Shown: piece by piece, positions 1 to 18,499 of the stretch | How the letters are laid out: each line of letters starts with the position of its first letter | Numbering within the stretch: the stretch's first letter is position 1 | Virus record (IMG/VR): IMGVR_UViG_2778261447_000005 | Coordinates: 1 to 18,499 of that record | DNA length: 18,499 nucleotides | Source of the DNA: a virus | Lineage: Duplodnaviria > Heunggongvirae > Uroviricota > Caudoviricetes | Reading direction: 5' to 3' (one strand) | Program-made: the position numbers and the translations under genes | The notes under the pieces: generated by a model | What the model was told of the DNA's origin: nothing | What the model saw: the letters and a program-made list of their open reading frames with translations, nothing else | The model's database searches: none

Positions 1-665
1 CCTGTTATCTGATTCCACGGGTGGGTGTGGCTGGCGGGTGCTTTACCGGCTGCAAGGTCATATGCAGCCTTGACGGCCTTCGGTGTGGCGGCCAGTGTTT
101 CAGAGGTGCTGTTTGTGGCGCTGCTCAGTTGGGTGAATCCTTTTTCTGTCAGTGTCGCGTCAGGGTGGTTACGGGAACGTGCGTGTTCCGCTATTTTCTC
201 ATCAATGTAGTCCGTGGTCGGCAGAATTGTTGTTGTGTCCATGACCAGTTCCACCACGGCGTCGGAGGTGACGGTGATTACTGCACGGAATATCTGCGCC
301 CGCCCTGAACCTTCCTCTCTGGTGGGCTTGTAACTTTCAGCGGTATTTCCTACTGCAATCATTGTACCTGTATCATCAAACACACCAATTTCACGCACCC
401 AGAATCCGCCGGTTTCAGGAGGAATGACCAGTTCGGCGATGAGGCGGTTCGGGTTCTCCGGGTCGGTGAAGACGCGGTTGACAGACTGGCGCCAGACCTC
501 ATTGTAAAGCGATGTCTGGTTTTTCTGCGGCTGACGAAGCTCTCCATTGCCGTCCCCTACAGCCATGTGCGTAAGGCGTACAGGTCTACCGCCAGGCGCC
601 GTTGTTGCGGCCAGCTTTGCCAGCCCGATGTCGGTGATAAGGGTTCTGAATTTTCTCGTGCTCAT
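1..665 (-). CDS. H: Tail fibre protein, P2 gpH-like; N-terminal ~221 codons only, gene continues past window start
   Basis: Manual minus-strand translation from ATG 665..663 gives MSTRKFRTLITDIGLAKLAATTAPGGRPVRLTHMAVGDGNGE, matching the conserved N-terminus of P2-family tail fibres as I recall it. The frame has no complete minus ORF in the track, consistent with an open frame running off the edge. Lies directly after gpI as in P2. Confidence 0.8.
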   Translation of the reverse strand, partial: MSTRKFRTLITDIGLAKLAATTAPGGRPVRLTHMAVGDGNGELRQPQKNQTSLYNEVWRQSVNRVFTDPENPNRLIAELVIPPETGGFWVREIGVFDDTGTMIAVGNTAESYKPTREEGSGRAQIFRAVITVTSDAVVELVMDTTTILPTTDYIDEKIAEHARSRNHPDATLTEKGFTQLSSATNSTSETLAATPKAVKAAYDLAAGKAPASHTHPWNQIT

Positions 666-668
666 GGT

Positions 669-1232
669 TCAGTCTTCCGGGTAAATGGTGATGATGTCGC
701 CGTCGTAACCTGCGGCAGCGGCGTAAATGGCGCCGTGTATTTCCTGGATGATACTAAGCCCCACGAGGTGGCGGCTGACGGGGCGCGCATCGGCAATCAG
801 ACGCTCCATTTCTTCATGCACCTCTTCACTTACTCCGGTTTCAAGTGTGCCAATCTCAATGGTGAAGGTCCCGGGCGAGCCGTCAAACTCCCACCATTCT
901 GATACACGGATGAGGTAGCCCAGTGGTTCAACGATGCGGCGGAGTGCACTGATGGTCCCTTTGTGGCGATGTATCATCCATGCGTCCCGAATCACCTGTC
1001 GCCTGGTCTCTTCCGGCCAGTTGCGGTCCCAGCTGTCAACGGAACATGCCCATGCAAGGTAGGGCAGGAGGTGAGCAGGGCAGCGGTCCGGCGACCACAG
1101 GGTGTCGGCGTCCACCGGTATGGTACTGATGCGTACTCCTGTCGCCTCTGTGGCGCGCATGAATGGCCCTGCGGACGGTGGAAGCAGTGATGTACTGTGC
1201 TGTGCGCTGTCTGTTTTTTTCCTGTCACTCAT
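669..1232 (-). CDS. I: Baseplate/tail protein gpI-like
   Basis: ORF 669..1286; conserved motif CPAHLLPYLAWACSVDSW...IRDAWMIHRHKGTISALRRIVEPLGY...MERLIADARPVSRHL resembles P2 gpI. Start chosen at internal ATG 1232 (MSDRKK...), preceded by AAGGAGG; overlaps J stop. Confidence 0.8.
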   Translation of the reverse strand: MSDRKKTDSAQHSTSLLPPSAGPFMRATEATGVRISTIPVDADTLWSPDRCPAHLLPYLAWACSVDSWDRNWPEETRRQVIRDAWMIHRHKGTISALRRIVEPLGYLIRVSEWWEFDGSPGTFTIEIGTLETGVSEEVHEEMERLIADARPVSRHLVGLSIIQEIHGAIYAAAAGYDGDIITIYPED

Positions 1233-2121
1233 TGCGTCCTCCTTCGCTGATGCTGAATGTGGTACATCTGGCTGCCTGAGTGTCACTGATGGTGATGTTC
1301 TGCGTGGGTTTTATGACCTCAACGCGCTGGACACCGTGAACATGCAGCGCTGCAGTGATGGCTGACAGGGCCACGTCCTGACCGATACGGCCCTGGTCTG
1401 CCAGCCATGCACGGAAAGCGGCGTCAGCGGCCGCAAGCATGGGTTCAGACTCCGGCCCTGGATAAAAATACAGCTTCGCTTCCATTTCCCAGTTCACGAT
1501 GGTAGCACTCTGCACAGTCAGGCGGTCGGCAACCGGGCGCACGTTCTCGGCATTCAGGGCGGTGCGCACCGTGTTCAGTAACGCCTCACCGGCGGTGCCG
1601 TCACCGTCTGCTGACAGGATGGAGACGGTGACTGTGGCCGGTGACGGGCTGATGGCGCGCGCATCACGGACAAGACCGCTTGCGCTCCGGGCAAAATACT
1701 CATACGCGCCGGACGGTCCGGCCACACTCAGGCCGTCCCAGGCTGACTGGGCACGCAGACGCAGCGATGTGTCGCTTTCCATCACTGCTTCCGTGGTATC
1801 AGTGGCCGGATGAATGACCAGGCGGTGGGTGTTGTTGTTGGCGGCCAGATTGTCCAGGTCACTGCCCCGGCTGTGGCTGAGCATGCAGGCGCGGGCGGCT
1901 TCATTGATGCGCTGGCGAAGCAGCATTTCACGAAAAGCCATGGCCTGGGAAATGATGTTCAATGGCTCGGATTCCAGAGTAAGGGCACGGGTGACGGCGG
2001 CGCGGTATTCTTCCGGGAAGGAGCTCACCATCATGGTTTTAATGTCTGCCAGGATGGACTCAAAATCCGGCTGCGCGATGATGGCCGGTTCCGGTAACTG
2101 TGACAGGTCAACGGAAGGCAT
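1225..2121 (-). CDS. J: Baseplate assembly protein gpJ-like
   Basis: 298 aa; MPSVDLSQLPEPAIIAQPDFESILA...TLESEPL...VRPVADRLTVQSA...LHVHGVQRVE strongly resembles P2 gpJ; position between W and I. Confidence 0.9.
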   Translation of the reverse strand: MPSVDLSQLPEPAIIAQPDFESILADIKTMMVSSFPEEYRAAVTRALTLESEPLNIISQAMAFREMLLRQRINEAARACMLSHSRGSDLDNLAANNNTHRLVIHPATDTTEAVMESDTSLRLRAQSAWDGLSVAGPSGAYEYFARSASGLVRDARAISPSPATVTVSILSADGDGTAGEALLNTVRTALNAENVRPVADRLTVQSATIVNWEMEAKLYFYPGPESEPMLAAADAAFRAWLADQGRIGQDVALSAITAALHVHGVQRVEVIKPTQNITISDTQAARCTTFSISEGGRNE

Positions 2122-2124
2122 GAT

Positions 2125-2475
2125 TTACTCCCTCAGGGTGATACTGAATGTGATGTTCTGCATGGTTTCGGTGATGATGCCGGATAACGTCACCACGGCG
2201 CGTCCGCCAGCCCGCCAGTTCACATCGACGTTCTGCAGTGCTATACGGGGTTCATGGCGCGCCAGCGCAGTCACCGTGGCGCTCATGCACTGTAAACGCG
2301 TGGTGTCGTTCATGGGCTCGTCGATGAGGTCCGGTAACAGGCTGCCGTATTCGCGGCGCATCACCCGGCTGCCTGGCGGTGTGGTCAGGATATCCCGCAC
2401 GCTGTTTTTCAGGTGTTCGCTGTCGCTCAGCGTGCCGGTTCCCTGCGGGTTCATCCCCCTGTAAACAGCGGTCAT
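2125..2475 (-). CDS. W: Baseplate protein gpW-like
   Basis: Internal start of ORF 2125..2640 at ATG 2475 (MTAVYRGMNPQG...GSRVMRREYGSLLPDLIDEP), ~116 aa, GGGAGG RBS; ATGA overlap with V stop; resembles P2 gpW. Confidence 0.85.
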   Translation of the reverse strand: MTAVYRGMNPQGTGTLSDSEHLKNSVRDILTTPPGSRVMRREYGSLLPDLIDEPMNDTTRLQCMSATVTALARHEPRIALQNVDVNWRAGGRAVVTLSGIITETMQNITFSITLRE

Positions 2476-3053
2476 TGCGGGCCTCCCGTGGTGCCCGGGC
2501 CCGTCCTGACGCCACCGTGGGTGTGCGTATGAACGGTGATACCGTTGGATGTCAGGCTGCCGCCGCTGTGGGATATGCTGCCGCGCATCTCGCCGCCGTT
2601 CTGCACCTCCAGGGTGGCGGTGATAAGTTTGCGGGTACACACCACCTCCGGCGTGTCCAGGGTGATGCGCGTGTCGGCCTGAATGCTGGCTGTTTTAATC
2701 CCCTTAACCTCCAGTGCACCGGCGTCTGCATCGTAGCGGAATACCGCACCGTCCGGTGCTGTCATGATGATTTCCTTCAGTGTGCTGCCCGGTGCCGGGA
2801 TATCATCGCTCCAGAGGCTGCCGATGATTATCGCGGTTTCGGGATTACCACCGATACAGACGAACGCCACCTGTTCACCGGTGGCTGGCGGCACCCAGAC
2901 ACTGAACGCGCCCGCCCGCGCGGTGCTCCAGCGAAGCCACCCTGTCTCCAGTCCGCCACTGCGCACCCGGACCTCCCAGGTCTGCGGGTTCACGTCGAAA
3001 ATCACGCCGGTTCTGATAATGTTGCTGATAAGGCGCATAAGCTCCGCGTTCAT
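2472..3053 (-). CDS. V: Baseplate spike/assembly protein gpV-like
   Basis: 193 aa; TRITLDTPEVVCTRKLITATLEVQNGGEMRGSISHSGGSLTSNGITVHTHTHGG matches the gpV family C-terminus; start overlaps S stop. Confidence 0.9.
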   Translation of the reverse strand: MNAELMRLISNIIRTGVIFDVNPQTWEVRVRSGGLETGWLRWSTARAGAFSVWVPPATGEQVAFVCIGGNPETAIIIGSLWSDDIPAPGSTLKEIIMTAPDGAVFRYDADAGALEVKGIKTASIQADTRITLDTPEVVCTRKLITATLEVQNGGEMRGSISHSGGSLTSNGITVHTHTHGGVRTGPGTTGGPQ

Positions 3054-3691
3054 GATGATATTTCTCCCGCAATGCGGTTCAGTAGCCTGTCGGCAATCAG
3101 CCGTTCATCTGCCGGTGTTATTCCAAGAAGTTCACGGGCCGGATAATCCGTATACACCCCTGCGGCCACCCGGTCGCGCTCCCCGAACTGGTGAACGCGG
3201 GCAATGCGTGCCGCCACGCCGTCATAACCGACGGTCAGACCGCCCGCATCGCCTCTGGCTTTCAGGTAGCGTGCCGTGCGCAGCTTCGCAAACATCGGTA
3301 CGGTCTTTGTGGCGTTGCGGCTGATGCGGCGGGTGCTGATTTCAAGATAACGGGTGATATCCTCCCGGTAGAAGGTGCGCAGGCCTCCCTTATCCTCATC
3401 CCAGCCGGTGATGGTGCGTCCGTGTCTGCTCACGTCGTGATGCCAGTTTTTCAGCGTGCGGGTTTCGTTGTTCCGGATGAAGCGGATACGCTGCTGCAGG
3501 CGGCTGATGCGCCGTCTGCGCGGCTCCCACTGTGTACCGTCCGGCGCTTTCTGTGCGCGCATACGCTGTTGCTGGCTGCGGCGAAGCTCTCTGGCAAGCT
3601 GTCCGGCAATGCGGCTCAGTGCCTGCGGGGAAAGTCCGCTGCTGATGGTCCGCATTGTGCGGTCCAGTTCAGTGAAAGCCCTGTCAGTCAC
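3050..3691 (-). CDS. S: Tail completion / virion morphogenesis protein gpS-like
   Basis: 213 aa ORF, Arg-rich, in P2 S position between R and V. The start at 3691 appears to be GTG with GGGAGG upstream; an alternative ATG lies at 3655. Confidence 0.7.
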   Translation of the reverse strand: MTDRAFTELDRTMRTISSGLSPQALSRIAGQLARELRRSQQQRMRAQKAPDGTQWEPRRRRISRLQQRIRFIRNNETRTLKNWHHDVSRHGRTITGWDEDKGGLRTFYREDITRYLEISTRRISRNATKTVPMFAKLRTARYLKARGDAGGLTVGYDGVAARIARVHQFGERDRVAAGVYTDYPARELLGITPADERLIADRLLNRIAGEISS

Positions 3692-4148
3692 CGGTCACCT
3701 CCCACGTCACATCCTCCAGAATGTGCGACCAGTCGCCGTCCTGCGGGATGCGCGATTTCGGCTCCGGCAGATGTTCCGTTGTGAGGGTGCCGTCATCCCT
3801 GCGGGTGACGCGCACGCGTTCACGTAACGGCAGCTCAAACAGCACGTCCGCGCTGTCGTCGTCGTTAATGGCCGCCGTGAACTGAATATCGTTGTTGCGC
3901 TCAGGATTAAGCAGCAACTGCGGCTGGTTCTCTGCCAGCCAGACAATCAGTGGAAGCGTCAGGTTGTCCAGATCGCCCGTGTAGTCCATCACGAACATCA
4001 CCAGCCGGTAGTTGTACACGAACGTCGGCGTCTCGCCGGTGGTCTCTATCCCGCCACGTTCAATGAACACGGTGAACTTTTCCGGGTTGGCCCTGCACCA
4101 CCGGCACGCTGTACTCATGTGTGTGCTCAGGGATTTACTTTTCAGCAT
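3684..4148 (-). CDS. R: Tail completion protein gpR-like
   Basis: ORF 3684..4232; start chosen at ATG 4148 (MLKSKSL...), ~154 aa, P2 gpR-like length and N-terminus; synteny after lysis genes. Confidence 0.7.
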   Translation of the reverse strand: MLKSKSLSTHMSTACRWCRANPEKFTVFIERGGIETTGETPTFVYNYRLVMFVMDYTGDLDNLTLPLIVWLAENQPQLLLNPERNNDIQFTAAINDDDSADVLFELPLRERVRVTRRDDGTLTTEHLPEPKSRIPQDGDWSHILEDVTWEVTGD

Positions 4149-4449
4149 GCGCCTCTCCGTTCTGTCGGTTGAGTCTCCGGCGCTCCATCGCCTCAATGGC
4201 CCGTTTGTCTGCGTTGCAGGTTTCCAGTGCATCCAGGAGGCTGTCGCTCCATATCCCGATATTTCCCCAGGTGGGGTGTTCAGGGAAGGGCGGGGGCCGT
4301 GTTCCCGTCGTCAGTCCCGCCGGAATGAACCGGAAGGAGGGCGCGGGCAGTGGCGCGTTCCGTGTGTTCGCGCAGCCGGTCAGTAAAACGGTGGTCAGGA
4401 AGAGTGCCGGCGCACTCATCCGTCGCAGCAATTTCGCGAAGCTGTTCAC
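4135..4449 (-). CDS. lysC: Outer-membrane spanin (o-spanin, Rz1/LysC-like lipoprotein), overlapped architecture
   Basis: 104 aa; positive n-region then hydrophobic stretch then lipobox LLTGC, proline-rich mature part with a C-terminal Cys. Starts (GTG at 4449, AGGAAGGAG RBS) inside the i-spanin gene in another frame and extends past its stop. Confidence 0.6.
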   Translation of the reverse strand: MNSFAKLLRRMSAPALFLTTVLLTGCANTRNAPLPAPSFRFIPAGLTTGTRPPPFPEHPTWGNIGIWSDSLLDALETCNADKRAIEAMERRRLNRQNGEAHAEK

Positions 4450-4687
4450 GTCTGACTTCTCCTTCCTGTGCCCTTTTCTGTCGCTGCGTCATCACCTCAT
4501 GCAGTACGGCGGAGGCATCGCTGATAACGGCGGAGGACTCACGCAGCGCCCGGCTGTATTCGCCCAGCTGCTGCTCTGCGGCGTCACGTGCCTCACCGGC
4601 ACGCCCCAGCCGGTATGACTGCCACATGGCCGCCGCCGTCAGGGTGGTCACCATGAGGGCAACAATCACGGCGTAAACCGGTCTCAT
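4280..4687 (-). CDS. lysB: Inner-membrane spanin (i-spanin, Rz/LysB-like)
   Basis: Start at ATG 4687 (MRPVYAVIVALMVTTLTAAAMW...), GGGAGG RBS; single N-terminal TM then charged, coiled-coil-like periplasmic domain; ATGA overlap with endolysin stop. Confidence 0.65.
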   Translation of the reverse strand: MRPVYAVIVALMVTTLTAAAMWQSYRLGRAGEARDAAEQQLGEYSRALRESSAVISDASAVLHEVMTQRQKRAQEGEVRREQLREIAATDECAGTLPDHRFTDRLREHTERATARALLPVHSGGTDDGNTAPALP

Positions 4688-5229
4688 GTGCTGCCTCCCG
4701 TGTCGCGAAGACACCACTGTCTGAACTCCTCCCGGCGGTTAACCAGCCCCTGTGAGCGGCGTCCGCCACTGTTGACAAAATCGGTCAGTCTCCCGCACAT
4801 CGCCACCCAGCGGTGCGCCTGTGCGTGCTTCCAGATGGTGGTGCGCTGCCGGTTGCCGCTCCTGTCCCGGTACCACATCAGGCCGGTACAGCCGACGTTG
4901 AACGCCGCGTCGGTCATCGCCTCAAAGGCGGACTGGGGCATGGCGGCACCGCTGAAGTTCTGGTTGATACAGTTTTCCGCGTGCCGCAGGTCATTCACCC
5001 AGCGGCGGGCCACCTCCTTTTCTCCGTAAACCCGGTTCTCCACGCCCCCTGTTGAACCACATCCCACGGTCATTACTCCTGCAATATCACGGTACGGTGT
5101 CGCCCGGCACTCTTCCCGGGTGGCGATTTTTATCTGTGCTTCCCGTGAGGTTCTCAGTTCACCGGGTGCCATGGAGACGCCCAGCGCCACAATGGCCGCC
5201 ACCGCATAACGTTTTACCGGCAGTTTCAC
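4684..5229 (-). CDS. Endolysin, GH24 (T4-lysozyme-like) with N-terminal SAR/signal-anchor domain
   Basis: 181 aa; hydrophobic Gly/Ala-rich N-terminus (YAVAAIVALGVSMAPG) followed by catalytic E-x8-D-x5-T spacing in EECRATPYRDIAGVMT; C-terminus resembles P21 R21-type SAR endolysins. Start codon appears to be GTG overlapping the holin stop. Confidence 0.85.
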   Translation of the reverse strand: MKLPVKRYAVAAIVALGVSMAPGELRTSREAQIKIATREECRATPYRDIAGVMTVGCGSTGGVENRVYGEKEVARRWVNDLRHAENCINQNFSGAAMPQSAFEAMTDAAFNVGCTGLMWYRDRSGNRQRTTIWKHAQAHRWVAMCGRLTDFVNSGGRRSQGLVNRREEFRQWCLRDTGGST

Positions 5230-5516
5230 CGCTCTTCTCCGTCCTGTCTCACGCTGTCCAGTGCCCGTCTCTCACCGTCGTGAAGCTCGCGGTTTTCTGA
5301 ACGTGCCAGGATGCGGGCGATAAGGTCATTGCGGCGCTTCATTGCCTGCTCCGTACGCCTGCGGTGGCACCAGGCATGGATGGCGGAAAGTGACCCCAGA
5401 AGCAGCCCGGCCAGCGCAATTTTTTCGCTGATGGTCATAACACCAATGGTTGTTGCCGTCACTGACGCCCAGAAGGTGATCCAGTCACTGACGCGCTGAA
5501 AAAATCCCGTCACCAT
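5226..5516 (-). CDS. Holin, two predicted TMDs (class II, pinholin-like topology)
   Basis: 96 aa; two hydrophobic segments (WITFWASVTATTIGVMTI, IALAGLLLGSLSAIHAW) followed by a highly charged C-terminal tail; sits immediately upstream of the endolysin. Confidence 0.75.
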   Translation of the reverse strand: MVTGFFQRVSDWITFWASVTATTIGVMTISEKIALAGLLLGSLSAIHAWCHRRRTEQAMKRRNDLIARILARSENRELHDGERRALDSVRQDGEER

Positions 5517-5707
5517 AGCTTTACCTTTTCGCGTTGCTGTTTCCTTTCCGGCTCCGGCATCTCCACCTCCTGTCCCGCTTCCAGAATTACCTGGCGGCAG
5601 AGCCCTGGATTGGCATCAAGTACCTGTGCGGTCACCCCCTGCGTGGTGCCGTAGTGCCGGAAACAGAGTAAATCGACGGTATCCCCCTGGAGTGCCCTCA
5701 CTTTCAT
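5510..5707 (-). CDS. X: Tail protein gpX-like (LysM-like)
   Basis: Internal start of ORF 5510..5776 at ATG 5707 (MKVRALQGDTVDLLCFRHYGTTQGVTAQVLDANPGL), 66 aa, close to P2 gpX; ATGA overlap with L stop. Confidence 0.8.
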   Translation of the reverse strand: MKVRALQGDTVDLLCFRHYGTTQGVTAQVLDANPGLCRQVILEAGQEVEMPEPERKQQREKVKLW

Positions 5708-6201
5708 CACACCAGCTCCGCAAAAAGACGGGGGCGACCCAGAATATCTGCCACGGACCAGCGCACATCGCGCCATAAGTCTTCCATCTGCTCATCCAGT
5801 GCGTCAGCCCGGCGGTTCCCTTTATCAGTGGTGTCCACATCCCGCCAGCGTTCCAGAATCAGGGCGCGGGTGGCGCTGTAGACGGCGTTGCGGTAATGCC
5901 ATACGTTGACGCTCTCACCGTTGATGGTGGCGGCAGGCACTTCTGCGAGGATGCTGAACCCTGCGGCAGACTGCGCCTTCTGCCACTCTTCCAGCTCCCG
6001 CGTGACGTGAGCCACGGCTCCCGTGGCAACGTGCGCCAGACGTGTGGAGGTGATGCGGCCCGGCAGGCGTACTGCAAGGCGCAGCTCCCGCAGCACAATC
6101 TCCGGCCAGAATGCCCCGGCGGTGATGGTGGCGTCGCCGTCGTCGGTGTCGGGGATATCGTCCCGTGCAGGGGCGGCTTCCGGTCTTGCGACCATGCTCA
6201 T
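5707..6201 (-). CDS. L: Head completion/stabilisation protein gpL-like
   Basis: 164 aa; FWPEIVLRELRLAVRL...INGESVNVWHYRNAVY resembles P2 gpL; AAGGAG RBS; order M-L-X. Confidence 0.85.
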   Translation of the reverse strand: MSMVARPEAAPARDDIPDTDDGDATITAGAFWPEIVLRELRLAVRLPGRITSTRLAHVATGAVAHVTRELEEWQKAQSAAGFSILAEVPAATINGESVNVWHYRNAVYSATRALILERWRDVDTTDKGNRRADALDEQMEDLWRDVRWSVADILGRPRLFAELV

Positions 6202-6304
6202 AAATCGCTCCTTCAGAAAAAAAAGGCGGTGGGTGCCGGGTGTAAGGGGAACGGAAAACCGTAACCGGAACGCCCGGCACGCCGCCTTCTGACGGGGTCA
6301 GCCG

Positions 6305-7081
6305 TTAACCACGTTTCGCCTTCGCTTTCGCCTTCGGCGTCGTGGTCTGTTCTCTGGTTGTATCTTTCTGTGCCGCAGGCTCCTGTGCGGCAGCGGCTTC
6401 ATCCTGTCCGGCCTTTTTCAGGGCCCGTGAAAGCGTGGCAATCTCACGTTTTACCCCCGCATTCGGGTTAAGGTGCATTGCCTCACGGAACAGCTTCAGA
6501 CTCACCGCCATGCTGTCGGCATCGGTCAGGCCACGACGGGCAAAGGCGCATGCCTTGCACAGCTTGGCGCGGACCTCATCGGGCATGTCCCGGTTCGCGA
6601 CAATTTGCCAGAGGGTGTCCAGCGGTTCGATGTAGCCGGACAAATCGGCGTGTGCATCCGTTCCGGCCTGTGTCAGAACAGGGTTGCAGATTTCCTCGGT
6701 CAGTACCGTGGCTGCCGTACGCCCGAAGTTGTCAGGCATCGTGAGGTTGTGGCGAACCACATAATCCCCGATGCGCAGTGCAAGCGCCAGGTCGCCACAG
6801 TCCACGGCCCACACCATGAGTGTGGCTATCACCTCATCCTGCTGTCCGCCGTCGGCTTCCAGCGTGCCGTCTATCCAGCCTGCAAAACCCGGCAGCATTT
6901 CACGCTTGAGCGCGGCCTTTGCCGCTTTTGCCTGGACGCCCTTTATGCGTTGCTGTGCCAGGCGCAGACGGTGAAGGACCTGCTCATGAGCCGTGCGGGC
7001 CACGATATCCTCGTTTTCTGCTGCCGTTCCTGCCCGTAAAGCCATCACGCGCTGGAAATGAGCCTGTGCCGGTGTCAGCAT
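6305..7081 (-). CDS. M: Terminase small (endonuclease) subunit gpM-like
   Basis: 258 aa; MPDEVRAKLCKACAF and a Lys/Ala-rich C-terminal tail as in P2 gpM; follows N. Confidence 0.9.
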   Translation of the reverse strand: MLTPAQAHFQRVMALRAGTAAENEDIVARTAHEQVLHRLRLAQQRIKGVQAKAAKAALKREMLPGFAGWIDGTLEADGGQQDEVIATLMVWAVDCGDLALALRIGDYVVRHNLTMPDNFGRTAATVLTEEICNPVLTQAGTDAHADLSGYIEPLDTLWQIVANRDMPDEVRAKLCKACAFARRGLTDADSMAVSLKLFREAMHLNPNAGVKREIATLSRALKKAGQDEAAAAQEPAAQKDTTREQTTTPKAKAKAKRG

Positions 7082-7083
7082 GG

Positions 7084-8223
7084 TTAATCCTCCTCTTCCC
7101 CTGCATCCCTGTCTTCAGCCTGCGCTGACAGTGCTTTTGTGGCGTCCCGGTACCAGTCCGGCGCGTCATGGTCATATTCGGCAAAGCTGATATTCTCAAT
7201 CAGTGCGCACTTACCATGGTCCTCAACCACATAGCAGTCGTTAACGGACTGATAGATGGCGATACGGTTGTATTCGGGCTCATCCTTCATGAGACGACGC
7301 ATGGACCCCTTCTGCCAGTAAACCGACAGGTTGCTGAATGAGGTGATGAGTCTTGACTGAGCCGGGAAAAATGGCGCAAGGTACACATCAAGGCCGCCAA
7401 TGGTCCGCGTTGACACAATGAGCTGTCCGGCAAGCAGTTCGGCATTCGGATTCTGCATGCTCATACTGTTCAGGACCGGCAGGCGCAGGGAGTTAAAGAG
7501 GTTTCGCCCCATGATGACAACGAGGTCGTCTGCGTCCTTGTGCCATTCGTCAAGCAGGGATGAGCGTGCATCCTGGACCAGTGCATCGGGATTGGCGTAT
7601 CTGCCGGTGTATGCCACCGAATTGTCCATATTGCGCGCAGTCAGCATCACGTCTTTCATGACGCGTTGCGGGGCCTGGTCCCTGATATCCTGCAGCCACC
7701 CCTTATTGATGTCCTCAAGTCGCGGGTGTTTTTTTATATCCGAGACTTCCGCATGGTGCGTACCGTTAAAACCTGTCATGATGCGATCAAGTGCCACCTG
7801 TCTGGCAATCTGGCGACTCACACGCAGCTGGAAGTCAGGGTGTCCGGCCCACATGTCAAGCTGAGGGTAGGAGATGAAGGTGTCGTAGTTCACCTGCTCG
7901 CACTCATAGCGTCGCGCTTTCATGTCCACCACATTCAGCGGGTTACGACGATTTGTGCCGTCATAACTGCTGTTCGTGCGCGCAACCGGCCCGGTGGTGT
8001 CCAGGAGTACCTTTTCACCTTTCTGCTCTGTCACACCAATGCTGTTGACTTTCTGAAGAAAATCATGGCTTTCCTTTGATGCGTTTTCAAATCTCTGCTG
8101 CACTGCCGGTTGTACCGAAAAGCGGGAGGAGAGCGCAGATATCGTGATGTTATTCATCTCTGCCTGTTGTGCCTGGTAAGCAAAAAGCTCGGCCCGCGCG
8201 GCATCGCTCATGATCAGATTCAT
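7084..8223 (-). CDS. N: Major capsid protein gpN-like
   Basis: 379 aa; motifs RRYECEQVNYDTFISYPQLDMWAGHPDFQLRVSRQIA and GFNGTHHAE resemble the P2 gpN family; AGAGGTGA RBS before ATG 8223; between O and M. Confidence 0.85.
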   Translation of the reverse strand: MNLIMSDAARAELFAYQAQQAEMNNITISALSSRFSVQPAVQQRFENASKESHDFLQKVNSIGVTEQKGEKVLLDTTGPVARTNSSYDGTNRRNPLNVVDMKARRYECEQVNYDTFISYPQLDMWAGHPDFQLRVSRQIARQVALDRIMTGFNGTHHAEVSDIKKHPRLEDINKGWLQDIRDQAPQRVMKDVMLTARNMDNSVAYTGRYANPDALVQDARSSLLDEWHKDADDLVVIMGRNLFNSLRLPVLNSMSMQNPNAELLAGQLIVSTRTIGGLDVYLAPFFPAQSRLITSFSNLSVYWQKGSMRRLMKDEPEYNRIAIYQSVNDCYVVEDHGKCALIENISFAEYDHDAPDWYRDATKALSAQAEDRDAGEEED

Positions 8224-8251
8224 CGGTTATCACCTCTTGTGGTTATTTCTG

Positions 8252-9088
8252 TCAGTAGTCAGCCAGTTGTCTGGACTGCCCGCCGGTTGCCGTAAAACGA
8301 CTTTTCTGATCAGCGTCCAGTCCGCGCAGTCTGTTTTTCAGCTCTGCCAGCTCAGTGGACAGGGTGGCGACTTTCTGTCTGTCTGCCTGATGGCGCGATT
8401 CCAGTGCACTGAAGCGGTCGAGAAGGTCGGCATGCGATGAGGCTATCCCCTCAACGGCGTCATGAATGCGGGAGAACCGGGTGTCGTCAGCCCTGCGTCC
8501 TCGCCCAATCATGTTCATCACGCGGTTAAACCACTGCGCACCTTCCTCGCTGCGGCGCTCCGTCAGTTCGATCACTTCAGCCTCAATGGCGTCAGAGAAC
8601 ATCGGTGCTTCCGTCTGCTGATTATTGAAGGTCATGACCGAACGGCGCTGCTGCAGGGCGAACTGAAGACGCTCCGTGCCGATGCTTGCCGGGGTGTCTG
8701 TCATGGCAAGGCCAATAAGATACGGGGTGCCCGTAGGGGTGAAATTTCGTGCCAGCTCAATACTGGAGTAAATTTTCTTACCCCGGGAGACCAGATTTTT
8801 CATGCGGTCGGTGGGTTCGATTTCCGCATACAGCGCAGTACGACCGGCCAGCGGACCTTCGGTGATTTCTTCTGTGCTCAGTGCCGTCACATCACCCATG
8901 GCGGAAAATTCACTGGACGGAACCGGTGAAAGCCAGTGCTCCACGTTCACGCGTGCGCCGTAAATCTCAGGGTTGAAGTTACTGGCCGCCGCGCGCAAAT
9001 CTGCGGCGCTGATTTCGCGACCGTCTGCGGTGGGACCGGAAACGGCCACGCGGAATGTTTTACGGGATGTTTTTTTCTGTTCAGGCAT
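8252..9088 (-). CDS. O: Capsid scaffolding protein gpO-like
   Basis: ORF 8252..9229 trimmed to internal ATG 9088 (MPEQKKTSRKTFRVAVSGPTADGREISAADL...), 279 aa, GAGGG RBS; resembles P2 gpO N-terminus and length. The upstream 47 codons of the track ORF would invade the promoter region. Confidence 0.85.
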   Translation of the reverse strand: MPEQKKTSRKTFRVAVSGPTADGREISAADLRAAASNFNPEIYGARVNVEHWLSPVPSSEFSAMGDVTALSTEEITEGPLAGRTALYAEIEPTDRMKNLVSRGKKIYSSIELARNFTPTGTPYLIGLAMTDTPASIGTERLQFALQQRRSVMTFNNQQTEAPMFSDAIEAEVIELTERRSEEGAQWFNRVMNMIGRGRRADDTRFSRIHDAVEGIASSHADLLDRFSALESRHQADRQKVATLSTELAELKNRLRGLDADQKSRFTATGGQSRQLADY

Positions 9089-9156
9089 TGTCGGGCCCTC
9101 GTGATGATCGTTTGTCTCATGATGGCAAAACGGGGCAGGGACAGACAAAGTGCGTT

Positions 9157-9180
9157 TGTTGTAAGCGAATGCCGACAACA
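9157..9180. promoter_or_regulatory. Ogr/Delta-type late-promoter activator site (TGTTGT-N12-ACAACA dyad) in divergent O/P intergenic region
   Basis: Read directly: TGTTGTaagcgaatgccgACAACA, a perfect TGT-N12-ACA dyad with extended arms, centred ~55 bp upstream of a candidate -10 (TAAACT, ~9213-9218) for the P/Q operon. Confidence 0.5.
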
Positions 9181-9242
9181 CCGGGCATGGCAGGAGGCCT
9201 GTAAGGGGTGAGTAAACTGCCTGAATCACATGAGGGGGAGAA

Positions 9243-10994
9243 ATGATTCAGGATACATTTGTTCGCCAGCGGGCACGCCAGCTGTACTGGCAGGGTTACC
9301 CTGTTGCGGAAATTTCCCGCCTTATGGGTATCAACCAGAACACGATCCATTCGTGGAAAAAACGCGACCAGTGGGATGAGACGCCCCCGGTTCAGCGTGT
9401 CACGCAGTCCATGGATGCGCGACTCATTCAGCTCACGGAAAAACAGAATAAAACAGGCGGGGACTTTAAGGAAATTGATTTGCTGACCCGTCAGCTTAAA
9501 AAGCTGCATGACGGTCTGCCGGATGAGACGGCAACAGGAAAGAAAGGCCGGGCGAAAAAACGCAAAAATCATTTCACGCCGGAACAGATCGCGGCGCTGC
9601 GGGAAAAAATTACCGACAGGCTGGCCGGACACCAGCGCAAATGGCTTGATGCTATCGGTGCCTGTGAGCGTGCCGGAATTACTGACAGGATGATCCTGAA
9701 ATCCCGCCAGATTGGGGCGACCTGGTATTTTGCGCAGGAAGCGCTGCTGATGGCGCTGCGTGACGATGTGGCACAACCTTACCAGCGTAACCAGATTTTT
9801 TTGTCTGCGTCTCGTCGTCAGGCGCTCCAGTTTAAAAGCATTATTCAGAAGGCTGCATCTGAAGTTGATGTGGAACTGAAAGGGGGCGATAAAGTCATCC
9901 TCTCCAACGGTGCAGAGCTGCATTTTCTCGGCACTTCTGCGGCCACCGCGCAAGCGTACACAGGGAATCTGTATTTTGATGAGTTTTTCTGGACGGGGCG
10001 TTTCGCAGAGCTGCGCAAGGTGGCTGCTGCTATGGCAACGCTGGATGGTTTGCGGTGTACCTATTTTTCCACGCCATCAAGTGAAACACATGAGGCGTAT
10101 GCATACTGGAACGGCGATCACTGGAATGAAGGGCTTCGTACTCATAAACGTCAGCATTTTGATGTGAGCTGGAATGCGCTTCATAACGGCCTTATCTGTC
10201 CTGACTATATCTGGCGGCAAATTGTGACGCTGGAAGATGTGGTCAGTCAGGGATGGACGTTAACCAACATTGACAAAATCCGGCGCAATAACACTGAAGA
10301 CGAGTTCCGCAATCTCTACATGTGTGAATTTGCTCGCGAAGGGGAATCGGCATTTAACCTGAATATCCTGATTGGCTGCGGTGTTGACGGATACGACGAG
10401 TGGCCGGACTGGAAGCCGTTTGCACCGCGTCCGATGGGGAACCGCCCTGTGTGGATTGGGTACGACGCCAACGGCAGTAGCGGGAACGGTGACAGCGGGG
10501 CGGTTGTCGTGGTGGTGCCGCCAGCCGTACCGGGCGGGCGTTTTCGCACCGTGGAGACGCGGCGGGTGCAGGGGCTGGAGTTTGAGGCGCAGGCGAAGGT
10601 GATTGAAGAGTTCACCTTTCGCTATAACGTTGAGCATATCGGTATTGACGTAACCGGCGGTCACGGGGATGCGGTGTATCAGATTGTGAAGCGCTTTTTT
10701 CCGGCAGCCATTCCCTACACCTTCACCCTGTCATCAAAGCGCACGCTGGTTCTGAAGATGCTGCAGCTCATGCGCGCCGGGCGGTGGGAGTACGACCGCA
10801 GCGAGCGCGAACTGGTGAGCGCCTTTAACGCGGTACGCAAAACAAAAACGCAGGCCGGATTTATCACCTACGAAACAGATCGCGCAAGAGGCGTAAGCCA
10901 TGGCGATCTTGCATGGGCCACCATGCTGGCCGTTATCAACGAACCTGTCGGCGGTGAACATGATGCCGCCCCCTTCAGTGTTACGGAGTTCTGA
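9243..10994 (+). CDS. P: Terminase large (ATPase) subunit gpP-like
   Basis: 583 aa; N-terminus with QLYWQGYPVAEISRLMGIN...HSWKKRDQWDE matches P2 gpP-type terminases; GAGGGGGAG RBS; divergent from O as in P2. Confidence 0.9.
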   Translation: MIQDTFVRQRARQLYWQGYPVAEISRLMGINQNTIHSWKKRDQWDETPPVQRVTQSMDARLIQLTEKQNKTGGDFKEIDLLTRQLKKLHDGLPDETATGKKGRAKKRKNHFTPEQIAALREKITDRLAGHQRKWLDAIGACERAGITDRMILKSRQIGATWYFAQEALLMALRDDVAQPYQRNQIFLSASRRQALQFKSIIQKAASEVDVELKGGDKVILSNGAELHFLGTSAATAQAYTGNLYFDEFFWTGRFAELRKVAAAMATLDGLRCTYFSTPSSETHEAYAYWNGDHWNEGLRTHKRQHFDVSWNALHNGLICPDYIWRQIVTLEDVVSQGWTLTNIDKIRRNNTEDEFRNLYMCEFAREGESAFNLNILIGCGVDGYDEWPDWKPFAPRPMGNRPVWIGYDANGSSGNGDSGAVVVVVPPAVPGGRFRTVETRRVQGLEFEAQAKVIEEFTFRYNVEHIGIDVTGGHGDAVYQIVKRFFPAAIPYTFTLSSKRTLVLKMLQLMRAGRWEYDRSERELVSAFNAVRKTKTQAGFITYETDRARGVSHGDLAWATMLAVINEPVGGEHDAAPFSVTEF

Positions 10995-12049
10995 TGAGCA
11001 GAAAAAATAAACAACGACGTACGAACGCCCGCGCAGCGCAGGGCAGCCTTGCGGATTCCCTGCGAAGCGACCCGACACTAAGTGCCTTCACGTTTGAAGG
11101 ACCTTACCGGCTGTCAGGGGCCGACCTGCTGGACAGCATGTACTGCGCCGACAACGGGCGGTGGTTTGAAACGCCCGTTGACTGGTACGGACTGGCACGG
11201 GCTGCCCGCCAGACGTCCTGGCACCAGTCGGCGCTCAGCTTCAAACGTAATGTGCTGCTGGGCTGCTATATTCCACATCCTCTGCTGTCCCGCCAGGAGT
11301 TCGCCGGGGTGGCGATGGACTGGTTTGTGTTCGGTAATGCCTGTCTTGAGCTGCGGCGCAACATGCTTGGCGAACCGCTGGCCCTGCGCCGGGCGCTGGC
11401 GAAATACATGCGACGTGGCAGCGATATGAAATCATGGTGGTATATACAGGAAGGACAGGAAGAGTACCGCTTTCGTGAGGGGACGATATGCCACCTGATG
11501 AATCCTGATATCAACCAGGAGATTTACGGGATGCCGGATTACCTGGGCGGCCTGCTGTCTGCCAGCCTGTCACATTCCGCCGATATCTTCCGCAAGCTCT
11601 ACTACGATAACGGCTCACACGCGGGCTGTATTGTCTACATCGGTGCGGCGCAGGTTGACCGTGAAAGCATGGAAAAACTGCGGGAAACACTGCAAAGCGC
11701 GCGTGGTGGCGGGGCGTTTAAAAATCTGCTCATCCACGCGGCGGGAGGTGGTAAGGATGGCGTACAGATTTTGCCGTTTCAGCAAATCACCGCAAAGGAT
11801 GAGTTCATGAACGTCAAGGCTGCATCGCGTGATGATGTGCTGTCCGTGCACCGTGTACCGCCGCAGCTGATGGGGGCCATGCCGGGTGAGAAGGGGTCAT
11901 TCGGGGATGTGGAGAAGGCAGCCCGTGTGTTTGCCATTAACGAACTGATGCCCGTCATGGAAGCAATGAAACACGTCAACGACTGGCTGGGCGAAGAGGT
12001 GATCCGTTTTAACCCTTACGCACTGTTAGACACCCAGCCCATATCCTGA
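10994..12049 (+). CDS. Q: Portal (capsid vertex) protein gpQ-like
   Basis: 351 aa; SAFTFEGP, NGRWFETPV, PDINQEIYGMPDYL, GKDGVQILPFQ and QLMGAMPGEKGSFGDVEKAARVF match P2 gpQ as I recall it; start overlaps P stop. Confidence 0.9.
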   Translation: MSRKNKQRRTNARAAQGSLADSLRSDPTLSAFTFEGPYRLSGADLLDSMYCADNGRWFETPVDWYGLARAARQTSWHQSALSFKRNVLLGCYIPHPLLSRQEFAGVAMDWFVFGNACLELRRNMLGEPLALRRALAKYMRRGSDMKSWWYIQEGQEEYRFREGTICHLMNPDINQEIYGMPDYLGGLLSASLSHSADIFRKLYYDNGSHAGCIVYIGAAQVDRESMEKLRETLQSARGGGAFKNLLIHAAGGGKDGVQILPFQQITAKDEFMNVKAASRDDVLSVHRVPPQLMGAMPGEKGSFGDVEKAARVFAINELMPVMEAMKHVNDWLGEEVIRFNPYALLDTQPIS

Positions 12050-12075
12050 CGCGCTTCGCTTGTCTGCTGCTTCGC

Positions 12076-12100
12076 CGGGGCATAAAAAATTTATGCCCCG
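12076..12100. terminator. Perfect 11-bp stem / 3-nt loop hairpin between convergent Q and the 12116 ORF
   Basis: cGGGGCATAAAaaaTTTATGCCCCg read directly; lies 27 nt after the Q stop and 16 nt after the convergent ORF stop. No flanking U-tract, so terminator function is inferred from position only. Confidence 0.45.
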
Positions 12101-12115
12101 ACTCTCCAGCTCTGC

Positions 12116-12619
12116 TTAACGAAGTGCTGATGGCGCTCGCTTTTTCAGGTGATTAGCGATGTGCTTTTTCATGTGCATAACAACATCGCCCCAGGCTTCT
12201 TCGCTGGGTTTATTGATAAATACGCGAACAGAAATATCGTCTTCCACCCGGACTCTCAGAGACACCCGTTCCGCATCTACTGAATATAATTCAAGTGCAA
12301 TAACCACGCTTACCGGGTAGCTGCTGTCAGATGACTTAACCCAGGTTCGCACGGCCATGCGGAAAATATTGTCTGGTGCAGATGCGATATTGTGGACTGA
12401 AAGAGGACTAAAATCCGCCGCTGTCTTACATGGCAAGCCTGTCTCCACGTAGCGGTGCAGGTCGCCATCATCGTCTTCCCAGTACATGGATGGAAGCCCC
12501 AGCCATTCTTCATAGAAATCAATCAGCCTTGCCGCTTCATCCCGCAAAATTTGAGCTGCCTCAGCGCGTTTTTCTTCAGCTTCACGATTGATCTGGCATA
12601 AATCATTAAAGTGGCTCAT
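12116..12619 (-). CDS. Hypothetical protein, unrecognised family (accessory/moron candidate); alternative in-frame start at 12826/12829 would give ~237 aa
   Basis: ATG 12619 is preceded by AAGAGGA at optimal spacing (MSHFNDLCQINREAEEKRAEAAQILRDEAARL..., 167 aa). The same frame stays open 70 codons further upstream (TTG-ATG at 12829/12826) but without an RBS. No resemblance to P2 structural or replication proteins that I can recall. Confidence 0.55.
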   Translation of the reverse strand: MSHFNDLCQINREAEEKRAEAAQILRDEAARLIDFYEEWLGLPSMYWEDDDGDLHRYVETGLPCKTAADFSPLSVHNIASAPDNIFRMAVRTWVKSSDSSYPVSVVIALELYSVDAERVSLRVRVEDDISVRVFINKPSEEAWGDVVMHMKKHIANHLKKRAPSALR

Positions 12620-13045
12620 GACATTATCCTCTTTTGAGTTGATGCCTGCCGCTATTCTGACTTTGCCCGGGTTCTCCTGCAAGCTGGTTATTCCTTCAGA
12701 TAATTTCACAACATCTCCAACCTTGTAGCCATCATCGCCGGGCGGATGCTTACGCAACCCCGCAACTCTGACGACATATTCTCGCTGCCTCAGTGCGATT
12801 TTGACGGCCTTATCTTTCACCCCCATCAAATCAAGCTTTTACGTCTTTTTTACGCTCAGCGTGAGAAATACAGCCATTCTGTTGTGTCGCTGCAACATCG
12901 TTCAGGGAATGCTATTTACCCCCTGAAACGCGGGCTGTTCCCCCGTCACCTGCGCGCAGAAAAAGGCCTTTTTTCGTGCACGCACGGATCCCCGACGGAT
13001 CCAGACGCCACACGGGCCGGAAGGGCAAAAAGTCGTTCAAAAAAA

Positions 13046-13072
13046 TTGTGCAAATTTGTGCACTATTGTGCA
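13046..13072. repeat. Three perfect direct repeats of TTGTGCA at exact 10-bp phasing
   Basis: aTTGTGCAaatTTGTGCActaTTGTGCAttg read directly (13046, 13056, 13066), immediately adjacent to the terminator hairpin, inside a ~280-bp non-coding stretch. Confidence 0.5.
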
Positions 13073-13080
13073 TTGAAATA

Positions 13081-13103
13081 AACGCCCTGGAGGAGGGCGT
13101 TTT
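13081..13103. terminator. Rho-independent terminator, probably bidirectional; ends the minus-strand A-linked operon
   Basis: AACGCCCTggaggAGGGCGTT (8-bp GC-rich stem, 5-nt loop) followed by TT on plus and by TTTATTTCAAT on minus; begins 7 nt after the stop of the 13110..13511 ORF. Confidence 0.65.
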
Positions 13104-13109
13104 GCTCAT

Positions 13110-13511
13110 CTATTTATAGCCTTGCCCCTTACTGGCCAGCGCCCTGATGGCAGGGCGTGCCAACACCATATTTTGGCAATGATGAATTGCCCGGCAAAAT
13201 TCATCTCTACCCATTGGATGCTCAACTGGCAATGTAAAATACAGGTTCCATGCATCGCCTAAAAGTTGGGCTATCTTTTGTTCTTCAGATGTCAGCAAGC
13301 GGTACTCCCCATCCTTGATGTAGTCACTTGTGCCATCGACCTGCTGTTCTGCAATGTGGAAAGCACCTATTGGTTTTGCTTCCAGCGATGCCAAAGCAAT
13401 CCGTGCCAGTTTTTCCGCTTCTTCGGCTGGCAGTACAACGTTGCTACCAGGTCCGTATGTTTCGCGCCACTGCCTGATTGTCAGTAGTCGCTCTTTGGTT
13501 ATAGTGGTCAT
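13110..13511 (-). CDS. Hypothetical protein (133 aa), last gene of A-linked cassette
   Basis: ATG 13511 overlaps the upstream stop (ATGA); GAGGAT RBS; ends just before the terminator. Sequence MTTITKERLLTIRQWRETYGPGSNVVLPAEEAEKLARIALASLEAK... not recognised. Confidence 0.55.
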   Translation of the reverse strand: MTTITKERLLTIRQWRETYGPGSNVVLPAEEAEKLARIALASLEAKPIGAFHIAEQQVDGTSDYIKDGEYRLLTSEEQKIAQLLGDAWNLYFTLPVEHPMGRDEFCRAIHHCQNMVLARPAIRALASKGQGYK

Positions 13512-13717
13512 TTGTTAATCCTCAAAACTTTATGCCCGGGCGCAAAAGCACGAGTTTTGTCTTTGCTTATTCGCCAGCCATCCTTACGCGCCTCTTTTGC
13601 ACAGCCAGTCCATGACGTACCGATATATTCACCGAAGTCTGGCGTTTGATATTTACCATTTGTACACTGGCGACAATCACAATAGAGATGCATGGTGTAA
13701 CTTGCGGCAATAGCCAT
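13508..13717 (-). CDS. Hypothetical small Cys-cluster protein (69 aa), possible zinc-binding
   Basis: ATG 13717 with AGGAG RBS; contains C-x-C-x2-C ... C (HLYCDCRQC...WTGC); stop overlaps the next start. Confidence 0.5.
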   Translation of the reverse strand: MAIAASYTMHLYCDCRQCTNGKYQTPDFGEYIGTSWTGCAKEARKDGWRISKDKTRAFAPGHKVLRINK

Positions 13718-13718
13718 A

Positions 13719-14033
13719 TCAGTCTCCTTTGATGCCAGTGTTTACAACCTGACAAGCCTCTTTGAGCACCCAGTCAACAGCGTCTTGCCATGCTCCGGTT
13801 TCGACTGGCGGATTCTCACGCTTTACCAGTTCATAGAAACGTACTGCTCTAACCAGTCCATCTGACGGTTTTACCTGTAGTGCAGCCTGAGCTATGCGGT
13901 ATACCTGGAGCATACAGGCGTCGTTGATATCCATTCCGAATGGAATATCTGATGACTGAGATTCCACATCTTCCAGCCTGGCAATTTCTTTACGTAAGAA
14001 GCCTTTCAGTTCCTGCTTCTGTTTCCTGTTCAT
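13719..14033 (-). CDS. Hypothetical protein (~104 aa)
   Basis: The track ORF 13719..14048 starts on a TTG; the first ATG at 14033 (MNRKQKQELKGFLRKEIARLEDVES...) has a GAAGGA RBS. Family not recognised. Confidence 0.5.
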   Translation of the reverse strand: MNRKQKQELKGFLRKEIARLEDVESQSSDIPFGMDINDACMLQVYRIAQAALQVKPSDGLVRAVRFYELVKRENPPVETGAWQDAVDWVLKEACQVVNTGIKGD

Positions 14034-14044
14034 ATATTTTTCCT

Positions 14045-14239
14045 TCAAAGTTCGGTTCGCTGACAGGGTTTCTCTTTACGGCAGACAATGACGCTTCCTT
14101 TGCTCGAGTCGGTGATTGTTACCGTGCCGTCATCACACTGGACAATGACAACGGTGTTGCTCTTTTTCGCTACGCAGTTCGGCGTGGCTGATTGTGCGAA
14201 TGGCGCGAAAAACAGCAGAAAAAGTAATATTCTGCTCAC
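14045..14239 (-). CDS. Hypothetical small secreted protein (64 aa precursor, ~45 aa mature, 4 Cys)
   Basis: GTG start at 14239 overlapping the upstream stop (GTGA), GGGAGG 8 nt upstream. Product MSRILLFLLFFAPFAQS|ATPNCVAKKSNTVVIVQCDDGTVTITDSSKGSVIVCRKEKPCQRTEL has a classic type-I signal peptide with an AQS-type cleavage site. The track's longer 123-aa version would overlap the upstream gene out of frame. Confidence 0.5.
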   Translation of the reverse strand: MSRILLFLLFFAPFAQSATPNCVAKKSNTVVIVQCDDGTVTITDSSKGSVIVCRKEKPCQRTEL

Positions 14240-14667
14240 TGTTGTTTCCTCCCGTTCTGTGCTGGTCTGGCGAATGAATTGCGTTGTGGTGAAAAGACCA
14301 TTCGCGCCAGCGCGGCCTTGTGATTGACTGTGTTCAGTGTTCTGGCCAGTCCGCCGTTGTGCCTGCGTGTCCGCTCTTCGTGATATCTCTGCATGATTTT
14401 CCCGGCAGGCGTGCACGGCTCCGGTTCCTCCGGCGAACGGCGCGGACGAATGACGACAGTCCAGCTATGGCTCTCGCTGCCCGGCCGCCTGTTGAGTATG
14501 TCGGCGATGGTGGTCTCCGTGGTGCGATCGGGGCTGACTATCGTGATTTCCAGCTCGTCGCCCGGTTGTGGCCTTGTGGCAGGCCTGAACAGTGTCAGCA
14601 CCGGCATACGCTGGCGCATGATGGCCTCAAACTGTGGGCGCTGCATGGTGCAGCAAAATCGCGTCAT
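14236..14667 (-). CDS. Hypothetical Arg-rich protein (143 aa), translationally coupled to A
   Basis: ATG 14667 overlaps the A stop (ATGA) and is preceded by GGAGG; at the position of P2 orf91 but longer, and I do not recognise the sequence. Confidence 0.5.
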   Translation of the reverse strand: MTRFCCTMQRPQFEAIMRQRMPVLTLFRPATRPQPGDELEITIVSPDRTTETTIADILNRRPGSESHSWTVVIRPRRSPEEPEPCTPAGKIMQRYHEERTRRHNGGLARTLNTVNHKAALARMVFSPQRNSFARPAQNGRKQQ

Positions 14668-17174
14668 GCTCCCGCCTCCACTGGCTGCTCTGTGATGATG
14701 TGACGGGCTGACTCATCCCAGTACGCTGTTCCCCCGTTATCCAGACGCACACGGGCACCGTTACGCACGGAGATGATGGCCGCGTCAGGCAACTGCACAC
14801 CCAGCGCATCAAGTTCGCGGGCGATTTGCGTGTCCGTCGCGGTATCCGCAGGCACGACAATCCCCACCCTTACAGGGGTGTCAGATGCCGGTGTGGTGTC
14901 GTTTTGTCCGGTTTTTGCGCCCGACGGCTGATTTTTAATCTGATTACGCAGTTTTCTCCGATCGCCCCTGCTTAACGTATTCAGCCAGCTTTCCAGGTTC
15001 TCTTCGGGAAGCGTCAGTCGTCCGGGGTCCTGCCTGTTTTCTGGTCCGTGATTGTCTGTTTTTTCATCCCGGGGACAGTTATTGCCACGAGTCCAAGGGG
15101 CGACGGGGTCGCCCTGAAGGTCAAAACCCTCGCCCGTGCGGTTGTCTGGTGTTGTTTCTTTTTTAACCAGTTTCCACTCGTCCGGATGGGTGCATATGGT
15201 GTACCGCTCTCCGAGCGACGGGGCGCAGATTCCGTAGATACGTTGAGGGAATTCACCGTAGTCGTTGGCTTCGTCTGCGGTTTCGTATGCGGTGCGGACC
15301 AGATACTGGTTGCGCGGAATGAGCACACCACCCTGTTTCATGATGTAGGTGGCAAAACATCCCACATCTGCGGCAGCCATAATGGCGTCAATATCGTCAT
15401 GATCGAGGTGCTTCGGTGATGCCGGGTTGCGCTCCATCTGGCTTGCAAGGCGGCGGAGTTCACGCCATACCTGGCGGGGCGGAATGCCGAAAAACTGGAA
15501 CTGACGGATGCGGTGAAGGCTTGCCCAGGCAATGGCGTTCTCCACGGTTTCCGCCATGGTTTTCCCGGATTCCTCATCAACGTAAGGTTTTCCGGTTTTC
15601 GGATCATTGTTGTGGAAAGCGCTGGCGTCCAGGTTCTTACCGATATAGGTTGCGATATAGCTTGCCGGTGTGCCTTTTTCCGGGTCTATCTTCTCGCATT
15701 TAAAGCGCGGTGAAATATCGTCCCCCAGTTCGTGGCGATCTGATTTAATTGCTGCTTCGCGCATAATTTCGATGATGCGCTCTGCGTTCTCCGGGGAAGT
15801 GAATACCAGCATATGCCAGTGTGGCGTGCCGTCATGGTGTGGCTCAGCGGTTCGCACGCCGTACCAGCCCAGCCCCTCTTTTTTTATTTTTTTTCTTACG
15901 GCTGCGAAGAAGTCGTAAACCAGATAATCACTGGCATCTCGTACTGTGGCACCGTTGTATTTCGGGTTCAGGCTGCCGTTCTCGTTCACGCTGTGAAAGC
16001 GGGAAGGGGTGGTTACTGTGATGAAGAATGCGACGTCAGCCCGTAATTCGGCCACCATCTCCATCCCTCTGACGCAGACCATCATTTCATTGCGGCGGTT
16101 GCGTGGATTACCCAGGCCAGCCCAGTACACGTCCTCCAGACTCAGGCGCTCGCCGTCTTCGTTTTCAATATCCCAGCTTTTGAGAAAGTCACGGGTGCGC
16201 TGGCGCTTCTCGCGGAACTCCAGTAGTGACTCATGGCTGATATAGGGGGATTGTTTACGTGACACTCTGCCGGCGGCGCGCAGTAACTCCTCCCGCCAGA
16301 GATCGGCGACGTGGCGTAACTGGTTGTTCCACCAGGTCGCGCAGGTGATGCGCAGTACCGCACCCGGAACCCGTTCAGGGTCCGGCGGTGTGCGTCGGTT
16401 GTGCCTGATTTCGAGTTCCGGCCAGTATGGCGGGACCACGCCCAGAATTAAGGCTGTGCGTGCCACCTTCTGGTAGGCCAGCAGCCAGATAACAGGGCTG
16501 TCATTATCCTTGCCTGTCCGTTCAAGAACTTCATCACATATGCGTTCAAATTCTGCGGCGAATGCCTGGGCTGTCAGTGTGGCGATGCGCTGGATTTCGT
16601 CACGGGTGAGTTGCGGCAGTGTGAGCAGTTCTTCAAGGCGATGGCGCACGACGGTGGTTTTGAATGCCGGCGTTGCAAAGCGGTCGTTAACCCTTTCAAT
16701 ACGTTTCAGGCGCGCACGCAGTCCACGGCGAACGAAATTATCGGCCACGTATGCGCTGTTGTTTTTTACACCTTCACTGCGGGCACTTTGCTGTTTCCGG
16801 TTCAGTCGTGCCAGATCACGGATCAACACACTGGCAAGAAACGAGGGCAGGGTGCGAAGTTCGGCTATCGCCTCCGATACCGCCGTTGGCGGATTTTCGC
16901 GTCTGTGTCGTGCCAGCTTATCCAGCCTTATCTGCCGCTCTTCGTCCCGGTGAAGGTGTGAATTAATTTGCTTACCTTTGTCCGTGGTTGTCAGGAAGGC
17001 CACGGTTTCTTCATCCAGCCGGGCCTCAGTGCGAATGTCTTCGGTGAGGTAGTCACGGATTGCCCGTTGTAATGCGGTTGGCTTCTGCGGTAATGCTCTG
17101 CCGAATGTCTCAGGATCAATAACCGGCAGCGGGGCGTTCCACGGGTACGCCAGGTGCGTGTGGTGATGGCTCAT
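14664..17174 (-). CDS. A: Replication initiation protein gpA-like (HUH rolling-circle endonuclease)
   Basis: 836 aa; YPWNAP near the N-terminus, HUH motif in EPHHDGTPHWHMLVF, catalytic-Tyr motif SYIATYIGKN; all match P2 gpA as I recall it. GGGGAG RBS. Confidence 0.9.
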   Translation of the reverse strand: MSHHHTHLAYPWNAPLPVIDPETFGRALPQKPTALQRAIRDYLTEDIRTEARLDEETVAFLTTTDKGKQINSHLHRDEERQIRLDKLARHRRENPPTAVSEAIAELRTLPSFLASVLIRDLARLNRKQQSARSEGVKNNSAYVADNFVRRGLRARLKRIERVNDRFATPAFKTTVVRHRLEELLTLPQLTRDEIQRIATLTAQAFAAEFERICDEVLERTGKDNDSPVIWLLAYQKVARTALILGVVPPYWPELEIRHNRRTPPDPERVPGAVLRITCATWWNNQLRHVADLWREELLRAAGRVSRKQSPYISHESLLEFREKRQRTRDFLKSWDIENEDGERLSLEDVYWAGLGNPRNRRNEMMVCVRGMEMVAELRADVAFFITVTTPSRFHSVNENGSLNPKYNGATVRDASDYLVYDFFAAVRKKIKKEGLGWYGVRTAEPHHDGTPHWHMLVFTSPENAERIIEIMREAAIKSDRHELGDDISPRFKCEKIDPEKGTPASYIATYIGKNLDASAFHNNDPKTGKPYVDEESGKTMAETVENAIAWASLHRIRQFQFFGIPPRQVWRELRRLASQMERNPASPKHLDHDDIDAIMAAADVGCFATYIMKQGGVLIPRNQYLVRTAYETADEANDYGEFPQRIYGICAPSLGERYTICTHPDEWKLVKKETTPDNRTGEGFDLQGDPVAPWTRGNNCPRDEKTDNHGPENRQDPGRLTLPEENLESWLNTLSRGDRRKLRNQIKNQPSGAKTGQNDTTPASDTPVRVGIVVPADTATDTQIARELDALGVQLPDAAIISVRNGARVRLDNGGTAYWDESARHIITEQPVEAGA

Positions 17175-17179
17175 TCCGC

Positions 17180-17593
17180 TTACTCCCCTGCTGTTGCCTT
17201 CTCAAATGCAGCCCGGTACAGCACAAGAAGGCGCTGGTATTCAGCGATAAAGTCTTCTGCTGTTTTAATCCCTTTCACGACCACGCTGTGGGTGGTCATT
17301 TCCAGAACGAGCACCATTTCTGACGATGACCAGCTGATAACGCTGCTGTCGCACCCGTTGATGTGGAACAGGCCCAGCACCATGCTGTGGTTCTGGTCTC
17401 TGACATCCACGCGGTAACGGTCATCAACGGTGAAGGAAAAATTCCCGTATGTGGTGGCGCTGCTGGCGGCCTGTTTACAGGCGCGGCGGTAATAGTCATG
17501 CAGGTCATTGAGACGGGAAGCGAGGCGTGGATCCACCGCCCACATCCAGTTAAAAAAATCCTGAATATCTGAAAGTCCCTTAACGCTCTTCAT
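17180..17593 (-). CDS. Hypothetical early-operon protein (137 aa) immediately upstream of A
   Basis: ATG 17593 with GGAGG RBS; stop 5 nt before the A start; P2 orf80-83/B position but the sequence is not recognised. Confidence 0.55.
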   Translation of the reverse strand: MKSVKGLSDIQDFFNWMWAVDPRLASRLNDLHDYYRRACKQAASSATTYGNFSFTVDDRYRVDVRDQNHSMVLGLFHINGCDSSVISWSSSEMVLVLEMTTHSVVVKGIKTAEDFIAEYQRLLVLYRAAFEKATAGE

Positions 17594-17661
17594 GAGAACC
17601 TCCGGAAACGGACGTGCGGAAGCCTCCCGCGTACGGGGGCGGGATGGCTCCGGGATGTTGA

Positions 17662-17889
17662 TTAGTGGTGGTAGTGCTGGTTAATGAGGTCCTGCAGCTT
17701 GCGCAGGTCATCCGCCAGGTAGCTGAATACAGCGGCGGAATACATGTTTGACAGTGCGTGGCTGCGCTCATGCAGCATATTGATGTGCATGATATGCGCG
17801 ACGCGGAATGCGCGGGAAAGTCTGCGGTTGATTTCAGTCTGGATGTGACGACGCGCAGCGTATGCGCGCTGTTGTTTGCGGTTTGCCAT
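17662..17889 (-). CDS. Hypothetical small basic early protein (75 aa)
   Basis: ATG 17889 with GAAGAGG RBS; first ORF downstream of the putative early control region; Arg/His-rich N-terminus. Confidence 0.45.
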   Translation of the reverse strand: MANRKQQRAYAARRHIQTEINRRLSRAFRVAHIMHINMLHERSHALSNMYSAAVFSYLADDLRKLQDLINQHYHH

Positions 17890-17937
17890 GGTGTTTGGCC
17901 TCTTCGTTTGTGAGTTTTTGGATACTCACCATCCAGA

Positions 17938-17977
17938 GGTTGCAATTCTGGGTGGCGAGACGTACAGGGTTGCAACC
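17938..17977. promoter_or_regulatory. Two GGTTGCAA boxes 30 bp apart (second is the perfect palindrome GGTTGCAACC) upstream of the early operon; candidate operator and -35 elements
   Basis: agaGGTTGCAAttctgg at 17938-17945 and cagGGTTGCAACCacc at 17968-17977, read directly. TTGCAA resembles a -35 hexamer on either strand. Located 50-90 bp upstream of the 75-aa ORF start. Confidence 0.4.
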
Positions 17978-18070
17978 ACCGGCAAACGAAGAAACCGGCC
18001 CGACCGAAGTCGGCCCCGTACGCCCCACCATAATTCTGGTGCGAAAAAGACGTGGCGATACGGTACGCAC

Positions 18071-18091
18071 AAAAAAACCGCTGGCGCGGTT
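18071..18091 (-). terminator. Putative rho-independent terminator on minus strand
   Basis: On the minus strand AACCGCgccaGCGGTT (6-bp stem, 4-nt loop) followed by a T-run of ~7; lies ~120 nt downstream of the truncated ORF ending at 18213. Confidence 0.45.
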
Positions 18092-18113
18092 GTGCGCTTC
18101 GTTTGTCAGCGGG

Positions 18114-18121
18114 GGTTGCAA
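18114..18121. promoter_or_regulatory. Third GGTTGCAA box embedded in a near-palindrome
   Basis: cgGGGGTTGCAAtcccgg read directly; same 8-mer as the two boxes at 17938-17977. Confidence 0.35.
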
Positions 18122-18212
18122 TCCCGGCACCCGTTTTATGAGGTGCAGCGGAAATGTAACCTGACTGATTGCGGCATGGCAAGCGGTTTTTTTGTGTGTG
18201 CATAGTGGTTAC

Positions 18213-18437
18213 TCAGTCCGGTAGCAGTTCGCAAAGCACGGTGTCAGCGGCGGTATATCGTGCGTAAAGCCGGGCGAGGACCCATCTTTTAAGGGATATC
18301 CCGGTCGTGTCCCGGATGTACTTTCTGATTTCGCTGAATGTCATCCCCTGTTCATCGCGCAGTTCAGTTACCAACTCCACCAGGTGATTGAAGTGGTTTA
18401 CTGAATTTGGCCACCTGAACAGAGGTGATATGCTCAC
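18213..18437 (-). pseudogene. Early-region ORF whose 5' end is provided by the IS terminus (likely 5'-truncated gene or IS-fusion artefact)
   Basis: The track ORF starts on a GTG at 18437, inside the IS end (IS begins ~18389). The native part encodes ...LVELVTELRDEQGMTFSEIRKYIRDTTGISLKRWVLARLYARYTAADTVLCELLPD. An internal ATG at 18344 could give a 43-aa product but has a poor RBS. Confidence 0.35.
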
Positions 18438-18499
18438 CTCAGAACAACACAGGTGCCATAATGAAAAAAAGAAATTTCAGCGCAGAGTTTAAACGCGAA
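18389..18499 (+). mobile_element. IS3-family insertion sequence (IS911-like), left end; element continues beyond window
   Basis: Terminus TGAAGTGGTTTACTGAATTTGGCCACCTGAACAGAGGTGATATG (IS3-family ends start with TG), followed 72 bp in by an ORF starting MKKRNFSAEFKRE, the characteristic N-terminus of IS911-type OrfA as I recall it. Confidence 0.75.
18461..18499 (+). CDS. IS3-family transposase OrfA, first 13 codons only
   Basis: ATG 18461; MKKRNFSAEFKRE...; runs off the window end. Confidence 0.75.
   Translation, partial: MKKRNFSAEFKRE

What the first reader, a model, noticed from the sequence alone, without database searches (positions are those of the whole stretch)
12116..12829. Stand-alone unrecognised gene next to Q with two possible in-frame starts (237-aa and 167-aa forms)
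This gene is convergent with Q, has its own upstream non-coding region and is not coupled to the A cassette. A strong RBS (AAGAGGA) precedes an internal ATG at 12619 (167 aa), yet the frame is open for 70 more codons upstream (TTG-ATG at 12829/12826, no RBS). The upstream segment contains a motif (YKVGDVVKLSEG) reminiscent of AbrB/MazE-like swapped-hairpin domains, which I cannot verify here. It could be a single-gene defence or abortive-infection candidate, possibly expressed as long and short isoforms.
Basis: partly seen in the sequence, partly recalled or inferred. Interest (0 to 1): 0.65.

Follow-up and report, generated by a model that had tools for sequence, protein, structure and literature searches.

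The report
Uncharacterised cos-side cargo gene, P2-like prophage
The gene is real but only its 167-residue form is genuine: it is a small self-contained cargo gene of unknown function in the known variable (defence) hotspot next to the packaging site of a P2-like E. coli prophage, and the proposed longer 237-residue form is an artefact of a one-base difference.

Summary
The ORF 12116-12829 (-) exists, and so do the two in-frame starts and the strong RBS before ATG 12619. Only the 167-aa product (12619-12119) is supported.

- **Homologs:** all of them (164-175 aa; E. coli, Salmonella, Edwardsiella, Erwinia, Serratia) and PHROG 5091 begin at the MSHF methionine.
- **Upstream 70 codons:** bases 12696-12829 are non-coding cos-flanking phage backbone, found in about 1,100 E. 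coli genomes that mostly lack the gene.
- **Upstream start:** TTG/ATG at 12829/12826 is in frame only because this lineage has G5 where relatives have G4 (ATG GGG TGA).
- **Substitutions:** the extension evolves near-neutrally (dN/dS 0.70-0.85) against 0.12-0.26 for the core.
- **Structure:** AlphaFold gives the extension pLDDT <50, and there is no AbrB/MazE signal.
- **Promoter:** a conserved TTGCNN-N17-CANAAT motif lies inside the "extension".

The true unit is a 583-bp moron (12695-12113) made of promoter, SD and gene. It sits between cos and portal gene Q and ends at a hairpin shared with Q.

The protein is soluble, mildly acidic, confidently modelled as α+β, and has no significant sequence or fold relative. 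A family member is already listed, untested, as "system #54" of the P2 gpA-gpQ hotspot (Rousset 2022). A defence or exclusion role is plausible but unproven.

The parts
12116..12619 (-). True coding sequence: 167 aa (MSHFNDL...APSALR) plus stop TAA 12118-12116.
   Evidence: PHROG 5091 covers residues 1-166 of this form against profile positions 2-163 of 164. All homologs start here. dN/dS is 0.12-0.26. AF2 gives pLDDT 86 and pTM 0.81.
12627..12633 (-). Shine-Dalgarno AAGAGGA, 7 nt before ATG 12619.
   Evidence: Read directly. SD-like purine runs sit at the same place in all homologous loci.
12654..12682 (-). Predicted sigma-70-type promoter: -35 TTGCAG (12682-12677), 17-nt spacer, -10 CAGAAT (12659-12654). 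Predicted transcript start is near 12647.
   Evidence: TTGCNN-N17-CANAAT ends 33-39 nt before the start codon in 7 lineages. Spacer and upstream flank are only about 29-30% identical pairwise. The promoter is inferred, not mapped, and is too weak for the consensus scan (7 of 12 hexamer positions match on direct reading; not listed).
12113..12695 (-). The 583-bp cargo (moron) holding promoter, SD and gene. It replaces 9 bp (YTGATACAG) of 'empty' P88-like backbones.
   Evidence: Alignment of the window with phage P88 and with E. coli M9 prophage NZ_CP010196, which lack the gene.
12074..12102 (.). 13-bp-stem hairpin (GTCGGGGCATAAA/TTTATGCCCCGGC) between the two convergent stop codons. It belongs to the backbone and is presumably a bidirectional terminator shared with Q.
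   Evidence: RNAfold gives -30.7 kcal/mol on the gene strand and -26.4 on the Q strand for the 69-74-nt stretches. It is present in the empty backbones. P2 annotates a putative terminator tQ at the equivalent place. There is no U-tract, so terminator function is inferred.
12696..12829 (-). Spurious N-terminal extension: 45 codons of backbone non-coding DNA. The remaining 25 codons of the 70-codon extension (12695-12620) are the gene's own promoter and leader, inside the cargo.
   Evidence: backbone segment in about 1,100 genomes, mostly unannotated. (dN/dS 0.70-0.85; mismatches 7/10/9 by codon position). (pLDDT <50). (open upstream codons 2-38 in other lineages).
12820..12824 (-). G5 run that puts TTG 12829 / ATG 12826 in frame. 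Relatives have G4, giving ATG GGG TGA.
   Evidence: RefSeq start calls differ accordingly: 236 aa, 197 aa, 167 aa.
12696..12925 (-). Conserved cos-flanking backbone segment with no supported gene.
   Evidence: About 83% identical in about 1,100 of 5,426 complete E. coli genomes, usually with no annotated feature.
12932..12957 (-). Putative cos cleavage region GCGCGCA-GGTGACGGGGGAACAGCCC. The 19-mer 12950-12932 matches the P2 cohesive end at 13 of 19 positions.
   Evidence: Conserved with 0-5 mismatches upstream of the gene in 8 lineages. The 13/19 figure is my own alignment to the P2 cosL sequence printed (feature annotated). The assignment is inferred by analogy; the ends were not mapped.
13046..13072 (-). 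Three TGCACAA repeats, analogous to the TGCAT repeats on the right-end side of P2 cos.
   Evidence: A role in terminase binding is inferred.
13076..13101 (-). Intrinsic-terminator-like hairpin AACGCCCT-CCTCC-AGGGCGTT followed by TATTT. It ends the A-operon ORFs before cos and insulates the target gene from upstream transcription.
   Evidence: Read directly. Function inferred.

Best explanation
**Anatomy (shown or strongly supported).** The window is a P2-like (P88/Xuanwuvirus-type) E. coli prophage. Between its cos site and the 3' end of portal gene Q it carries a 583-bp moron (12695-12113). The moron holds a weak but conserved sigma-70-type promoter, a strong SD and a 167-aa ORF, and it abuts a backbone hairpin shared with Q. 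The 237-aa 'long form' is an annotation artefact. A one-base expansion of a G-run (G5 instead of G4) fuses 45 codons of non-coding cos-flanking backbone, plus the gene's own promoter and leader, in frame to the real start.

**Function (inferred).** The product is a soluble, mildly acidic (pI 5.4) alpha+beta protein. It has a long acidic N-terminal helix, an antiparallel sheet and a basic C-terminal helix. It has no enzymatic motif, no membrane segment and no partner gene. I think it most likely is expressed from the prophage and acts by stoichiometric binding to another protein, or possibly nucleic acid, in phage-phage conflict. That would make it a single-gene exclusion/defence factor in the manner of P2 Tin, without homology to it.

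**My confidence.** About 0.9 for the anatomy and about 0.35 for the defence/exclusion role.
For: **Start site and extent**
- PHROG 5091 begins at the internal Met.
- About 25 homolog clusters are all 164-175 aa and begin MSHF/MGHF.
- The upstream frame is open for only 2-38 codons elsewhere.
- 12696-12925 is backbone DNA present without the gene in P88, in NZ_CP010196 and in about 1,100 E. coli genomes.
- G4 relatives with a core 0-1 nt different lose the ATG frame.
- dN/dS is 0.70-0.85 in the extension and 0.12-0.26 in the core.
- Residues 1-69 of the long form have pLDDT <50.
- The promoter motif is conserved in 7 lineages while its spacer is at random-level identity.

**Moron and hotspot status**
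- The gene is present or absent in otherwise collinear backbones.
- It lies between gpA and gpQ next to cos, the published P2 defence hotspot and 'moron position 1' (PMC9122126; PMC3573123).
- A 54%-identical member is listed there as system #54, with 77 occurrences and no Pfam domain.
- Identical copies sit beside different A-side cargo, either RelE-type TA modules or small ORFs.
- In this prophage no other hotspot ORF matches Pfam or PADLOC.

**Non-enzymatic binder**
- No Pfam, NCBIfam or PADLOC hit.
- No hydrophobic segment (maximum KD19 1.15) and a polarised charge distribution.
Against: - No experiment or database links the family to any phenotype. It was catalogued but does not appear in the held text of the table of tested systems.
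- PADLOC 2023 has no model for it.
- Its divergence tracks that of the portal gene (86/83, 75/74, 68/73, 54-58/69-75 % identity). It keeps its place near cos across genera. This looks more like a long-resident accessory phage gene than a rapidly swapped defence cassette.
- It is rare: about 43 of 5,426 complete E. coli genomes.
- It is absent from 50,697 GenBank phage records.
- The promoter is weak by consensus (7 of 12 positions on my reading, not listed), and one lineage (L026) lacks it.
- Fold matches are below the level that supports homology, so 'binder, not enzyme' rests on absence of evidence.
Confidence: 0.5

Rival explanations
1. First reader's model. The gene makes a 237-aa form with an AbrB/MazE-like N-terminal domain and a 167-aa form, used as regulated isoforms of a defence or abortive-infection protein.
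For: - The frame is open from 12829 in this lineage.
- RefSeq annotates a 236-aa protein in the identical genome.
- 236- and 234-aa entries are seen on several hundred contigs.
Against: - No SD precedes 12826/12829.
- All other lineages start at the internal Met.
- G4 relatives break the frame, and PGAP then or 167 aa.
- The segment is backbone DNA that occurs without the gene.
- Substitution is near-neutral.
- There is no Pfam hit, and pLDDT is 27-39.
- The conserved promoter lies inside the extension.
Confidence: 0.03
2. The protein serves the phage itself rather than protecting the lysogen. It could be a counter-defence (anti-restriction or anti-Abi) factor. It could also modulate events at cos or the portal: packaging, competition with P4-type satellites, or competition with co-resident P2-like prophages that share cos.
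For: - It stays close to cos and Q, and its divergence parallels the portal's.
- It is under purifying selection.
- It is small and acidic with no enzymatic motif, as many anti-defence proteins are.
- One genome carries two different family members in two P2-like prophages.
Against: - It has its own sigma-70-type promoter, transcribed against the late P-Q operon, with no Ogr-type late-promoter element that I could see.
- Most related phages do without it, including P88 and about 1,100 E. coli backbones.
- In Serratia-type relatives it lies on the other side of cos, behind its own terminator, so the position relative to cos and Q is not fixed.
- Acidity is modest (pI 5.4), unlike DNA mimics.
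Confidence: 0.25
3. It is a lysogenic-conversion gene that affects host physiology or fitness and is unrelated to phage conflict.
For: - The same hotspot also carries non-defence cargo such as partition systems and cytolethal distending toxin (PMC9122126).
- 'Moron position 2' of a P2-like prophage carries the fitness gene neaT (PMC3573123).
Against: - There is no signal peptide or membrane segment.
- There is no resemblance to any metabolic, regulatory or virulence family.
- The family is confined to P2-like prophages.
Confidence: 0.1
4. It is not a functional gene but a decaying remnant or a chance ORF.
For: - The function is unknown.
- The gene is rare in complete genomes.
Against: - dN/dS is 0.12-0.26 with saturated dS.
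- Length is conserved at 164-175 aa down to 32% identity.
- The AF2 model is confident.
- The SD and promoter are conserved.
Confidence: 0.02

Closest known systems
Rousset et al. 2022 (PMC9122126) Table S5B, P2-hotspot 'system #54' (single protein MSHFRDLYLANKK..., no Pfam, 77 occurrences)
   Same: - Same protein family: it corresponds to the 54%-identical P0013 lineage.
- Same length (167 aa).
- Same locus between gpA and gpQ next to cos.
- The window's own genome, NZ_CP033635, is in their Table S5A as an all-hypothetical arrangement.
   Different: - The window's copy is a different lineage.
- No family member appears in the held text of their table of tested systems, so nothing about function carries over.
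PHROG 5091 (unknown function)
   Same: Full-length match: E 3e-52, residues 1-166 of the 167-aa form against profile positions 2-163 of 164.
   Different: The PHROG carries no annotation. No record in the GenBank phage collection encodes a member, so its members presumably come from prophages.
P2 tin and old (the 'TO region' morons between A and cos)
   Same: - Non-essential cargo in the same A-cos-Q interval.
- Own promoter: P2 annotates old-tin transcript starts.
- From my own knowledge, not tested here: Tin is expressed from the prophage and is a single protein without a recognisable enzymatic domain that excludes T-even phages.
   Different: - No sequence relationship to Tin (hhalign probability 0.2).
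- tin and old lie on the A side of cos and point away from Q. This gene lies between cos and Q in most lineages.
- Anti-phage activity is unproven.
FP dimerisation domain (PI31, Fbxo7) and actin-capping protein subunits
   Different: - Foldseek finds nothing at E<0.1 in the PDB or in BFVD.
- This is a resemblance of architecture only, not evidence of homology.
AbrB/MazE (SpoVT-AbrB) swapped-hairpin domain
   Same: Only a loose look-alike of the string YKVGDVVKLSEG in the upstream frame.
   Different: - No Pfam hit at E<=1.
- The segment is non-coding backbone.
- It is modelled as disordered.

Membership tests
PHROG 5091 | Significant full-length match to the family profile | tested here: met
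   E 3.1e-52, 177.6 bits, residues 1-166 against profile positions 2-163 of 164.
Moron (Hendrix/Juhala sense: extra gene with its own signals between backbone genes) | Present in some and absent from other otherwise collinear phage genomes, with clean junctions | tested here: met
   583 bp (12695-12113) stand in place of 9 bp in P88 and NZ_CP010196.
Moron (Hendrix/Juhala sense) | Own promoter | tested here: inconclusive
   TTGCNN-N17-CANAAT is conserved 33-39 nt upstream of the ATG in 7 lineages, with a spacer at random-level identity. No transcript mapping exists, the L026 lineage lacks it, and the consensus scan did not list it.
Moron (Hendrix/Juhala sense) | Own terminator | tested here: inconclusive
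   A strong hairpin (12074-12102, about -30 kcal/mol) follows the stop codon. It belongs to the backbone and lacks a U-tract.
P2-like gpA-gpQ cos-proximal hotspot cargo (Rousset 2022) | Located between replication gene A and portal gene Q, adjacent to cos | tested here: met
   A is at 14664-17174 and Q at 10994-12049. The cos-like block is at 12932-13072. The hotspot definition is in PMC9122126.
Anti-phage defence system | Match to a known or candidate defence protein model | tested here: not met
   PADLOC-DB v2.0.0 gives 0 families at E<=1.
Anti-phage defence system | Reduces plating or burst of a challenging phage | not testable with these tools
   This needs phage challenge of a strain carrying the cassette. 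No family member appears in the held text of the tested-systems table of PMC9122126.
AbrB/MazE (SpoVT-AbrB) domain in the upstream 70 codons | Profile match, conservation as protein, and a foldable swapped-hairpin | tested here: not met
   No Pfam family at E<=1. dN/dS is 0.70-0.85 and the motif varies. pLDDT is 27-39.
Type II toxin-antitoxin module | Adjacent co-transcribed partner gene | tested here: not met
   The cassette holds a single ORF. The neighbours are cos and the convergent Q. The TA modules seen in some loci lie on the other side of cos and vary independently.
P2 Tin | Sequence or profile homology to Tin | tested here: not met
   hhalign probability 0.2%, 6 aligned columns.

The most novel reading that the evidence does not exclude
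The 167-aa protein is a new single-protein anti-phage (or anti-satellite) factor. It would have a fold with no solved or catalogued relative, be expressed from a conserved promoter beside the cos site of P2-like prophages, and act by binding a phage protein. It might bind a component shared through cos-dependent packaging, which would explain its long-term residence next to cos and the portal gene.
Probability: 0.3. Interest if true: 0.55.

Novelty: new member of a known kind. Interest (0 to 1): 0.28.

Why it matters
**Practical result.** This is an annotation correction. RefSeq gives this one gene as 236, 197 or 167 aa in near-identical prophages because of a single-base G-run polymorphism. 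Only the 167-aa form is supported.

**Biological result.** The gene is one more uncharacterised single-gene cargo of the well-known P2 cos-proximal hotspot. [quoted passage not shown] It is therefore a cheap candidate to test: 583 bp, native promoter included.

If it were active, it would add a small defence protein with no recognisable domain and no close structural relative. It would also show that the Q side of cos is used as a cargo slot. As it stands, nothing here is surprising to a specialist.

Tried and rejected
- **Family libraries.** Pfam, NCBIfam and PADLOC scans of both forms and of 14 family members gave nothing consistent.
- **Solved structures by sequence.** The profile search gave only chance hits: a de novo designed protein and the MS2 coat protein.
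- **Exhaustive search of 1.84 billion representatives.** It returned only 7 hits. One, a 1,449-aa repeat protein (P0020), I rejected as a repeat artefact.
- **Profile iteration.** A broader alignment found no fusions or new contexts.
- **Genome and phage scans.** The genome-contig scan added only Erwinia plus one 28-residue match, which I took to be spurious. tblastn against GenBank phages found nothing.
- **P2 cos 19-mer.** It was not found with <=3 mismatches. A direct alignment of the P2 cos junction to the window was uninformative. cos was therefore assigned from conservation and architecture.
- **Rfam.** The only hit was a sub-threshold gyrA match on the terminator hairpin.
- **PD-(D/E)xK nuclease reading of 'PD' at residues 82-83.** Rejected, because the following strand has no conserved (D/E)xK (alignment).
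- **Ogr-type late promoter (TGT-N12-ACA near -55).** Looked for by eye and not found.
- **Homology to P2 Tin.** Rejected.
- **Literature.** Searches by accession numbers found nothing.

Full report
**1. Context**

The window is a P2-like prophage of E. coli. It is 100% identical over the region to NZ_CP033635 and 17 other listed complete genomes. Its closest sequenced phages are P88/Xuanwuvirus types.

RefSeq annotates the following:
- terminase large subunit, 9243-10994 (+)
- portal protein Q, 10994-12049 (+)
- a hypothetical protein on the finding's ORF
- replication endonuclease A, 14664-17174 (-)

Read on the minus strand, the order is: A operon with small ORFs, a terminator-like hairpin (13101-13076), a cos-like block, the target gene, then the convergent Q and P. 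This is the circular permutation of the P2 map.

**2. The observation**

The ORF 12829->12116 is real as an open frame of 237 codons. TTG is at 12829, ATG at 12826, the in-frame TAA at 12841-12839, and an internal ATG at 12619 is preceded by AAGAGGA.

**3. Which start is real**

Seven independent lines of evidence point to 12619.

- *Family profile.* PHROG 5091 aligns from its first profile position to residue 70 of the long form (E 3.5e-52).
- *Homologs.* Three searches of 5.8 billion proteins and one exhaustive search of 1.84 billion representatives found a small family of about 25 clusters. Members are 164-175 aa and come from E. coli, Salmonella, Edwardsiella, Erwinia and Serratia. All begin MSHF/MGHF at the position of M71. 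In their loci the frame upstream of the start is open for only 2, 16, 34 or 38 codons.
- *Origin of the extension.* The segment 12925-12696 includes the first 45 codons of the long form. It recurs at about 83% identity in about 1,100 of 5,426 complete E. coli genomes, almost always without an annotated feature. In phage P88 and in prophage NZ_CP010196 it is followed, after 9 bp, directly by the hairpin and the portal stop. The extension is therefore backbone DNA flanking cos.
- *The G-run.* The ATG at 12826 lies in a G-run. The window has ATGGGGGTG. P88, NZ_CP010196, NZ_CP182378 and three relatives whose coding core differs by 0-1 nt all have ATGGGGTGA, which is a stop after two codons. RefSeq start calls follow this noise: 236 aa here, 197 aa in the G4 relatives, and 167 aa in the 87% relative.
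- *Substitution pattern.* Between the window and the empty backbones, the 41 comparable codons differ at codon positions 1/2/3 in 7/10/9 places, with dN/dS 0.70-0.85. The 167-codon core has dN/dS 0.12-0.26. Close variants change the supposed motif (YKVGD to YRAGD) while the core stays identical.
- *Structure prediction.* AlphaFold2 on the 237-aa form gives pLDDT 27-39 for residues 1-69, while the core folds as in the short model. Pfam finds no AbrB/MazE or any other family at E<=1.
- *Promoter.* A promoter-like motif lies inside the extension (next section).

**4. The unit**

Alignment with empty backbones defines a 583-bp insertion, 12695-12113. The gene's upstream regions were taken from seven lineages, down to 32% protein identity. 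All seven contain TTGCNN-N17-CANAAT ending 33-39 nt before the start codon.

Pairwise identity is 75% and 87% in the two hexamers. It is 29-30% in the spacer and in the 20 nt upstream. The hexamer figures are inflated because nine positions define the search pattern. The evidence lies in its recurrence at a fixed place; my estimate of the chance expectation is about 2e-3 per 150-nt region.

In the window the -35 is 12682-12677 and the -10 is 12659-12654, which predicts a transcript start near 12647 and a leader of about 28 nt carrying the SD. The promoter is weak by consensus: 7 of 12 hexamer positions match on my reading, and the scan did not list it. One lineage (L026) has lost it through a deletion. 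It is inferred, not mapped.

Downstream, a 13-bp-stem hairpin (12102-12074) sits between the convergent stop codons. RNAfold gives about -30 kcal/mol for the surrounding 69-nt stretch. The hairpin belongs to the backbone, and P2 has tQ at the same place.

Upstream lies the conserved block 13072-12932. It holds TGCACAA x3, then GTGCGTGCAC, then GCGCGCA followed by GGTGACGGGGGAACAGCCC. The block is conserved in eight lineages. It has the same layout as P2 cos: TGCAT repeats, then the 19-nt cohesive end, which the window's 19-mer matches at 13 of 19 positions, then Q. I infer that it is cos.

In most lineages the gene thus occupies the very left end of the virion DNA, between cos and Q. In Serratia-type relatives (34-38% identity) it lies on the other side of a cos-like region, behind its own terminator. 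There an unrelated 125-aa gene takes the Q side.

**5. The protein**

- *Properties.* It has 167 aa, a mass of 19.1 kDa and pI 5.4, with no hydrophobic segment.
- *Model.* The AF2 model is confident (pLDDT 86, pTM 0.81). It has helix 2-40, a small hairpin, a four-stranded antiparallel sheet (85-134), and helix 139-161.
- *Charge.* The N-terminal half is acidic (net -11) and the C-terminal helix is basic.
- *Conservation.* Positions invariant across 16 sequences down to 32% identity are D83, T92, D128, V133, K151, H153, I154, R161 and P163.

**6. Distribution and linkage**

- The gene is always in P2-like prophages near the portal gene.
- Its identity to the window copy tracks the portal's: 86/83, 75/74, 68/73 and 54-58/69-75 %.
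- The cargo on the A side of cos differs even between loci with identical copies of the gene. It includes small ORFs, RelE-type, HigBA-like and TumE modules, and ParM/StbA.
- In complete E. coli genomes I count about 30 window-type, 11 P0013-type and 2 P0009-type copies.
- None of 50,697 GenBank phage records encodes it.

**7. What is already known**

The interval between gpA and gpQ next to cos is the published defence hotspot of P2-like phages (PMC9122126; PMC13586616). It is also 'moron position 1' (PMC3573123).

Rousset et al. list the window's own genome as an all-hypothetical arrangement. They also list a 54%-identical family member as 'system #54': no Pfam domain and 77 occurrences. No family member appears in the held text of their table of tested systems. 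PADLOC 2023 has no model for the family.

**8. Interpretation**

*Shown.* The genuine product is the 167-aa protein. The long form is an artefact. The gene is a self-contained cargo cassette in a known variable slot and is under purifying selection.

*Inferred.* Expression comes from its own weak sigma-70-type promoter, probably in the lysogen. The product acts as a non-enzymatic binding protein.

*Most likely role.* My preferred role is prophage-encoded exclusion or defence, in the manner of Tin, at a probability of about 0.35. The main rival, at about 0.25, is a function for the phage itself (counter-defence, or cos/packaging/satellite competition). That rival is favoured by the gene's long co-residence with the portal gene and cos. 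Host-fitness conversion (about 0.1) and non-function (about 0.02) are less likely.

**9. Verdict**

This is an ordinary, already catalogued but uncharacterised hotspot gene. The isoform and AbrB-like ideas are refuted. Its value lies in an annotation fix and in providing a compact candidate for a defence screen.

Noticed in passing
window 12932-13072 (-): A conserved cos-like block. It holds three TGCACAA repeats (13072-13046), GTGCGTGCAC, and GCGCGCA followed by GGTGACGGGGGAACAGCCC, which matches the P2 cohesive end at 13 of 19 positions. It is conserved with 0-5 mismatches in eight lineages. Phage record LR595891 starts inside the block, at the window-13027 equivalent.
   Followed up: partly
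window 12820-12824; L027-L029; L026: A one-base G-run polymorphism (G5 or G4) makes RefSeq/PGAP call the same gene as 236, 197 or 167 aa in near-identical prophages. The protein collection holds the 236-aa and 167-aa forms on 908 and 829 contigs respectively.
   Followed up: yes
window 12696-12823 (-); P88 locus L002 3713-3841: The cos-flanking backbone carries a 42-codon open frame (VKGKAVKIALRR...VVKLSD*) that is annotated as a hypothetical protein in phage P88. Against the window it shows dN/dS 0.70-0.85 and evenly spread mismatches, so it is probably not a gene. Even so, the DNA is about 83% conserved in about 1,100 E. coli genomes, which may reflect a role in packaging.
   Followed up: partly
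window 13110-14667 (-): The five ORFs between A and cos (133, 69, 109, 64 and 143 aa) have no Pfam or PADLOC match, so this prophage has no recognisable defence system in its hotspot. RefSeq marks only 13377-13511 of the 133-aa ORF as a pseudogene fragment ('missing C-terminus').
   Followed up: partly
L030 5001-6443 and L033 5001-6442 (Serratia-type prophages): Distant family members (34-38% identity) lie on the A side of a cos-like region: the gene, then terminator GGCCGCCATTGCGCGGCC-T7, then TGCA repeats. An unrelated 123-125-aa gene without Pfam hits occupies the slot between cos and the portal gene.
   Followed up: partly
NZ_CP135671.1 (E. coli TUM9803), hits H45 and H115: One genome carries two different lineages of the family in separate places: one 99.9% identical to the window, the other 91% identical to the P0009 type. 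The cos-region query matched this record in four places.
   Followed up: no
phage collection versus PHROG 5091: tblastn finds no family member in 50,697 GenBank phage records, although a PHROG family exists and IMG/VR holds nine predicted viral contigs with the gene. All known copies therefore appear to be in prophages, not in isolated phages.
   Followed up: no
window 12055-12108 (-): A sub-threshold Rfam hit to 'gyrA RNA' (22 bits against a gathering score of 45, E 0.014) coincides with the hairpin between the gene and Q. It is most likely a chance match to a GC-rich stem.
   Followed up: no
L026 (NZ_CP182378) 2560-2697: The 87%-identical homolog has a different upstream junction. About 110 bp are missing, including the conserved promoter hexamers, so the backbone joins directly to the leader. 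This copy may be silent or use another promoter.
   Followed up: no

Follow-up and report, generated by a model that had tools for sequence, protein, structure and literature searches.

A probable cos site of the P88 type in the non-coding island between the portal gene and the accessory genes of a P2-family prophage of E. coli

The 18.5-kb stretch of DNA analysed here as a whole (hereafter the window) is a P88-type (Xuanwuvirus, Peduoviridae), P2-family prophage of E. coli, and prophages identical to it are carried by many E. coli chromosomes. Its gene order is the P2 layout. The small terminase gene (gpM, 6305-7081, with a PF05944 match) lies on the minus strand, as do the capsid genes; the large terminase gene (gpP, 9243-10994) and the portal gene Q (10994-12049) lie on the plus strand; and the gpA-type replication endonuclease gene (14664-17174) is reached via small minus-strand ORFs beyond an island of 280 bp (12830-13109). 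This island, flanked by Q and by the gpA-side accessory genes, sits where a cos site is expected in a phage encoding a gpM/gpP-type terminase, i.e. after the portal gene's 3' end and before the right-end genes. P2 has its cohesive-end site in the equivalent interval, between Q and the old/tin accessory genes. The conserved block within this interval, described below, was found in 1140 of 5426 complete E. coli genomes (about 21%), and is annotated in none of them.

The interval next to cos is a documented hotspot of variable genes, often antiviral ones (PMC9122126), and a second insertion spot is known between cos and Q (PMC5694545). Compared with typical P88-like prophages, the window has a 583-bp insertion directly after the portal gene (12113-12695), which corresponds to this cos-Q spot. 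It holds a minus-strand gene (12116-12619, 167 aa) with a good ribosome binding site and a full-length match to phrog_5091 (function unknown); the RefSeq version of the gene is 236 aa long, being fused in frame with a small conserved upstream ORF (43 aa in P88). On the other side of the island, the minus-strand ORF 13110-13511 (133 aa) is a truncated pseudogene according to RefSeq, which annotates only 13377-13511. The C-terminus of this ORF matches phrog_13916 ('DNA ligase') and its N-terminus phrog_60, 3323 and 660; as the two halves match different PHROG families, the ORF may be what recombination has left at the hotspot's edge. Neither Pfam nor PADLOC gave a match for the small flanking ORFs.

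The initial annotation had found no credible ORF in the island, and this agrees with several observations: in an identical E. coli chromosome RefSeq leaves 12827-13376 blank; most relatives differ by a 1-nt indel inside a dyad of the island, so that any ORF across the dyad would be frameshifted; and satellites carry the same DNA in a different gene context. The GenBank record of P88 itself (KP063541.1; locus L001, 4141-4284) has a 47-aa 'hypothetical protein' drawn over the core, corresponding to about 12830-12975 of the window, but judging from how the region is conserved and from the indels that shift the frame in relatives, this gene is almost certainly spurious.

Three exact copies of TTGTGCA had been reported at helical-repeat spacing, and they are indeed present at 13046-13052, 13056-13062 and 13066-13072, exactly 10 bp apart from start to start. 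They are the only copies in the window on either strand. Their number is ordinary (3 found, 4.7 expected), and it is only the clustering and phasing that are unusual: the full phased pattern arose in 0 of 200 shuffled sequences, even with up to 3 mismatches allowed. The paired GGATCC sites (12986-12991 and 12997-13002) were likewise confirmed, and they sit in a direct repeat, ACGGATCC, at 12984-12991 and 12995-13002 (11-bp spacing), within a spacer region that extends to the phased repeats. The perfect palindrome that had been placed at about 12960-12975 is slightly shorter: the 14-mer AAAAAGGCCTTTTT (A5GGCCT5) at 12960-12973 is perfect, and one extra T follows at 12974. This dyad is flanked, on the minus strand, by a TGCAC followed by an A-tract (TGCACGAAAAAA, 12975-12981).

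The fifth feature, a hairpin terminator with a GC-rich 9-bp stem (AAACGCCCT/AGGGCGTTT, 13080-13102), folds on both strands, with energies of -15.2 kcal/mol (minus) and -16.3 kcal/mol (plus) and z scores of about -3.6 and -3.1, respectively. Its U-tracts are short both ways (UUUAUUU and UUUUG), and a simple scan did not list it. Located 8 nt past the stop codon (at 13110) of ORF 13110-13511, as expected of an intrinsic terminator, it closes the minus-strand accessory genes. In phage 186 the corresponding position, some 160-190 bp before cos, is taken by the annotated terminator t95b.

A search with the portal protein retrieved 80 related IMG/VR loci, most of which encode a portal 82% identical to that of the window. 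Despite this protein divergence, these relatives (75-115 unique sequences) share 90-95% DNA identity with the window over about 12790-13072. Conservation peaks in an invariant core of 54 bp (12912-12965), in which, over 75 unique P88-like sequences, conservation reaches 95% or more at nearly all columns and which the satellites also keep; this is the window's counterpart of the '55-bp core' of the P2 and P4 cos sites, a concept due to Ziermann and Calendar (1990) as cited in PMC5694545 and PMC9594776. At the other end, conservation is lost within a few bases past the third TTGTGCA, and homology stops at 13072 in most P88-like relatives. From the hairpin rightwards, most of them have other sequence; the terminator is thus the end of a swappable module and lies outside cos. 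Within the dyad, the A-run and T-run arms are conserved and the centre is variable, reading CGCG(T/C) in 98 of 115 unique relatives and CGGTGAG in the satellites; the GGCC centre is unique to this prophage among the 115. The sequence GGATCCGTCA(A/G)GGATCC is kept in nearly all of the 115 unique P88-like sequences, but in the satellites the GGATCC pair and the palindrome centre are replaced by unrelated DNA of equal length. The GGATCC repeat is therefore lineage-specific and probably dispensable for packaging. It follows that the five features, which had been grouped into one unit, do not belong together, since the terminator lies beyond the conserved block, the exact palindrome is specific to one prophage and the GGATCC pair is missing from satellites.

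The elements that we call satellites were found by scanning IMG/VR for an invariant 29-mer and screening the matches for a nearby portal gene. Two loci with ample flanks, L169 and L184, were portal-negative; a third portal-negative locus, L181, is an ordinary P88-like relative in which the last part of the portal gene is still present. With the window, L169 and L184 have only 12908/12914-13072 in common (82% identity), and they encode a MazF toxin, a P2-family major capsid protein, a coiled-coil protein, a toprim primase and integrases. A further element, L219 (E. coli KD602, RefSeq), also encodes an Ogr/Delta-like zinc finger and an Icd-like protein. These three loci, which are P4-like satellites, have neither a portal nor a terminase gene and share with the window nothing but 12908-13072. 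Over this segment they keep the core, the proximal GTGCAC with its A-tract and all three TTGTGCA, at unchanged distances. As it is the only segment shared by the satellites, and homology ends at 13072, we take 12908-13072 as the inferred functional cos region; read on the minus strand, it would consist of a left arm of about 24 bp, cosN and a right arm of about 122 bp. The block shared by helper and satellite is thus about 165 bp for the P88 type, versus 55 bp for P2/P4.

The satellite is an integrated element of about 12.5 kb (L184, 1-12700; L169; L219, 5500-18100 of NZ_CM145715.1) with the P88-type cos, MazEF, a 236-aa coiled-coil protein, an Ogr/Delta-like zinc finger, two integrases, an Icd-like protein and a toprim (P4 alpha-like) primase. 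Its P2-family major capsid protein (423-449 aa) has an N-terminal extension. No protein of the element carries a Sid or Psu annotation or a Pfam match to either, and the whole looks like a P4-like satellite with a capsid gene of its own.

In the middle of the invariant core lies a G-rich stretch, GGTGACGGGGGAACAGCCC (minus strand, 12950 to 12932), which we propose as the putative cosN with a 19-nt cohesive end, the nick being placed to within about 2 nt. The cohesive ends of the family are G-rich and about 19 nt long, with a consensus beginning GGYGWGGCGGGG, and the candidate shares 13 of 19 positions with the P2 cosN GGCGAGGCGGGGAAAGCAC, which is at chance level when taken alone, five sites in the window matching equally well; no site in the window matches the P2 19-mer with 3 mismatches or fewer. 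Local alignment of the P2 cos junction with the island likewise gave chance-level scores in both orientations: the likeness of the two is architectural and not alignable. The nick assignment therefore does not rest on the 13/19 match, and its support comes from the context and from a bridging locus, L321, which combines a canonical cosN with TGCACAA-type repeats and a TGCAC-A5 dyad, with A5-N7-T5 at the position of the window's dyad. The bases before the proposed nick, GCGCGCA/GG (the slash marking the nick), resemble the GCGGGCA/GG of relatives; the canonical left-arm YGCGCGC that follows P2-type cosN is absent in the window. Two other placements, a cosN upstream of the GCGCGC motif and a cosN on the plus strand, were rejected, as each breaks synteny with Q and destroys the TGCA register, and L321 favours the minus-strand placement.

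The register is best seen by stacking the right arms of P2, P4, 186, PSP3, Wphi, RSA1 and phiCTX, whose records start at a determined or annotated cohesive end, on the nick. In P2, P4, 186, PSP3 and RSA1, TGCA occurs at -29 (often also at -35), -101, -111 and about -120 to -129, and in Wphi at -29, -100 and -110, the distal third copy being absent; the spacers between the motifs are unrelated among P2, P4 and RSA1. With the nick at the 5' end of GGTGACGGGGGAACAGCCC, the window has TGCA at -30 (the proximal motif), -102, -112 and -122 (the three TTGTGCA, which read TGCACAA on the minus strand), and the usual positions among 115 unique P88-type sequences are -31, -103, -113 and -123. The window thus reproduces the register derived in this analysis from the family (TGCAY at -29, -101, -111 and about -121), the offset of 1-2 nt from P2 implying that the nick could be shifted. 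Matching motifs in the same register were the outcome of the comparison with cos regions of related P2-like phages that the initial annotation had suggested. The proximal TGCACGAAAAAA matches TGCATTAAAACC, found at -29 in P2, P4, 186, PSP3 and RSA1, and the motif at -29 in Wphi is TGCATCAAAACC. The unit of the distal array is TGCAT in P2, P4, 186, PSP3 and RSA1, in a register matching the window's, and TGCACAA in the P88 type, where it is kept in about 95% of the 115 unique cos sequences and in all satellites. The triple repeat is the version, in the P88 type, of a distal array that sits on the right arm at a constant distance from the nick, and it may be a cosB-like array.

We extended this comparison by searching genome contigs with a degenerate cos pattern, which gave 120 matches. 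As the pattern was too loose, the 108 portal-less matches, many of them in GC-rich genomes such as Streptomyces, were taken as a background control; in these TGCA is flat at about 0.004 per position, except in a subset resembling further satellites. Among the 12 portal-linked sites, from other genera including Lelliottia, Pectobacterium, Enterobacter, Yokenella, Erwinia and Xanthomonas, 9 have TGCA at -29, and most of the enteric ones have it also at -101, -111 and about -12x. The TGCAY array is not universal: Variovorax prophages are without it, and phiCTX has GCAG-type repeats instead.

One further locus (L272, Aeromonas veronii CECT 4257) has four GGATC-containing repeats (aaaGGATCtgaaagattctgaaGGATCacaaaaaGGATCc) between -128 and -90 in place of the TGCAY array, and appears to be a case of conserved architecture with a replaced motif. 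GGATCC also occurs twice in the spacer of the window.

The known sites most like the island are the cos sites of P2, P4 and 186 (Ziermann and Calendar 1990), with 19-nt 5' cohesive ends and a '55-bp core'. The window resembles them in its G-rich cosN candidate of about 19 nt starting with GG(C/T)GA, in its pre-nick GCGNGCA/GG, in a TGCAY with A-tract at about -29, in three TGCAY at about -101, -111 and -121, and in being shared with satellites. It differs from P2 in a cosN that is only 13/19 identical, in lacking the left-arm YGCGCGC, in having TGCACAA rather than TGCAT, and in that its ends are predicted. The P2-family phage phiCTX (NC_003278) also has annotated cos-flanking repeats ('region 3 containing R4, R5, R6 repeats') and partly follows the window, with TGCA at -28 and -109, but it has GCAG-type repeats, a 21-nt cohesive end and a Pseudomonas host. 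The cos of lambda is organised as cosQ-cosN-cosB and contains an IHF site as well as R sites to which gpNu1 binds. By analogy, the window may be compared to it in outline, as a nick site with a one-sided array of putative small-terminase sites at fixed spacing; there is, however, no sequence relationship, and the window's unit is of 7 bp, in 10-bp phase and about 100 bp from the nick. The P2-family terminase packages from monomeric circles, unlike that of lambda.

Taken together, these data make it likely, with a probability that we would put at about 0.8, that the island is where this P88-type prophage of the P2 family has its cos site (the cohesive-end site used in DNA packaging). The best reading of the sequence is a cosN together with a cosB-like terminase-recognition array, protein binding, the exact nick and the overhang length being inferred. 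Among the functions that had been proposed for the island, terminase recognition at cos is favoured by synteny, conservation, satellite sharing and the motif register, and those of a regulator-binding site, a partition site, a small RNA or a control region of the accessory genes were not supported. Published cosmid work fits this reading: a longer P4 cos flank increases the transduction of P2 cosmids more than 10^4-fold (PMC9594776), which means that sequence outside the 55-bp core matters. The element is of a known kind and not a new regulator, one of the P2-family cos sites that carries no annotation and has diverged in its cosN and repeat unit. Literature searches on P88/Xuanwuvirus cos, P2-like cosB and TGCAT repeats returned nothing relevant; we found no published experiment on P88-type ends and no public record that begins at this site, and the supplement of PMC9594776 holds no cos sequences.

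The type of cosN and the type of repeat change together in two helper-satellite pairs, P2 and P4 having TGCAT and the P88-like phages and their satellites TGCACAA, as is expected if one protein complex reads both. This bears on an alternative which we consider unlikely, namely that the cos DNA is bent by an architectural protein of the host (IHF, HU or a Fis-like protein) and that the repeats are its binding sites rather than those of terminase. Fixed spacing does suggest DNA bending, IHF acts between cosN and cosB in lambda, an IHF site is annotated in the phiCTX record some 310-340 bp short of its right end, and the window has a perfect IHF consensus at 12829-12841. Yet the motif (TGCAT, TGCACAA, GGATC or GCAG) follows the phage lineage and not the host, it covaries with the cosN type in helper-satellite pairs, and the IHF-like site at 12829 is missing from the satellites; TGCAY is not known as a consensus of either IHF or Fis. 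It is most likely the terminase that reads both the array and cosN, with a host bending protein as a possible cofactor at cos. The IHF-like site itself, AATCAAGCTTTTA, is the only perfect match in the window to the consensus WATCAANNNNTTR; from the putative nick it is about 90-100 bp away, towards the portal gene, in DNA that is conserved in P88-like phages.

That the phased repeats are instead the operator array of a regulator controlling the adjacent accessory (possibly defence) genes is, in our judgement, more doubtful still. Phased short repeats are typical of operators, and in one relative, P2, the annotated old-tin starts follow closely after the TGCAT repeats, which points to a promoter-linked role there. 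In the window, however, a promoter scan of 12830-13109 gave no sigma-70-like site on either strand (by eye, the Ogr/Delta late-promoter dyad TGT-N12-ACA is also absent), and the adjacent minus-strand genes run towards the repeats and terminate before them. Moreover, the repeats stay fixed while the neighbouring genes are swapped in relatives and satellites, and the distance conserved across genera is that to cosN, not that to any gene. Phased direct repeats beside a strong hairpin may also resemble iterons (for replication or partition) or a small RNA at its 3' end, but this is the least probable alternative, since Rfam gave no match in the island (permissive E-values yielding only a meaningless lncRNA, E = 0.85), the hairpin is variable and outside the conserved block, the repeats co-occur with unrelated replication proteins (a gpA-type endonuclease in the prophage, a toprim primase in the satellites), and the replication origin of P2 lies inside gene A.

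As to P2 itself, its distal TGCAT (33452-33478; locus L004, 1452-1482) falls at the expected -35 of the old-tin promoter, whose annotated transcript starts are at 33424 and 33426 on the minus strand. From these annotated starts and the motif positions, the TGCAT probably overlaps the -35 of the old promoter, so that the cos right arm and this promoter may share sequence in P2, and the motifs may have more than one function in some phages.

If the island is a cos site, its order on the minus strand would be as follows: the terminator of the accessory genes, three TGCACAA in 10-bp phase, a spacer of about 65 bp that would be fixed in length and free in sequence, the proximal TGCAC with its A-tract, the A5-N4-T5 dyad, a cosN of about 19 nt (GGTGACGGGGGAACAGCCC), a left arm of about 24 bp and the portal gene. 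The right-arm elements recognised by terminase would be the proximal TGCAC/A-tract and the phased TGCAC repeats. By analogy with lambda, it is the small subunit gpM, rather than gpP or a host protein, that would bind the repeats, which would act like cosB in placing the nuclease on cosN. The fixed spacing might let the complex bend or wrap the DNA, setting the nuclease on cosN, where a staggered cut would produce the cohesive ends. The satellites, by copying exactly the 165-bp module, would have themselves packaged by the terminase of the helper.

One might speculate further that the phased TGCAY triplet (at about -100 to -125) and the TGCAY/A-tract (at about -29) are a family-wide terminase-loading (cosB-like) module of the Peduoviridae and their satellites, perhaps not yet formalised, a generalisation that we put forward tentatively and with rather less than even confidence. 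If true, the module would keep its distance from the nick in phages of Escherichia, Salmonella, Erwinia, Pectobacterium and Ralstonia, and changes of motif (from TGCAT to TGCACAA, to GGATC in Aeromonas or to GCAG in phiCTX) would set the helper-satellite packaging pairs. Were the TGCAY array a terminase-loading site, this would explain the poor packaging by the '55-bp core' alone.

For annotation, the finding points to an unannotated type of cos, over which some records, e.g. that of P88, put 'hypothetical proteins'. Two by-products are of modest interest, the cross-genus TGCAY register and the capsid-encoding P4-like satellites with a P88-type cos. The hotspot of variable genes next to cos is bounded by the limits 12908-13072, and the segment between them is a candidate minimal packaging cassette for P88-based transducing particles. 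For the biology of these phages, the type of array offers a sequence rule for matching satellites to their helpers.

What the first reader, a model, noticed from the sequence alone, without database searches (positions are those of the whole stretch)
13110..14667. Five-gene cassette of unrecognised small proteins fused onto the 3' end of replication gene A, at the P2 orf91/tin/old cargo position
Five ORFs (143, 64, ~104, 69, 133 aa) follow gpA on the same strand with overlapping or near-overlapping stop/start codons (ATGA at 14664-14667, GTGA at 14236-14239, ATGA at 13508-13511, 1-nt gap at 13718), each with its own Shine-Dalgarno, and the chain ends at a strong hairpin terminator (13081-13103). 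None resembles any P2 structural, lysis or replication protein I can recall. In P2-like phages the segment between gene A and cos/Q is the classic variable cargo locus (tin, old) and a documented hotspot for anti-phage and superinfection-exclusion systems. The cassette mixes a secreted 4-Cys peptide, a Cys-cluster mini-protein and three soluble proteins, which looks like a multi-component accessory system rather than core phage functions.
Basis: partly seen in the sequence, partly recalled or inferred. Interest (0 to 1): 0.8.

Follow-up and report, generated by a model that had tools for sequence, protein, structure and literature searches.

The report
Mosaic small-gene string after phage gene A
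The five small genes after replication gene A of this P2-family prophage are real, but they are a patchwork of independently shuffled phage accessory genes of unknown function in an already catalogued variable hotspot, not a recognisable multi-part defence system.

Summary
Five same-strand ORFs (143, 64, 104, 69, 133 aa) follow gpA with the stated 4-nt overlaps, each has a Shine-Dalgarno, and the chain ends at a hairpin about 130 bp before a candidate cos site. All five show purifying selection (dN/dS 0.13-0.37).

The "five-gene cassette/system" reading is not supported.
- ORF1 follows gpA directly in 18 diverged relatives. ORFs 2-5 are absent from all of them.
- ORF2 recurs alone in a P88-like interval.
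- ORF3 recurs in phage P88 without ORF4/5, and its C-terminal half lies inside Ea22-like genes.
- ORF4 plus the first ~48 codons of ORF5 are 93-97% identical to DNA of the exo-xis region of Stx/lambdoid and P1-like phages.
- ORF5 is an in-frame chimera of a very promiscuous N-terminal module and a small domain that elsewhere stands alone.

No ORF hits Pfam, NCBIfam, PADLOC or PDB. No promoter-like site lies inside the string. ORF2 and ORF4 have relatives in virulent phages.

The gpA-gpQ interval is a published defence hotspot, and this exact arrangement is listed there as six "hypothetical" proteins, untested. My best reading is a set of distal early-operon accessory genes acting singly during lytic growth. 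Defence is not excluded. Interest is low to moderate.

The parts
14664..17174 (-). Replication endonuclease gpA (836 aa). It is the anchor gene, and its stop overlaps the ORF1 start.
   Evidence: PF05840 E=2e-104 and phrog_91 'nicking at origin'. It is 33% identical to 186 A, 32% to P2 A and 51% to P88 gpA.
14236..14667 (-). ORF1 (143 aa). A lineage-conserved companion of gpA and positional analogue of P2 orf91. It has an N-terminal alpha/beta part, a long helix (residues 87-124) and a basic tail.
   Evidence: It lies directly after gpA in the 18 diverged IMG/VR loci (56-74% aa identity), even where gpA is only 53% identical. Nucleotide homology of relatives runs from inside the gpA 3' end (~14988) to 14235/14236 and stops there. 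dN/dS is 0.14-0.37. It matches phrog_14984. Only 17 protein clusters were found, and every source-given name among them is E. coli. AF2 pLDDT is 64 and there is no fold hit. hhalign against P2 Orf91 gives probability 0.2%.
14045..14239 (-). ORF2 (64 aa, GTG start). Predicted to be exported: it has an N-terminal signal peptide (MSRILLFLLFFAPFAQS|A) and a mature ~47-aa part with 4 Cys.
   Evidence: The sequence is. It matches phrog_20764/11462. Only 3 protein clusters were found. A 72%-identical homologue sits alone between Plasmid_stab_B and zf-C4_ClpX genes of a P88-like interval. dN/dS is 0.34. Weak homologues occur in Erwinia jumbo phages. It is present in 23 of 5426 E. coli genomes.
13719..14033 (-). 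ORF3 (104 aa). A short N-terminal helical module plus a portable C-terminal domain (residues ~57-104) that also ends Ea22-like proteins.
   Evidence: It matches phrog_26213/660/250. It is 92% identical (nt and aa) to P88 gp20, where it is followed directly by the terminator/cos region. Its C-terminal half matches DNA in 737 E. coli genomes, some of it inside ead/Ea22-like genes. dN/dS is 0.16.
13508..13717 (-). ORF4 (69 aa). A small protein with invariant IAAxY..LYCDCxxC and a near-conserved His62, so probably a CCCH metal site. In lambdoid phages it is a constant 'anchor' gene.
   Evidence: It matches phrog_926 at E=7e-37. 47 clusters were found; the named ones are from enterobacteria (E. coli, Shigella, Salmonella, Kosakonia, Pantoea). 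AF2 pLDDT is 76. PDB gives no hit. BFVD hits are uncharacterised small proteins of Klebsiella phage KpS110 (E 4e-6) and actinophages. It is 93% identical in the exo-xis region of Stx2 phage 86 and in P1-like RCS47. dN/dS is 0.13.
13110..13511 (-). ORF5 (133 aa). An in-frame chimera. Residues 1-~70 are the promiscuous 'MTTITKERLL...ARIALASLEA' N-terminal module. Residues ~71-133 are a small domain that elsewhere is a free-standing 71-86-aa protein.
   Evidence: PHROG hits are split: phrog_60/3323/660 at the N-terminus and phrog_13916 at the C-terminus. An exhaustive phmmer search found 1175 clusters sharing only the N-module, at the head of proteins 53-418 aa long (among the 150 listed). The C-terminal part matches P0084, P0089 and P0202. 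25 of 65 sampled partners carry DUF551; ORF5 itself carries none. PGAP calls it a truncated pseudogene.
13080..13102 (-). Intrinsic-terminator-like hairpin that ends the gpA-ORF5 chain.
   Evidence: dG is -15.2 kcal/mol with z = -3.5. A hairpin is kept at this position in P88, in an IMG/VR relative and, with different sequence, in PhiR44_2.
13035..13065 (-). Three TGCACAA repeats, including a second hairpin followed by T7. This is a conserved non-coding stretch upstream of cos.
   Evidence: Terminator-like site at 13063-13048. The stretch is invariant across 4 phages. P2 has analogous TGCAT repeats upstream of cosR.
12932..12950 (-). Candidate cos 19-mer GGTGACGGGGGAACAGCCC, the virion chromosome end.
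   Evidence: It matches 13 of 19 positions of P2 cosR GGCGAGGCGGGGAAAGCAC. It lies in a block conserved in P88, PhiR44_2 and L020. The small ORF just downstream of it lies at nt 202-330 of the Xuanwuvirus P884B11 record. This is inferred, not demonstrated.
12116..12826 (-). ORF6 (236 aa as annotated). It is a sixth cargo gene lying between the candidate cos and the gpQ stop. The first 44 codons are a conserved Xuanwuvirus short ORF. The body (12695-12113) is an insertion relative to P88. The true start may be Met71.
   Evidence: Residues 70-236 match all of phrog_5091 (164 aa). tblastn matches only residues 2-44 in P88-like phages. There is no Pfam, PADLOC or PDB hit.
10994..12049 (+). Portal gene gpQ, convergent with the cargo. 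It is the far boundary of the hotspot.
   Evidence: TIGR01540 portal_PBSX at E=4e-62. It is 82% identical to the P88 portal.

Best explanation
The region is the distal end of the early (replication) operon of a P88/Xuanwuvirus-related, P2-family prophage of E. coli. It is not one cassette. It has three layers.

1. ORF1 belongs with the 3' end of gene A as a lineage-conserved unit. It occupies the same overlapping position as P2 orf91 but is not homologous to it.
2. ORFs 2-5 are four independently assorting small accessory genes that fill the slot between the A module and the terminator/cos. ORF3, ORF4 and the N-terminal module of ORF5 come from the gene pool of the lambdoid exo-xis ('ea') region. 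There, a constant small gene (ORF4) is followed by a gene with a constant 'MTTIT...' head and swappable C-terminal domains.
3. ORF5 arose by an in-frame fusion of that head to a small gene already resident at the end of P88-like intervals.

Inferred mechanism: the five genes are transcribed by read-through from gene A and translated by stop/start coupling. They would therefore be made with the replication protein after induction or infection, and transcription would stop at the hairpins before cos. Each protein most likely acts on its own as a non-essential early modulator of host physiology, the lysis-lysogeny decision, or counter-defence. ORF2 would act in the periplasm and ORF4 would act as a small metal-binding protein.

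Shown here: the gene structure, purifying selection, the mosaic boundaries, independent assortment, and the absence of known defence domains. Inferred: the timing of expression and the class of function.

The confidence of 0.6 is a blend. I put about 0.85 on the structural and evolutionary part and about 0.5 on the functional part.
For: - **Coupling and gene structure.**
- **Transcription signals.** No sigma-70-like site and no terminator-like site lie on the - strand between 15000 and 13110. Hairpins lie at 13102-13080 and 13063-13048.
- **ORF1 linkage to gpA.** ORF1 follows gpA in the 18 diverged loci, and homology ends at its stop codon.
- **GC step.** GC falls from 0.60-0.64 to 0.46-0.49 at the ORF1/ORF2 border.
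- **Independent assortment.**
  - An ORF2 homologue occurs alone in a gpA-ParM-StbB-[ORF2]-zfClpX interval.
  - ORF3 occurs in P88 and is followed directly by the terminator.
  - ORF4 with the ORF5 head occurs in Stx2 phage 86, between an Ea22-like gene and a DUF551 gene. It also occurs in P1-like RCS47.
  - In 80 IMG/VR loci with ORF4, the next gene starts MTTIT or MTTLT in about 70, with bodies of 79-449 aa. gpA is nearby only in the 3 loci identical to the window.
- **Genome counts.** ORF1 is in 24 and ORF2 in 23 of 5426 E. coli genomes. ORF3 covers at least 80% of its length in 94 genomes. The whole 2.75-kb stretch (which also includes ORF6 and flanking non-coding DNA) gives at least a partial match in about 2200 genomes, against only 24 and 23 for ORF1 and ORF2 alone.
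- **ORF5 head.** It is shared by 1175 50%-identity clusters with unrelated tails.
- **Purifying selection.** It is seen on every ORF.
- **Literature on the source region.** Exo-xis genes are among the earliest transcribed and are built from a shared N-terminal segment plus portable C-terminal domains (PMC10834534).
- **Virulent-phage relatives.** ORF2 has relatives in Erwinia jumbo phages. ORF4 has relatives in Klebsiella KpS110 and actinophages. I know these phages as virulent or lytic; that classification is my own knowledge and was not tested here. If correct, it argues for a phage-intrinsic role rather than a prophage-only one.
- **Defence databases.** There is no significant PADLOC hit.
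Against: - Expression timing is inferred only from gene arrangement and a crude consensus scan. Weak or non-sigma-70 promoters would be missed.
- The interval is a proven defence hotspot, and a sizeable fraction of unannotated loci tested there were active. [quoted passage not shown] Six of 8 unknown P4 loci worked in PMC13586616.
- No function is known for any homologue, so 'early modulator' is a class, not a mechanism.
- The 22 genomes with the full arrangement are 99.9-100% identical, so they say nothing about selection for keeping the set together.
- The AF2 models are only of low to moderate confidence.
Confidence: 0.6

Rival explanations
1. Some or all of ORFs 2-5, possibly with ORF6, form a new anti-phage defence or superinfection-exclusion system carried as hotspot cargo. 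One example would be a periplasmic exclusion peptide (ORF2) together with cytoplasmic effectors.
For: - The location is the published gpA-gpQ defence hotspot.
- Sibling phages carry an RmrA-like protein in the same slot (PADLOC E=3e-35).
- The proteins are uncharacterised, so the idea cannot be excluded by homology.
- ORF2 has an export signal, as several known exclusion proteins do. The signal is read from the sequence; the parallel with exclusion proteins is my own knowledge.
- The success rate for unknown hotspot loci is high in the literature.
Against: - There is no PADLOC hit.
- The genes assort independently rather than as a unit.
- They are co-oriented with gene A and translationally coupled to it, with no promoter-like site. 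P2 old/tin have their own promoter.
- ORF2 and ORF4 have relatives in virulent phages.
Confidence: 0.2
2. ORFs 3-5 are recombination debris. On this view they are leftover fragments of lambdoid genes dragged in by homologous exchange, with ORF5 a dead fusion and no function in this phage.
For: - PGAP marks ORF5 as an incomplete pseudogene.
- ORF5 is a chimera found full-length only in its own cluster.
- The conserved ORF4/'MTTIT' junction looks like a recombination linker.
- One complete genome (GF60) has about 2.6 kb inserted within ORF3.
Against: - All frames are intact and keep Shine-Dalgarno sites and start/stop coupling.
- dN/dS is 0.13-0.23 for ORF3, ORF4 and the ORF5 head against 7-13% diverged copies.
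- The C-terminal domain of ORF5 is complete relative to free-standing homologues and phrog_13916, covering positions 5-66 of 67.
Confidence: 0.1
3. The whole string is part of the core replication module of this phage group, acting as accessory replication factors.
For: - ORF1 follows gpA in the 18 diverged relatives and shares a recombination block with the gpA 3' end.
- P2 likewise has orf91 overlapping the stop of A.
Against: - ORFs 2-5 are absent from the 18 diverged relatives that keep ORF1.
- P88 and PhiR44_2 lack ORF1 and have ParM after gpA instead.
- ORF1 shows no homology to Orf91/DUF3850.
Confidence: 0.05

Closest known systems
P2-like gpA-gpQ (cos-proximal) variable hotspot: P2 orf91-tin-old, and the loci of Rousset et al. 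2022 Table S5
   Same: - The position is the same, between the replication endonuclease and the portal, next to cos.
- Content varies strongly among related phages.
- This very arrangement is listed in that table as six 'hypothetical' proteins (WP_000196517 + WP_001080487 + WP_072668117 + WP_024211219 + WP_000951718 + WP_000086827), for example in NZ_CP033635.
   Different: - P2 tin/old are transcribed leftward from their own promoter and are proven exclusion genes.
- Here the genes run on from gene A, no promoter is seen, they hit no defence model, and they have not been tested.
Lambdoid exo-xis ('ea') region genes: the Ead/Ea22-like family, DUF551 proteins and their neighbours
   Same: - ORF4 and the ORF5 head are 93-97% identical at nucleotide level to DNA lying after the Ea22-like gene and before DUF551 genes in Stx and other lambdoid phages.
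- The ORF3 C-terminal half occurs as the tail of Ea22-like genes.
- The architecture is the same: a shared N-terminal segment plus portable C-terminal domains.
   Different: - Here the genes sit in a P2-family phage after gene A, not between exo and xis.
- ORF3 and ORF5 do not reach any Pfam threshold, including Ead_Ea22 and DUF551.
- The studied exo-xis genes (ea22, ea8.5, orf60a/61/63/73) are not homologues of these ORFs.
P2 Orf91 (DUF3850/ASCH), the first gene after A
   Same: ORF1 has the same position and the same 4-nt ATGA overlap with the stop of A.
   Different: There is no sequence or profile similarity: hhalign probability is 0.2% and Pfam gives no hit. The ORF1 model has low confidence, and there is no ASCH-like fold match.
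Escherichia phage P88 / PhiR44_2 (Xuanwuvirus) gpA-to-portal interval
   Same: - The portal is 82% identical and ORF3 92%.
- The terminator-cos block is 87% identical at nucleotide level.
- The interval is the same kind of string of small same-strand genes.
   Different: - P88 has ParM, a partition protein and a ClpX-type zinc-finger protein.
- P88 lacks ORF1, ORF2, ORF4, ORF5 and the body of ORF6.
- gpA is only 51% identical.

Membership tests
Cargo of the P2-like gpA-gpQ hotspot | Lies between the replication endonuclease gpA and the portal gpQ, next to cos | tested here: met
   gpA is at 17174-14664 and gpQ at 10994-12049, with a candidate cos at 12950-12932. The hotspot is defined in PMC9122126.
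Cargo of the P2-like gpA-gpQ hotspot | Presence/absence polymorphism among related phages | tested here: met
   ORFs 2-6 are absent from 18 relatives whose interval varies from 0.7 to 4 kb. For ORF1 this feature is not met, because ORF1 is conserved.
Known anti-phage defence systems (PADLOC-DB 2.0) | At least one protein matching a defence-system model | tested here: not met
   No hit at E<0.01 for ORF1-6. The only match is ORF3 against PDC-M28C at E=0.025 and 11 bits.
Lysogenic-conversion exclusion genes of the tin/old type | Own promoter that allows expression from the repressed prophage | tested here: inconclusive
   No sigma-70-like site lies on the - strand in 11900-15000 and there is no LexA box. 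A consensus scan cannot exclude weak promoters. Expression data are needed.
P2 Orf91 / DUF3850 (ASCH-like) | Match to the DUF3850/ASCH profile or to Orf91 itself | tested here: not met
   Pfam gives no hit at E<0.1. hhalign of the ORF1 family against P2 Orf91 gives probability 0.2%. Foldseek gives no ASCH match, but the model pLDDT is only 64.
Ead/Ea22-like and DUF551 proteins of the lambdoid exo-xis region | Pfam/InterPro signature (Ead_Ea22 or DUF551) | tested here: not met
   ORF3 and ORF5 have no Pfam hit. 25 of 65 proteins sharing the ORF5 head do carry DUF551.
Ead/Ea22-like and DUF551 proteins of the lambdoid exo-xis region | Shared N-terminal segment joined to a swappable C-terminal domain | tested here: met
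   The ORF5 head (residues 1-50/72) is 80-93% identical at the start of hundreds of otherwise unrelated proteins. The ORF3 tail is found in Ea22-like genes. The architecture is described in PMC10834534.
Multi-gene system (co-inherited functional unit) | Components co-occur across independent genomic backgrounds | tested here: not met
   The full set occurs only in one near-identical prophage lineage (22 of 5426 genomes, 99.9-100% identity). Each component is found elsewhere without the others.
Sec-exported small protein (ORF2) | N-terminal basic residue, hydrophobic core, and an A-x-S/A cleavage motif | tested here: met
   By inspection only. ORF2 reads MSR-ILLFLLFFAPF-AQS|A and the homologue reads MMKR-LTLLFSLFFIPL-AHS|T. 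No dedicated predictor was available.

The most novel reading that the evidence does not exclude
ORF4 and the gene that follows it may form a widespread two-gene module of temperate enterobacterial phages that nobody has studied. One partner is a constant small metal-binding protein. The other has a constant ~50-residue head and hundreds of interchangeable C-terminal 'effector' domains, which is a polymorphic layout reminiscent of arms-race loci. Here a P2-family phage would have captured the module as counter-defence or host-takeover cargo. ORF2, an exported 4-Cys peptide, could separately be a new exclusion factor.
Probability: 0.12. Interest if true: 0.6.

Novelty: new member of a known kind. 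Interest (0 to 1): 0.25.

Why it matters
The locus adds one more uncharacterised occupant to a hotspot that has already been mined and where untested cargo often turns out to be antiviral.

There are two useful results. First, the apparent five-gene operon breaks down into a gpA-linked conserved gene plus independently shuffled modules, so any cloning test should treat the genes one at a time. Second, genes from the lambdoid exo-xis pool have crossed into a P2-family phage.

The constant-ORF4/variable-partner arrangement is seen in dozens of phage contigs and in over a thousand protein clusters. It is the one aspect that could lead to something general about how temperate phages diversify early accessory functions.

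Tried and rejected
- **ORF1 as a divergent P2 Orf91/DUF3850.** Rejected. Pfam, hhalign and the fold search were all negative.
- **Any ORF as a known defence protein.** Rejected. PADLOC was negative.
- **PDB sequence relatives.** None for ORF1, 3, 4, 5 or 6.
- **ORF6 as a homologue of 186 Orf97 (same position, similar size).** No similarity.
- **SOS-controlled operon like 186 p95-tum.** No LexA box in the region.
- **P2/186 cos consensus pattern.** It found nothing at up to 3 mismatches. The candidate cos came instead from alignment with P88-like phages and from comparison with P2 cosR.
- **ORF1 tblastn against the phage GenBank collection.** No match.
- **Fold searches.** The ORF1 and ORF4 models gave no significant PDB match.
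- **ORF3 and ORF5 as paralogues.** Only an 11-residue motif is shared (E 0.026).
- **Supplements of PMC13586616.** They are not held, so its defence-prediction scores could not be checked.
Full report
**1. What is in the sequence**

On the - strand the window carries the following genes.
- A 137-aa gene at 17593-17180.
- Replication endonuclease gpA at 17174-14664. It matches PF05840 at E=2e-104.
  - ORF1 is at 14667-14236 (143 aa). ATGA overlaps the gpA stop.
  - ORF2 is at 14239-14045 (64 aa, GTG start). GTGA overlaps the ORF1 stop.
  - ORF3 is at 14033-13719 (104 aa), after an 11-nt spacer.
  - ORF4 is at 13717-13508 (69 aa), after a 1-nt spacer.
  - ORF5 is at 13511-13110 (133 aa), with an ATGA overlap.

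Each start has a GGAG-like motif 6-12 nt upstream.

A 9-bp hairpin at 13102-13080 has dG -15.2 kcal/mol and z = -3.5. It is followed by a second hairpin plus T7 at 13063-13048.

PGAP annotates ORF1-4 identically in a 100%-identical prophage. It reduces ORF5 to a 45-codon 'pseudogene'.

**2. The ORFs are real genes**

Comparison with diverged homologues gives these dN/dS values.

| ORF | dN/dS |
|---|---|
| ORF1 | 0.14-0.37 |
| ORF2 | 0.34 |
| ORF3 | 0.16 |
| ORF4 | 0.13-0.14 |
| ORF5 head | 0.18-0.23 |

There were no stops in any aligned copy.

**3. Genomic setting**

Terminase gpP (9243-10994) and portal gpQ (10994-12049) converge on the cargo from the + strand.

The phage belongs to the P2 family and is closest to P88/Xuanwuvirus. 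The portal is 82% identical to that of P88. gpA is 51% identical to P88 gpA, and only 32-33% identical to P2 A and 186 A.

Between the ORF5 terminator and ORF6 lies a non-coding block conserved in P88, PhiR44_2 and an IMG/VR relative. It contains three TGCACAA repeats and the 19-mer GGTGACGGGGGAACAGCCC at 12950-12932. That 19-mer matches P2 cosR at 13 of 19 positions. I take it as the probable cos. The five ORFs would then form the right end of the virion chromosome.

A sixth gene (12826-12116, 236 aa as annotated) sits between cos and the gpQ stop.

**4. The interval is a known hotspot, and this arrangement is already catalogued**

Rousset et al. 2022 defined the gpA-gpQ interval of P2-like prophages as a defence hotspot, with 1,650 arrangements in 18,150 loci (PMC9122126). 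This was confirmed on 8,165 prophages in PMC13586616.

Their Table S5 lists exactly this arrangement as six 'hypothetical' proteins, for example in NZ_CP033635. It was not among the systems they tested.

In 5,426 complete E. coli genomes, 22 carry at least 80% of the 2.75-kb arrangement at 99.9-100% identity. Twenty of them carry it at full length. It is therefore one recently spread prophage lineage, found in poultry and human isolates.

**5. It is not one cassette**

*ORF1 goes with gpA.*
- In 18 diverged IMG/VR loci, an ORF1 homologue (56-74% identical) lies directly after gpA. ORFs 2-6 are absent from all of them.
- In those loci the distance to the portal varies from 0.7 to 4 kb. The contents include ogr-like zinc fingers, IS3 elements, and an RmrA-like protein (PADLOC E=3e-35) with a partner.
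- Nucleotide homology of these relatives starts inside the gpA 3' end and stops at 14235/14236, which is the ORF1 stop codon.
- GC falls there from 0.60-0.64 to 0.46-0.49.
- P88 and PhiR44_2 lack ORF1.

*ORF2.* A 72%-identical copy sits alone between Plasmid_stab_B and zf-C4_ClpX genes of a P88-like interval.

*ORF3.* In P88 a 92%-identical ORF3 is followed within 16 bp by the terminator/cos block. ORF4+ORF5 (13721-13125) are therefore an insertion relative to P88, and so is the body of ORF6 (12695-12113).

*ORF4 and the ORF5 head.*
- ORF4 plus the first ~46-48 codons of ORF5 (13730-13372) are 93-97% identical to DNA of Stx-converting and other lambdoid phages, and of P1-like phages.
- In Stx2 phage 86 this DNA lies between exo and int, after the Ea22-like gene and before a DUF551 gene.

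*Counts in complete E. coli genomes.*

| Segment | Genomes of 5426 |
|---|---|
| ORF1 | 24 |
| ORF2 | 23 |
| ORF3 (at least 80% covered) | 94 |
| ORF3 (any part) | 737 |
| Any part of the 2.75-kb stretch | about 2200 |

**6. Nature of the individual proteins**

None has a significant Pfam, NCBIfam or PADLOC hit; ORF5's one Pfam match (Ubiquitin-like domain, E 0.052) is below the curated cut-off. A PDB sequence search of ORF1, ORF3, ORF4 and ORF5 found no credible relative; ORF2 was not searched. All fall into PHROG families of unknown function.

*ORF1*
- Only 17 protein clusters were found, and every source-given name among them is E. coli.
- The AF2 model is weak (pLDDT 64). It shows an alpha/beta N-terminal part and a long helix, and it gives no fold match.
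- A profile comparison with P2 Orf91 (DUF3850) is negative. ORF1 is a positional analogue of Orf91, not a homologue.

*ORF2*
- It has a signal-peptide-like N-terminus and four Cys in the mature part.
- Its only other relatives are in Erwinia jumbo phages.

*ORF3*
- Its C-terminal half occurs as the tail of Ea22-like genes.

*ORF4*
- IAAxY..LYCDCxxC is invariant and His62 is nearly conserved.
- The AF2 model (pLDDT 76) is a small beta-alpha-beta-alpha fold with no PDB match.
- It does match uncharacterised small proteins of Klebsiella phage KpS110 (E 4e-6) and several actinophages.

*ORF5*
- It is a chimera. An exhaustive phmmer search of 1.84 billion representatives found 1,175 clusters. Nearly all share only residues 1-50/72, at 80-93% identity, at the head of proteins 53-418 aa long (among the 150 listed).
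- Residues 71-133 match free-standing proteins of 71-86 aa.
- Of 65 sampled partners, 25 carry DUF551 and one a dATP/dGTP pyrophosphohydrolase domain. ORF5 itself has neither.

*The ORF4 neighbourhood*
- In 80 IMG/VR loci with ORF4, the overlapping downstream gene begins MTTIT or MTTLT in about 70. Its body is 79-449 aa and highly diverse.
- The published description of the exo-xis region fits this: a shared N-terminal segment, portable C-terminal domains, and earliest transcription after infection (PMC10834534).

**7. How it most likely works**

The following is shown by the sequence.
- Stop/start coupling runs from gpA through ORF5.
- There is no promoter-like or terminator-like site on that strand inside the string.
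- Hairpins lie before cos.

From this I infer that the genes are made with gpA from the early operon after induction or infection. They would not be made from the repressed prophage. P2 tin/old differ: they are transcribed leftward from their own start sites.

Three points lead me to favour independent early accessory functions over a prophage-expressed defence system: host modulation, influence on the lysis-lysogeny decision, or counter-defence.
- ORF3-5 have an exo-xis origin.
- ORF2 and ORF4 have relatives in virulent phages.
- The genes assort independently.

This functional part is inference. Defence is not excluded, given the hotspot and the high hit rate of unannotated cargo there.

**8. 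Novelty and score**

The hotspot is known, the arrangement is catalogued, and the proteins belong to existing families of unknown function. I file it as a new, uncharacterised member of a known kind.

The most novel reading still open is that ORF4 plus its constant-head, variable-tail neighbour is a functional polymorphic two-gene module. I give that about 0.12.

Overall interest is 0.25.

Noticed in passing
window 17948-18035 (-) and 18071-18146 (-): Rfam finds a C4 antisense RNA (79 bits) and an isrK Hfq-binding sRNA (62 bits). Both lie just upstream of the 75-aa 'derepression protein' gene (17889-17662), hence upstream of the operon that contains gpA and the five ORFs. This suggests P1/P4/Gifsy-type RNA control of the early region in this P2-family phage.
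   Followed up: no
window 12116-12826 (-): ORF6 is a sixth cargo gene between the candidate cos and the portal stop. Its first 44 codons match a conserved 42-aa short ORF of Xuanwuviruses. Residues 70-236 match the whole of phrog_5091 and are an insertion relative to P88, so the real start may be Met71. PhiR44_2 has a different 187-aa gene inserted near the same place.
   Followed up: partly
window 12934-12946 and 14725-14737: An exact 13-nt repeat (ACGGGGGAACAGC on the - strand) occurs once inside the candidate cos 19-mer and once inside the 3' end of gpA. About 0.06 such pairs would be expected by chance in 2.8 kb (my estimate).
   Followed up: no
window 13035-13065 (-): Three TGCACAA repeats are invariant among four related phages, ~90-130 bp before the candidate cos 19-mer in - strand reading order. 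P2 has TGCAT repeats in the equivalent place. They could be a terminase or host-factor binding site.
   Followed up: no
L010-L012 (IMG/VR), about 7045-8700 in L011: Sibling phages carry a 381-aa RmrA-like HTH-peptidase (PADLOC E=3e-35) plus a 183-aa partner directly after the ORF1 homologue. In L010 an IS3-family element is also present.
   Followed up: partly
NZ_CP172185 (E. coli GF60) about 3720052-3725311: In this complete genome, ORF1 and the part of the locus from mid-ORF3 onward are about 2.6 kb further apart than expected. This implies an insertion, possibly an IS, that interrupts ORF3.
   Followed up: no
protein P0084: This 78-aa protein joins the first 20 residues of P88-type ParM to the ORF5 C-terminal domain. 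It is a deletion fusion, and it shows that the small domain is resident at the end of P88-like gpA-cos intervals.
   Followed up: no

Follow-up and report, generated by a model that had tools for sequence, protein, structure and literature searches.

The stretch of DNA analysed (the window) comprised 18,499 nucleotides, positions 1 to 18,499 of IMG/VR virus record IMGVR_UViG_2778261447_000005, and carries part of a P88-like prophage of the P2 type. The gene under study, which encodes a 69-aa protein, has the replication gene gpA on one side and the portal gene on the other (both identified by Pfam and PHROGs) and occupies the position of a variable hotspot in P2-like phages where P88 has different genes. 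GC content here is 46-52%, versus 56-64% in the flanking phage backbone, which bore out the placement of the gene in a cargo cassette by an earlier note; the coordinates given there for the gene (13508-13717) were also correct, and its strand, left unstated, is minus. Features of the locus were as follows:

12050..14250, no strand assigned: low-GC cargo segment flanked by the portal gene and the replication operon (46-52% GC; composition profile)
13080..13102, minus strand: terminator-like hairpin, a 9-bp GC-rich stem and then AUUUC (RNA fold)
13110..13511, minus strand: downstream ORF of 133 aa, ATGA-coupled (translation, PHROG scan, PGAP)
13371..13735, no strand assigned: 365-bp DNA block, exchanged between phages (megablast against phages; context in Stx2 phage 86 and RCS47)
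13508..13717, minus strand: CDS of the 69-aa protein (translation, phrog_926 match, PGAP CDS, dN/dS)
13719..14048, minus strand: upstream small gene of 104-109 aa, phrog_26213 / phrog_660, of unknown function (PHROGs, PGAP)
13724..13729, minus strand: strong ribosome-binding site (RBS) AAGGAG, 6 nt 5' of the ATG (minus-strand sequence read directly)

The CDS runs from an ATG at 13717-13715 to a TGA at 13510-13508, and its minus-strand translation, identical to the protein given in the earlier note, is MAIAASYTMHLYCDCRQCTNGKYQTPDFGEYIGTSWTGCAKEARKDGWRISKDKTRAFAPGHKVLRINK* (69 aa, 7.85 kDa, pI 9.4). The TGA of the upstream gene (13721-13719) lies 1 nt before this ATG, the stop of the 69-aa gene overlaps the start of the next gene (ATGA), and the same CDS was called in an identical E. 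coli prophage by the NCBI annotation pipeline (PGAP) as WP_000951718.1. Close homologues gave dN/dS values of 0.14-0.31, and in a comparison with one distant homologue 42 of the 71 differences fell at third codon positions. The ORF is a real, conserved phage gene; it was taken to be more than a chance ORF because of its RBS, translational coupling to both neighbours, PGAP call, dN/dS, match to phrog_926 and 424 family representatives. The opposite view, that the frame is accidental or non-coding, its cysteine cluster fortuitous and its DNA conserved for some other reason, for example as a recombination linker, could draw on the richness of the region in small ORFs without known function and on the 365-bp block, a mosaic exchange unit common to unrelated phages. 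It is already contradicted by purifying selection in the 69-aa frame, by protein homologues that keep the metal ligands and a G-W motif down to 25-30% identity, by the RBS and coupling, and by a confident structure prediction, and its probability was judged to be practically nil.

The 69-aa gene is the fifth in a chain whose genes overlap or abut and of which gpA is the first (the fourth after gpA), along which PGAP gene boundaries show 4-nt overlaps; the upstream small gene belongs to the same tightly packed chain, and the 69-aa gene and the downstream ORF end this early replication operon. The hairpin just 3' of the 133-aa ORF (-18.8 kcal/mol, z -4.3, with 0 of 200 shuffles folding as well) is the probable end of the operon. 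Simple consensus scans of the minus strand from gpA to 13110 returned no sigma70-like site and no terminator. We infer that the 69-aa gene would be expressed early after induction or infection and not in the lysogen, because it shows no promoter of its own in these scans, sits in the gpA chain and lies in an operon that closes with a hairpin terminator. Early positions in other phages agree with this: in lambdoid phages, family genes were found in the exo-xis region on the pL side or in the nin region, and in lytic Ackermannviridae and T1-like phages they lie in arrays of small early genes.

The 133-aa ORF is chimeric, with residues 1-47 corresponding to an N-terminal module common to DUF551/DUF550-type lambdoid proteins and residues 72-133 matching phrog_13916, and is handled by PGAP as a truncated pseudogene. 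The first 47 codons of this ORF, the entire 69-aa gene and its RBS make up the 365-bp block, which recurs at 93-96% identity in lambdoid phages that convert to Stx production, in P1-like phage-plasmids and in other coliphages and, on these matches, is the unit that phages of unrelated types have exchanged. A conserved partner gene was sought in about 20 loci (genomes, metagenomes and phage records) and not found, the neighbours being heterogeneous. An Ead/Ea22 gene upstream together with a DUF551/550-type gene downstream, frequent in enterobacterial lambdoids, was rejected as a functional pair and looks like an effect of synteny or recombination linkers. The 69-aa protein appears to work alone, because none of the neighbours is kept throughout the family.

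The 69-aa protein is a member of phrog_926: residues 1-69 aligned to positions 1-69 of 69 in the profile HMM (E 6.6e-37), and the PHROG scan gave no other match at E <= 0.01. All 89 diverse homologues tested matched phrog_926 as well, and a family profile search returned 424 cluster representatives (50% identity clusters) at E <= 1e-3. Membership names the protein without explaining what it does, as phrog_926 is without an assigned function or a solved structure and is modelled in neither Pfam nor NCBIfam. The protein itself matched no family in scans of Pfam (E <= 0.1), NCBIfam or PADLOC-DB (0 families at E <= 0.1), and a Pfam scan of the 89 diverse relatives gave nothing except HTH_17 in one fusion. 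With other members of phrog_926 the protein shares its size, its stand-alone architecture and the signature M-I-x-x-G-Y...L-Y-C-D...G-W...P-x-[HC]. A more explicit signature was derived here (Cys13; Cys15 or Cys59; Cys or His near position 18; His or Cys at 62; G47-W48; A43), and the 69-aa protein carries C13, C15, C18, H62, A43, G47 and W48.

Family members occur in phages of both gamma- and alpha-proteobacteria, some temperate and others strictly lytic, including Stx phages, P1-like phage-plasmids, lytic Ackermannviridae, T1-like phages and Agrobacterium phage 7-7-1, and the gene is carried by 12% of complete E. coli genomes. The gene is not new: RefSeq already lists the exact protein as hypothetical, and its family is catalogued as phrog_926. 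Literature searches with WP_000951718, BAF34077, CDN90843, phrog_926 and peptide strings found no paper, and a modelling review of the exo-xis region (PMC8614690) leaves this ORF untreated.

Within the protein, four elements were mapped to the DNA:

13664..13681, minus strand: putative N-terminal metal knuckle L-Y-C-D-C-x-x-C, located where strand beta1 ends (conservation, AlphaFold model)
13601..13603, minus strand: Cys39, the fourth ligand proposed by the earlier note, in a predicted helix, residues 36-45 (conservation, helix prediction)
13544..13597, minus strand: conserved basic face, residues 41-58 (conservation, charge, pLDDT)
13532..13540, minus strand: putative C-terminal half of the metal site, Pro60-Gly61-His62, motif A-P-x-H (conservation, covariation)

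The C-x-C-x2-C...C pattern described previously is present, the cysteines being Cys13 (13681-13679), Cys15 (13675-13673), Cys18 (13666-13664) and Cys39. Ligand counts were made over 125 family representatives, with a second count over 189 non-redundant sequences. Cys13 is kept in 124 of the 125 representatives and is followed by Asp or Glu at position 14 in 117; Cys18 is present in 101, the remainder having His a few residues later. Towards the C terminus, Pro60 occurs in 115 representatives, and at position 62 there are 79 with His and 44 with Cys. His62, within A-P-x-H, is the invariant fourth ligand in the subfamily of the 69-aa protein, the sister subfamily having C-P-x-C or C-P-x-H at this position.

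Cys15 and Cys59, each found in 64 of the 125 representatives, functionally replace one another. The two are mutually exclusive (60 versus 60, with both in 4 and neither in 1; Fisher p 1.5e-29, a value that overstates independence, since the two classes may largely correspond to two clades), and the corresponding counts among the 189 non-redundant sequences were 81, 99, 9 and 0. By mutual information with average-product correction (MI-APC), the pair 15-59 was the third-strongest long-range pair, and 15-59, 15-61 and 15-62 all ranked among the top pairs. Position 39 is occupied by Cys in 72 representatives and otherwise by Ala (20), Thr (16) or Val (13), and Cys39 is missing even from the close relatives P0027, P0029 and P0031. 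These replacements led to its rejection as a metal ligand, and substitution by Ala, Thr or Val fits a buried helix residue.

The four-cysteine zinc site suggested by the earlier note, which had named loss of the cysteines in homologues as grounds for refutation, thus stood in part: comparative analysis strongly indicates a metal site and Cys13, Cys15 and Cys18 are conserved, while Cys39 is not and the fourth ligand is His62. A structural metal site is, on this conservation, highly probable, because four ligands are always kept, with the ligand at position 15 swapping with one at position 59. Such a site would most likely hold one metal ion, probably Zn2+, through Cys13, Cys15, Cys18 and His62. 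Disulfides between the conserved cysteines were rejected for a cytoplasmic protein that lacks a signal peptide and shows Cys/His interchange at positions 18 and 62; a metal site was favoured over disulfides because Cys-to-His interchange and ligand relocation are expected only of the former.

A Cys3His set of ligands cannot by itself identify the metal, and CDGSH proteins likewise show 3Cys-1His ligation and a C-x-C start, so that the site might instead bind iron or a [2Fe-2S] cluster (in the manner of mitoNEET, 3Cys-1His, or of rubredoxin) and make the protein a redox or iron sensor. However, the CDGSH motif, C-x-C-x2-[ST]-x3-P-x-C-D-G-[SAT]-H, is missing from the sequence, in which 2 residues separate the second Cys from the third and 43 separate the third from the His, and zf-CDGSH gave no Pfam match. 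Cys/His interchange at two positions and ligand relocation are, moreover, typical of structural zinc and unusual for Fe-S clusters, and iron binding was considered very unlikely. SWIM zinc fingers, with the signature C-x-C-x(n)-C-x-H, were also set aside; the last two ligands here are C18 and H62 and do not form C-x-H, and there was no Pfam match.

AlphaFold predicted a beta-beta-alpha-beta-beta topology, which stayed the same when 89 sequences were used in place of 11 and pLDDT rose from 76 to 82.5. Residues 41-58, modelled with pLDDT of 88-92, comprise the end of the helix (A43 in 122, R/K44 in 111 of 125 representatives), the invariant G47-W48 (each in 124 of 125) and a Lys/Arg-rich beta3-beta4 hairpin. 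Median net charge across the family is -3 for residues 1-40, +4 for residues 41-58 and +2 for the tail, with the qualification that the family is not uniformly basic and a quarter of its members have a pI below 7. On conservation, charge and the model, this basic face is a candidate ligand-binding surface.

A PDB sequence search with the single protein and a profile search of all PDB chains returned nothing significant; a weak local match to a G-W-R-I helix motif in plant ZF-HD homeodomains (E 0.018) was judged to be a motif coincidence. Mini-domains of beta-beta-alpha-beta-beta type (protein G B1, protein L and beta-grasp-like domains) were counted among the closest known systems. Lambda Ea8.5, a hybrid homeodomain / zinc-finger fold (PDB 2M7A, cited in PMC8614690), is another small zinc-binding protein and is encoded between ea22 and xis, in the neighbourhood of the lambdoid phrog_926 homologues; it is a helical homeodomain, whereas the 69-aa protein is predicted to be alpha/beta, and no Ea8.5-type chain appeared in the PDB sequence or profile searches. 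The Lar-like restriction-alleviation proteins (phrog_599), zinc ribbons with two CxxC knuckles, are likewise small and rich in Cys and are encoded among the early accessory genes of temperate coliphages, but phrog_599 and phrog_926 are distinct modules and the 69-aa protein matches only the latter at E <= 0.01.

The earlier note had found the cysteine spacing unlike that of Ogr/Delta or TraR/DksA, an impression that held up in the Pfam scan, with neither family matched at E <= 0.1. Ogr/Delta proteins (PF04606), the late-gene activators of P2-like phages, resemble the 69-aa protein as zinc proteins of about 70 aa from P2-type phages; they have two Cys pairs, in contrast to C-x-C-x2-C...H without a second pair, and the 69-aa gene differs further in its position in a cargo hotspot where the early replication operon ends and in its predicted alpha/beta fold. 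TraR, lambda Orf73 and DksA (PF01258) are likewise small zinc proteins of an early accessory operon, and in Stx2 phage 86 about 1.1 kb separates a TraR-like gene, orf48, from the homologue of the 69-aa gene. The hallmarks of TraR/Orf73 include a CxxC...CxxC finger and an N-terminal acidic DxxDxA tip (PMC8614690); the 69-aa protein gave no zf-dskA_traR match, lacks both CxxC-x17-CxxC and DxxDxA, and has a predicted fold that is not helical. A transcription factor with RNA polymerase as its target, acting as Ogr/Delta or TraR/Orf73 do, from outside those families, would be in keeping with a small zinc protein in a P2-like phage, with lambdoid homologues about 1 kb from a TraR-like gene in the same early operon and with the basic surface. 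With neither PF04606 nor PF01258 matched, no paired CxxC knuckles or acidic tip (PMC8614690), and an alpha/beta fold in place of the helical TraR fold, this role was regarded as very unlikely.

The phrog_926 protein is best pictured, we suggest, as a stand-alone cytoplasmic mini-protein of 7.8 kDa in which the metal would link the N-terminal strand with the C-terminal tail of a small domain of beta-beta-alpha-beta-beta topology. This zinc staple would rigidify the domain so that the conserved basic face, made up of A43-R44, G47-W48, the hairpin 49-58 rich in Lys and Arg, and a basic tail, is turned towards a ligand that is acidic and widely conserved, taken here to be nucleic acid (DNA or RNA), and the protein might thereby modulate a step of early phage development without enzymatic activity. 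More generally, our best inference is that the partner would be either nucleic acid or a host protein, and both genomic context and fusions are compatible with the putative role suggested by the earlier note, as a regulator or as an inhibitor of host or phage enzymes. The nucleic-acid model is supported by the charge split, by R/K44 in 111 of 125 representatives, by the wide range of hosts and lifestyles and by a natural fusion, P0180, in which the phrog_926 domain is joined to an HTH_17 DNA-binding domain. Counting against it are the quarter of members with pI below 7, the fact that P0180 is the sole HTH fusion, and the general tendency of small early phage proteins to have host proteins, more often than nucleic acids, as their targets. 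The mechanism as a whole is put forward tentatively, with somewhat less than even confidence.

Alternatively, the same zinc-stapled fold may be directed at a host protein, as an early host-takeover or anti-defence inhibitor (in restriction alleviation, for example) that would bind a host enzyme stoichiometrically and so block it. Family genes lie in the exo-xis region of Stx phages, beside Ea22 and the TraR-like orf48, in the nin region and in the P2-type hotspot, all of them accessory early regions in which such inhibitors cluster, and DNA methyltransferases often occur near family genes. The gene is dispensable and patchily distributed, as its presence in 12% of complete E. coli genomes illustrates; an acidic N-terminal half with a basic C-terminal half would suit a protein interface; and in a second fusion, P0088, the phrog_926 domain is followed by a Lar-like restriction-alleviation domain, the C-terminal half matching phrog_599 (E 8.4e-5). 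However, that fusion is a single example that could reflect the adjacency of two early genes, the 69-aa protein matched nothing in PADLOC or in Pfam/PHROG families of known function, and inhibitors of specific, fast-evolving defence proteins would not usually keep 30-50% identity and an invariant core in phages that differ so widely in host and lifestyle. We regard the host-protein inhibitor as possible and on the unlikely side. The broader proposal, that phrog_926 is an undescribed zinc-stapled fold without a solved analogue and a pan-phage early effector (P2-like, lambdoid/Stx, P1-like, Ackermannviridae, T1-like and Agrobacterium phage 7-7-1) that neutralises a conserved host function or defence, possibly by restriction alleviation as the Lar-like fusion hints, is more doubtful still.

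As matters stand, the 69-aa protein belongs with the many small, conserved phage proteins that lack a known function. To this unstudied family the present analysis adds a ligand set (Cys3His with relocation between positions 15 and 59), a confident model without a solved analogue, predicted early-operon expression and a very wide distribution. Finding its target, whether nucleic acid, as tentatively preferred here, or host protein, would improve the annotation of hundreds of phage genomes in one step and could reveal a new host-takeover or anti-defence activity. Carriers include Stx-converting phages and lytic phages, essentially of the Vi01 type, that are used in biocontrol.

The 69-aa protein is encoded on the minus strand, the translation of which is exactly the protein quoted in an earlier note on this DNA; the coordinates, protein and C-x-C-x2-C...C pattern reported there (Cys at residues 13, 15, 18 and 39 of the translation) were correct, with the strand left unstated, and the plus-strand translation of the same interval is broken by a stop.

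13508-13717, minus strand: 69-aa ORF
6 nt before the ATG at 13717, minus strand: ribosome-binding site AAGGAG, read from the sequence

The TGA of the upstream gene ends 1 nt ahead of this ATG, and the TGA of the 69-aa gene overlaps the ATG of the next ORF as ATGA. PGAP (NCBI) calls the same CDS (WP_000951718.1, "hypothetical protein") on the identical stretch in complete E. coli genomes. Compared with close homologues, dN/dS was 0.14-0.31, and 42 of the 71 nucleotide differences from a 65%-identical homologue were located at third codon positions. Given the ribosome-binding site, stop/start junctions, PGAP call, dN/dS and third-position bias, the ORF is therefore a real gene under purifying selection, and a non-coding artefact can for practical purposes be dismissed.

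The window covers part of a P88-like (Xuanwuvirus, P2-type) prophage, in which the capsid genes are further to the left than the terminase and portal genes.

9243-10994, plus strand: terminase
10994-12049, plus strand: portal
14664-17174, minus strand: replication endonuclease gpA
13080-13102: strong hairpin ending the gpA gene chain (-18.8 kcal/mol, z -4.3)

Downstream of gpA on the minus strand lie five further overlapping or abutting ORFs, the fourth being the 69-aa gene (PGAP coordinates), and a simple scan of this strand from gpA to the hairpin detected neither a sigma70-like promoter nor a terminator. The simplest reading is therefore that the gene forms the tail of an early replication operon. 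Since GC content is 46-52% at 12050-14250 vs 56-64% in the flanking phage genes, and phage P88 has other genes at this place, its earlier description as part of a cassette of cargo genes is fair. A variable hotspot of P2-like phages reported in PMC9122126 occupies the same position. Directly beside the portal gene, the low-GC segment encodes a 237-aa ORF of phrog_5091 (12116-12829, minus strand; function unknown) with no match in Pfam or PADLOC. In P2-like phages, the position beside the portal gene is often occupied by defence genes.

The 69-aa gene and its ribosome-binding site are carried within a shorter block, which shows 93-96% identity to DNA of Stx-converting lambdoid phages, P1-like phage-plasmids (RCS47, PH444) and other coliphages.

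13371-13735: 365-bp block comprising the ribosome-binding site, the whole 69-aa gene and codons 1-47 of the next ORF
13110-13511, minus strand: chimeric 133-aa ORF coupled to the 69-aa gene

The block begins and ends within neighbouring genes and thus resembles a recombination joint that exploits shared N-terminal gene modules. Residues 1-47 of the 133-aa ORF consist of the N-terminal module found in DUF551/DUF550-type lambdoid proteins (phrog_60, 3323 and 660), residues 72-133 match phrog_13916, labelled 'DNA ligase', and PGAP annotates no more than the first 45 codons, which it treats as a truncated pseudogene. The homologue in RCS47 is CDS p0093; that in Stx2 phage 86 is unannotated and sits in the exo-xis region, flanked by orf46 and orf45, with the Ea22-like orf47 and TraR-like orf48 upstream of it.

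The protein is already in databases and belongs to a catalogued, uncharacterised PHROGs family, phrog_926 ("unknown function"), which it matched end to end (E 6.6e-37); searches of Pfam, NCBIfam, PADLOC and PDB sequences returned no match. The earlier statement that it fits neither Ogr/Delta nor TraR/DksA was upheld: the motifs of both, and of SWIM and CDGSH, were absent, with no Pfam match. It likewise differs from Lar-like restriction-alleviation proteins (no phrog_599 match), from Ea8.5 (another predicted fold, and no match in PDB sequence or profile searches) and from the PADLOC defence families, none of which it matched. Likeness to all of these extends only to being a small metal-binding phage accessory protein. 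No publication mentioning its accessions, phrog_926 or peptide strings was found in the literature searched, and a review modelling exo-xis proteins (PMC8614690) does not cover the ORF.

A word-indexed search returned 47 close relatives, all of them enterobacterial and every one named "hypothetical". Profile searching against 1.84 billion cluster representatives gave 424 at E <= 1e-3, of which 56 reached E <= 1e-10; almost all of these proteins stand alone and are 60-85 residues long. Each of the 89 diverse members in the alignment belongs to phrog_926, and none of them contained a Pfam family, apart from HTH_17 in one fusion. By tblastn, the gene was found in 433 of 50,697 phage records, including Stx phages, P1-like phages (D6), temperate Klebsiella phages, many strictly lytic 150-160-kb Ackermannviridae (Vi01_032, Det7, PhaxI, LIMEstone1, KpS110), T1-like Rogue1 and Agrobacterium phage 7-7-1. 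It is carried by 666 of 5426 complete E. coli genomes, at 810 places (177 on plasmids). A 134-aa protein on a 45-kb NCBI contig (P0048) is an in-frame tandem duplication, a single ORF with two complete phrog_926 domains. Two homologues, with 90% and 59% identity to the E. coli protein, are from contigs that are very short and labelled with unrelated taxa, Xanthomonas pisi (427-bp contig) and an Actinomycetes MAG (5-kb contig), respectively; contamination or mis-binning is a likelier explanation than genuine presence. A 697-aa matrix-metalloproteinase-like protein with repeated Cys-rich modules (P0079) scored E 1.3e-12 via nine short stretches at profile positions 30-60, which looks like a repeat-summed spurious match.

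Residues invariant in the 11 closest full-length sequences include C13, C15, C18, H62, G47-W48-R-I-S, D53, R56, P60 and K63. The earlier note had proposed a site of four cysteines; conservation in homologues supports a metal site and three of these (Cys13, Cys15 and Cys18), whereas Thr or Val stands in for Cys39 in 3 of the 11, and the site appears to be Cys3His, with H62 and without Cys39.

Residue frequencies at selected positions (125 cluster representatives)
Position 13: Cys 124
Position 14: Asp/Glu 117
Position 15: Cys 64
Position 18: Cys 101, His 6; the rest with His a few residues later
Position 39: Cys 72, Ala 20, Thr 16, Val 13
Position 59: Cys 64
Position 60: Pro 115
Position 62: His 79, Cys 44

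Cys15 and Cys59 were mutually exclusive (only 15, 60; only 59, 60; both, 4; neither, 1), with a Fisher p of 1.5e-29 that overstates independence, since the two types may be largely two clades. The corresponding counts were 81, 99, 9 and 0 in 189 sequences non-redundant at 80% identity, and pairs 15-59, 15-61 and 15-62 were among the strongest long-range pairs by mutual information with average-product correction (MI-APC). The alignment thus indicates that four ligands are retained in every member, in one of two arrangements.

Type A (the protein of the window): C13-x-C15-x2-C18 ... H62
Type B: C13 ... C/H at ~18 ... C59-P-x-C/H62

Judged from these sequences, Cys/His interchange together with relocation of a ligand between distant positions is the pattern expected of one tetrahedral metal site and would not arise from disulfides or by chance. 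The metal is presumably Zn2+; by sequence, iron is also compatible with these ligands, and an Fe or Fe-S protein is improbable.

AlphaFold2 predicted the same topology with 11 sequences (pLDDT 76) and with 89 sequences (pLDDT 82.5, and 88-92 over residues 31-60): beta 7-13, a short helix at 16-19 (knuckle), beta 28-33, helix 36-45 and a beta3-beta4 hairpin at 48-57. The outcome is a confident predicted model of a small alpha/beta protein without a solved analogue. In this predicted fold the ligands are contributed by the end of beta1 and the turn that follows beta4, and the metal would thereby staple the two chain ends together in a structural role. The only PDB sequence signal was a weak match of family profile positions 25-65 to 1wh7_A (E 0.018) and 1wh5_A (E 0.028), pairing the segment F-T-G-E-T...A-R-x-x-G-W-R-I with helix 1 of plant ZF-HD homeodomains, which is probably a coincidence of a local helix-cap/G-W motif.

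At the loci compared, the gene always lies among small early genes arranged in arrays. In lambdoid phages it immediately follows Ead/Ea22 and precedes NinB, or else is in the exo-xis region; in Vi01 it closes an early cluster, after a dCMP deaminase; and in Rogue1 and 7-7-1 it lies amid small unknown ORFs. Its direct neighbours vary between loci, so no partner is obligatory. Median net charge is -3 for residues 1-40, +4 for residues 41-58 and +2 for the tail, R/K44 is conserved in 111 of 125 representatives, and the pI of the protein of the window is 9.4. Natural fusions join the phrog_926 domain to an HTH_17 excisionase-type DNA-binding domain (P0180), a Lar-like restriction-alleviation domain (P0088; phrog_599, E 8.4e-5) or DUF7683 (P0239); several fusions are read-throughs with neighbouring lambdoid genes.

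We propose that the gene would be expressed early by read-through from gpA, that structural Zn2+ would staple a small binding module with the basic helix-hairpin face as its working surface, and that this module may bind an acidic, widely conserved ligand and so act early in the lytic programme. Nucleic acid is the tentative first candidate for this ligand, placed slightly ahead of a host protein because the basic face and tail are conserved, because one member is fused to an HTH domain, and because the phages that carry the family differ greatly in host and lifestyle. Binding of a host protein, as an anti-defence or host-takeover inhibitor, is a possible though somewhat less probable reading, to which the Lar-like fusion and the location in accessory regions point; that phrog_926 is a new fold with a defined activity of either kind is rather doubtful. 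A regulator directed at RNAP is improbable beside the nucleic-acid ligand that we prefer.

Elsewhere in the window, Rfam matches at gathering score were obtained for C4 antisense RNA (79 bits; 17948-18035, minus strand) and the isrK Hfq-binding sRNA (62 bits; 18071-18146, minus strand). They adjoin a 75-aa ORF (17662-17889, minus strand) named 'derepression protein' by PGAP in the identical E. coli prophage, and together these elements make up an RNA-based module for immunity and antirepression, of P1/P7/P4 style, in this P88-like prophage.

What the first reader, a model, noticed from the sequence alone, without database searches (positions are those of the whole stretch)
14045..14239. Small secreted disulfide-type peptide encoded inside the cassette with a GTG start hidden by the ORF track
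The track reports a 123-aa ORF from 14416, but its N-terminal 59 codons overlap the upstream gene out of frame. A GTG at 14239, preceded by GGGAGG at 8 nt and overlapping the upstream stop, gives a 64-aa precursor with a textbook signal peptide (MSRILLFLLFFAPFAQS) and a ~45-aa mature part with 4 cysteines and beta-rich segments (TVVIVQCDDGTVTITDSSKGSVIVC). A periplasmic mini-protein in a phage cargo locus is a typical form for entry/superinfection exclusion or envelope-targeting factors.
Basis: partly seen in the sequence, partly recalled or inferred. Interest (0 to 1): 0.6.

Follow-up and report, generated by a model that had tools for sequence, protein, structure and literature searches.

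The report
Exported four-cysteine phage mini-protein gene
A real 64-codon gene in a P2-like E. coli prophage encodes a small protein that is very probably exported to the periplasm and held by two disulfide bonds; it belongs to an unstudied family shared by many enterobacterial phages and IncI2 plasmids, and its function has not been tested.

Summary
A GTG at 14239 sits 8 nt after GGGAGG and overlaps the TGA of the upstream 143-aa gene. It opens a 64-codon gene (14045-14239, minus strand). The 123-aa ORF is an artefact. The gene is not hidden: RefSeq already annotates exactly this CDS (WP_000086827.1, hypothetical), and Rousset et al. 2022 list the cassette as six hypotheticals in the P2 gpA-gpQ hotspot.

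The product has a Sec-type signal peptide (R3, hydrophobic stretch, AQS|A, no lipobox, no Tat motif). The mature part is 47 aa with four cysteines. About 80 homologs, all in Enterobacterales, keep the signal peptide, the four Cys and a TQCDDGTVT motif. Unsaturated dN/dS estimates for the mature part are 0.08-0.47. AlphaFold gives a confident five-stranded beta-meander with no relative in PDB, Pfam, NCBIfam or PADLOC.

Homologs lie singly in co-directional early or replication-proximal gene strings of lambdoid, P2-like, phage-plasmid and large phages, and beside virB6-virB5-eexN in IncI2 plasmids. Here the gene is translationally coupled to gpA, and no promoter of its own was found. That argues for early lytic expression, not a lysogen-expressed defence gene.

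Function is untested. My best guess, at low confidence, is a periplasmic binder that protects the envelope from incoming DNA.

The parts
14045..14239 (-). CDS of the 64-aa precursor (GTG start, TGA stop)
   Evidence: It is identical to the RefSeq CDS WP_000086827.1. It matches PHROG 20764 at 4e-10 and PHROG 11462 at 1e-8.
14189..14239 (-). Predicted Sec/SPase I signal peptide, residues 1-17 (MSRILLFLLFFAPFAQS)
   Evidence: R3 in the n-region; best 10-residue hydrophobicity 2.83; P13 at -5; A-Q-S at -3 to -1. No lipobox or Tat motif. AF2 pLDDT is only 64-73 here. dN/dS is relaxed against the two nearest relatives. The cleavage site is inferred and was not run through SignalP.
14048..14188 (-). 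Mature 47-aa peptide, four Cys (C22, C35, C53, C59), motif VQCDDGTVT
   Evidence: Cys and motif are invariant or nearly so across 71 sequences. Five strands at 22-27, 30-35, 40-44, 49-53 and 60-63, pLDDT 95-98. dN/dS against the two nearest relatives is 0.29 and 0.12.
14248..14253 (-). Shine-Dalgarno GGGAGG, 8 nt before the GTG, inside the 3' end of the upstream gene
   Evidence: Read directly.
14236..14667 (-). Upstream 143-aa gene. Its stop overlaps the GTG (GTGA) and its ATG overlaps the gpA stop (ATGA)
   Evidence: PHROG 14984, E 5.6e-82. GC 0.60 against 0.49 for the 64-aa gene. It is not linked to the family gene in other genomes.
14664..17174 (-). gpA replication endonuclease, the head of the coupled gene string
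   Evidence: RefSeq annotation. Phage_GPA Pfam on the homologous protein in L007.
13719..14033 (-). Downstream 104-aa gene, 11 nt after the stop, with its own AAGGA site
   Evidence: PHROG 26213 and 660.
13048..13063 (-). Terminator-like hairpin plus T-run after the 133-aa gene; probable end of the gpA-proximal transcription unit
   Evidence: Consensus scan only.

Best explanation
The gene encodes a small secretory protein.

Shown by sequence and comparison: translation starts at GTG 14239, coupled to termination of the upstream gene. The product has a Sec-type signal peptide with an SPase I site (AQS|A). The 47-aa mature part carries four conserved cysteines and is predicted with high confidence to be a five-stranded antiparallel beta-meander.

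Inferred:
- It is released into the periplasm and oxidised to two disulfides. C22-C35 would staple the first hairpin, since these residues face each other across strands 22-27 and 30-35. C53-C59 would close the last loop.
- It is transcribed with gpA from the early lytic promoter, so it is made during lytic growth rather than in the resting lysogen.
- It works alone. It has no catalytic motif and no constant partner gene, so it would act by binding a target in stoichiometric amounts. Because the family is confined to Enterobacterales and is shared by phages with different receptors and by IncI2 plasmids, that target would be a conserved enterobacterial envelope component.

My committed guess for the role: it protects the cell that carries the element from a second incoming DNA, either a superinfecting phage genome or conjugative DNA. 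This would resemble what T4 Sp/Imm, T5 Llp and plasmid entry-exclusion proteins do, but with an unrelated fold.

Confidence by layer: real exported disulfide protein about 0.85; early lytic expression about 0.6; exclusion role about 0.3.
For: - Start, SD and coupling. Same CDS in RefSeq.
- Signal features in 70 of 71 relatives; all 71 have a -3/-1 site shortly before Cys1; none has a lipobox or Tat motif.
- Conserved Cys and TQCDDGTVT motif.
- Purifying selection, stronger in the mature part than in the signal peptide for this gene's nearest relatives.
- AF2 pLDDT 95-98 for residues 21-64.
- No enzyme or known domain.
- Single-gene mobility: upstream neighbours fall into more than 20 unrelated groups. 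Contexts are after gpA+ParM/ParR in other P2-like prophages; between O/P or DnaB/DnaC and nin/Q in lambdoid prophages; large phages; roughly 90-kb phage-plasmid-like replicons; and three genes upstream of virB6-virB5-eexN in IncI2 plasmids.
- 4-nt start/stop overlaps with neighbours in many loci.
- No minus-strand promoter-like site in 11900-15000.
- Taxonomic restriction.
- That a periplasmic protein can block phage DNA entry has a published precedent in the unrelated HXS system (PMC13128918, abstract).
Against: - No experiment, and no homology to any characterised exclusion or defence protein.
- No signal-peptide predictor was available, and disulfide connectivity could not be checked on coordinates.
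- The promoter scan is a crude consensus search, so a weak or non-sigma-70 internal promoter is not excluded.
- Temperate-phage exclusion genes are usually expressed in lysogens (my background knowledge), which does not fit this operon position.
- One common Salmonella variant (P0053: 21 member sequences, 29 contigs) has Tyr in place of the fourth Cys, so the second disulfide may not be essential.
- The most conserved motif (CDDGT) may be a structural beta-turn rather than a binding site.
Confidence: 0.35

Rival explanations
1. It is a periplasmic modulator that serves the phage's own development rather than exclusion. It would bind and inhibit or activate a host periplasmic enzyme or stress sensor (protease, peptidoglycan hydrolase, nuclease, or the Rcs/Cpx/sigma-E input) to keep the envelope intact or tune it until lysis.
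For: The export, fold and early-operon evidence is the same as for the best explanation. Placement among early host-takeover-type accessory genes (Ead/Ea22, DUF551, Pol III theta, DinI neighbours) fits a host-manipulation role as well as it fits exclusion.
Against: No similarity to known periplasmic inhibitor families. The IncI2 plasmid copies next to virB6-virB5-eexN are less easily explained by a lytic-cycle helper.
Confidence: 0.25
2. It is lysogen-expressed defence cargo of the P2 gpA-gpQ hotspot, like tin or old. This is the first reader's framing: made constitutively by the prophage to exclude other phages.
For: It lies in the hotspot defined by Rousset et al. 2022. GC drops from 0.60 to 0.49 exactly at the start of this gene, marking acquired DNA.
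Against: There is no intergenic space, and the gene is translationally coupled to gpA through the 143-aa gene. No minus-strand promoter-like site was found. No PADLOC hit for any cassette protein apart from one weak match (E 0.025) on the 104-aa neighbour. Homologs elsewhere are in operons repressed in lysogens or in virulent phages. The other cassette genes are ordinary early accessory genes that recur in the lambdoid and phage-plasmid loci.
Confidence: 0.12
3. It is not released. The N-terminal hydrophobic stretch stays as a membrane anchor, or the protein is a lysis-timing factor of the antiholin type, tethering the beta domain to the inner membrane.
For: A few relatives have longer N-termini with two hydrophobic segments (P0076, P0080, P0083). 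No cleavage predictor was run.
Against: The hydrophobic core is only about 9-12 residues, followed by Pro at -5 and a small-x-small site, in essentially all members. That is typical of cleaved signals and short for an anchor. The gene is never next to holin or endolysin genes in the loci examined, and it occurs in plasmids that have no lysis genes.
Confidence: 0.08
4. It is not a functional gene of this size. Either the 123-aa ORF or an antisense ORF is the real product, or the ORF is a decaying hitch-hiker.
For: The mechanical ORF list gives 123 aa. RefSeq annotates an antisense 64-aa ORF instead of the sense gene in E. coli UMNF18.
Against: The 123-aa extension overlaps a conserved gene out of frame and is absent in homologs. 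Sense-frame dN/dS is well below 1 and the Cys and motif are conserved down to 25-30% identity. AF2 gives a confident fold.
Confidence: 0.03

Closest known systems
PHROG families 20764, 11462 and 8391 (phage proteins of unknown function)
   Same: Direct profile matches (E 4e-10, 1e-8 and 4e-3). Same size class. These are the same family or its near relatives.
   Different: The families carry no function, no name and no description of export or cysteines. This entry adds the anatomy, not a function.
T4 Spackle (Sp, gp61.3) and Imm, early superinfection-exclusion proteins of T4 (from my own knowledge of the literature)
   Same: Sp is a small protein with a cleavable signal peptide, made early in the lytic cycle and active in the periplasm. 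That timing and location match what is inferred here.
   Different: No sequence or fold match in any search. From memory, Sp is helical, while this protein is all-beta with two disulfides. Sp's target, the gp5 lysozyme of T4-like phages, would not explain a family shared by lambdoid, P2-like and jumbo phages and by plasmids.
T5 Llp and the Cor proteins of phi80/N15/HK022, plus plasmid entry-exclusion lipoproteins (TrbK, EexN) (from my own knowledge; an EexN gene is annotated three genes away from the IncI2 homolog)
   Same: Very small envelope proteins of mobile elements that block entry of a second DNA.
   Different: Those are lipoproteins. None of 71 family members has a lipobox; the residue before the first Cys is H, Y, N, D or A. 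No sequence similarity was found.
HXS antiphage system effector (PMC13128918, Nat Commun 2026; abstract seen)
   Same: Published precedent that a periplasmic protein can act against phage DNA entry.
   Different: That effector is a chromosomal defence protein with His-x-Ser repeats matured by a radical-SAM enzyme. No such enzyme or repeats occur here, and there is no homology.

Membership tests
Sec-dependent, signal peptidase I-cleaved secretory precursor | Positively charged n-region, hydrophobic h-region, small uncharged residues at -3 and -1 | tested here: met
   R3; ILLFLLFFA core (mean Kyte-Doolittle 2.83 over 10 residues); P13 at -5; A15-Q16-S17 then A18. 70 of 71 relatives have the hydrophobic stretch, and all 71 have a -3/-1 site in the 14 residues before Cys1.
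Sec-dependent, signal peptidase I-cleaved secretory precursor | Positive call and cleavage site from a trained predictor (SignalP 6, DeepTMHMM), or experimental export | not testable with these tools
   No such predictor or experiment was available. The cleavage site AQS|A is inferred from the -3/-1 rule.
Bacterial lipoprotein (the class of Llp, Cor, TrbK and EexN exclusion proteins) | Lipobox [LVI][ASTVI][GAS]C at the end of the signal peptide | tested here: not met
   0 of 71 family members match. Here the sequence is T-P-N-C.
Tat-exported protein | Twin-arginine motif in the n-region | tested here: not met
   0 of 71 match. This protein has a single Arg.
PHROG 20764 / 11462 | Significant match to the family profile | tested here: met
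   E 4e-10 (residues 19-62) and 1e-8 (residues 8-57).
Disulfide-stabilised mini-protein | Conserved even number of Cys in an exported domain | tested here: met
   Four Cys in the mature part in 68 of 71 sequences. C22 and C35 are invariant; C53 and C59 are kept in at least 90%.
Disulfide-stabilised mini-protein | Actual disulfide bonds and their connectivity | not testable with these tools
The C22-C35 pairing is inferred from the hairpin register, and C53-C59 from their proximity in sequence.
P2 gpA-gpQ hotspot anti-phage system (tin/old type) | Location between gpA and the portal gene | tested here: met
   The hotspot is defined in PMC9122126, and this cassette is listed there as six hypotheticals.
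P2 gpA-gpQ hotspot anti-phage system (tin/old type) | Similarity to a known or candidate defence protein | tested here: not met
   No PADLOC hit for the 64-aa protein. No Pfam or NCBIfam hit.
P2 gpA-gpQ hotspot anti-phage system (tin/old type) | Own promoter and expression in the lysogen | tested here: inconclusive
   No minus-strand sigma-70-like site in 11900-15000, and overlapping stop/start codons from gpA onward. The scan is crude, and no expression data were available.
P2 gpA-gpQ hotspot anti-phage system (tin/old type) | Measured protection against phages | not testable with these tools
   In the supplementary text held, this cassette appears only in the catalogue file and not among the cloned systems.
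T4 Spackle-type periplasmic exclusion protein | Sequence or fold relationship | tested here: not met

The most novel reading that the evidence does not exclude
The family is a previously unrecognised class of periplasmic gatekeeper shared by phages and conjugative plasmids. In this reading, a roughly 5-kDa two-disulfide beta-sheet protein docks onto a conserved enterobacterial envelope protein, for instance by adding its edge strand to an exposed beta-sheet. It thereby blocks passage of incoming DNA, both phage genome ejection and IncI2-type conjugative entry, while the resident element replicates.
Probability: 0.15. Interest if true: 0.7.

Novelty: new variant of a known kind. Interest (0 to 1): 0.4.

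Why it matters
Small exported proteins of phages are few and mostly unstudied. The characterised ones (Sp, Llp, Cor) each revealed how DNA crosses the envelope.

This family has several features that make it worth a direct test. It has a clean anatomy and a confident fold with no solved relative. It occurs in temperate, virulent and jumbo phages, and also in the IncI2 plasmids that spread mcr-1. If it blocks DNA entry or alters a conserved envelope protein, it would point to a common weak spot used by unrelated invaders.

If it does nothing measurable, it remains one more hypothetical early gene. Nothing here changes current understanding of P2 biology, and the gene itself was already annotated.

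Tried and rejected
- **Known families.** Pfam, NCBIfam and PADLOC scans of the protein gave nothing. Pfam on all 71 relatives gave only scattered chance-level hits.
- **The 123-aa product.** Rejected; see the observation check.
- **Antisense ORFs** (13940-14191 and 14088-14327, plus strand). Rejected because selection and conservation follow the sense frame.
- **Lipoprotein or Tat export.** Rejected.
- **A conserved partner gene.** The upstream neighbour varies widely. The downstream neighbour often shares only an N-terminal module common to a whole class of variable early genes, and it differs in P2-like, IncI2 and large-phage loci. I therefore treat the gene as autonomous.
- **Literature.** A search for the accession found nothing. 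Two IncI2 papers (PMC11873049, PMC7508951) do not mention the gene in the passages found. A word search for small periplasmic phage exclusion proteins found only the unrelated HXS system.
- **Genome-wide scan.** One genome per species found a single further carrier, a Pantoea, so the scan added little.

Full report
**Where the window comes from.** The window matches P2-like prophages of E. coli at 100% identity over the 2 kb tested. In NZ_CP033635 the region is annotated as capsid scaffold, terminase, portal, then a set of small hypothetical genes on the other strand, then the gpA replication endonuclease. The finding therefore lies in the gpA-gpQ variable region. Rousset et al. 2022 (PMC9122126) describe that region as a hotspot holding tin and old in P2 itself.

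**The observation.** On the minus strand, GTG is at 14239-14237. GGGAGG is at 14253-14248 with an 8-nt spacer. The TGA of the upstream 143-aa ORF is at 14238-14236, so the two genes overlap as GTGA. The reading frame runs to TGA 14047-14045 and gives 64 residues.

The mechanical 123-aa ORF starts at GTG 14416, inside the 143-aa gene and out of frame with it. That upstream gene is real: it is a full-length match to PHROG 14984 at E 5.6e-82. In relatives from other prophages the frame upstream of the start is closed by a stop, and an ATG aligns within one or two codons of this GTG, preceded by a purine-rich site.

RefSeq already annotates exactly this CDS as WP_000086827.1, hypothetical protein. 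The Rousset supplement lists this very cassette from NZ_CP033635 as six hypotheticals.

**Is it a real, selected gene?** A word-indexed search with the single sequence found only three close relatives. Further searches then widened the set:
- tblastn found diverged copies in Erwinia jumbo phages and a Klebsiella phage, and in 173 plasmids.
- An exhaustive profile search found ten more small relatives among its 18 hits.
- A profile search of the large collection gave 78 proteins, every one unnamed or called hypothetical and none with a Pfam domain.

In the 71-sequence alignment, C22, Q34, C35, G38 and T39 are invariant. D37, V40, T41, V52, C53 and C59 are kept in at least 90%. The spacing between the first two Cys is always 13-14 residues.

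Pairwise Nei-Gojobori estimates in the sense frame, where not saturated, give dN/dS of 0.08-0.47 for the mature part, mostly 0.1-0.3. For this gene against its two nearest relatives the mature part gives 0.29 and 0.12, against 0.87 and 0.57 for the signal region. A loosely constrained hydrophobic leader in front of a constrained domain would give that pattern.

The family is rare. Only 26 of 5,426 complete E. coli genomes carry it. Only one of about 185,000 species-representative genomes does, a Pantoea.

**Export.** The N-terminus has one Arg, a hydrophobic core (ILLFLLFFA, mean Kyte-Doolittle 2.83 over ten residues), Pro at -5, and A-Q-S before A18. Of 71 family members, 70 have such a core. 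All 71 have a -3/-1 small-residue site in the 14 residues before the first Cys; in the members printed it lies 4-5 residues before it. None has a lipobox or a twin-arginine motif.

The leader sequences differ widely (AQS, AHS, AMA, AIA, VQA, VTA endings) while the pattern is kept. The core is short for a membrane anchor. I could not run SignalP, so cleavage after S17 is an inference from the -3/-1 rule. The predicted mature product is 47 aa, 5.02 kDa, pI 8.5.

**Fold.** AlphaFold2 with the 71-sequence alignment gives mean pLDDT 88, and 95-98 across residues 21-64. The strands are at 22-27, 30-35, 40-44, 49-53 and 60-63. In the first hairpin, residues 22 and 35 are register partners, so a C22-C35 disulfide is the natural pairing. 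C53 and C59 flank the last loop, which varies from 5 to about 10 residues in relatives. I could not inspect coordinates, so this connectivity is inferred.

**Context here.** gpA ends and the 143-aa gene begins in an ATGA overlap. The 143-aa gene ends and the 64-aa gene begins in a GTGA overlap. The next genes (104, 69 and 133 aa) follow with gaps of 11 nt or less, or with overlaps.

A consensus scan finds no sigma-70-like site on the minus strand between 11900 and 15000. It does find a hairpin plus T-run at 13063-13048, just after the 133-aa gene. The simplest reading is one transcription unit continuing from gpA, which would be the early lytic operon. This rests on a crude scan and is not shown.

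GC falls from 0.60 in the 143-aa gene to 0.49 in the 64-aa gene and stays at 0.45-0.49 through the rest of the cassette. A mosaic junction therefore lies at the start of this gene. The 104-, 69- and 133-aa proteins have relatives in the same lambdoid and phage-plasmid-like loci that carry the family gene, up to 98% identical for the 69-aa protein. The block looks like a piece of an early accessory gene array transplanted into the P2 hotspot.

**Context elsewhere.**
- In other P2-like prophages the gene follows gpA-ParM-ParR and precedes an SSB or a ClpX-type zinc-finger gene.
- In lambdoid prophages of Citrobacter, Salmonella and Klebsiella it lies between the replication genes and the nin/Q region, with 4-nt overlaps on either side.
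- In roughly 90-kb non-mobilizable plasmids it sits in a similar array. These carry phd/doc, a Pol III theta gene and Ead/Ea22 genes, which I take to be phage-plasmids.
- It occurs in long co-directional gene strings of large phages.
- In IncI2 conjugative plasmids it lies three genes upstream of virB6, virB5 and an EexN entry-exclusion lipoprotein gene.

Across 55 loci the upstream neighbour falls into more than 20 unrelated groups. The downstream neighbour forms one blastp cluster in 35 loci, but only through a shared N-terminal module of an otherwise variable gene class, and it differs in the P2-like, IncI2 and large-phage loci. I conclude that the gene moves and works as a single unit.

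**What it most likely does.**
- Shown: a conserved, selected, signal-peptide-bearing four-Cys beta protein, with no enzyme features and no fixed partner.
- Inferred: periplasmic location, two disulfides, early lytic expression, and action by binding.

The family is confined to Enterobacterales yet is carried by elements with unrelated receptors and by a plasmid. The target is therefore more likely a conserved envelope component than a particular phage receptor.

Two roles fit. One is protecting the occupied cell against a second incoming DNA, as early T4 and T5 genes and plasmid entry-exclusion genes do. The other is manipulating a host periplasmic enzyme or stress pathway for the element's own benefit. 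The IncI2 position beside an entry-exclusion gene tips me slightly toward the first. I put the exclusion role at about 0.3 and the host-manipulation role at about 0.25.

A membrane-anchored or lysis-timing role gets about 0.08. A non-gene gets about 0.03.

**Comparison with what is known.** By profile match the protein is a member of PHROG 20764/11462, families with no function. It is not a lipoprotein, so it is not of the Llp/Cor/TrbK/EexN class. It has no detectable relation to T4 Sp, and no match to any PADLOC model. The HXS system (PMC13128918) shows that periplasmic blocking of phage DNA entry exists, but it is unrelated in sequence and maturation.

**Verdict.** The sequence-level claims of the finding are confirmed. 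The gene is already annotated. The functional claim is plausible but untested, and its lysogenic framing is doubtful. It is a well-defined, uncharacterised family of exported mini-proteins: a reasonable experimental target, not a surprise.

Noticed in passing
window 13110-13511 (-) and 13719-14033 (-); downstream neighbours in L004, L009-L017, L028-L047, L051-L055: Many genes next to the family gene share an N-terminal module (MT.IT+E...ELARIALASL[DE]A.PV) followed by unrelated C-terminal parts of 50-300 aa, some of them DUF551. The window's 133-aa protein has the module clearly (MTTITKERLL...AEKLARIALASLEAKPIGAF), and the 104-aa protein has a degenerate form. It looks like a polymorphic early-gene class with a constant head and swappable tails. 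Its function is unknown.
   Followed up: partly
L006 4959-5153 (-) versus 4984-5184 (+), E. coli UMNF18: RefSeq annotates an antisense 64-aa ORF (WP_136746568.1) where the conserved sense gene of this family lies. This is probably a mis-call.
   Followed up: partly
L005 3869-4135, IncI2 plasmid pE566-mcr-1.1: The IncI2 homolog is annotated as 88 aa. The family alignment suggests the true start is the internal Met (MSAFIKLASV...), which gives a 71-aa precursor with a normal signal peptide.
   Followed up: partly
window 13377-13511 region; L001 4378-4512: RefSeq marks only a 135-nt fragment here as an incomplete pseudogene, while the window has an intact 133-aa ORF (13110-13511) with PHROG matches over its whole length.
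   Followed up: no
window about 14240: There is a sharp composition break. GC is 0.60 (GC3 0.69) in the 143-aa gene, against 0.49 (GC3 0.55) in the 64-aa gene and 0.45-0.49 in the rest of the cassette. This marks a recombination junction exactly at the GTGA overlap.
   Followed up: yes
P0053 / L012-L014 (Salmonella prophages) versus L027-L028: A common Salmonella variant (21 member sequences, 29 contigs) has Tyr in place of the fourth conserved Cys (EDYMEISL versus EDCMEISL), which leaves an odd number of cysteines.
   Followed up: no
P0076, P0080, P0083; L018 5884-6339: Some relatives from large phages are 105-112 aa and have an extra N-terminal hydrophobic segment before the usual leader. 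These may be membrane-tethered versions, or their start codons may be mis-called.
   Followed up: no
window 13508-13717 (-): The 69-aa Cys-rich protein (PHROG 926, CDC..C....C pattern) recurs in the same loci as the family gene. It is directly upstream of it in Klebsiella prophages L051, L052 and L055, and 1.7-2.6 kb upstream in the phage-plasmid-like loci. This may be no more than a shared gene pool.
   Followed up: partly
window 12116-12829 (-): A 237-aa gene (PHROG 5091, unknown function) lies beyond the terminator-like hairpin, after a roughly 280-nt gap. It probably forms a separate unit of the hotspot, and it has a relative in another P2-like prophage (L024).
   Followed up: no

Follow-up and report, generated by a model that had tools for sequence, protein, structure and literature searches.

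An IsrK- and C4-type RNA pair as a probable secondary immunity cassette of P88-type, P2-like prophages

In the satellite phage P4, the CI RNA pairs with seqA and seqC, which leads to premature termination (PMC4825925). C4 RNA has been equated with this CI RNA (PMC4825925; PMC3632133), IsrK has been described as a structural homologue of the P4 seqA RNA (PMC4825925), and both P4 CI and P1 C4 act in trans (PMC4825925; PMC3632133). Scanning P4 itself returned the same two Rfam families that we describe below and in the same order, namely isrK at 8692-8615 and C4, which is the CI RNA, at 8507-8420. The P4 CI carries UUCUCAC and CCUGUGAA, while GUGAGAA and UUCACAGG occur in the leader and again just 5′ of the AGGAGG of the first ORF (as UUCACAGG-AGG). 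Across 80 P4-like loci these cassettes were modular, with three main a alleles and at least seven b alleles, and their targets matched on both sides.

The c4 antisense RNA of the immI region of P1 and P7 belongs to the same Rfam family as the C4-type RNA found here (RF01695). Its cassettes a and b reportedly have their pairing partners, a′ and b′, within the transcript that also contains c4, ahead of icd-ant; b′ is said to cover the ribosome-binding site of the first ORF, with the anti-repressor being controlled, and the heteroimmunity of P1 and P7 reportedly results from changes in the cassettes. To our knowledge, an IsrK/seqA-type copy of these targets further upstream is absent from P1 and P7. 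The C4-type RNAs of P1 and P4 are tRNA-like processing substrates.

The isrK-orf45(STnc1160)-anrP region of Gifsy-1 in Salmonella produces, as is predicted for our locus, an IsrK small RNA from its own promoter and with a leaky terminator. Both in Gifsy-1 and in an Stx2a phage, as at our locus, the read-through RNA holds a C4-like element complementary to the middle of IsrK, and an anti-repressor-type gene lies downstream. In contrast to the phage studied here, Gifsy-1 is lambdoid, and the anti-repressor encoded downstream in it belongs to another type. In the published model the C4-like region of Gifsy-1 is a small ORF and IsrK a trans-activator, such that the net effect of the short IsrK is activation through this small ORF, and the role of STnc1160 was left open (PMC4825925). 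Published Gifsy-1 work also indicates that translation of orf45 matters, and it describes a ‘structure A’, an intramolecular helix of IsrK with the C4-like region.

We analyzed a window of 18,499 nucleotides, by which we mean the whole stretch of viral DNA, and propose with high confidence that the region upstream of its 75-aa gene is a secondary immunity cassette that acts through RNA and is carried by a prophage of the P88 type (Xuanwuvirus, P2-like), the cassette being homologous to the P4 PLE-seqA-cI-seqC region and to Gifsy-1 isrK-STnc1160. Its components are as follows, in the order of transcription:

18153 to 18182, minus strand: predicted sigma-70-like promoter, with −35 TTGCCA (18182-18177), an 18-nt spacer and −10 TACATT (18158-18153)
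18071 to 18146, minus strand: IsrK-like leader RNA (Rfam RF01394), counterpart of the P4 seqA RNA
18115 to 18121, minus strand: target a′1, UUGCAAC, which is box 3, in the loop of IsrK hairpin 2 and complementary to C4 cassette a
18097 to 18105, minus strand: target b′1, CAAACGAAG, single-stranded in IsrK; complement of cassette b in the C4 loop
18069 to 18091, minus strand: intrinsic terminator of the IsrK-like RNA, AACCGCGCCAGCGGUU followed by U7 (terminator scan; Rfam isrK model positions 56-77)
17948 to 18035, minus strand: C4/CI-type antisense RNA (Rfam RF01695)
17983 to 17991, minus strand: cassette b of the C4 RNA, CUUCGUUUG, with 12 alleles in the relatives
17970 to 17976, minus strand: C4 RNA cassette a, GUUGCAA, corresponding to box 2, palindromic in this allele and with six alleles in the relatives
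17939 to 17945, minus strand: target a′2, UUGCAAC, which is box 1, in the mRNA leader; counterpart of P4 seqC
17899 to 17910, minus strand: target b′2, CAAACGAAG (17910-17902), with the Shine-Dalgarno sequence, overlapping GAAGAGG (17905-17899) of the 75-aa gene
17662 to 17889, minus strand: 75-aa homologue of the P4 epsilon derepression (anti-repressor) protein (Pfam PF25738), first gene under the predicted control
17180 to 17593, minus strand: 137-aa gene of unknown function (phrog_3237), second in the controlled block
14664 to 17174, minus strand: P2 gpA-type replication initiator of 836 aa (Pfam PF05840; phrog_91), third in the controlled block

The upstream RNA was recognized in an Rfam scan as a member of isrK (RF01394) with 61.9 bits against a gathering score of 50, covering model positions 1-77 at 18146-18071 on the minus strand, and the match contains both box 3 and the terminator. 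In a promoter scan, the region yielded a single promoter-like site, TTGCCA-18-TACATT, whose end lies 7 nt upstream of the isrK match and which should give a start near 18146. Its position corresponds to that of the P4 PLE promoter. The terminator scan placed a minus-strand hairpin, AACCGCGCCAGCGGTT, followed by a T-run at 18091-18069. A promoter of its own directly upstream and a Rho-independent terminator at the 3′ end, both characteristic of isrK, are predicted at this locus. The predicted fold of the RNA comprises a 5′ hairpin, a small second hairpin presenting a′1, a single-stranded b′1 and the intrinsic terminator (z −2.26), and the stem of the latter has a predicted probability of approximately 1.0 in an RNA that starts at 18146. 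As in other members of the family, the middle of IsrK is complementary to the C4-like RNA downstream, with which it forms a duplex of −32.1 kcal/mol.

The match to C4 (RF01695) is full-length, scoring 79.3 bits against a gathering score of 45 (model positions 1-87 at 18035-17948, minus strand), and it contains box 2. Minimum-energy and centroid folds both reproduce the Rfam consensus structure, a long closing stem around two hairpins, in which cassette b forms the loop of hairpin 2 and cassette a a 3′ single-stranded bulge. At −46.4 kcal/mol (z −5.14) this fold is more stable than those of all 200 shuffled sequences. As expected of an RF01695 member, the RNA exposes cassettes whose complementary targets belong to its own operon, and one target coincides with the ribosome-binding site that serves the first ORF. 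Downstream of the C4 match, 3 nt past its 3′ end, the leader of the 75-aa ORF contains box 1, and b′2 and cassette b are complementary at 10 of 10 positions. The last base of GAAGAGG is located 9 nt before the ATG of the 75-aa gene.

The 75-aa protein matches Pfam Derepression (PF25738) with 28.2 bits (cut-off 27), shares 29% identity with P4 epsilon (E 3e-8) and is named ‘derepression protein’ in RefSeq. The 836-aa protein matches Phage_GPA (PF05840) with an E value of 2e-104. No similarity was found between the 137-aa ORF and P4 orf151, and a Pfam search with the 137-aa, 74-aa, 143-aa and 133-aa ORFs gave no match.

The locus therefore shows the P4-type order on one strand, namely promoter, seqA, CI (seqB), seqC and then replication-control genes. 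Like P4, it has two cassettes with complementarity at three sites, a downstream b′ placed directly at the Shine-Dalgarno sequence that precedes the first ORF, and downstream genes that include epsilon, or its homologue, and a replication initiator; the geometry of b′ and the Shine-Dalgarno sequence is likewise the same in the Stx2a phage. The pair of isrK and C4 was also found in P88, in Shae_phiSM and in the Stx2a phage, where it lies upstream of an anti-repressor-like ORF. There are nevertheless clear differences from P4. Rather than a satellite such as P4, the element that carries the cassette here is a full P2-like phage, which has structural genes as well as a C/Cox switch; the replication gene is of the P2 gpA type (PF05840) and not the alpha primase of P4; and the epsilon homologue is the first controlled ORF, while in P4 an ORF at 8584-8168 (labeled cI in the record) precedes epsilon. 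In addition, isrK and C4 are separated by 35 nt here as compared to 107 nt in P4.

With regard to the host element, the closest phages are P88-type Peduoviridae (Xuanwuvirus), with 84-87% identity over the region, and an intact relative resides in an E. coli chromosome, where window positions 17580-18388 recur with 100% identity. A first guess based on the large replication protein, a P4-like satellite, was rejected, given that this protein is a P2 gpA (PF05840) and that the nearest phages are P88-type Peduoviridae. In P88, Shae_phiSM and the 100% identical E. coli chromosome, the C repressor/Cox switch and the integrase are located 3.5-3.9 kb further upstream, and several small early genes lie between this switch and the IsrK-C4 region. 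With the C/Cox switch approximately 3.9 kb upstream, the region does not head the early operon but constitutes a second point of control within it. This context is invisible in the window because from 18389 onward it is occupied by the end of an IS3-like element (ISEc52 family), which truncates the upstream ORF. RNA annotation at this locus is absent from all public records of this phage group that we compared (GenBank, RefSeq), and the P88 record has a ‘hypothetical protein’ CDS drawn over the positions of C4 and isrK. No report of a C4 RNA in P2-like phages came up when the literature was searched, and the papers retrieved on P88 and Xuanwuvirus were genomic surveys.

The original prediction, made on the window alone, had described a non-coding immunity-type control region upstream of the early operon, with three boxes, a palindrome in the middle one and an internal minus-strand terminator. 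The boxes are indeed present on the plus strand, as GGTTGCAA at 17938-17945 (box 1), 17968-17975 (box 2) and 18114-18121 (box 3), the 10-bp palindrome GGTTGCAACC at 17968-17977 includes box 2, and the terminator sits between boxes 2 and 3 as stated. The prediction was likewise right in that this is a regulatory, immunity-type region and in that its layout differs from that of the P2 C operators. The description as non-coding and upstream of the early operon was correct insofar as the region contains no protein genes; it encodes two RNAs, however, and lies inside the operon.

By counting alone, the significance of the boxes is modest. Four matches of the 8-mer GGTTGCAA, the count in the window, were reached in 4 of 200 shuffles of the window, and in 48 of 300 shuffles some 8-mer occurred three times within 200 bp. 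A second triplet, CAAACGAAG, is found on the minus strand at 17910-17902 and 18105-18097 and once on the plus strand at 17983-17991; its expected count is 0.15, and none of 200 shuffles reached three copies. This second triplet, which includes cassette b (CUUCGUUUG), had been overlooked in the original prediction. Its two copies in one orientation and a third inverted one were a first hint of RNA pairing. The three boxes resemble direct repeats at this locus because the UUGCAA of this a allele is palindromic, which hides the inversion of the middle copy.

To compare relatives, we gathered 80 IMG/VR loci via the 75-aa protein, and not via the boxes, and added P88 and Shae_phiSM. From these, 45 distinct leaders were aligned with MAFFT (alignment A1), with one further leader (L037) excluded for an insertion; these 17 nt add a second b hairpin. 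The scaffold is well conserved, with a mean column identity of 89% and invariant promoter hexamers, hairpin stems and terminator, while two short cassettes are hypervariable. Even in L075 and L076, where the sequence of the promoter spacer is replaced, the length of the spacer is unchanged and both hexamers are kept. Each cassette occurs at three sites, and in every allele the middle copy, in C4, is the reverse complement of the identical outer copies in isrK and in the mRNA leader. The six alleles of cassette a are the following, given as outer copy and middle copy:

Allele 1: TTGCAAC outside, GTTGCAA in the middle
Allele 2: TTGAGAC outside, GTCTCAA in the middle
Allele 3: TTCTCAA outside, TTGAGAA in the middle
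Allele 4: TTCGCAG outside, CTGCGAA in the middle
Allele 5: TTTCCAC outside, GTGGAAA in the middle
Allele 6: TTGGAAC outside, GTTCCAA in the middle

The same holds for the 12 alleles of cassette b, in that the loop of the C4 hairpin is the complement of two sequences, one in the single-stranded isrK segment and the other overlapping the Shine-Dalgarno sequence ahead of the 75-aa gene. The two cassettes assort independently, as the 45 leaders contain 20 combinations of the six a and 12 b alleles. Between isrK and C4, 99.3% of the alignment cells were paired, and 11 of the 16 pairs had changes on both sides; between C4 and the downstream leader, the corresponding values were 97.8% and 10 of 16. 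For cassette a considered separately, pairing amounted to 99.4% of cells with a′1 and 100% with a′2, in each case with four of seven pairs changed on both sides. The covariation scores of 0.694 (isrK with C4) and 0.671 (C4 with the downstream leader) compare with 0.134 and 0.127 after shuffling, and none of 500 shuffles reached the observed score for either pairing. When the partners were slid against each other, only 28-50% (isrK with C4) and 38-47% (C4 with leader) of the cells remained paired. Cognate duplexes averaged −27.0 and −30.6 kcal/mol, as compared to −14.4 and −17.2 kcal/mol when both cassettes were different. The comparison with relatives hence shows, at the level of sequence, that the boxes are real and functional. 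Across the relatives, the pairing at three sites is kept, while the box sequence itself varies among the six alleles. In one leader (L076) the isrK cassettes mismatch their own C4, so that persistence does not strictly depend on a match between IsrK and C4.

Our analysis established at this locus which RNA families match and how the parts are arranged, predicted the promoter and terminator, and revealed the complementarity at three sites, its covariation and the overlap of b′2 with the ribosome-binding site. These results can be joined into a model that relies on inference from P4, P1/P7 and Gifsy-1 for RNA processing, action in trans, polarity through Rho and the sense in which IsrK acts. In this model, transcription from the promoter at 18182-18153, which would be active in the lysogen, starts near 18146, and most transcripts would end at the terminator (18091-18069), yielding an IsrK-like RNA of approximately 76 nt that displays a′1 (UUGCAAC) and b′1 (CAAACGAAG). 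Read-through RNA would contain the C4/CI-type RNA (18035-17948), for which excision through RNase P cleavage and trimming of the 3′ end is probable by analogy with P1 and P4, with cassette b (CUUCGUUUG) exposed in the hairpin loop and cassette a (GUUGCAA) in the bulge. These cassettes are predicted to pair with a′2 (17945-17939) and b′2 (17910-17902) of the leader, the latter overlapping the ribosome-binding site of the 75-aa gene. Such pairing would stop translation of the epsilon-like protein and, via polarity or Rho-dependent termination, should also stop expression of the 137-aa gene and gpA. Anti-repressor and replication functions would thereby be kept silent in the lysogen as well as in superinfecting phages with the same cassettes. 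With these targets present in it as well, the IsrK-like RNA can sequester C4, be it in cis within the read-through RNA or in trans as a decoy, and such sequestration would tune or relieve the block. The biological logic would resemble that of P1 immI, where an RNA restrains an anti-repressor beside the primary repressor.

We weighed this RNA-based reading against several alternatives. The original prediction had taken the three GGTTGCAA boxes for operator sites in the DNA that overlap with −35 elements and to which an immunity repressor, a Cox-like protein or the product of the 75-aa or 137-aa ORF would bind. Short repeats are indeed found in the control region of P2, in the form of the direct-repeat operators of C and the Cox boxes, and the three copies in the window differ neither in sequence nor in orientation, TTGCAA is −35-like and the middle copy is palindromic. 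However, the P2 sequences are DNA sites at the Pe/Pc switch, while the boxes studied here behave as RNA pairing partners: boxes 2 and 3 fall inside Rfam RNA families, and throughout the 45 relatives the sequence in the middle is inverted and complementary with respect to both outer sites, compensatory changes linking all three, where an operator would be expected to keep one sequence. Moreover, an identical 76-aa epsilon-like protein is encoded downstream of seven cassette combinations that cover four of the six a alleles, so that the repeats do not keep one recognition sequence that tracks this neighboring protein. Nor are they located at divergent Pe/Pc promoters between C and cox, these genes and their intergenic switch being 3.9 kb away. 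Cassette b behaves in the same way as the boxes and overlaps a ribosome-binding site, and the promoter scan, with its sole hit at 18182-18153 on the minus strand, gave no promoter-like site at any of the boxes, which argues against TTGCAA as a promoter element. We therefore give binding of a protein to the boxes very little credence. An even more skeptical view, according to which the boxes are chance repeats in a functionless intergenic spacer, could point to the 48 of 300 shuffles with some 8-mer in triplicate; this view is refuted by two Rfam matches above their gathering scores, the 89% mean column identity of the scaffold, the compensatory covariation and a second triplet that none of the 200 shuffles reproduced, and we assign it practically no probability.

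Control could also depend on translation, with a small upstream ORF starting at the AUG in the 5′ end of C4 (18031) as the main element and the cassettes as coding sequence, as proposed for orf45 of Gifsy-1, of which this ORF is reminiscent. Its AUG is conserved and the frame open in 45 of 45 relatives, and translation of orf45 matters in Gifsy-1. Its end, by contrast, is not conserved, the ORF being 65 aa long here and reaching 56 nt into the epsilon-like gene, as compared to 148 aa and 307 nt in most of the relatives; furthermore, no Shine-Dalgarno sequence precedes the AUG, which itself sits in the closing stem of the C4 fold, and the cassette changes compensate at the RNA level while freely altering the encoded residues. 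We consider a leading role of this ORF distinctly improbable. A purely cis-acting RNA switch would share most features with our preferred reading; the middle of IsrK, the cassettes of C4 and a′2/b′2 would be alternative partners in one read-through transcript, and there would be no immunity through a diffusible C4. In the minimum-energy and centroid folds of the whole 266-nt leader, the middle of IsrK does pair in cis with the b-to-a segment of C4, a helix of the kind described as ‘structure A’ in Gifsy-1, and covariation is blind to the difference between cis and trans. The switch could therefore work largely within one molecule. On the other hand, C4 alone folds very stably and resembles the tRNA-like substrates that are processed in P1 and P4, and the terminator would part IsrK from C4 in most transcripts, giving rise to free IsrK RNA. 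In addition, P4 CI and P1 C4 act in trans (PMC4825925; PMC3632133). An exclusively cis-acting mechanism hence appears unlikely to us, and we favor the IsrK-C4 cassette with a diffusible antisense RNA.

An additional sequence feature surrounds the isrK gene:

18179 to 18199 (left arm) and 18065 to 18085 (right arm), no strand assigned: 21-nt inverted repeat, 90% complementary

The repeat brackets isrK such that its right arm coincides with the 3′ half of the terminator and the U-run, while its left arm overlaps the −35 element and upstream region of the promoter. In the predicted fold of an RNA initiated further upstream, the terminator hairpin is lost (pair probability 0.0, versus approximately 1.0 for a start at 18146), with a difference of 9.6 kcal/mol by thermodynamic prediction. 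Judging from these folds, the repeat could make transcripts from the early promoter ignore the IsrK terminator. As an antiterminator it would be kinetically awkward, given that it is the terminator's 3′ half with which the upstream arm pairs, and the left arm may instead be an UP element of the promoter. Inspection of the sequences of P4 and the Stx2a phage showed no obvious conservation of the repeat, and the alignment of the 45 leaders contained no informative variation in it.

A previously unannotated member of the known IsrK/seqA and C4/CI RNA immunity system is thus well supported at this locus. As the system has already been described for P4, P1/P7 and Gifsy-1, the conceptual advance is small, and what is new is limited to the host element, a P2-like phage, the gated gene and the documented repertoire of alleles. 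Nonetheless, the protein-centered reading of the region is replaced by a mechanism that can be tested directly, and two RNA genes are identified that GenBank and RefSeq leave unannotated in this phage group. The natural series of six by 12 cassettes, with its near-perfect compensation at three sites, moreover provides a design table for specificity swaps.

The presence of a P4-style RNA switch in full P2-like phages also bears on the mutual control of helpers and satellites or of competing prophages. Tentatively, and as an idea that we regard as rather doubtful at present, P88-type phages may have taken up a satellite-style IsrK-C4 switch as a second immunity layer over the epsilon-like anti-repressor and gpA, with the two freely recombining cassettes (at least six by 12 alleles) serving as a combinatorial address code. 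The escape of early-promoter transcripts from the IsrK terminator through the 21-nt inverted repeat, which overlaps the internal promoter, may be a further element of this idea. No cassette pair was common to the P88-type and P4-like sets. One a cassette, UUUCCAC, was seen both in a P4-like C4 and on the P88-type target strand, which is probably due to chance because only three to four positions are variable. An exact IMG/VR search for the b and a allele pair of our locus returned only two contigs, both already in the sample, and thus no evidence of another phage type sharing this address. If the idea were true, the code would decide among P2-like phages, whether co-resident or incoming, and possibly also among P4-like satellites with the same scaffold, which of them can silence or de-silence each other.

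The isrK gene of the RNA cassette is enclosed by a 21-nt inverted repeat, whose arms are 90% complementary to each other and lie at the following positions:

18179-18199: arm overlapping the -35/upstream A-tract of the predicted internal promoter
18065-18085: arm comprising the 3' half of the predicted terminator together with its U-run

The terminator hairpin was lost in the predicted folds of RNA initiated further upstream (P = 0.0 vs ~1.0). The inverted repeat may act as an origin-dependent antiterminator or as an UP element, or it may mark a boundary at which modules are exchanged.

Two open reading frames also overlap the RNA cassette:

17834-18031, minus strand: 65-aa ORF, whose start codon is the conserved AUG that the C4 RNA carries in its 5' end
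17580-18203, minus strand: 207-aa ORF in a different frame, extending across the 75-aa gene as well as the entire RNA cassette

The shorter ORF, for which orf45 of Gifsy-1 provides a parallel, overlaps the first 56 nt of the epsilon-like gene in a different frame, and its counterpart in 34 of the 45 relatives with distinct aligned leaders is 148 aa long, there spanning the entire epsilon-like gene; its coding status is doubtful. The 207-aa ORF is almost certainly spurious, given the RNA evidence for this region. In the GenBank record of phage P88 (KP063541), a 'hypothetical protein' CDS (4346-4534) is drawn across the C4 (4342-4429) and isrK (4465-4539) RNA genes, on the strand opposite to them, and no ncRNA is annotated at the isrK-C4 region in the RefSeq E. 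coli records. Misannotation of this region across the phage group is likely.

At the right end of the window, an IS3-like element is present at 18389-18499 with its terminal inverted repeat and its first codons (MKKRNFSAEFKRE); annotation in other records places it in the ISEc52 family. The ORF that precedes the RNA cassette is disrupted by this element. The 74-aa ORF at 18213-18437 is the leftover of a protein of 184 aa in intact relatives, and homology to intact E. coli prophages ends exactly at 18388. Separately, the Stx2a phage locus contains an ALIL pseudoknot (L085:532-648; RF01497, 120.9 bits), a frameshift element of the IS3 family, within an IS copy ~1.9 kb from its isrK-C4 cassette; it is unconnected to the RNA cassette finding.

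The modular design of the P88-type phages was also seen in loci of P4-like satellites (L088-L167), ~300 nt upstream of epsilon. These loci carry the a alleles TTCTCAC, TTCCTAC and TTTCCAC and at least seven b alleles, and the targets on both sides match the cassettes. Their C4 cassette UUUCCAC is identical to the allele that some P88-type phages have on the target strand, and those two C4 RNAs would therefore be mutually complementary; given so few variable positions, this sharing is probably due to chance.

Only one relative, L076 (177-486), had isrK cassettes (TTTCCA, CAAACGAAG) that fail to match its own C4 (TTGAGAA, CTTTGCTCT) or its downstream targets. It is also divergent in the promoter spacer and the 5' half of the terminator, and looks like a recombinant with a junction between isrK and C4. 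In another relative, L037 (upstream of 397), a 17-nt insertion in the C4 region results in two successive b hairpins, CTTTGCTCT and CTTGTGTAG, the second of which fits the downstream Shine-Dalgarno target. This locus may represent an intermediate of cassette exchange.

Follow-up and report, generated by a model that had tools for sequence, protein, structure and literature searches.

What has become of lysogeny control in a prophage whose available sequence breaks off inside an insertion element? The window, the whole stretch of 18,499 bp analysed here, ends on its right side within an insertion sequence (IS) situated beside the early control region. The first-pass annotation had read this arrangement as an insertion that truncates an early gene and, as no C-type repressor, cox or integrase was seen between the control region and the IS, as an event that may have inactivated or rewired the lysogenic switch. 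Sequence comparison places the prophage among the P88-like phages (Xuanwuvirus, Peduoviridae, P2-related) and not with classic P2. The window holds baseplate, lysis and head genes, terminase, portal and cargo open reading frames (ORFs), equally a gpA-type replication endonuclease (836 aa), a 137-aa ORF and a P4-epsilon-like derepression gene; the long ORFs of the structural and replication genes are equal in length to those of relatives, and the visible 18.4 kb are without decay. Phage P88 and the Citrobacter phage Shae_phiSM (phiSM) share the gene order int, C, cox, small early genes, IsrK, C4 and derepression gene, which continues as in the window with a small ORF, gpA and P2-type structural genes, at a DNA identity of 88-90% over the IsrK/C4-derepression region. 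On the other hand, neither phage carries an IS at this site, P88 holds a Band_7-like gene in the slot occupied here by a gene for a 184-aa protein, and the lineage of the window differs from both by a divergent 160-aa gene upstream.

The element itself is readily recognized. Positions 18389-18499 match the first 111 bp of ISEc52 in 111 of 111 positions (E = 2e-50) and the matching copies are annotated as "IS3-like element ISEc52 family transposase". In a search with this segment, the best match reaches an identity of at least 99% in 1,299 records. The element has a match in 4,193 of 5,426 complete E. coli genomes, with a median of 1 and a maximum of 24 copies of ISEc52-type sequence per genome. 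In the reference copy of 1,250 bp from E. coli Nissle (L003 1501-2750), the terminal repeats of 27 nt are imperfect and 78% complementary (TGAAGTGG...CCACTTCA) and have TG...CA as their ends, the full-length OrfA matches Pfam HTH_Tnp_1 (6e-14) and OrfB matches rve (DDE; 1e-31), an AAAAAAG slippery run (A6G) is present, and a 3-bp duplication (GTT/GTT) flanks the element. Just 9% of the element lies inside the window, and this visible part shows the same left inverted repeat and the same orfA start as the reference without any difference. The segment is thus identified, from this match, as ISEc52, an IS3-family element closely related to IS911, and the earlier designation as an IS3-family, IS911-like element is upheld by the 111 identical positions. 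The visible N-terminus of OrfA is the same as in IS911 OrfA, which makes the label "IS911-like" a fair one.

Comparison with the uninterrupted locus, which had been suggested beforehand, sets the boundary to the nucleotide. The alignment of the whole window to uninterrupted prophages extends from position 1 to 18388 and ends exactly there. When 17580-18499 was compared by megablast with the complete E. coli genomes, 10 records showed 100% identity over 17580-18388, none of which continues into the IS; all 809 bp adjoining the junction are identical to relatives, and these relatives show the gene intact. The window reads ...CCAGGTGAT/TGAAGTGGTTTAC... at the junction versus ...CCAGGTGAT/CGCTGTATC... 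in the relative, the longer reading of the relative side being CGCTGTATCTGG. As window and relatives part after 18388, the left end of the IS is at 18389. An insertion at 18213-18499 had been proposed; the insertion itself stands, with the match starting at 18389, while the boundary at 18213 does not, as this position is the stop codon of the truncated ORF. The GAT that precedes the junction is predicted to be duplicated at the right end of the IS, beyond the contig. The coordinates of all features are collected in the table.

Features of the control region and the insertion in the window, with the basis of each assignment
Feature	Position	Strand	Basis
P4-epsilon-like derepression gene, intact, first gene downstream of the RNA module	17662..17889	-	Pfam PF25738 Derepression, 28.2 bits vs cut-off 27
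C4 / P4 CI-type antisense RNA	17948..18035	-	Rfam RF01695, 79.3 bits vs gathering score 45
IsrK-like RNA (P4 seqA-type leader)	18071..18146	-	Rfam RF01394, 61.9 bits vs gathering score 50
Promoter-like TTGCCA-18-TACATT, directly upstream of isrK	18153..18182	-	Consensus promoter scan
3' remnant of the interrupted gene, residues 128-184 and stop	18213..18388	-	100% DNA identity to relatives
Chimeric 74-aa ORF, 17 IS-derived and 57 native codons	18213..18437	-	GTG start 49 nt inside the IS
Predicted target site GAT	18386..18388	.	Inferred from the 3-bp duplication at the reference copy
ISEc52 start, contig end inside the element	18389..18499	+	100% over 111 bp to annotated copies
Left terminal inverted repeat (IRL) TGAAGTGGTTTACTGAATTTGGCCACC	18389..18415	+	Same as left arm of the reference copy
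Transposase orfA, first 13 codons (MKKRNFSAEFKRE)	18461..18499	+	Translation

That the sequence stops in the IS has a technical reason. The window is the entire draft contig NOCS01000074.1 (18,499 bp) of assembly GCA_002549495.1, and the capsid variant specific to the window is found on exactly one contig of the public collection, namely this one. On the left, the contig breaks off in a tail-fibre gene that recurs within genomes (median of 2 and maximum of 12 places per genome for its first 200 bp), and on the right it breaks off 111 bp into the multi-copy ISEc52. Both contig ends bear the usual signature of short-read assembly breaking at repeats; an assembler working with short reads does not get past a multi-copy repeat, hence the stop inside the IS. 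The extension beyond 18499 that had been suggested is therefore not possible within this contig.

The gene that has been hit can be reconstructed from the relatives, in which it is intact (L001 6634-7188, minus strand, 555 bp, 184 aa, WP_001111137.1). The insertion splits it inside codon 127 and so separates the last 57 codons, which remain within the window, from the promoter and the first 126 codons, whose place is beyond the IS. The encoded protein matches phrog_323 "transcriptional regulator" (1.9e-27), while several helix-turn-helix Pfam matches, all below threshold, are spread along its length. Its homologues form a small enterobacterial family labelled "DNA-binding protein" by the sources and occur in the same slot of P88-like early regions, upstream of an IsrK/C4-derepression block or of an Ash-family gene. 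Phage P88, which was recovered by induction and is able to lyse many strains of E. coli (PMC5285337; PMC6456863), lacks the gene in its early region according to a tblastn search, and the homologue with 85% identity in phiSM belongs to a plaque-forming phage (PMC6456863). Since the gene is absent from viable P88 and frameshifted or deleted in other assemblies, it is probably dispensable. Equally, it is regarded as an accessory gene with a probable regulatory role. A function as immunity repressor has been considered and is ruled out by the gene order in relatives and the absence from P88.

The statements that the minus-strand gene is 5'-truncated and that the IS is placed in the early region therefore agree with the comparison, as relatives carry the intact 184-aa version of which residues 128-184 have been kept here and the interrupted gene is located directly upstream of the IsrK/C4 module. 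It is equally correct that the IS supplies the apparent GTG start of the minus-strand ORF. This GTG has, as read by eye from the sequence, no Shine-Dalgarno motif in front of it, and the minus strand shows no promoter-like site, either over 18389-18499 or over a whole ISEc52 copy. On these grounds, the chimeric 74-aa ORF is treated as a by-product of ORF finding that is probably not expressed. A protein look-up gave no record of the chimeric ORF, with either V or M as first residue, nor of a 43-aa form with an internal start.

The control region itself is not a P2 C/cox switch: isrK and C4 are both found by Rfam above the gathering thresholds, and no divergent C repressor/cox pair with adjacent integrase lies between 17900 and 18499. 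Region 17900-18200 is identified from these matches as an IsrK/C4 RNA module of known kind with its own promoter. Neither 17500-18499 nor the reconstructed locus has any consensus promoter match besides the promoter-like site, which is separated from the IS by 207 bp and has been left unchanged by it; isrK ends in an intrinsic terminator (18091-18076) with a T run behind it. The loop of C4, CUUCGUUUG, shows complementarity to CAAACGAAG, a 9-mer found within isrK and again over the ribosome-binding site of the derepression gene, which occurs three times (two target sites and the complement in C4) versus 0.15 expected; the predicted energies of the two C4-target duplexes are -25.9 and -23.6 kcal/mol. 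The derepression gene is annotated as "derepression protein" in relatives, and the IsrK and C4 pair is conserved in P88 and Shae_phiSM.

IsrK corresponds to seqA and C4 to the CI RNA of phage P4 (Barquist et al. 2013, PMC3632133), and the immunity region of P4 with seqA, CI RNA and seqC upstream of epsilon and alpha finds its counterpart here in the matching isrK and C4 hits and the complementary sites. In P4, however, the module precedes the alpha primase, whereas here it precedes a gpA-type replication gene, and it resides inside a P2-type helper-like phage whose relatives encode the protein C repressor and Cox. The module, 17902-18182 on the minus strand, can thus be seen as a putative P4-type RNA control inside a P2-related phage. 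The literature ties IsrK-C4 to P4, P1, P7, N15 and lambdoid prophages, and a literature search found no paper describing the pair in P88-like phages.

Where, then, is the lysogeny module? The uninterrupted relatives examined (L001, L002, L006-L013, P88 and phiSM) all have the genes for repressor, Cox and integrase intact 2.8-5.2 kb past the insertion point. After the 184-aa gene follow in relatives the divergent 160-aa gene, about eight small early genes and a Cox-family gene, and beyond Cox a 113-aa HTH_3 repressor on the opposite strand, a tyrosine integrase and then dmsA. Absence of C, cox and int from the window does not imply their loss, because the window ends before their usual position. 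Their absence had been taken as a sign of damage, which the position of the module 2.8-5.2 kb farther on in relatives does not bear out; as judged from the relatives, a stretch without C, cox and int between the control region and the insertion site is the normal architecture of this phage group.

We consider a simple insertion of ISEc52, with the remainder of the prophage beyond the IS on another contig and the immunity switch not hit, to be the correct reading with a probability of about 75%. A copy of 1,250 bp would have transposed into codon 127 of the 184-aa gene of a P88-like E. coli prophage, by a copy-out/paste-in process via a circular intermediate as expected from IS3-family biology, leaving a 3-bp GAT duplication. 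The N-terminal fragment of the gene, the small early genes, Cox, the C-type repressor and the integrase, as well as the attachment site beside dmsA, would be located beyond the IS in the same draft assembly. The 809 identical base pairs and the ORF lengths as in relatives fit a recent insertion into an otherwise intact prophage, and transposition in the IS3 family by default ends in a simple insertion. Alternatively, an IS-mediated deletion or inversion, for example by recombination of two ISEc52 copies, might have left a truncated, trapped prophage in which the N-terminal part of the gene, and possibly cox, C and int as well, would be lost or at least displaced from the neighbourhood. Only a single end of the IS is visible, up to 24 ISEc52-type copies per genome could serve as recombination substrates and the lineage has large internal deletions that end in the 184-aa gene (codon 63 fused to gpS in L030). 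Moreover, the predicted right junction, searched for exactly with a spacer of 0-6 bp in viral, genome and metagenome contig collections, was not found there, and eight predicted fusion proteins of the N-terminal fragment and the IS, built for various contig-end positions, are absent from the protein collection. These negative searches say little, however, as the DNA collections left out the other contigs of the source assembly and the look-up of fusion proteins depends on guessed contig-end positions; with the undecayed 18.4 kb and the default course of IS3-family transposition on the other side, a rearrangement is regarded as unlikely. Extremely improbable is a chimeric contig end with no real IS at this place: the junction lies 111 bp from the contig end, and the observed left junction was encountered neither by exact search in the same viral, genome and metagenome contig collections nor in any complete E. 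coli genome, but window and relatives part precisely where the IS terminal repeat (TGAAGTGG...) begins, as expected of a true insertion and hardly to be expected of a random misjoin.

The earlier proposal that lysogeny control has been inactivated or rewired, either by displacement of repressor, cox and integrase or by an outward promoter borne on the IS, is highly improbable in the light of the same comparisons. The family gene order places the IS between the Cox-side early promoter and gpA, so that a polar effect is plausible, and the interrupted protein resembles a transcription regulator (phrog_323). Yet C, Cox and Int are normally encoded past the insertion point and not at it, viable P88 does without the interrupted gene, and the IsrK promoter, IsrK, C4, the epsilon-like gene and gpA are all intact; with the repressor module away from the site and the IsrK/C4 block unharmed, the claim of an inactivated or rewired switch finds no support. 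Towards the early genes the IS presents its left inverted repeat, which carries no outward promoter-like site; none was found in the visible 111 bp, the whole ISEc52 copy or the reconstructed junctions, and the suggested IS promoter directed at the early operon has accordingly been dropped. In IS911, an outward-facing -35 element resides in the right repeat. A corresponding element at the right end of ISEc52, if as in IS911, would be directed, in antisense, at the N-terminal fragment of the gene. That the IS contributes an outward or hybrid promoter was considered and rejected, as no consensus promoter is found at the observed left or the reconstructed right junction.

If the simple insertion of ISEc52 is accepted, its consequences would be confined to the loss of one accessory, regulator-like protein and a probable polarity on transcription from the Cox-side early promoter, while the block of IsrK/C4, epsilon and gpA would keep its own promoter. 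Transposase transcription runs away from IsrK/C4, from the epsilon-like gene and from gpA. Among deposited genomes with a match to this region, sizes lie between 33.7 and 40.3 kb, so the extra 1.25 kb is unlikely to prevent packaging. A more far-reaching effect, that the IS acts as a natural separation-of-function mutation which separates Cox-side early transcription from the block gated by IsrK/C4 and makes replication and antirepressor expression dependent on the IsrK promoter alone, seems quite unlikely. If true, the strain could be used to test whether read-through from the P2-type switch is required in P88-like phages for escape from their own P4-type RNA immunity; with the prophage beyond the IS intact, it would represent a natural polar mutant for the cooperation of a P2-type switch with a P4-type RNA module. 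Insertion of an IS into an accessory gene of an E. coli prophage and a contig that ends in an IS are both routine and already known. The value of the analysis is rather a corrective one, as the loss of repressor, cox and integrase is unsupported and the control region is the IsrK/C4 module typical of P88-like phages.

The interrupted gene has met other fates in related prophages. In GCA_900448525.1 (L011 8826-9378), it is present in two frames covering residues 1-86 and 86-184, either by prophage decay or by sequencing error; the large terminase gene of this prophage is split, too. In several assemblies, among them CP100530.1 (L030 5001-5830), the gene is cut after codon 63 and fused to gpS by a deletion, estimated at about 14-15 kb, in which IsrK/C4, gpA, cargo, portal, terminase, head and lysis genes are lost. 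In the window, a gap in gpS at 3629-3702 marks a shift of the identity to the closest relative from 96% to 99.8%, which suggests a recombination breakpoint in gpS at this place, possibly near the endpoint of the deletion of the L030 type.

Further observations concern the neighbourhood. The 160-aa gene (L001 7423-7905, plus strand), next to the insertion point in relatives, is oriented divergently from the interrupted gene and against the direction of the early operon; it belongs to phrog_6315, function unknown, and shows a weak SLATT-domain match below threshold and nothing significant in PADLOC and Pfam scans. It may be a moron or a defence-type gene that shares its promoter region with the interrupted gene. 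Between integrase and dmsA, on the host side of the attachment site, the STnc130 small RNA is recognized by Rfam with 125.8 bits (L001 12059-12193). The cargo and early ORFs from portal to gpA (12116-14667, minus strand) encode 237, 133, 69, 109, 123 and 143 aa, with no Pfam match among five of them (the 123-aa ORF left out) and no PADLOC match among four. In at least three complete genomes, the 237-aa cargo gene beside the portal is split by the IS21-like element ISEc12 (L032 14143-16445), at a site that corresponds to about 12116-12829 of the window; IS insertions in accessory genes of this prophage thus recur.
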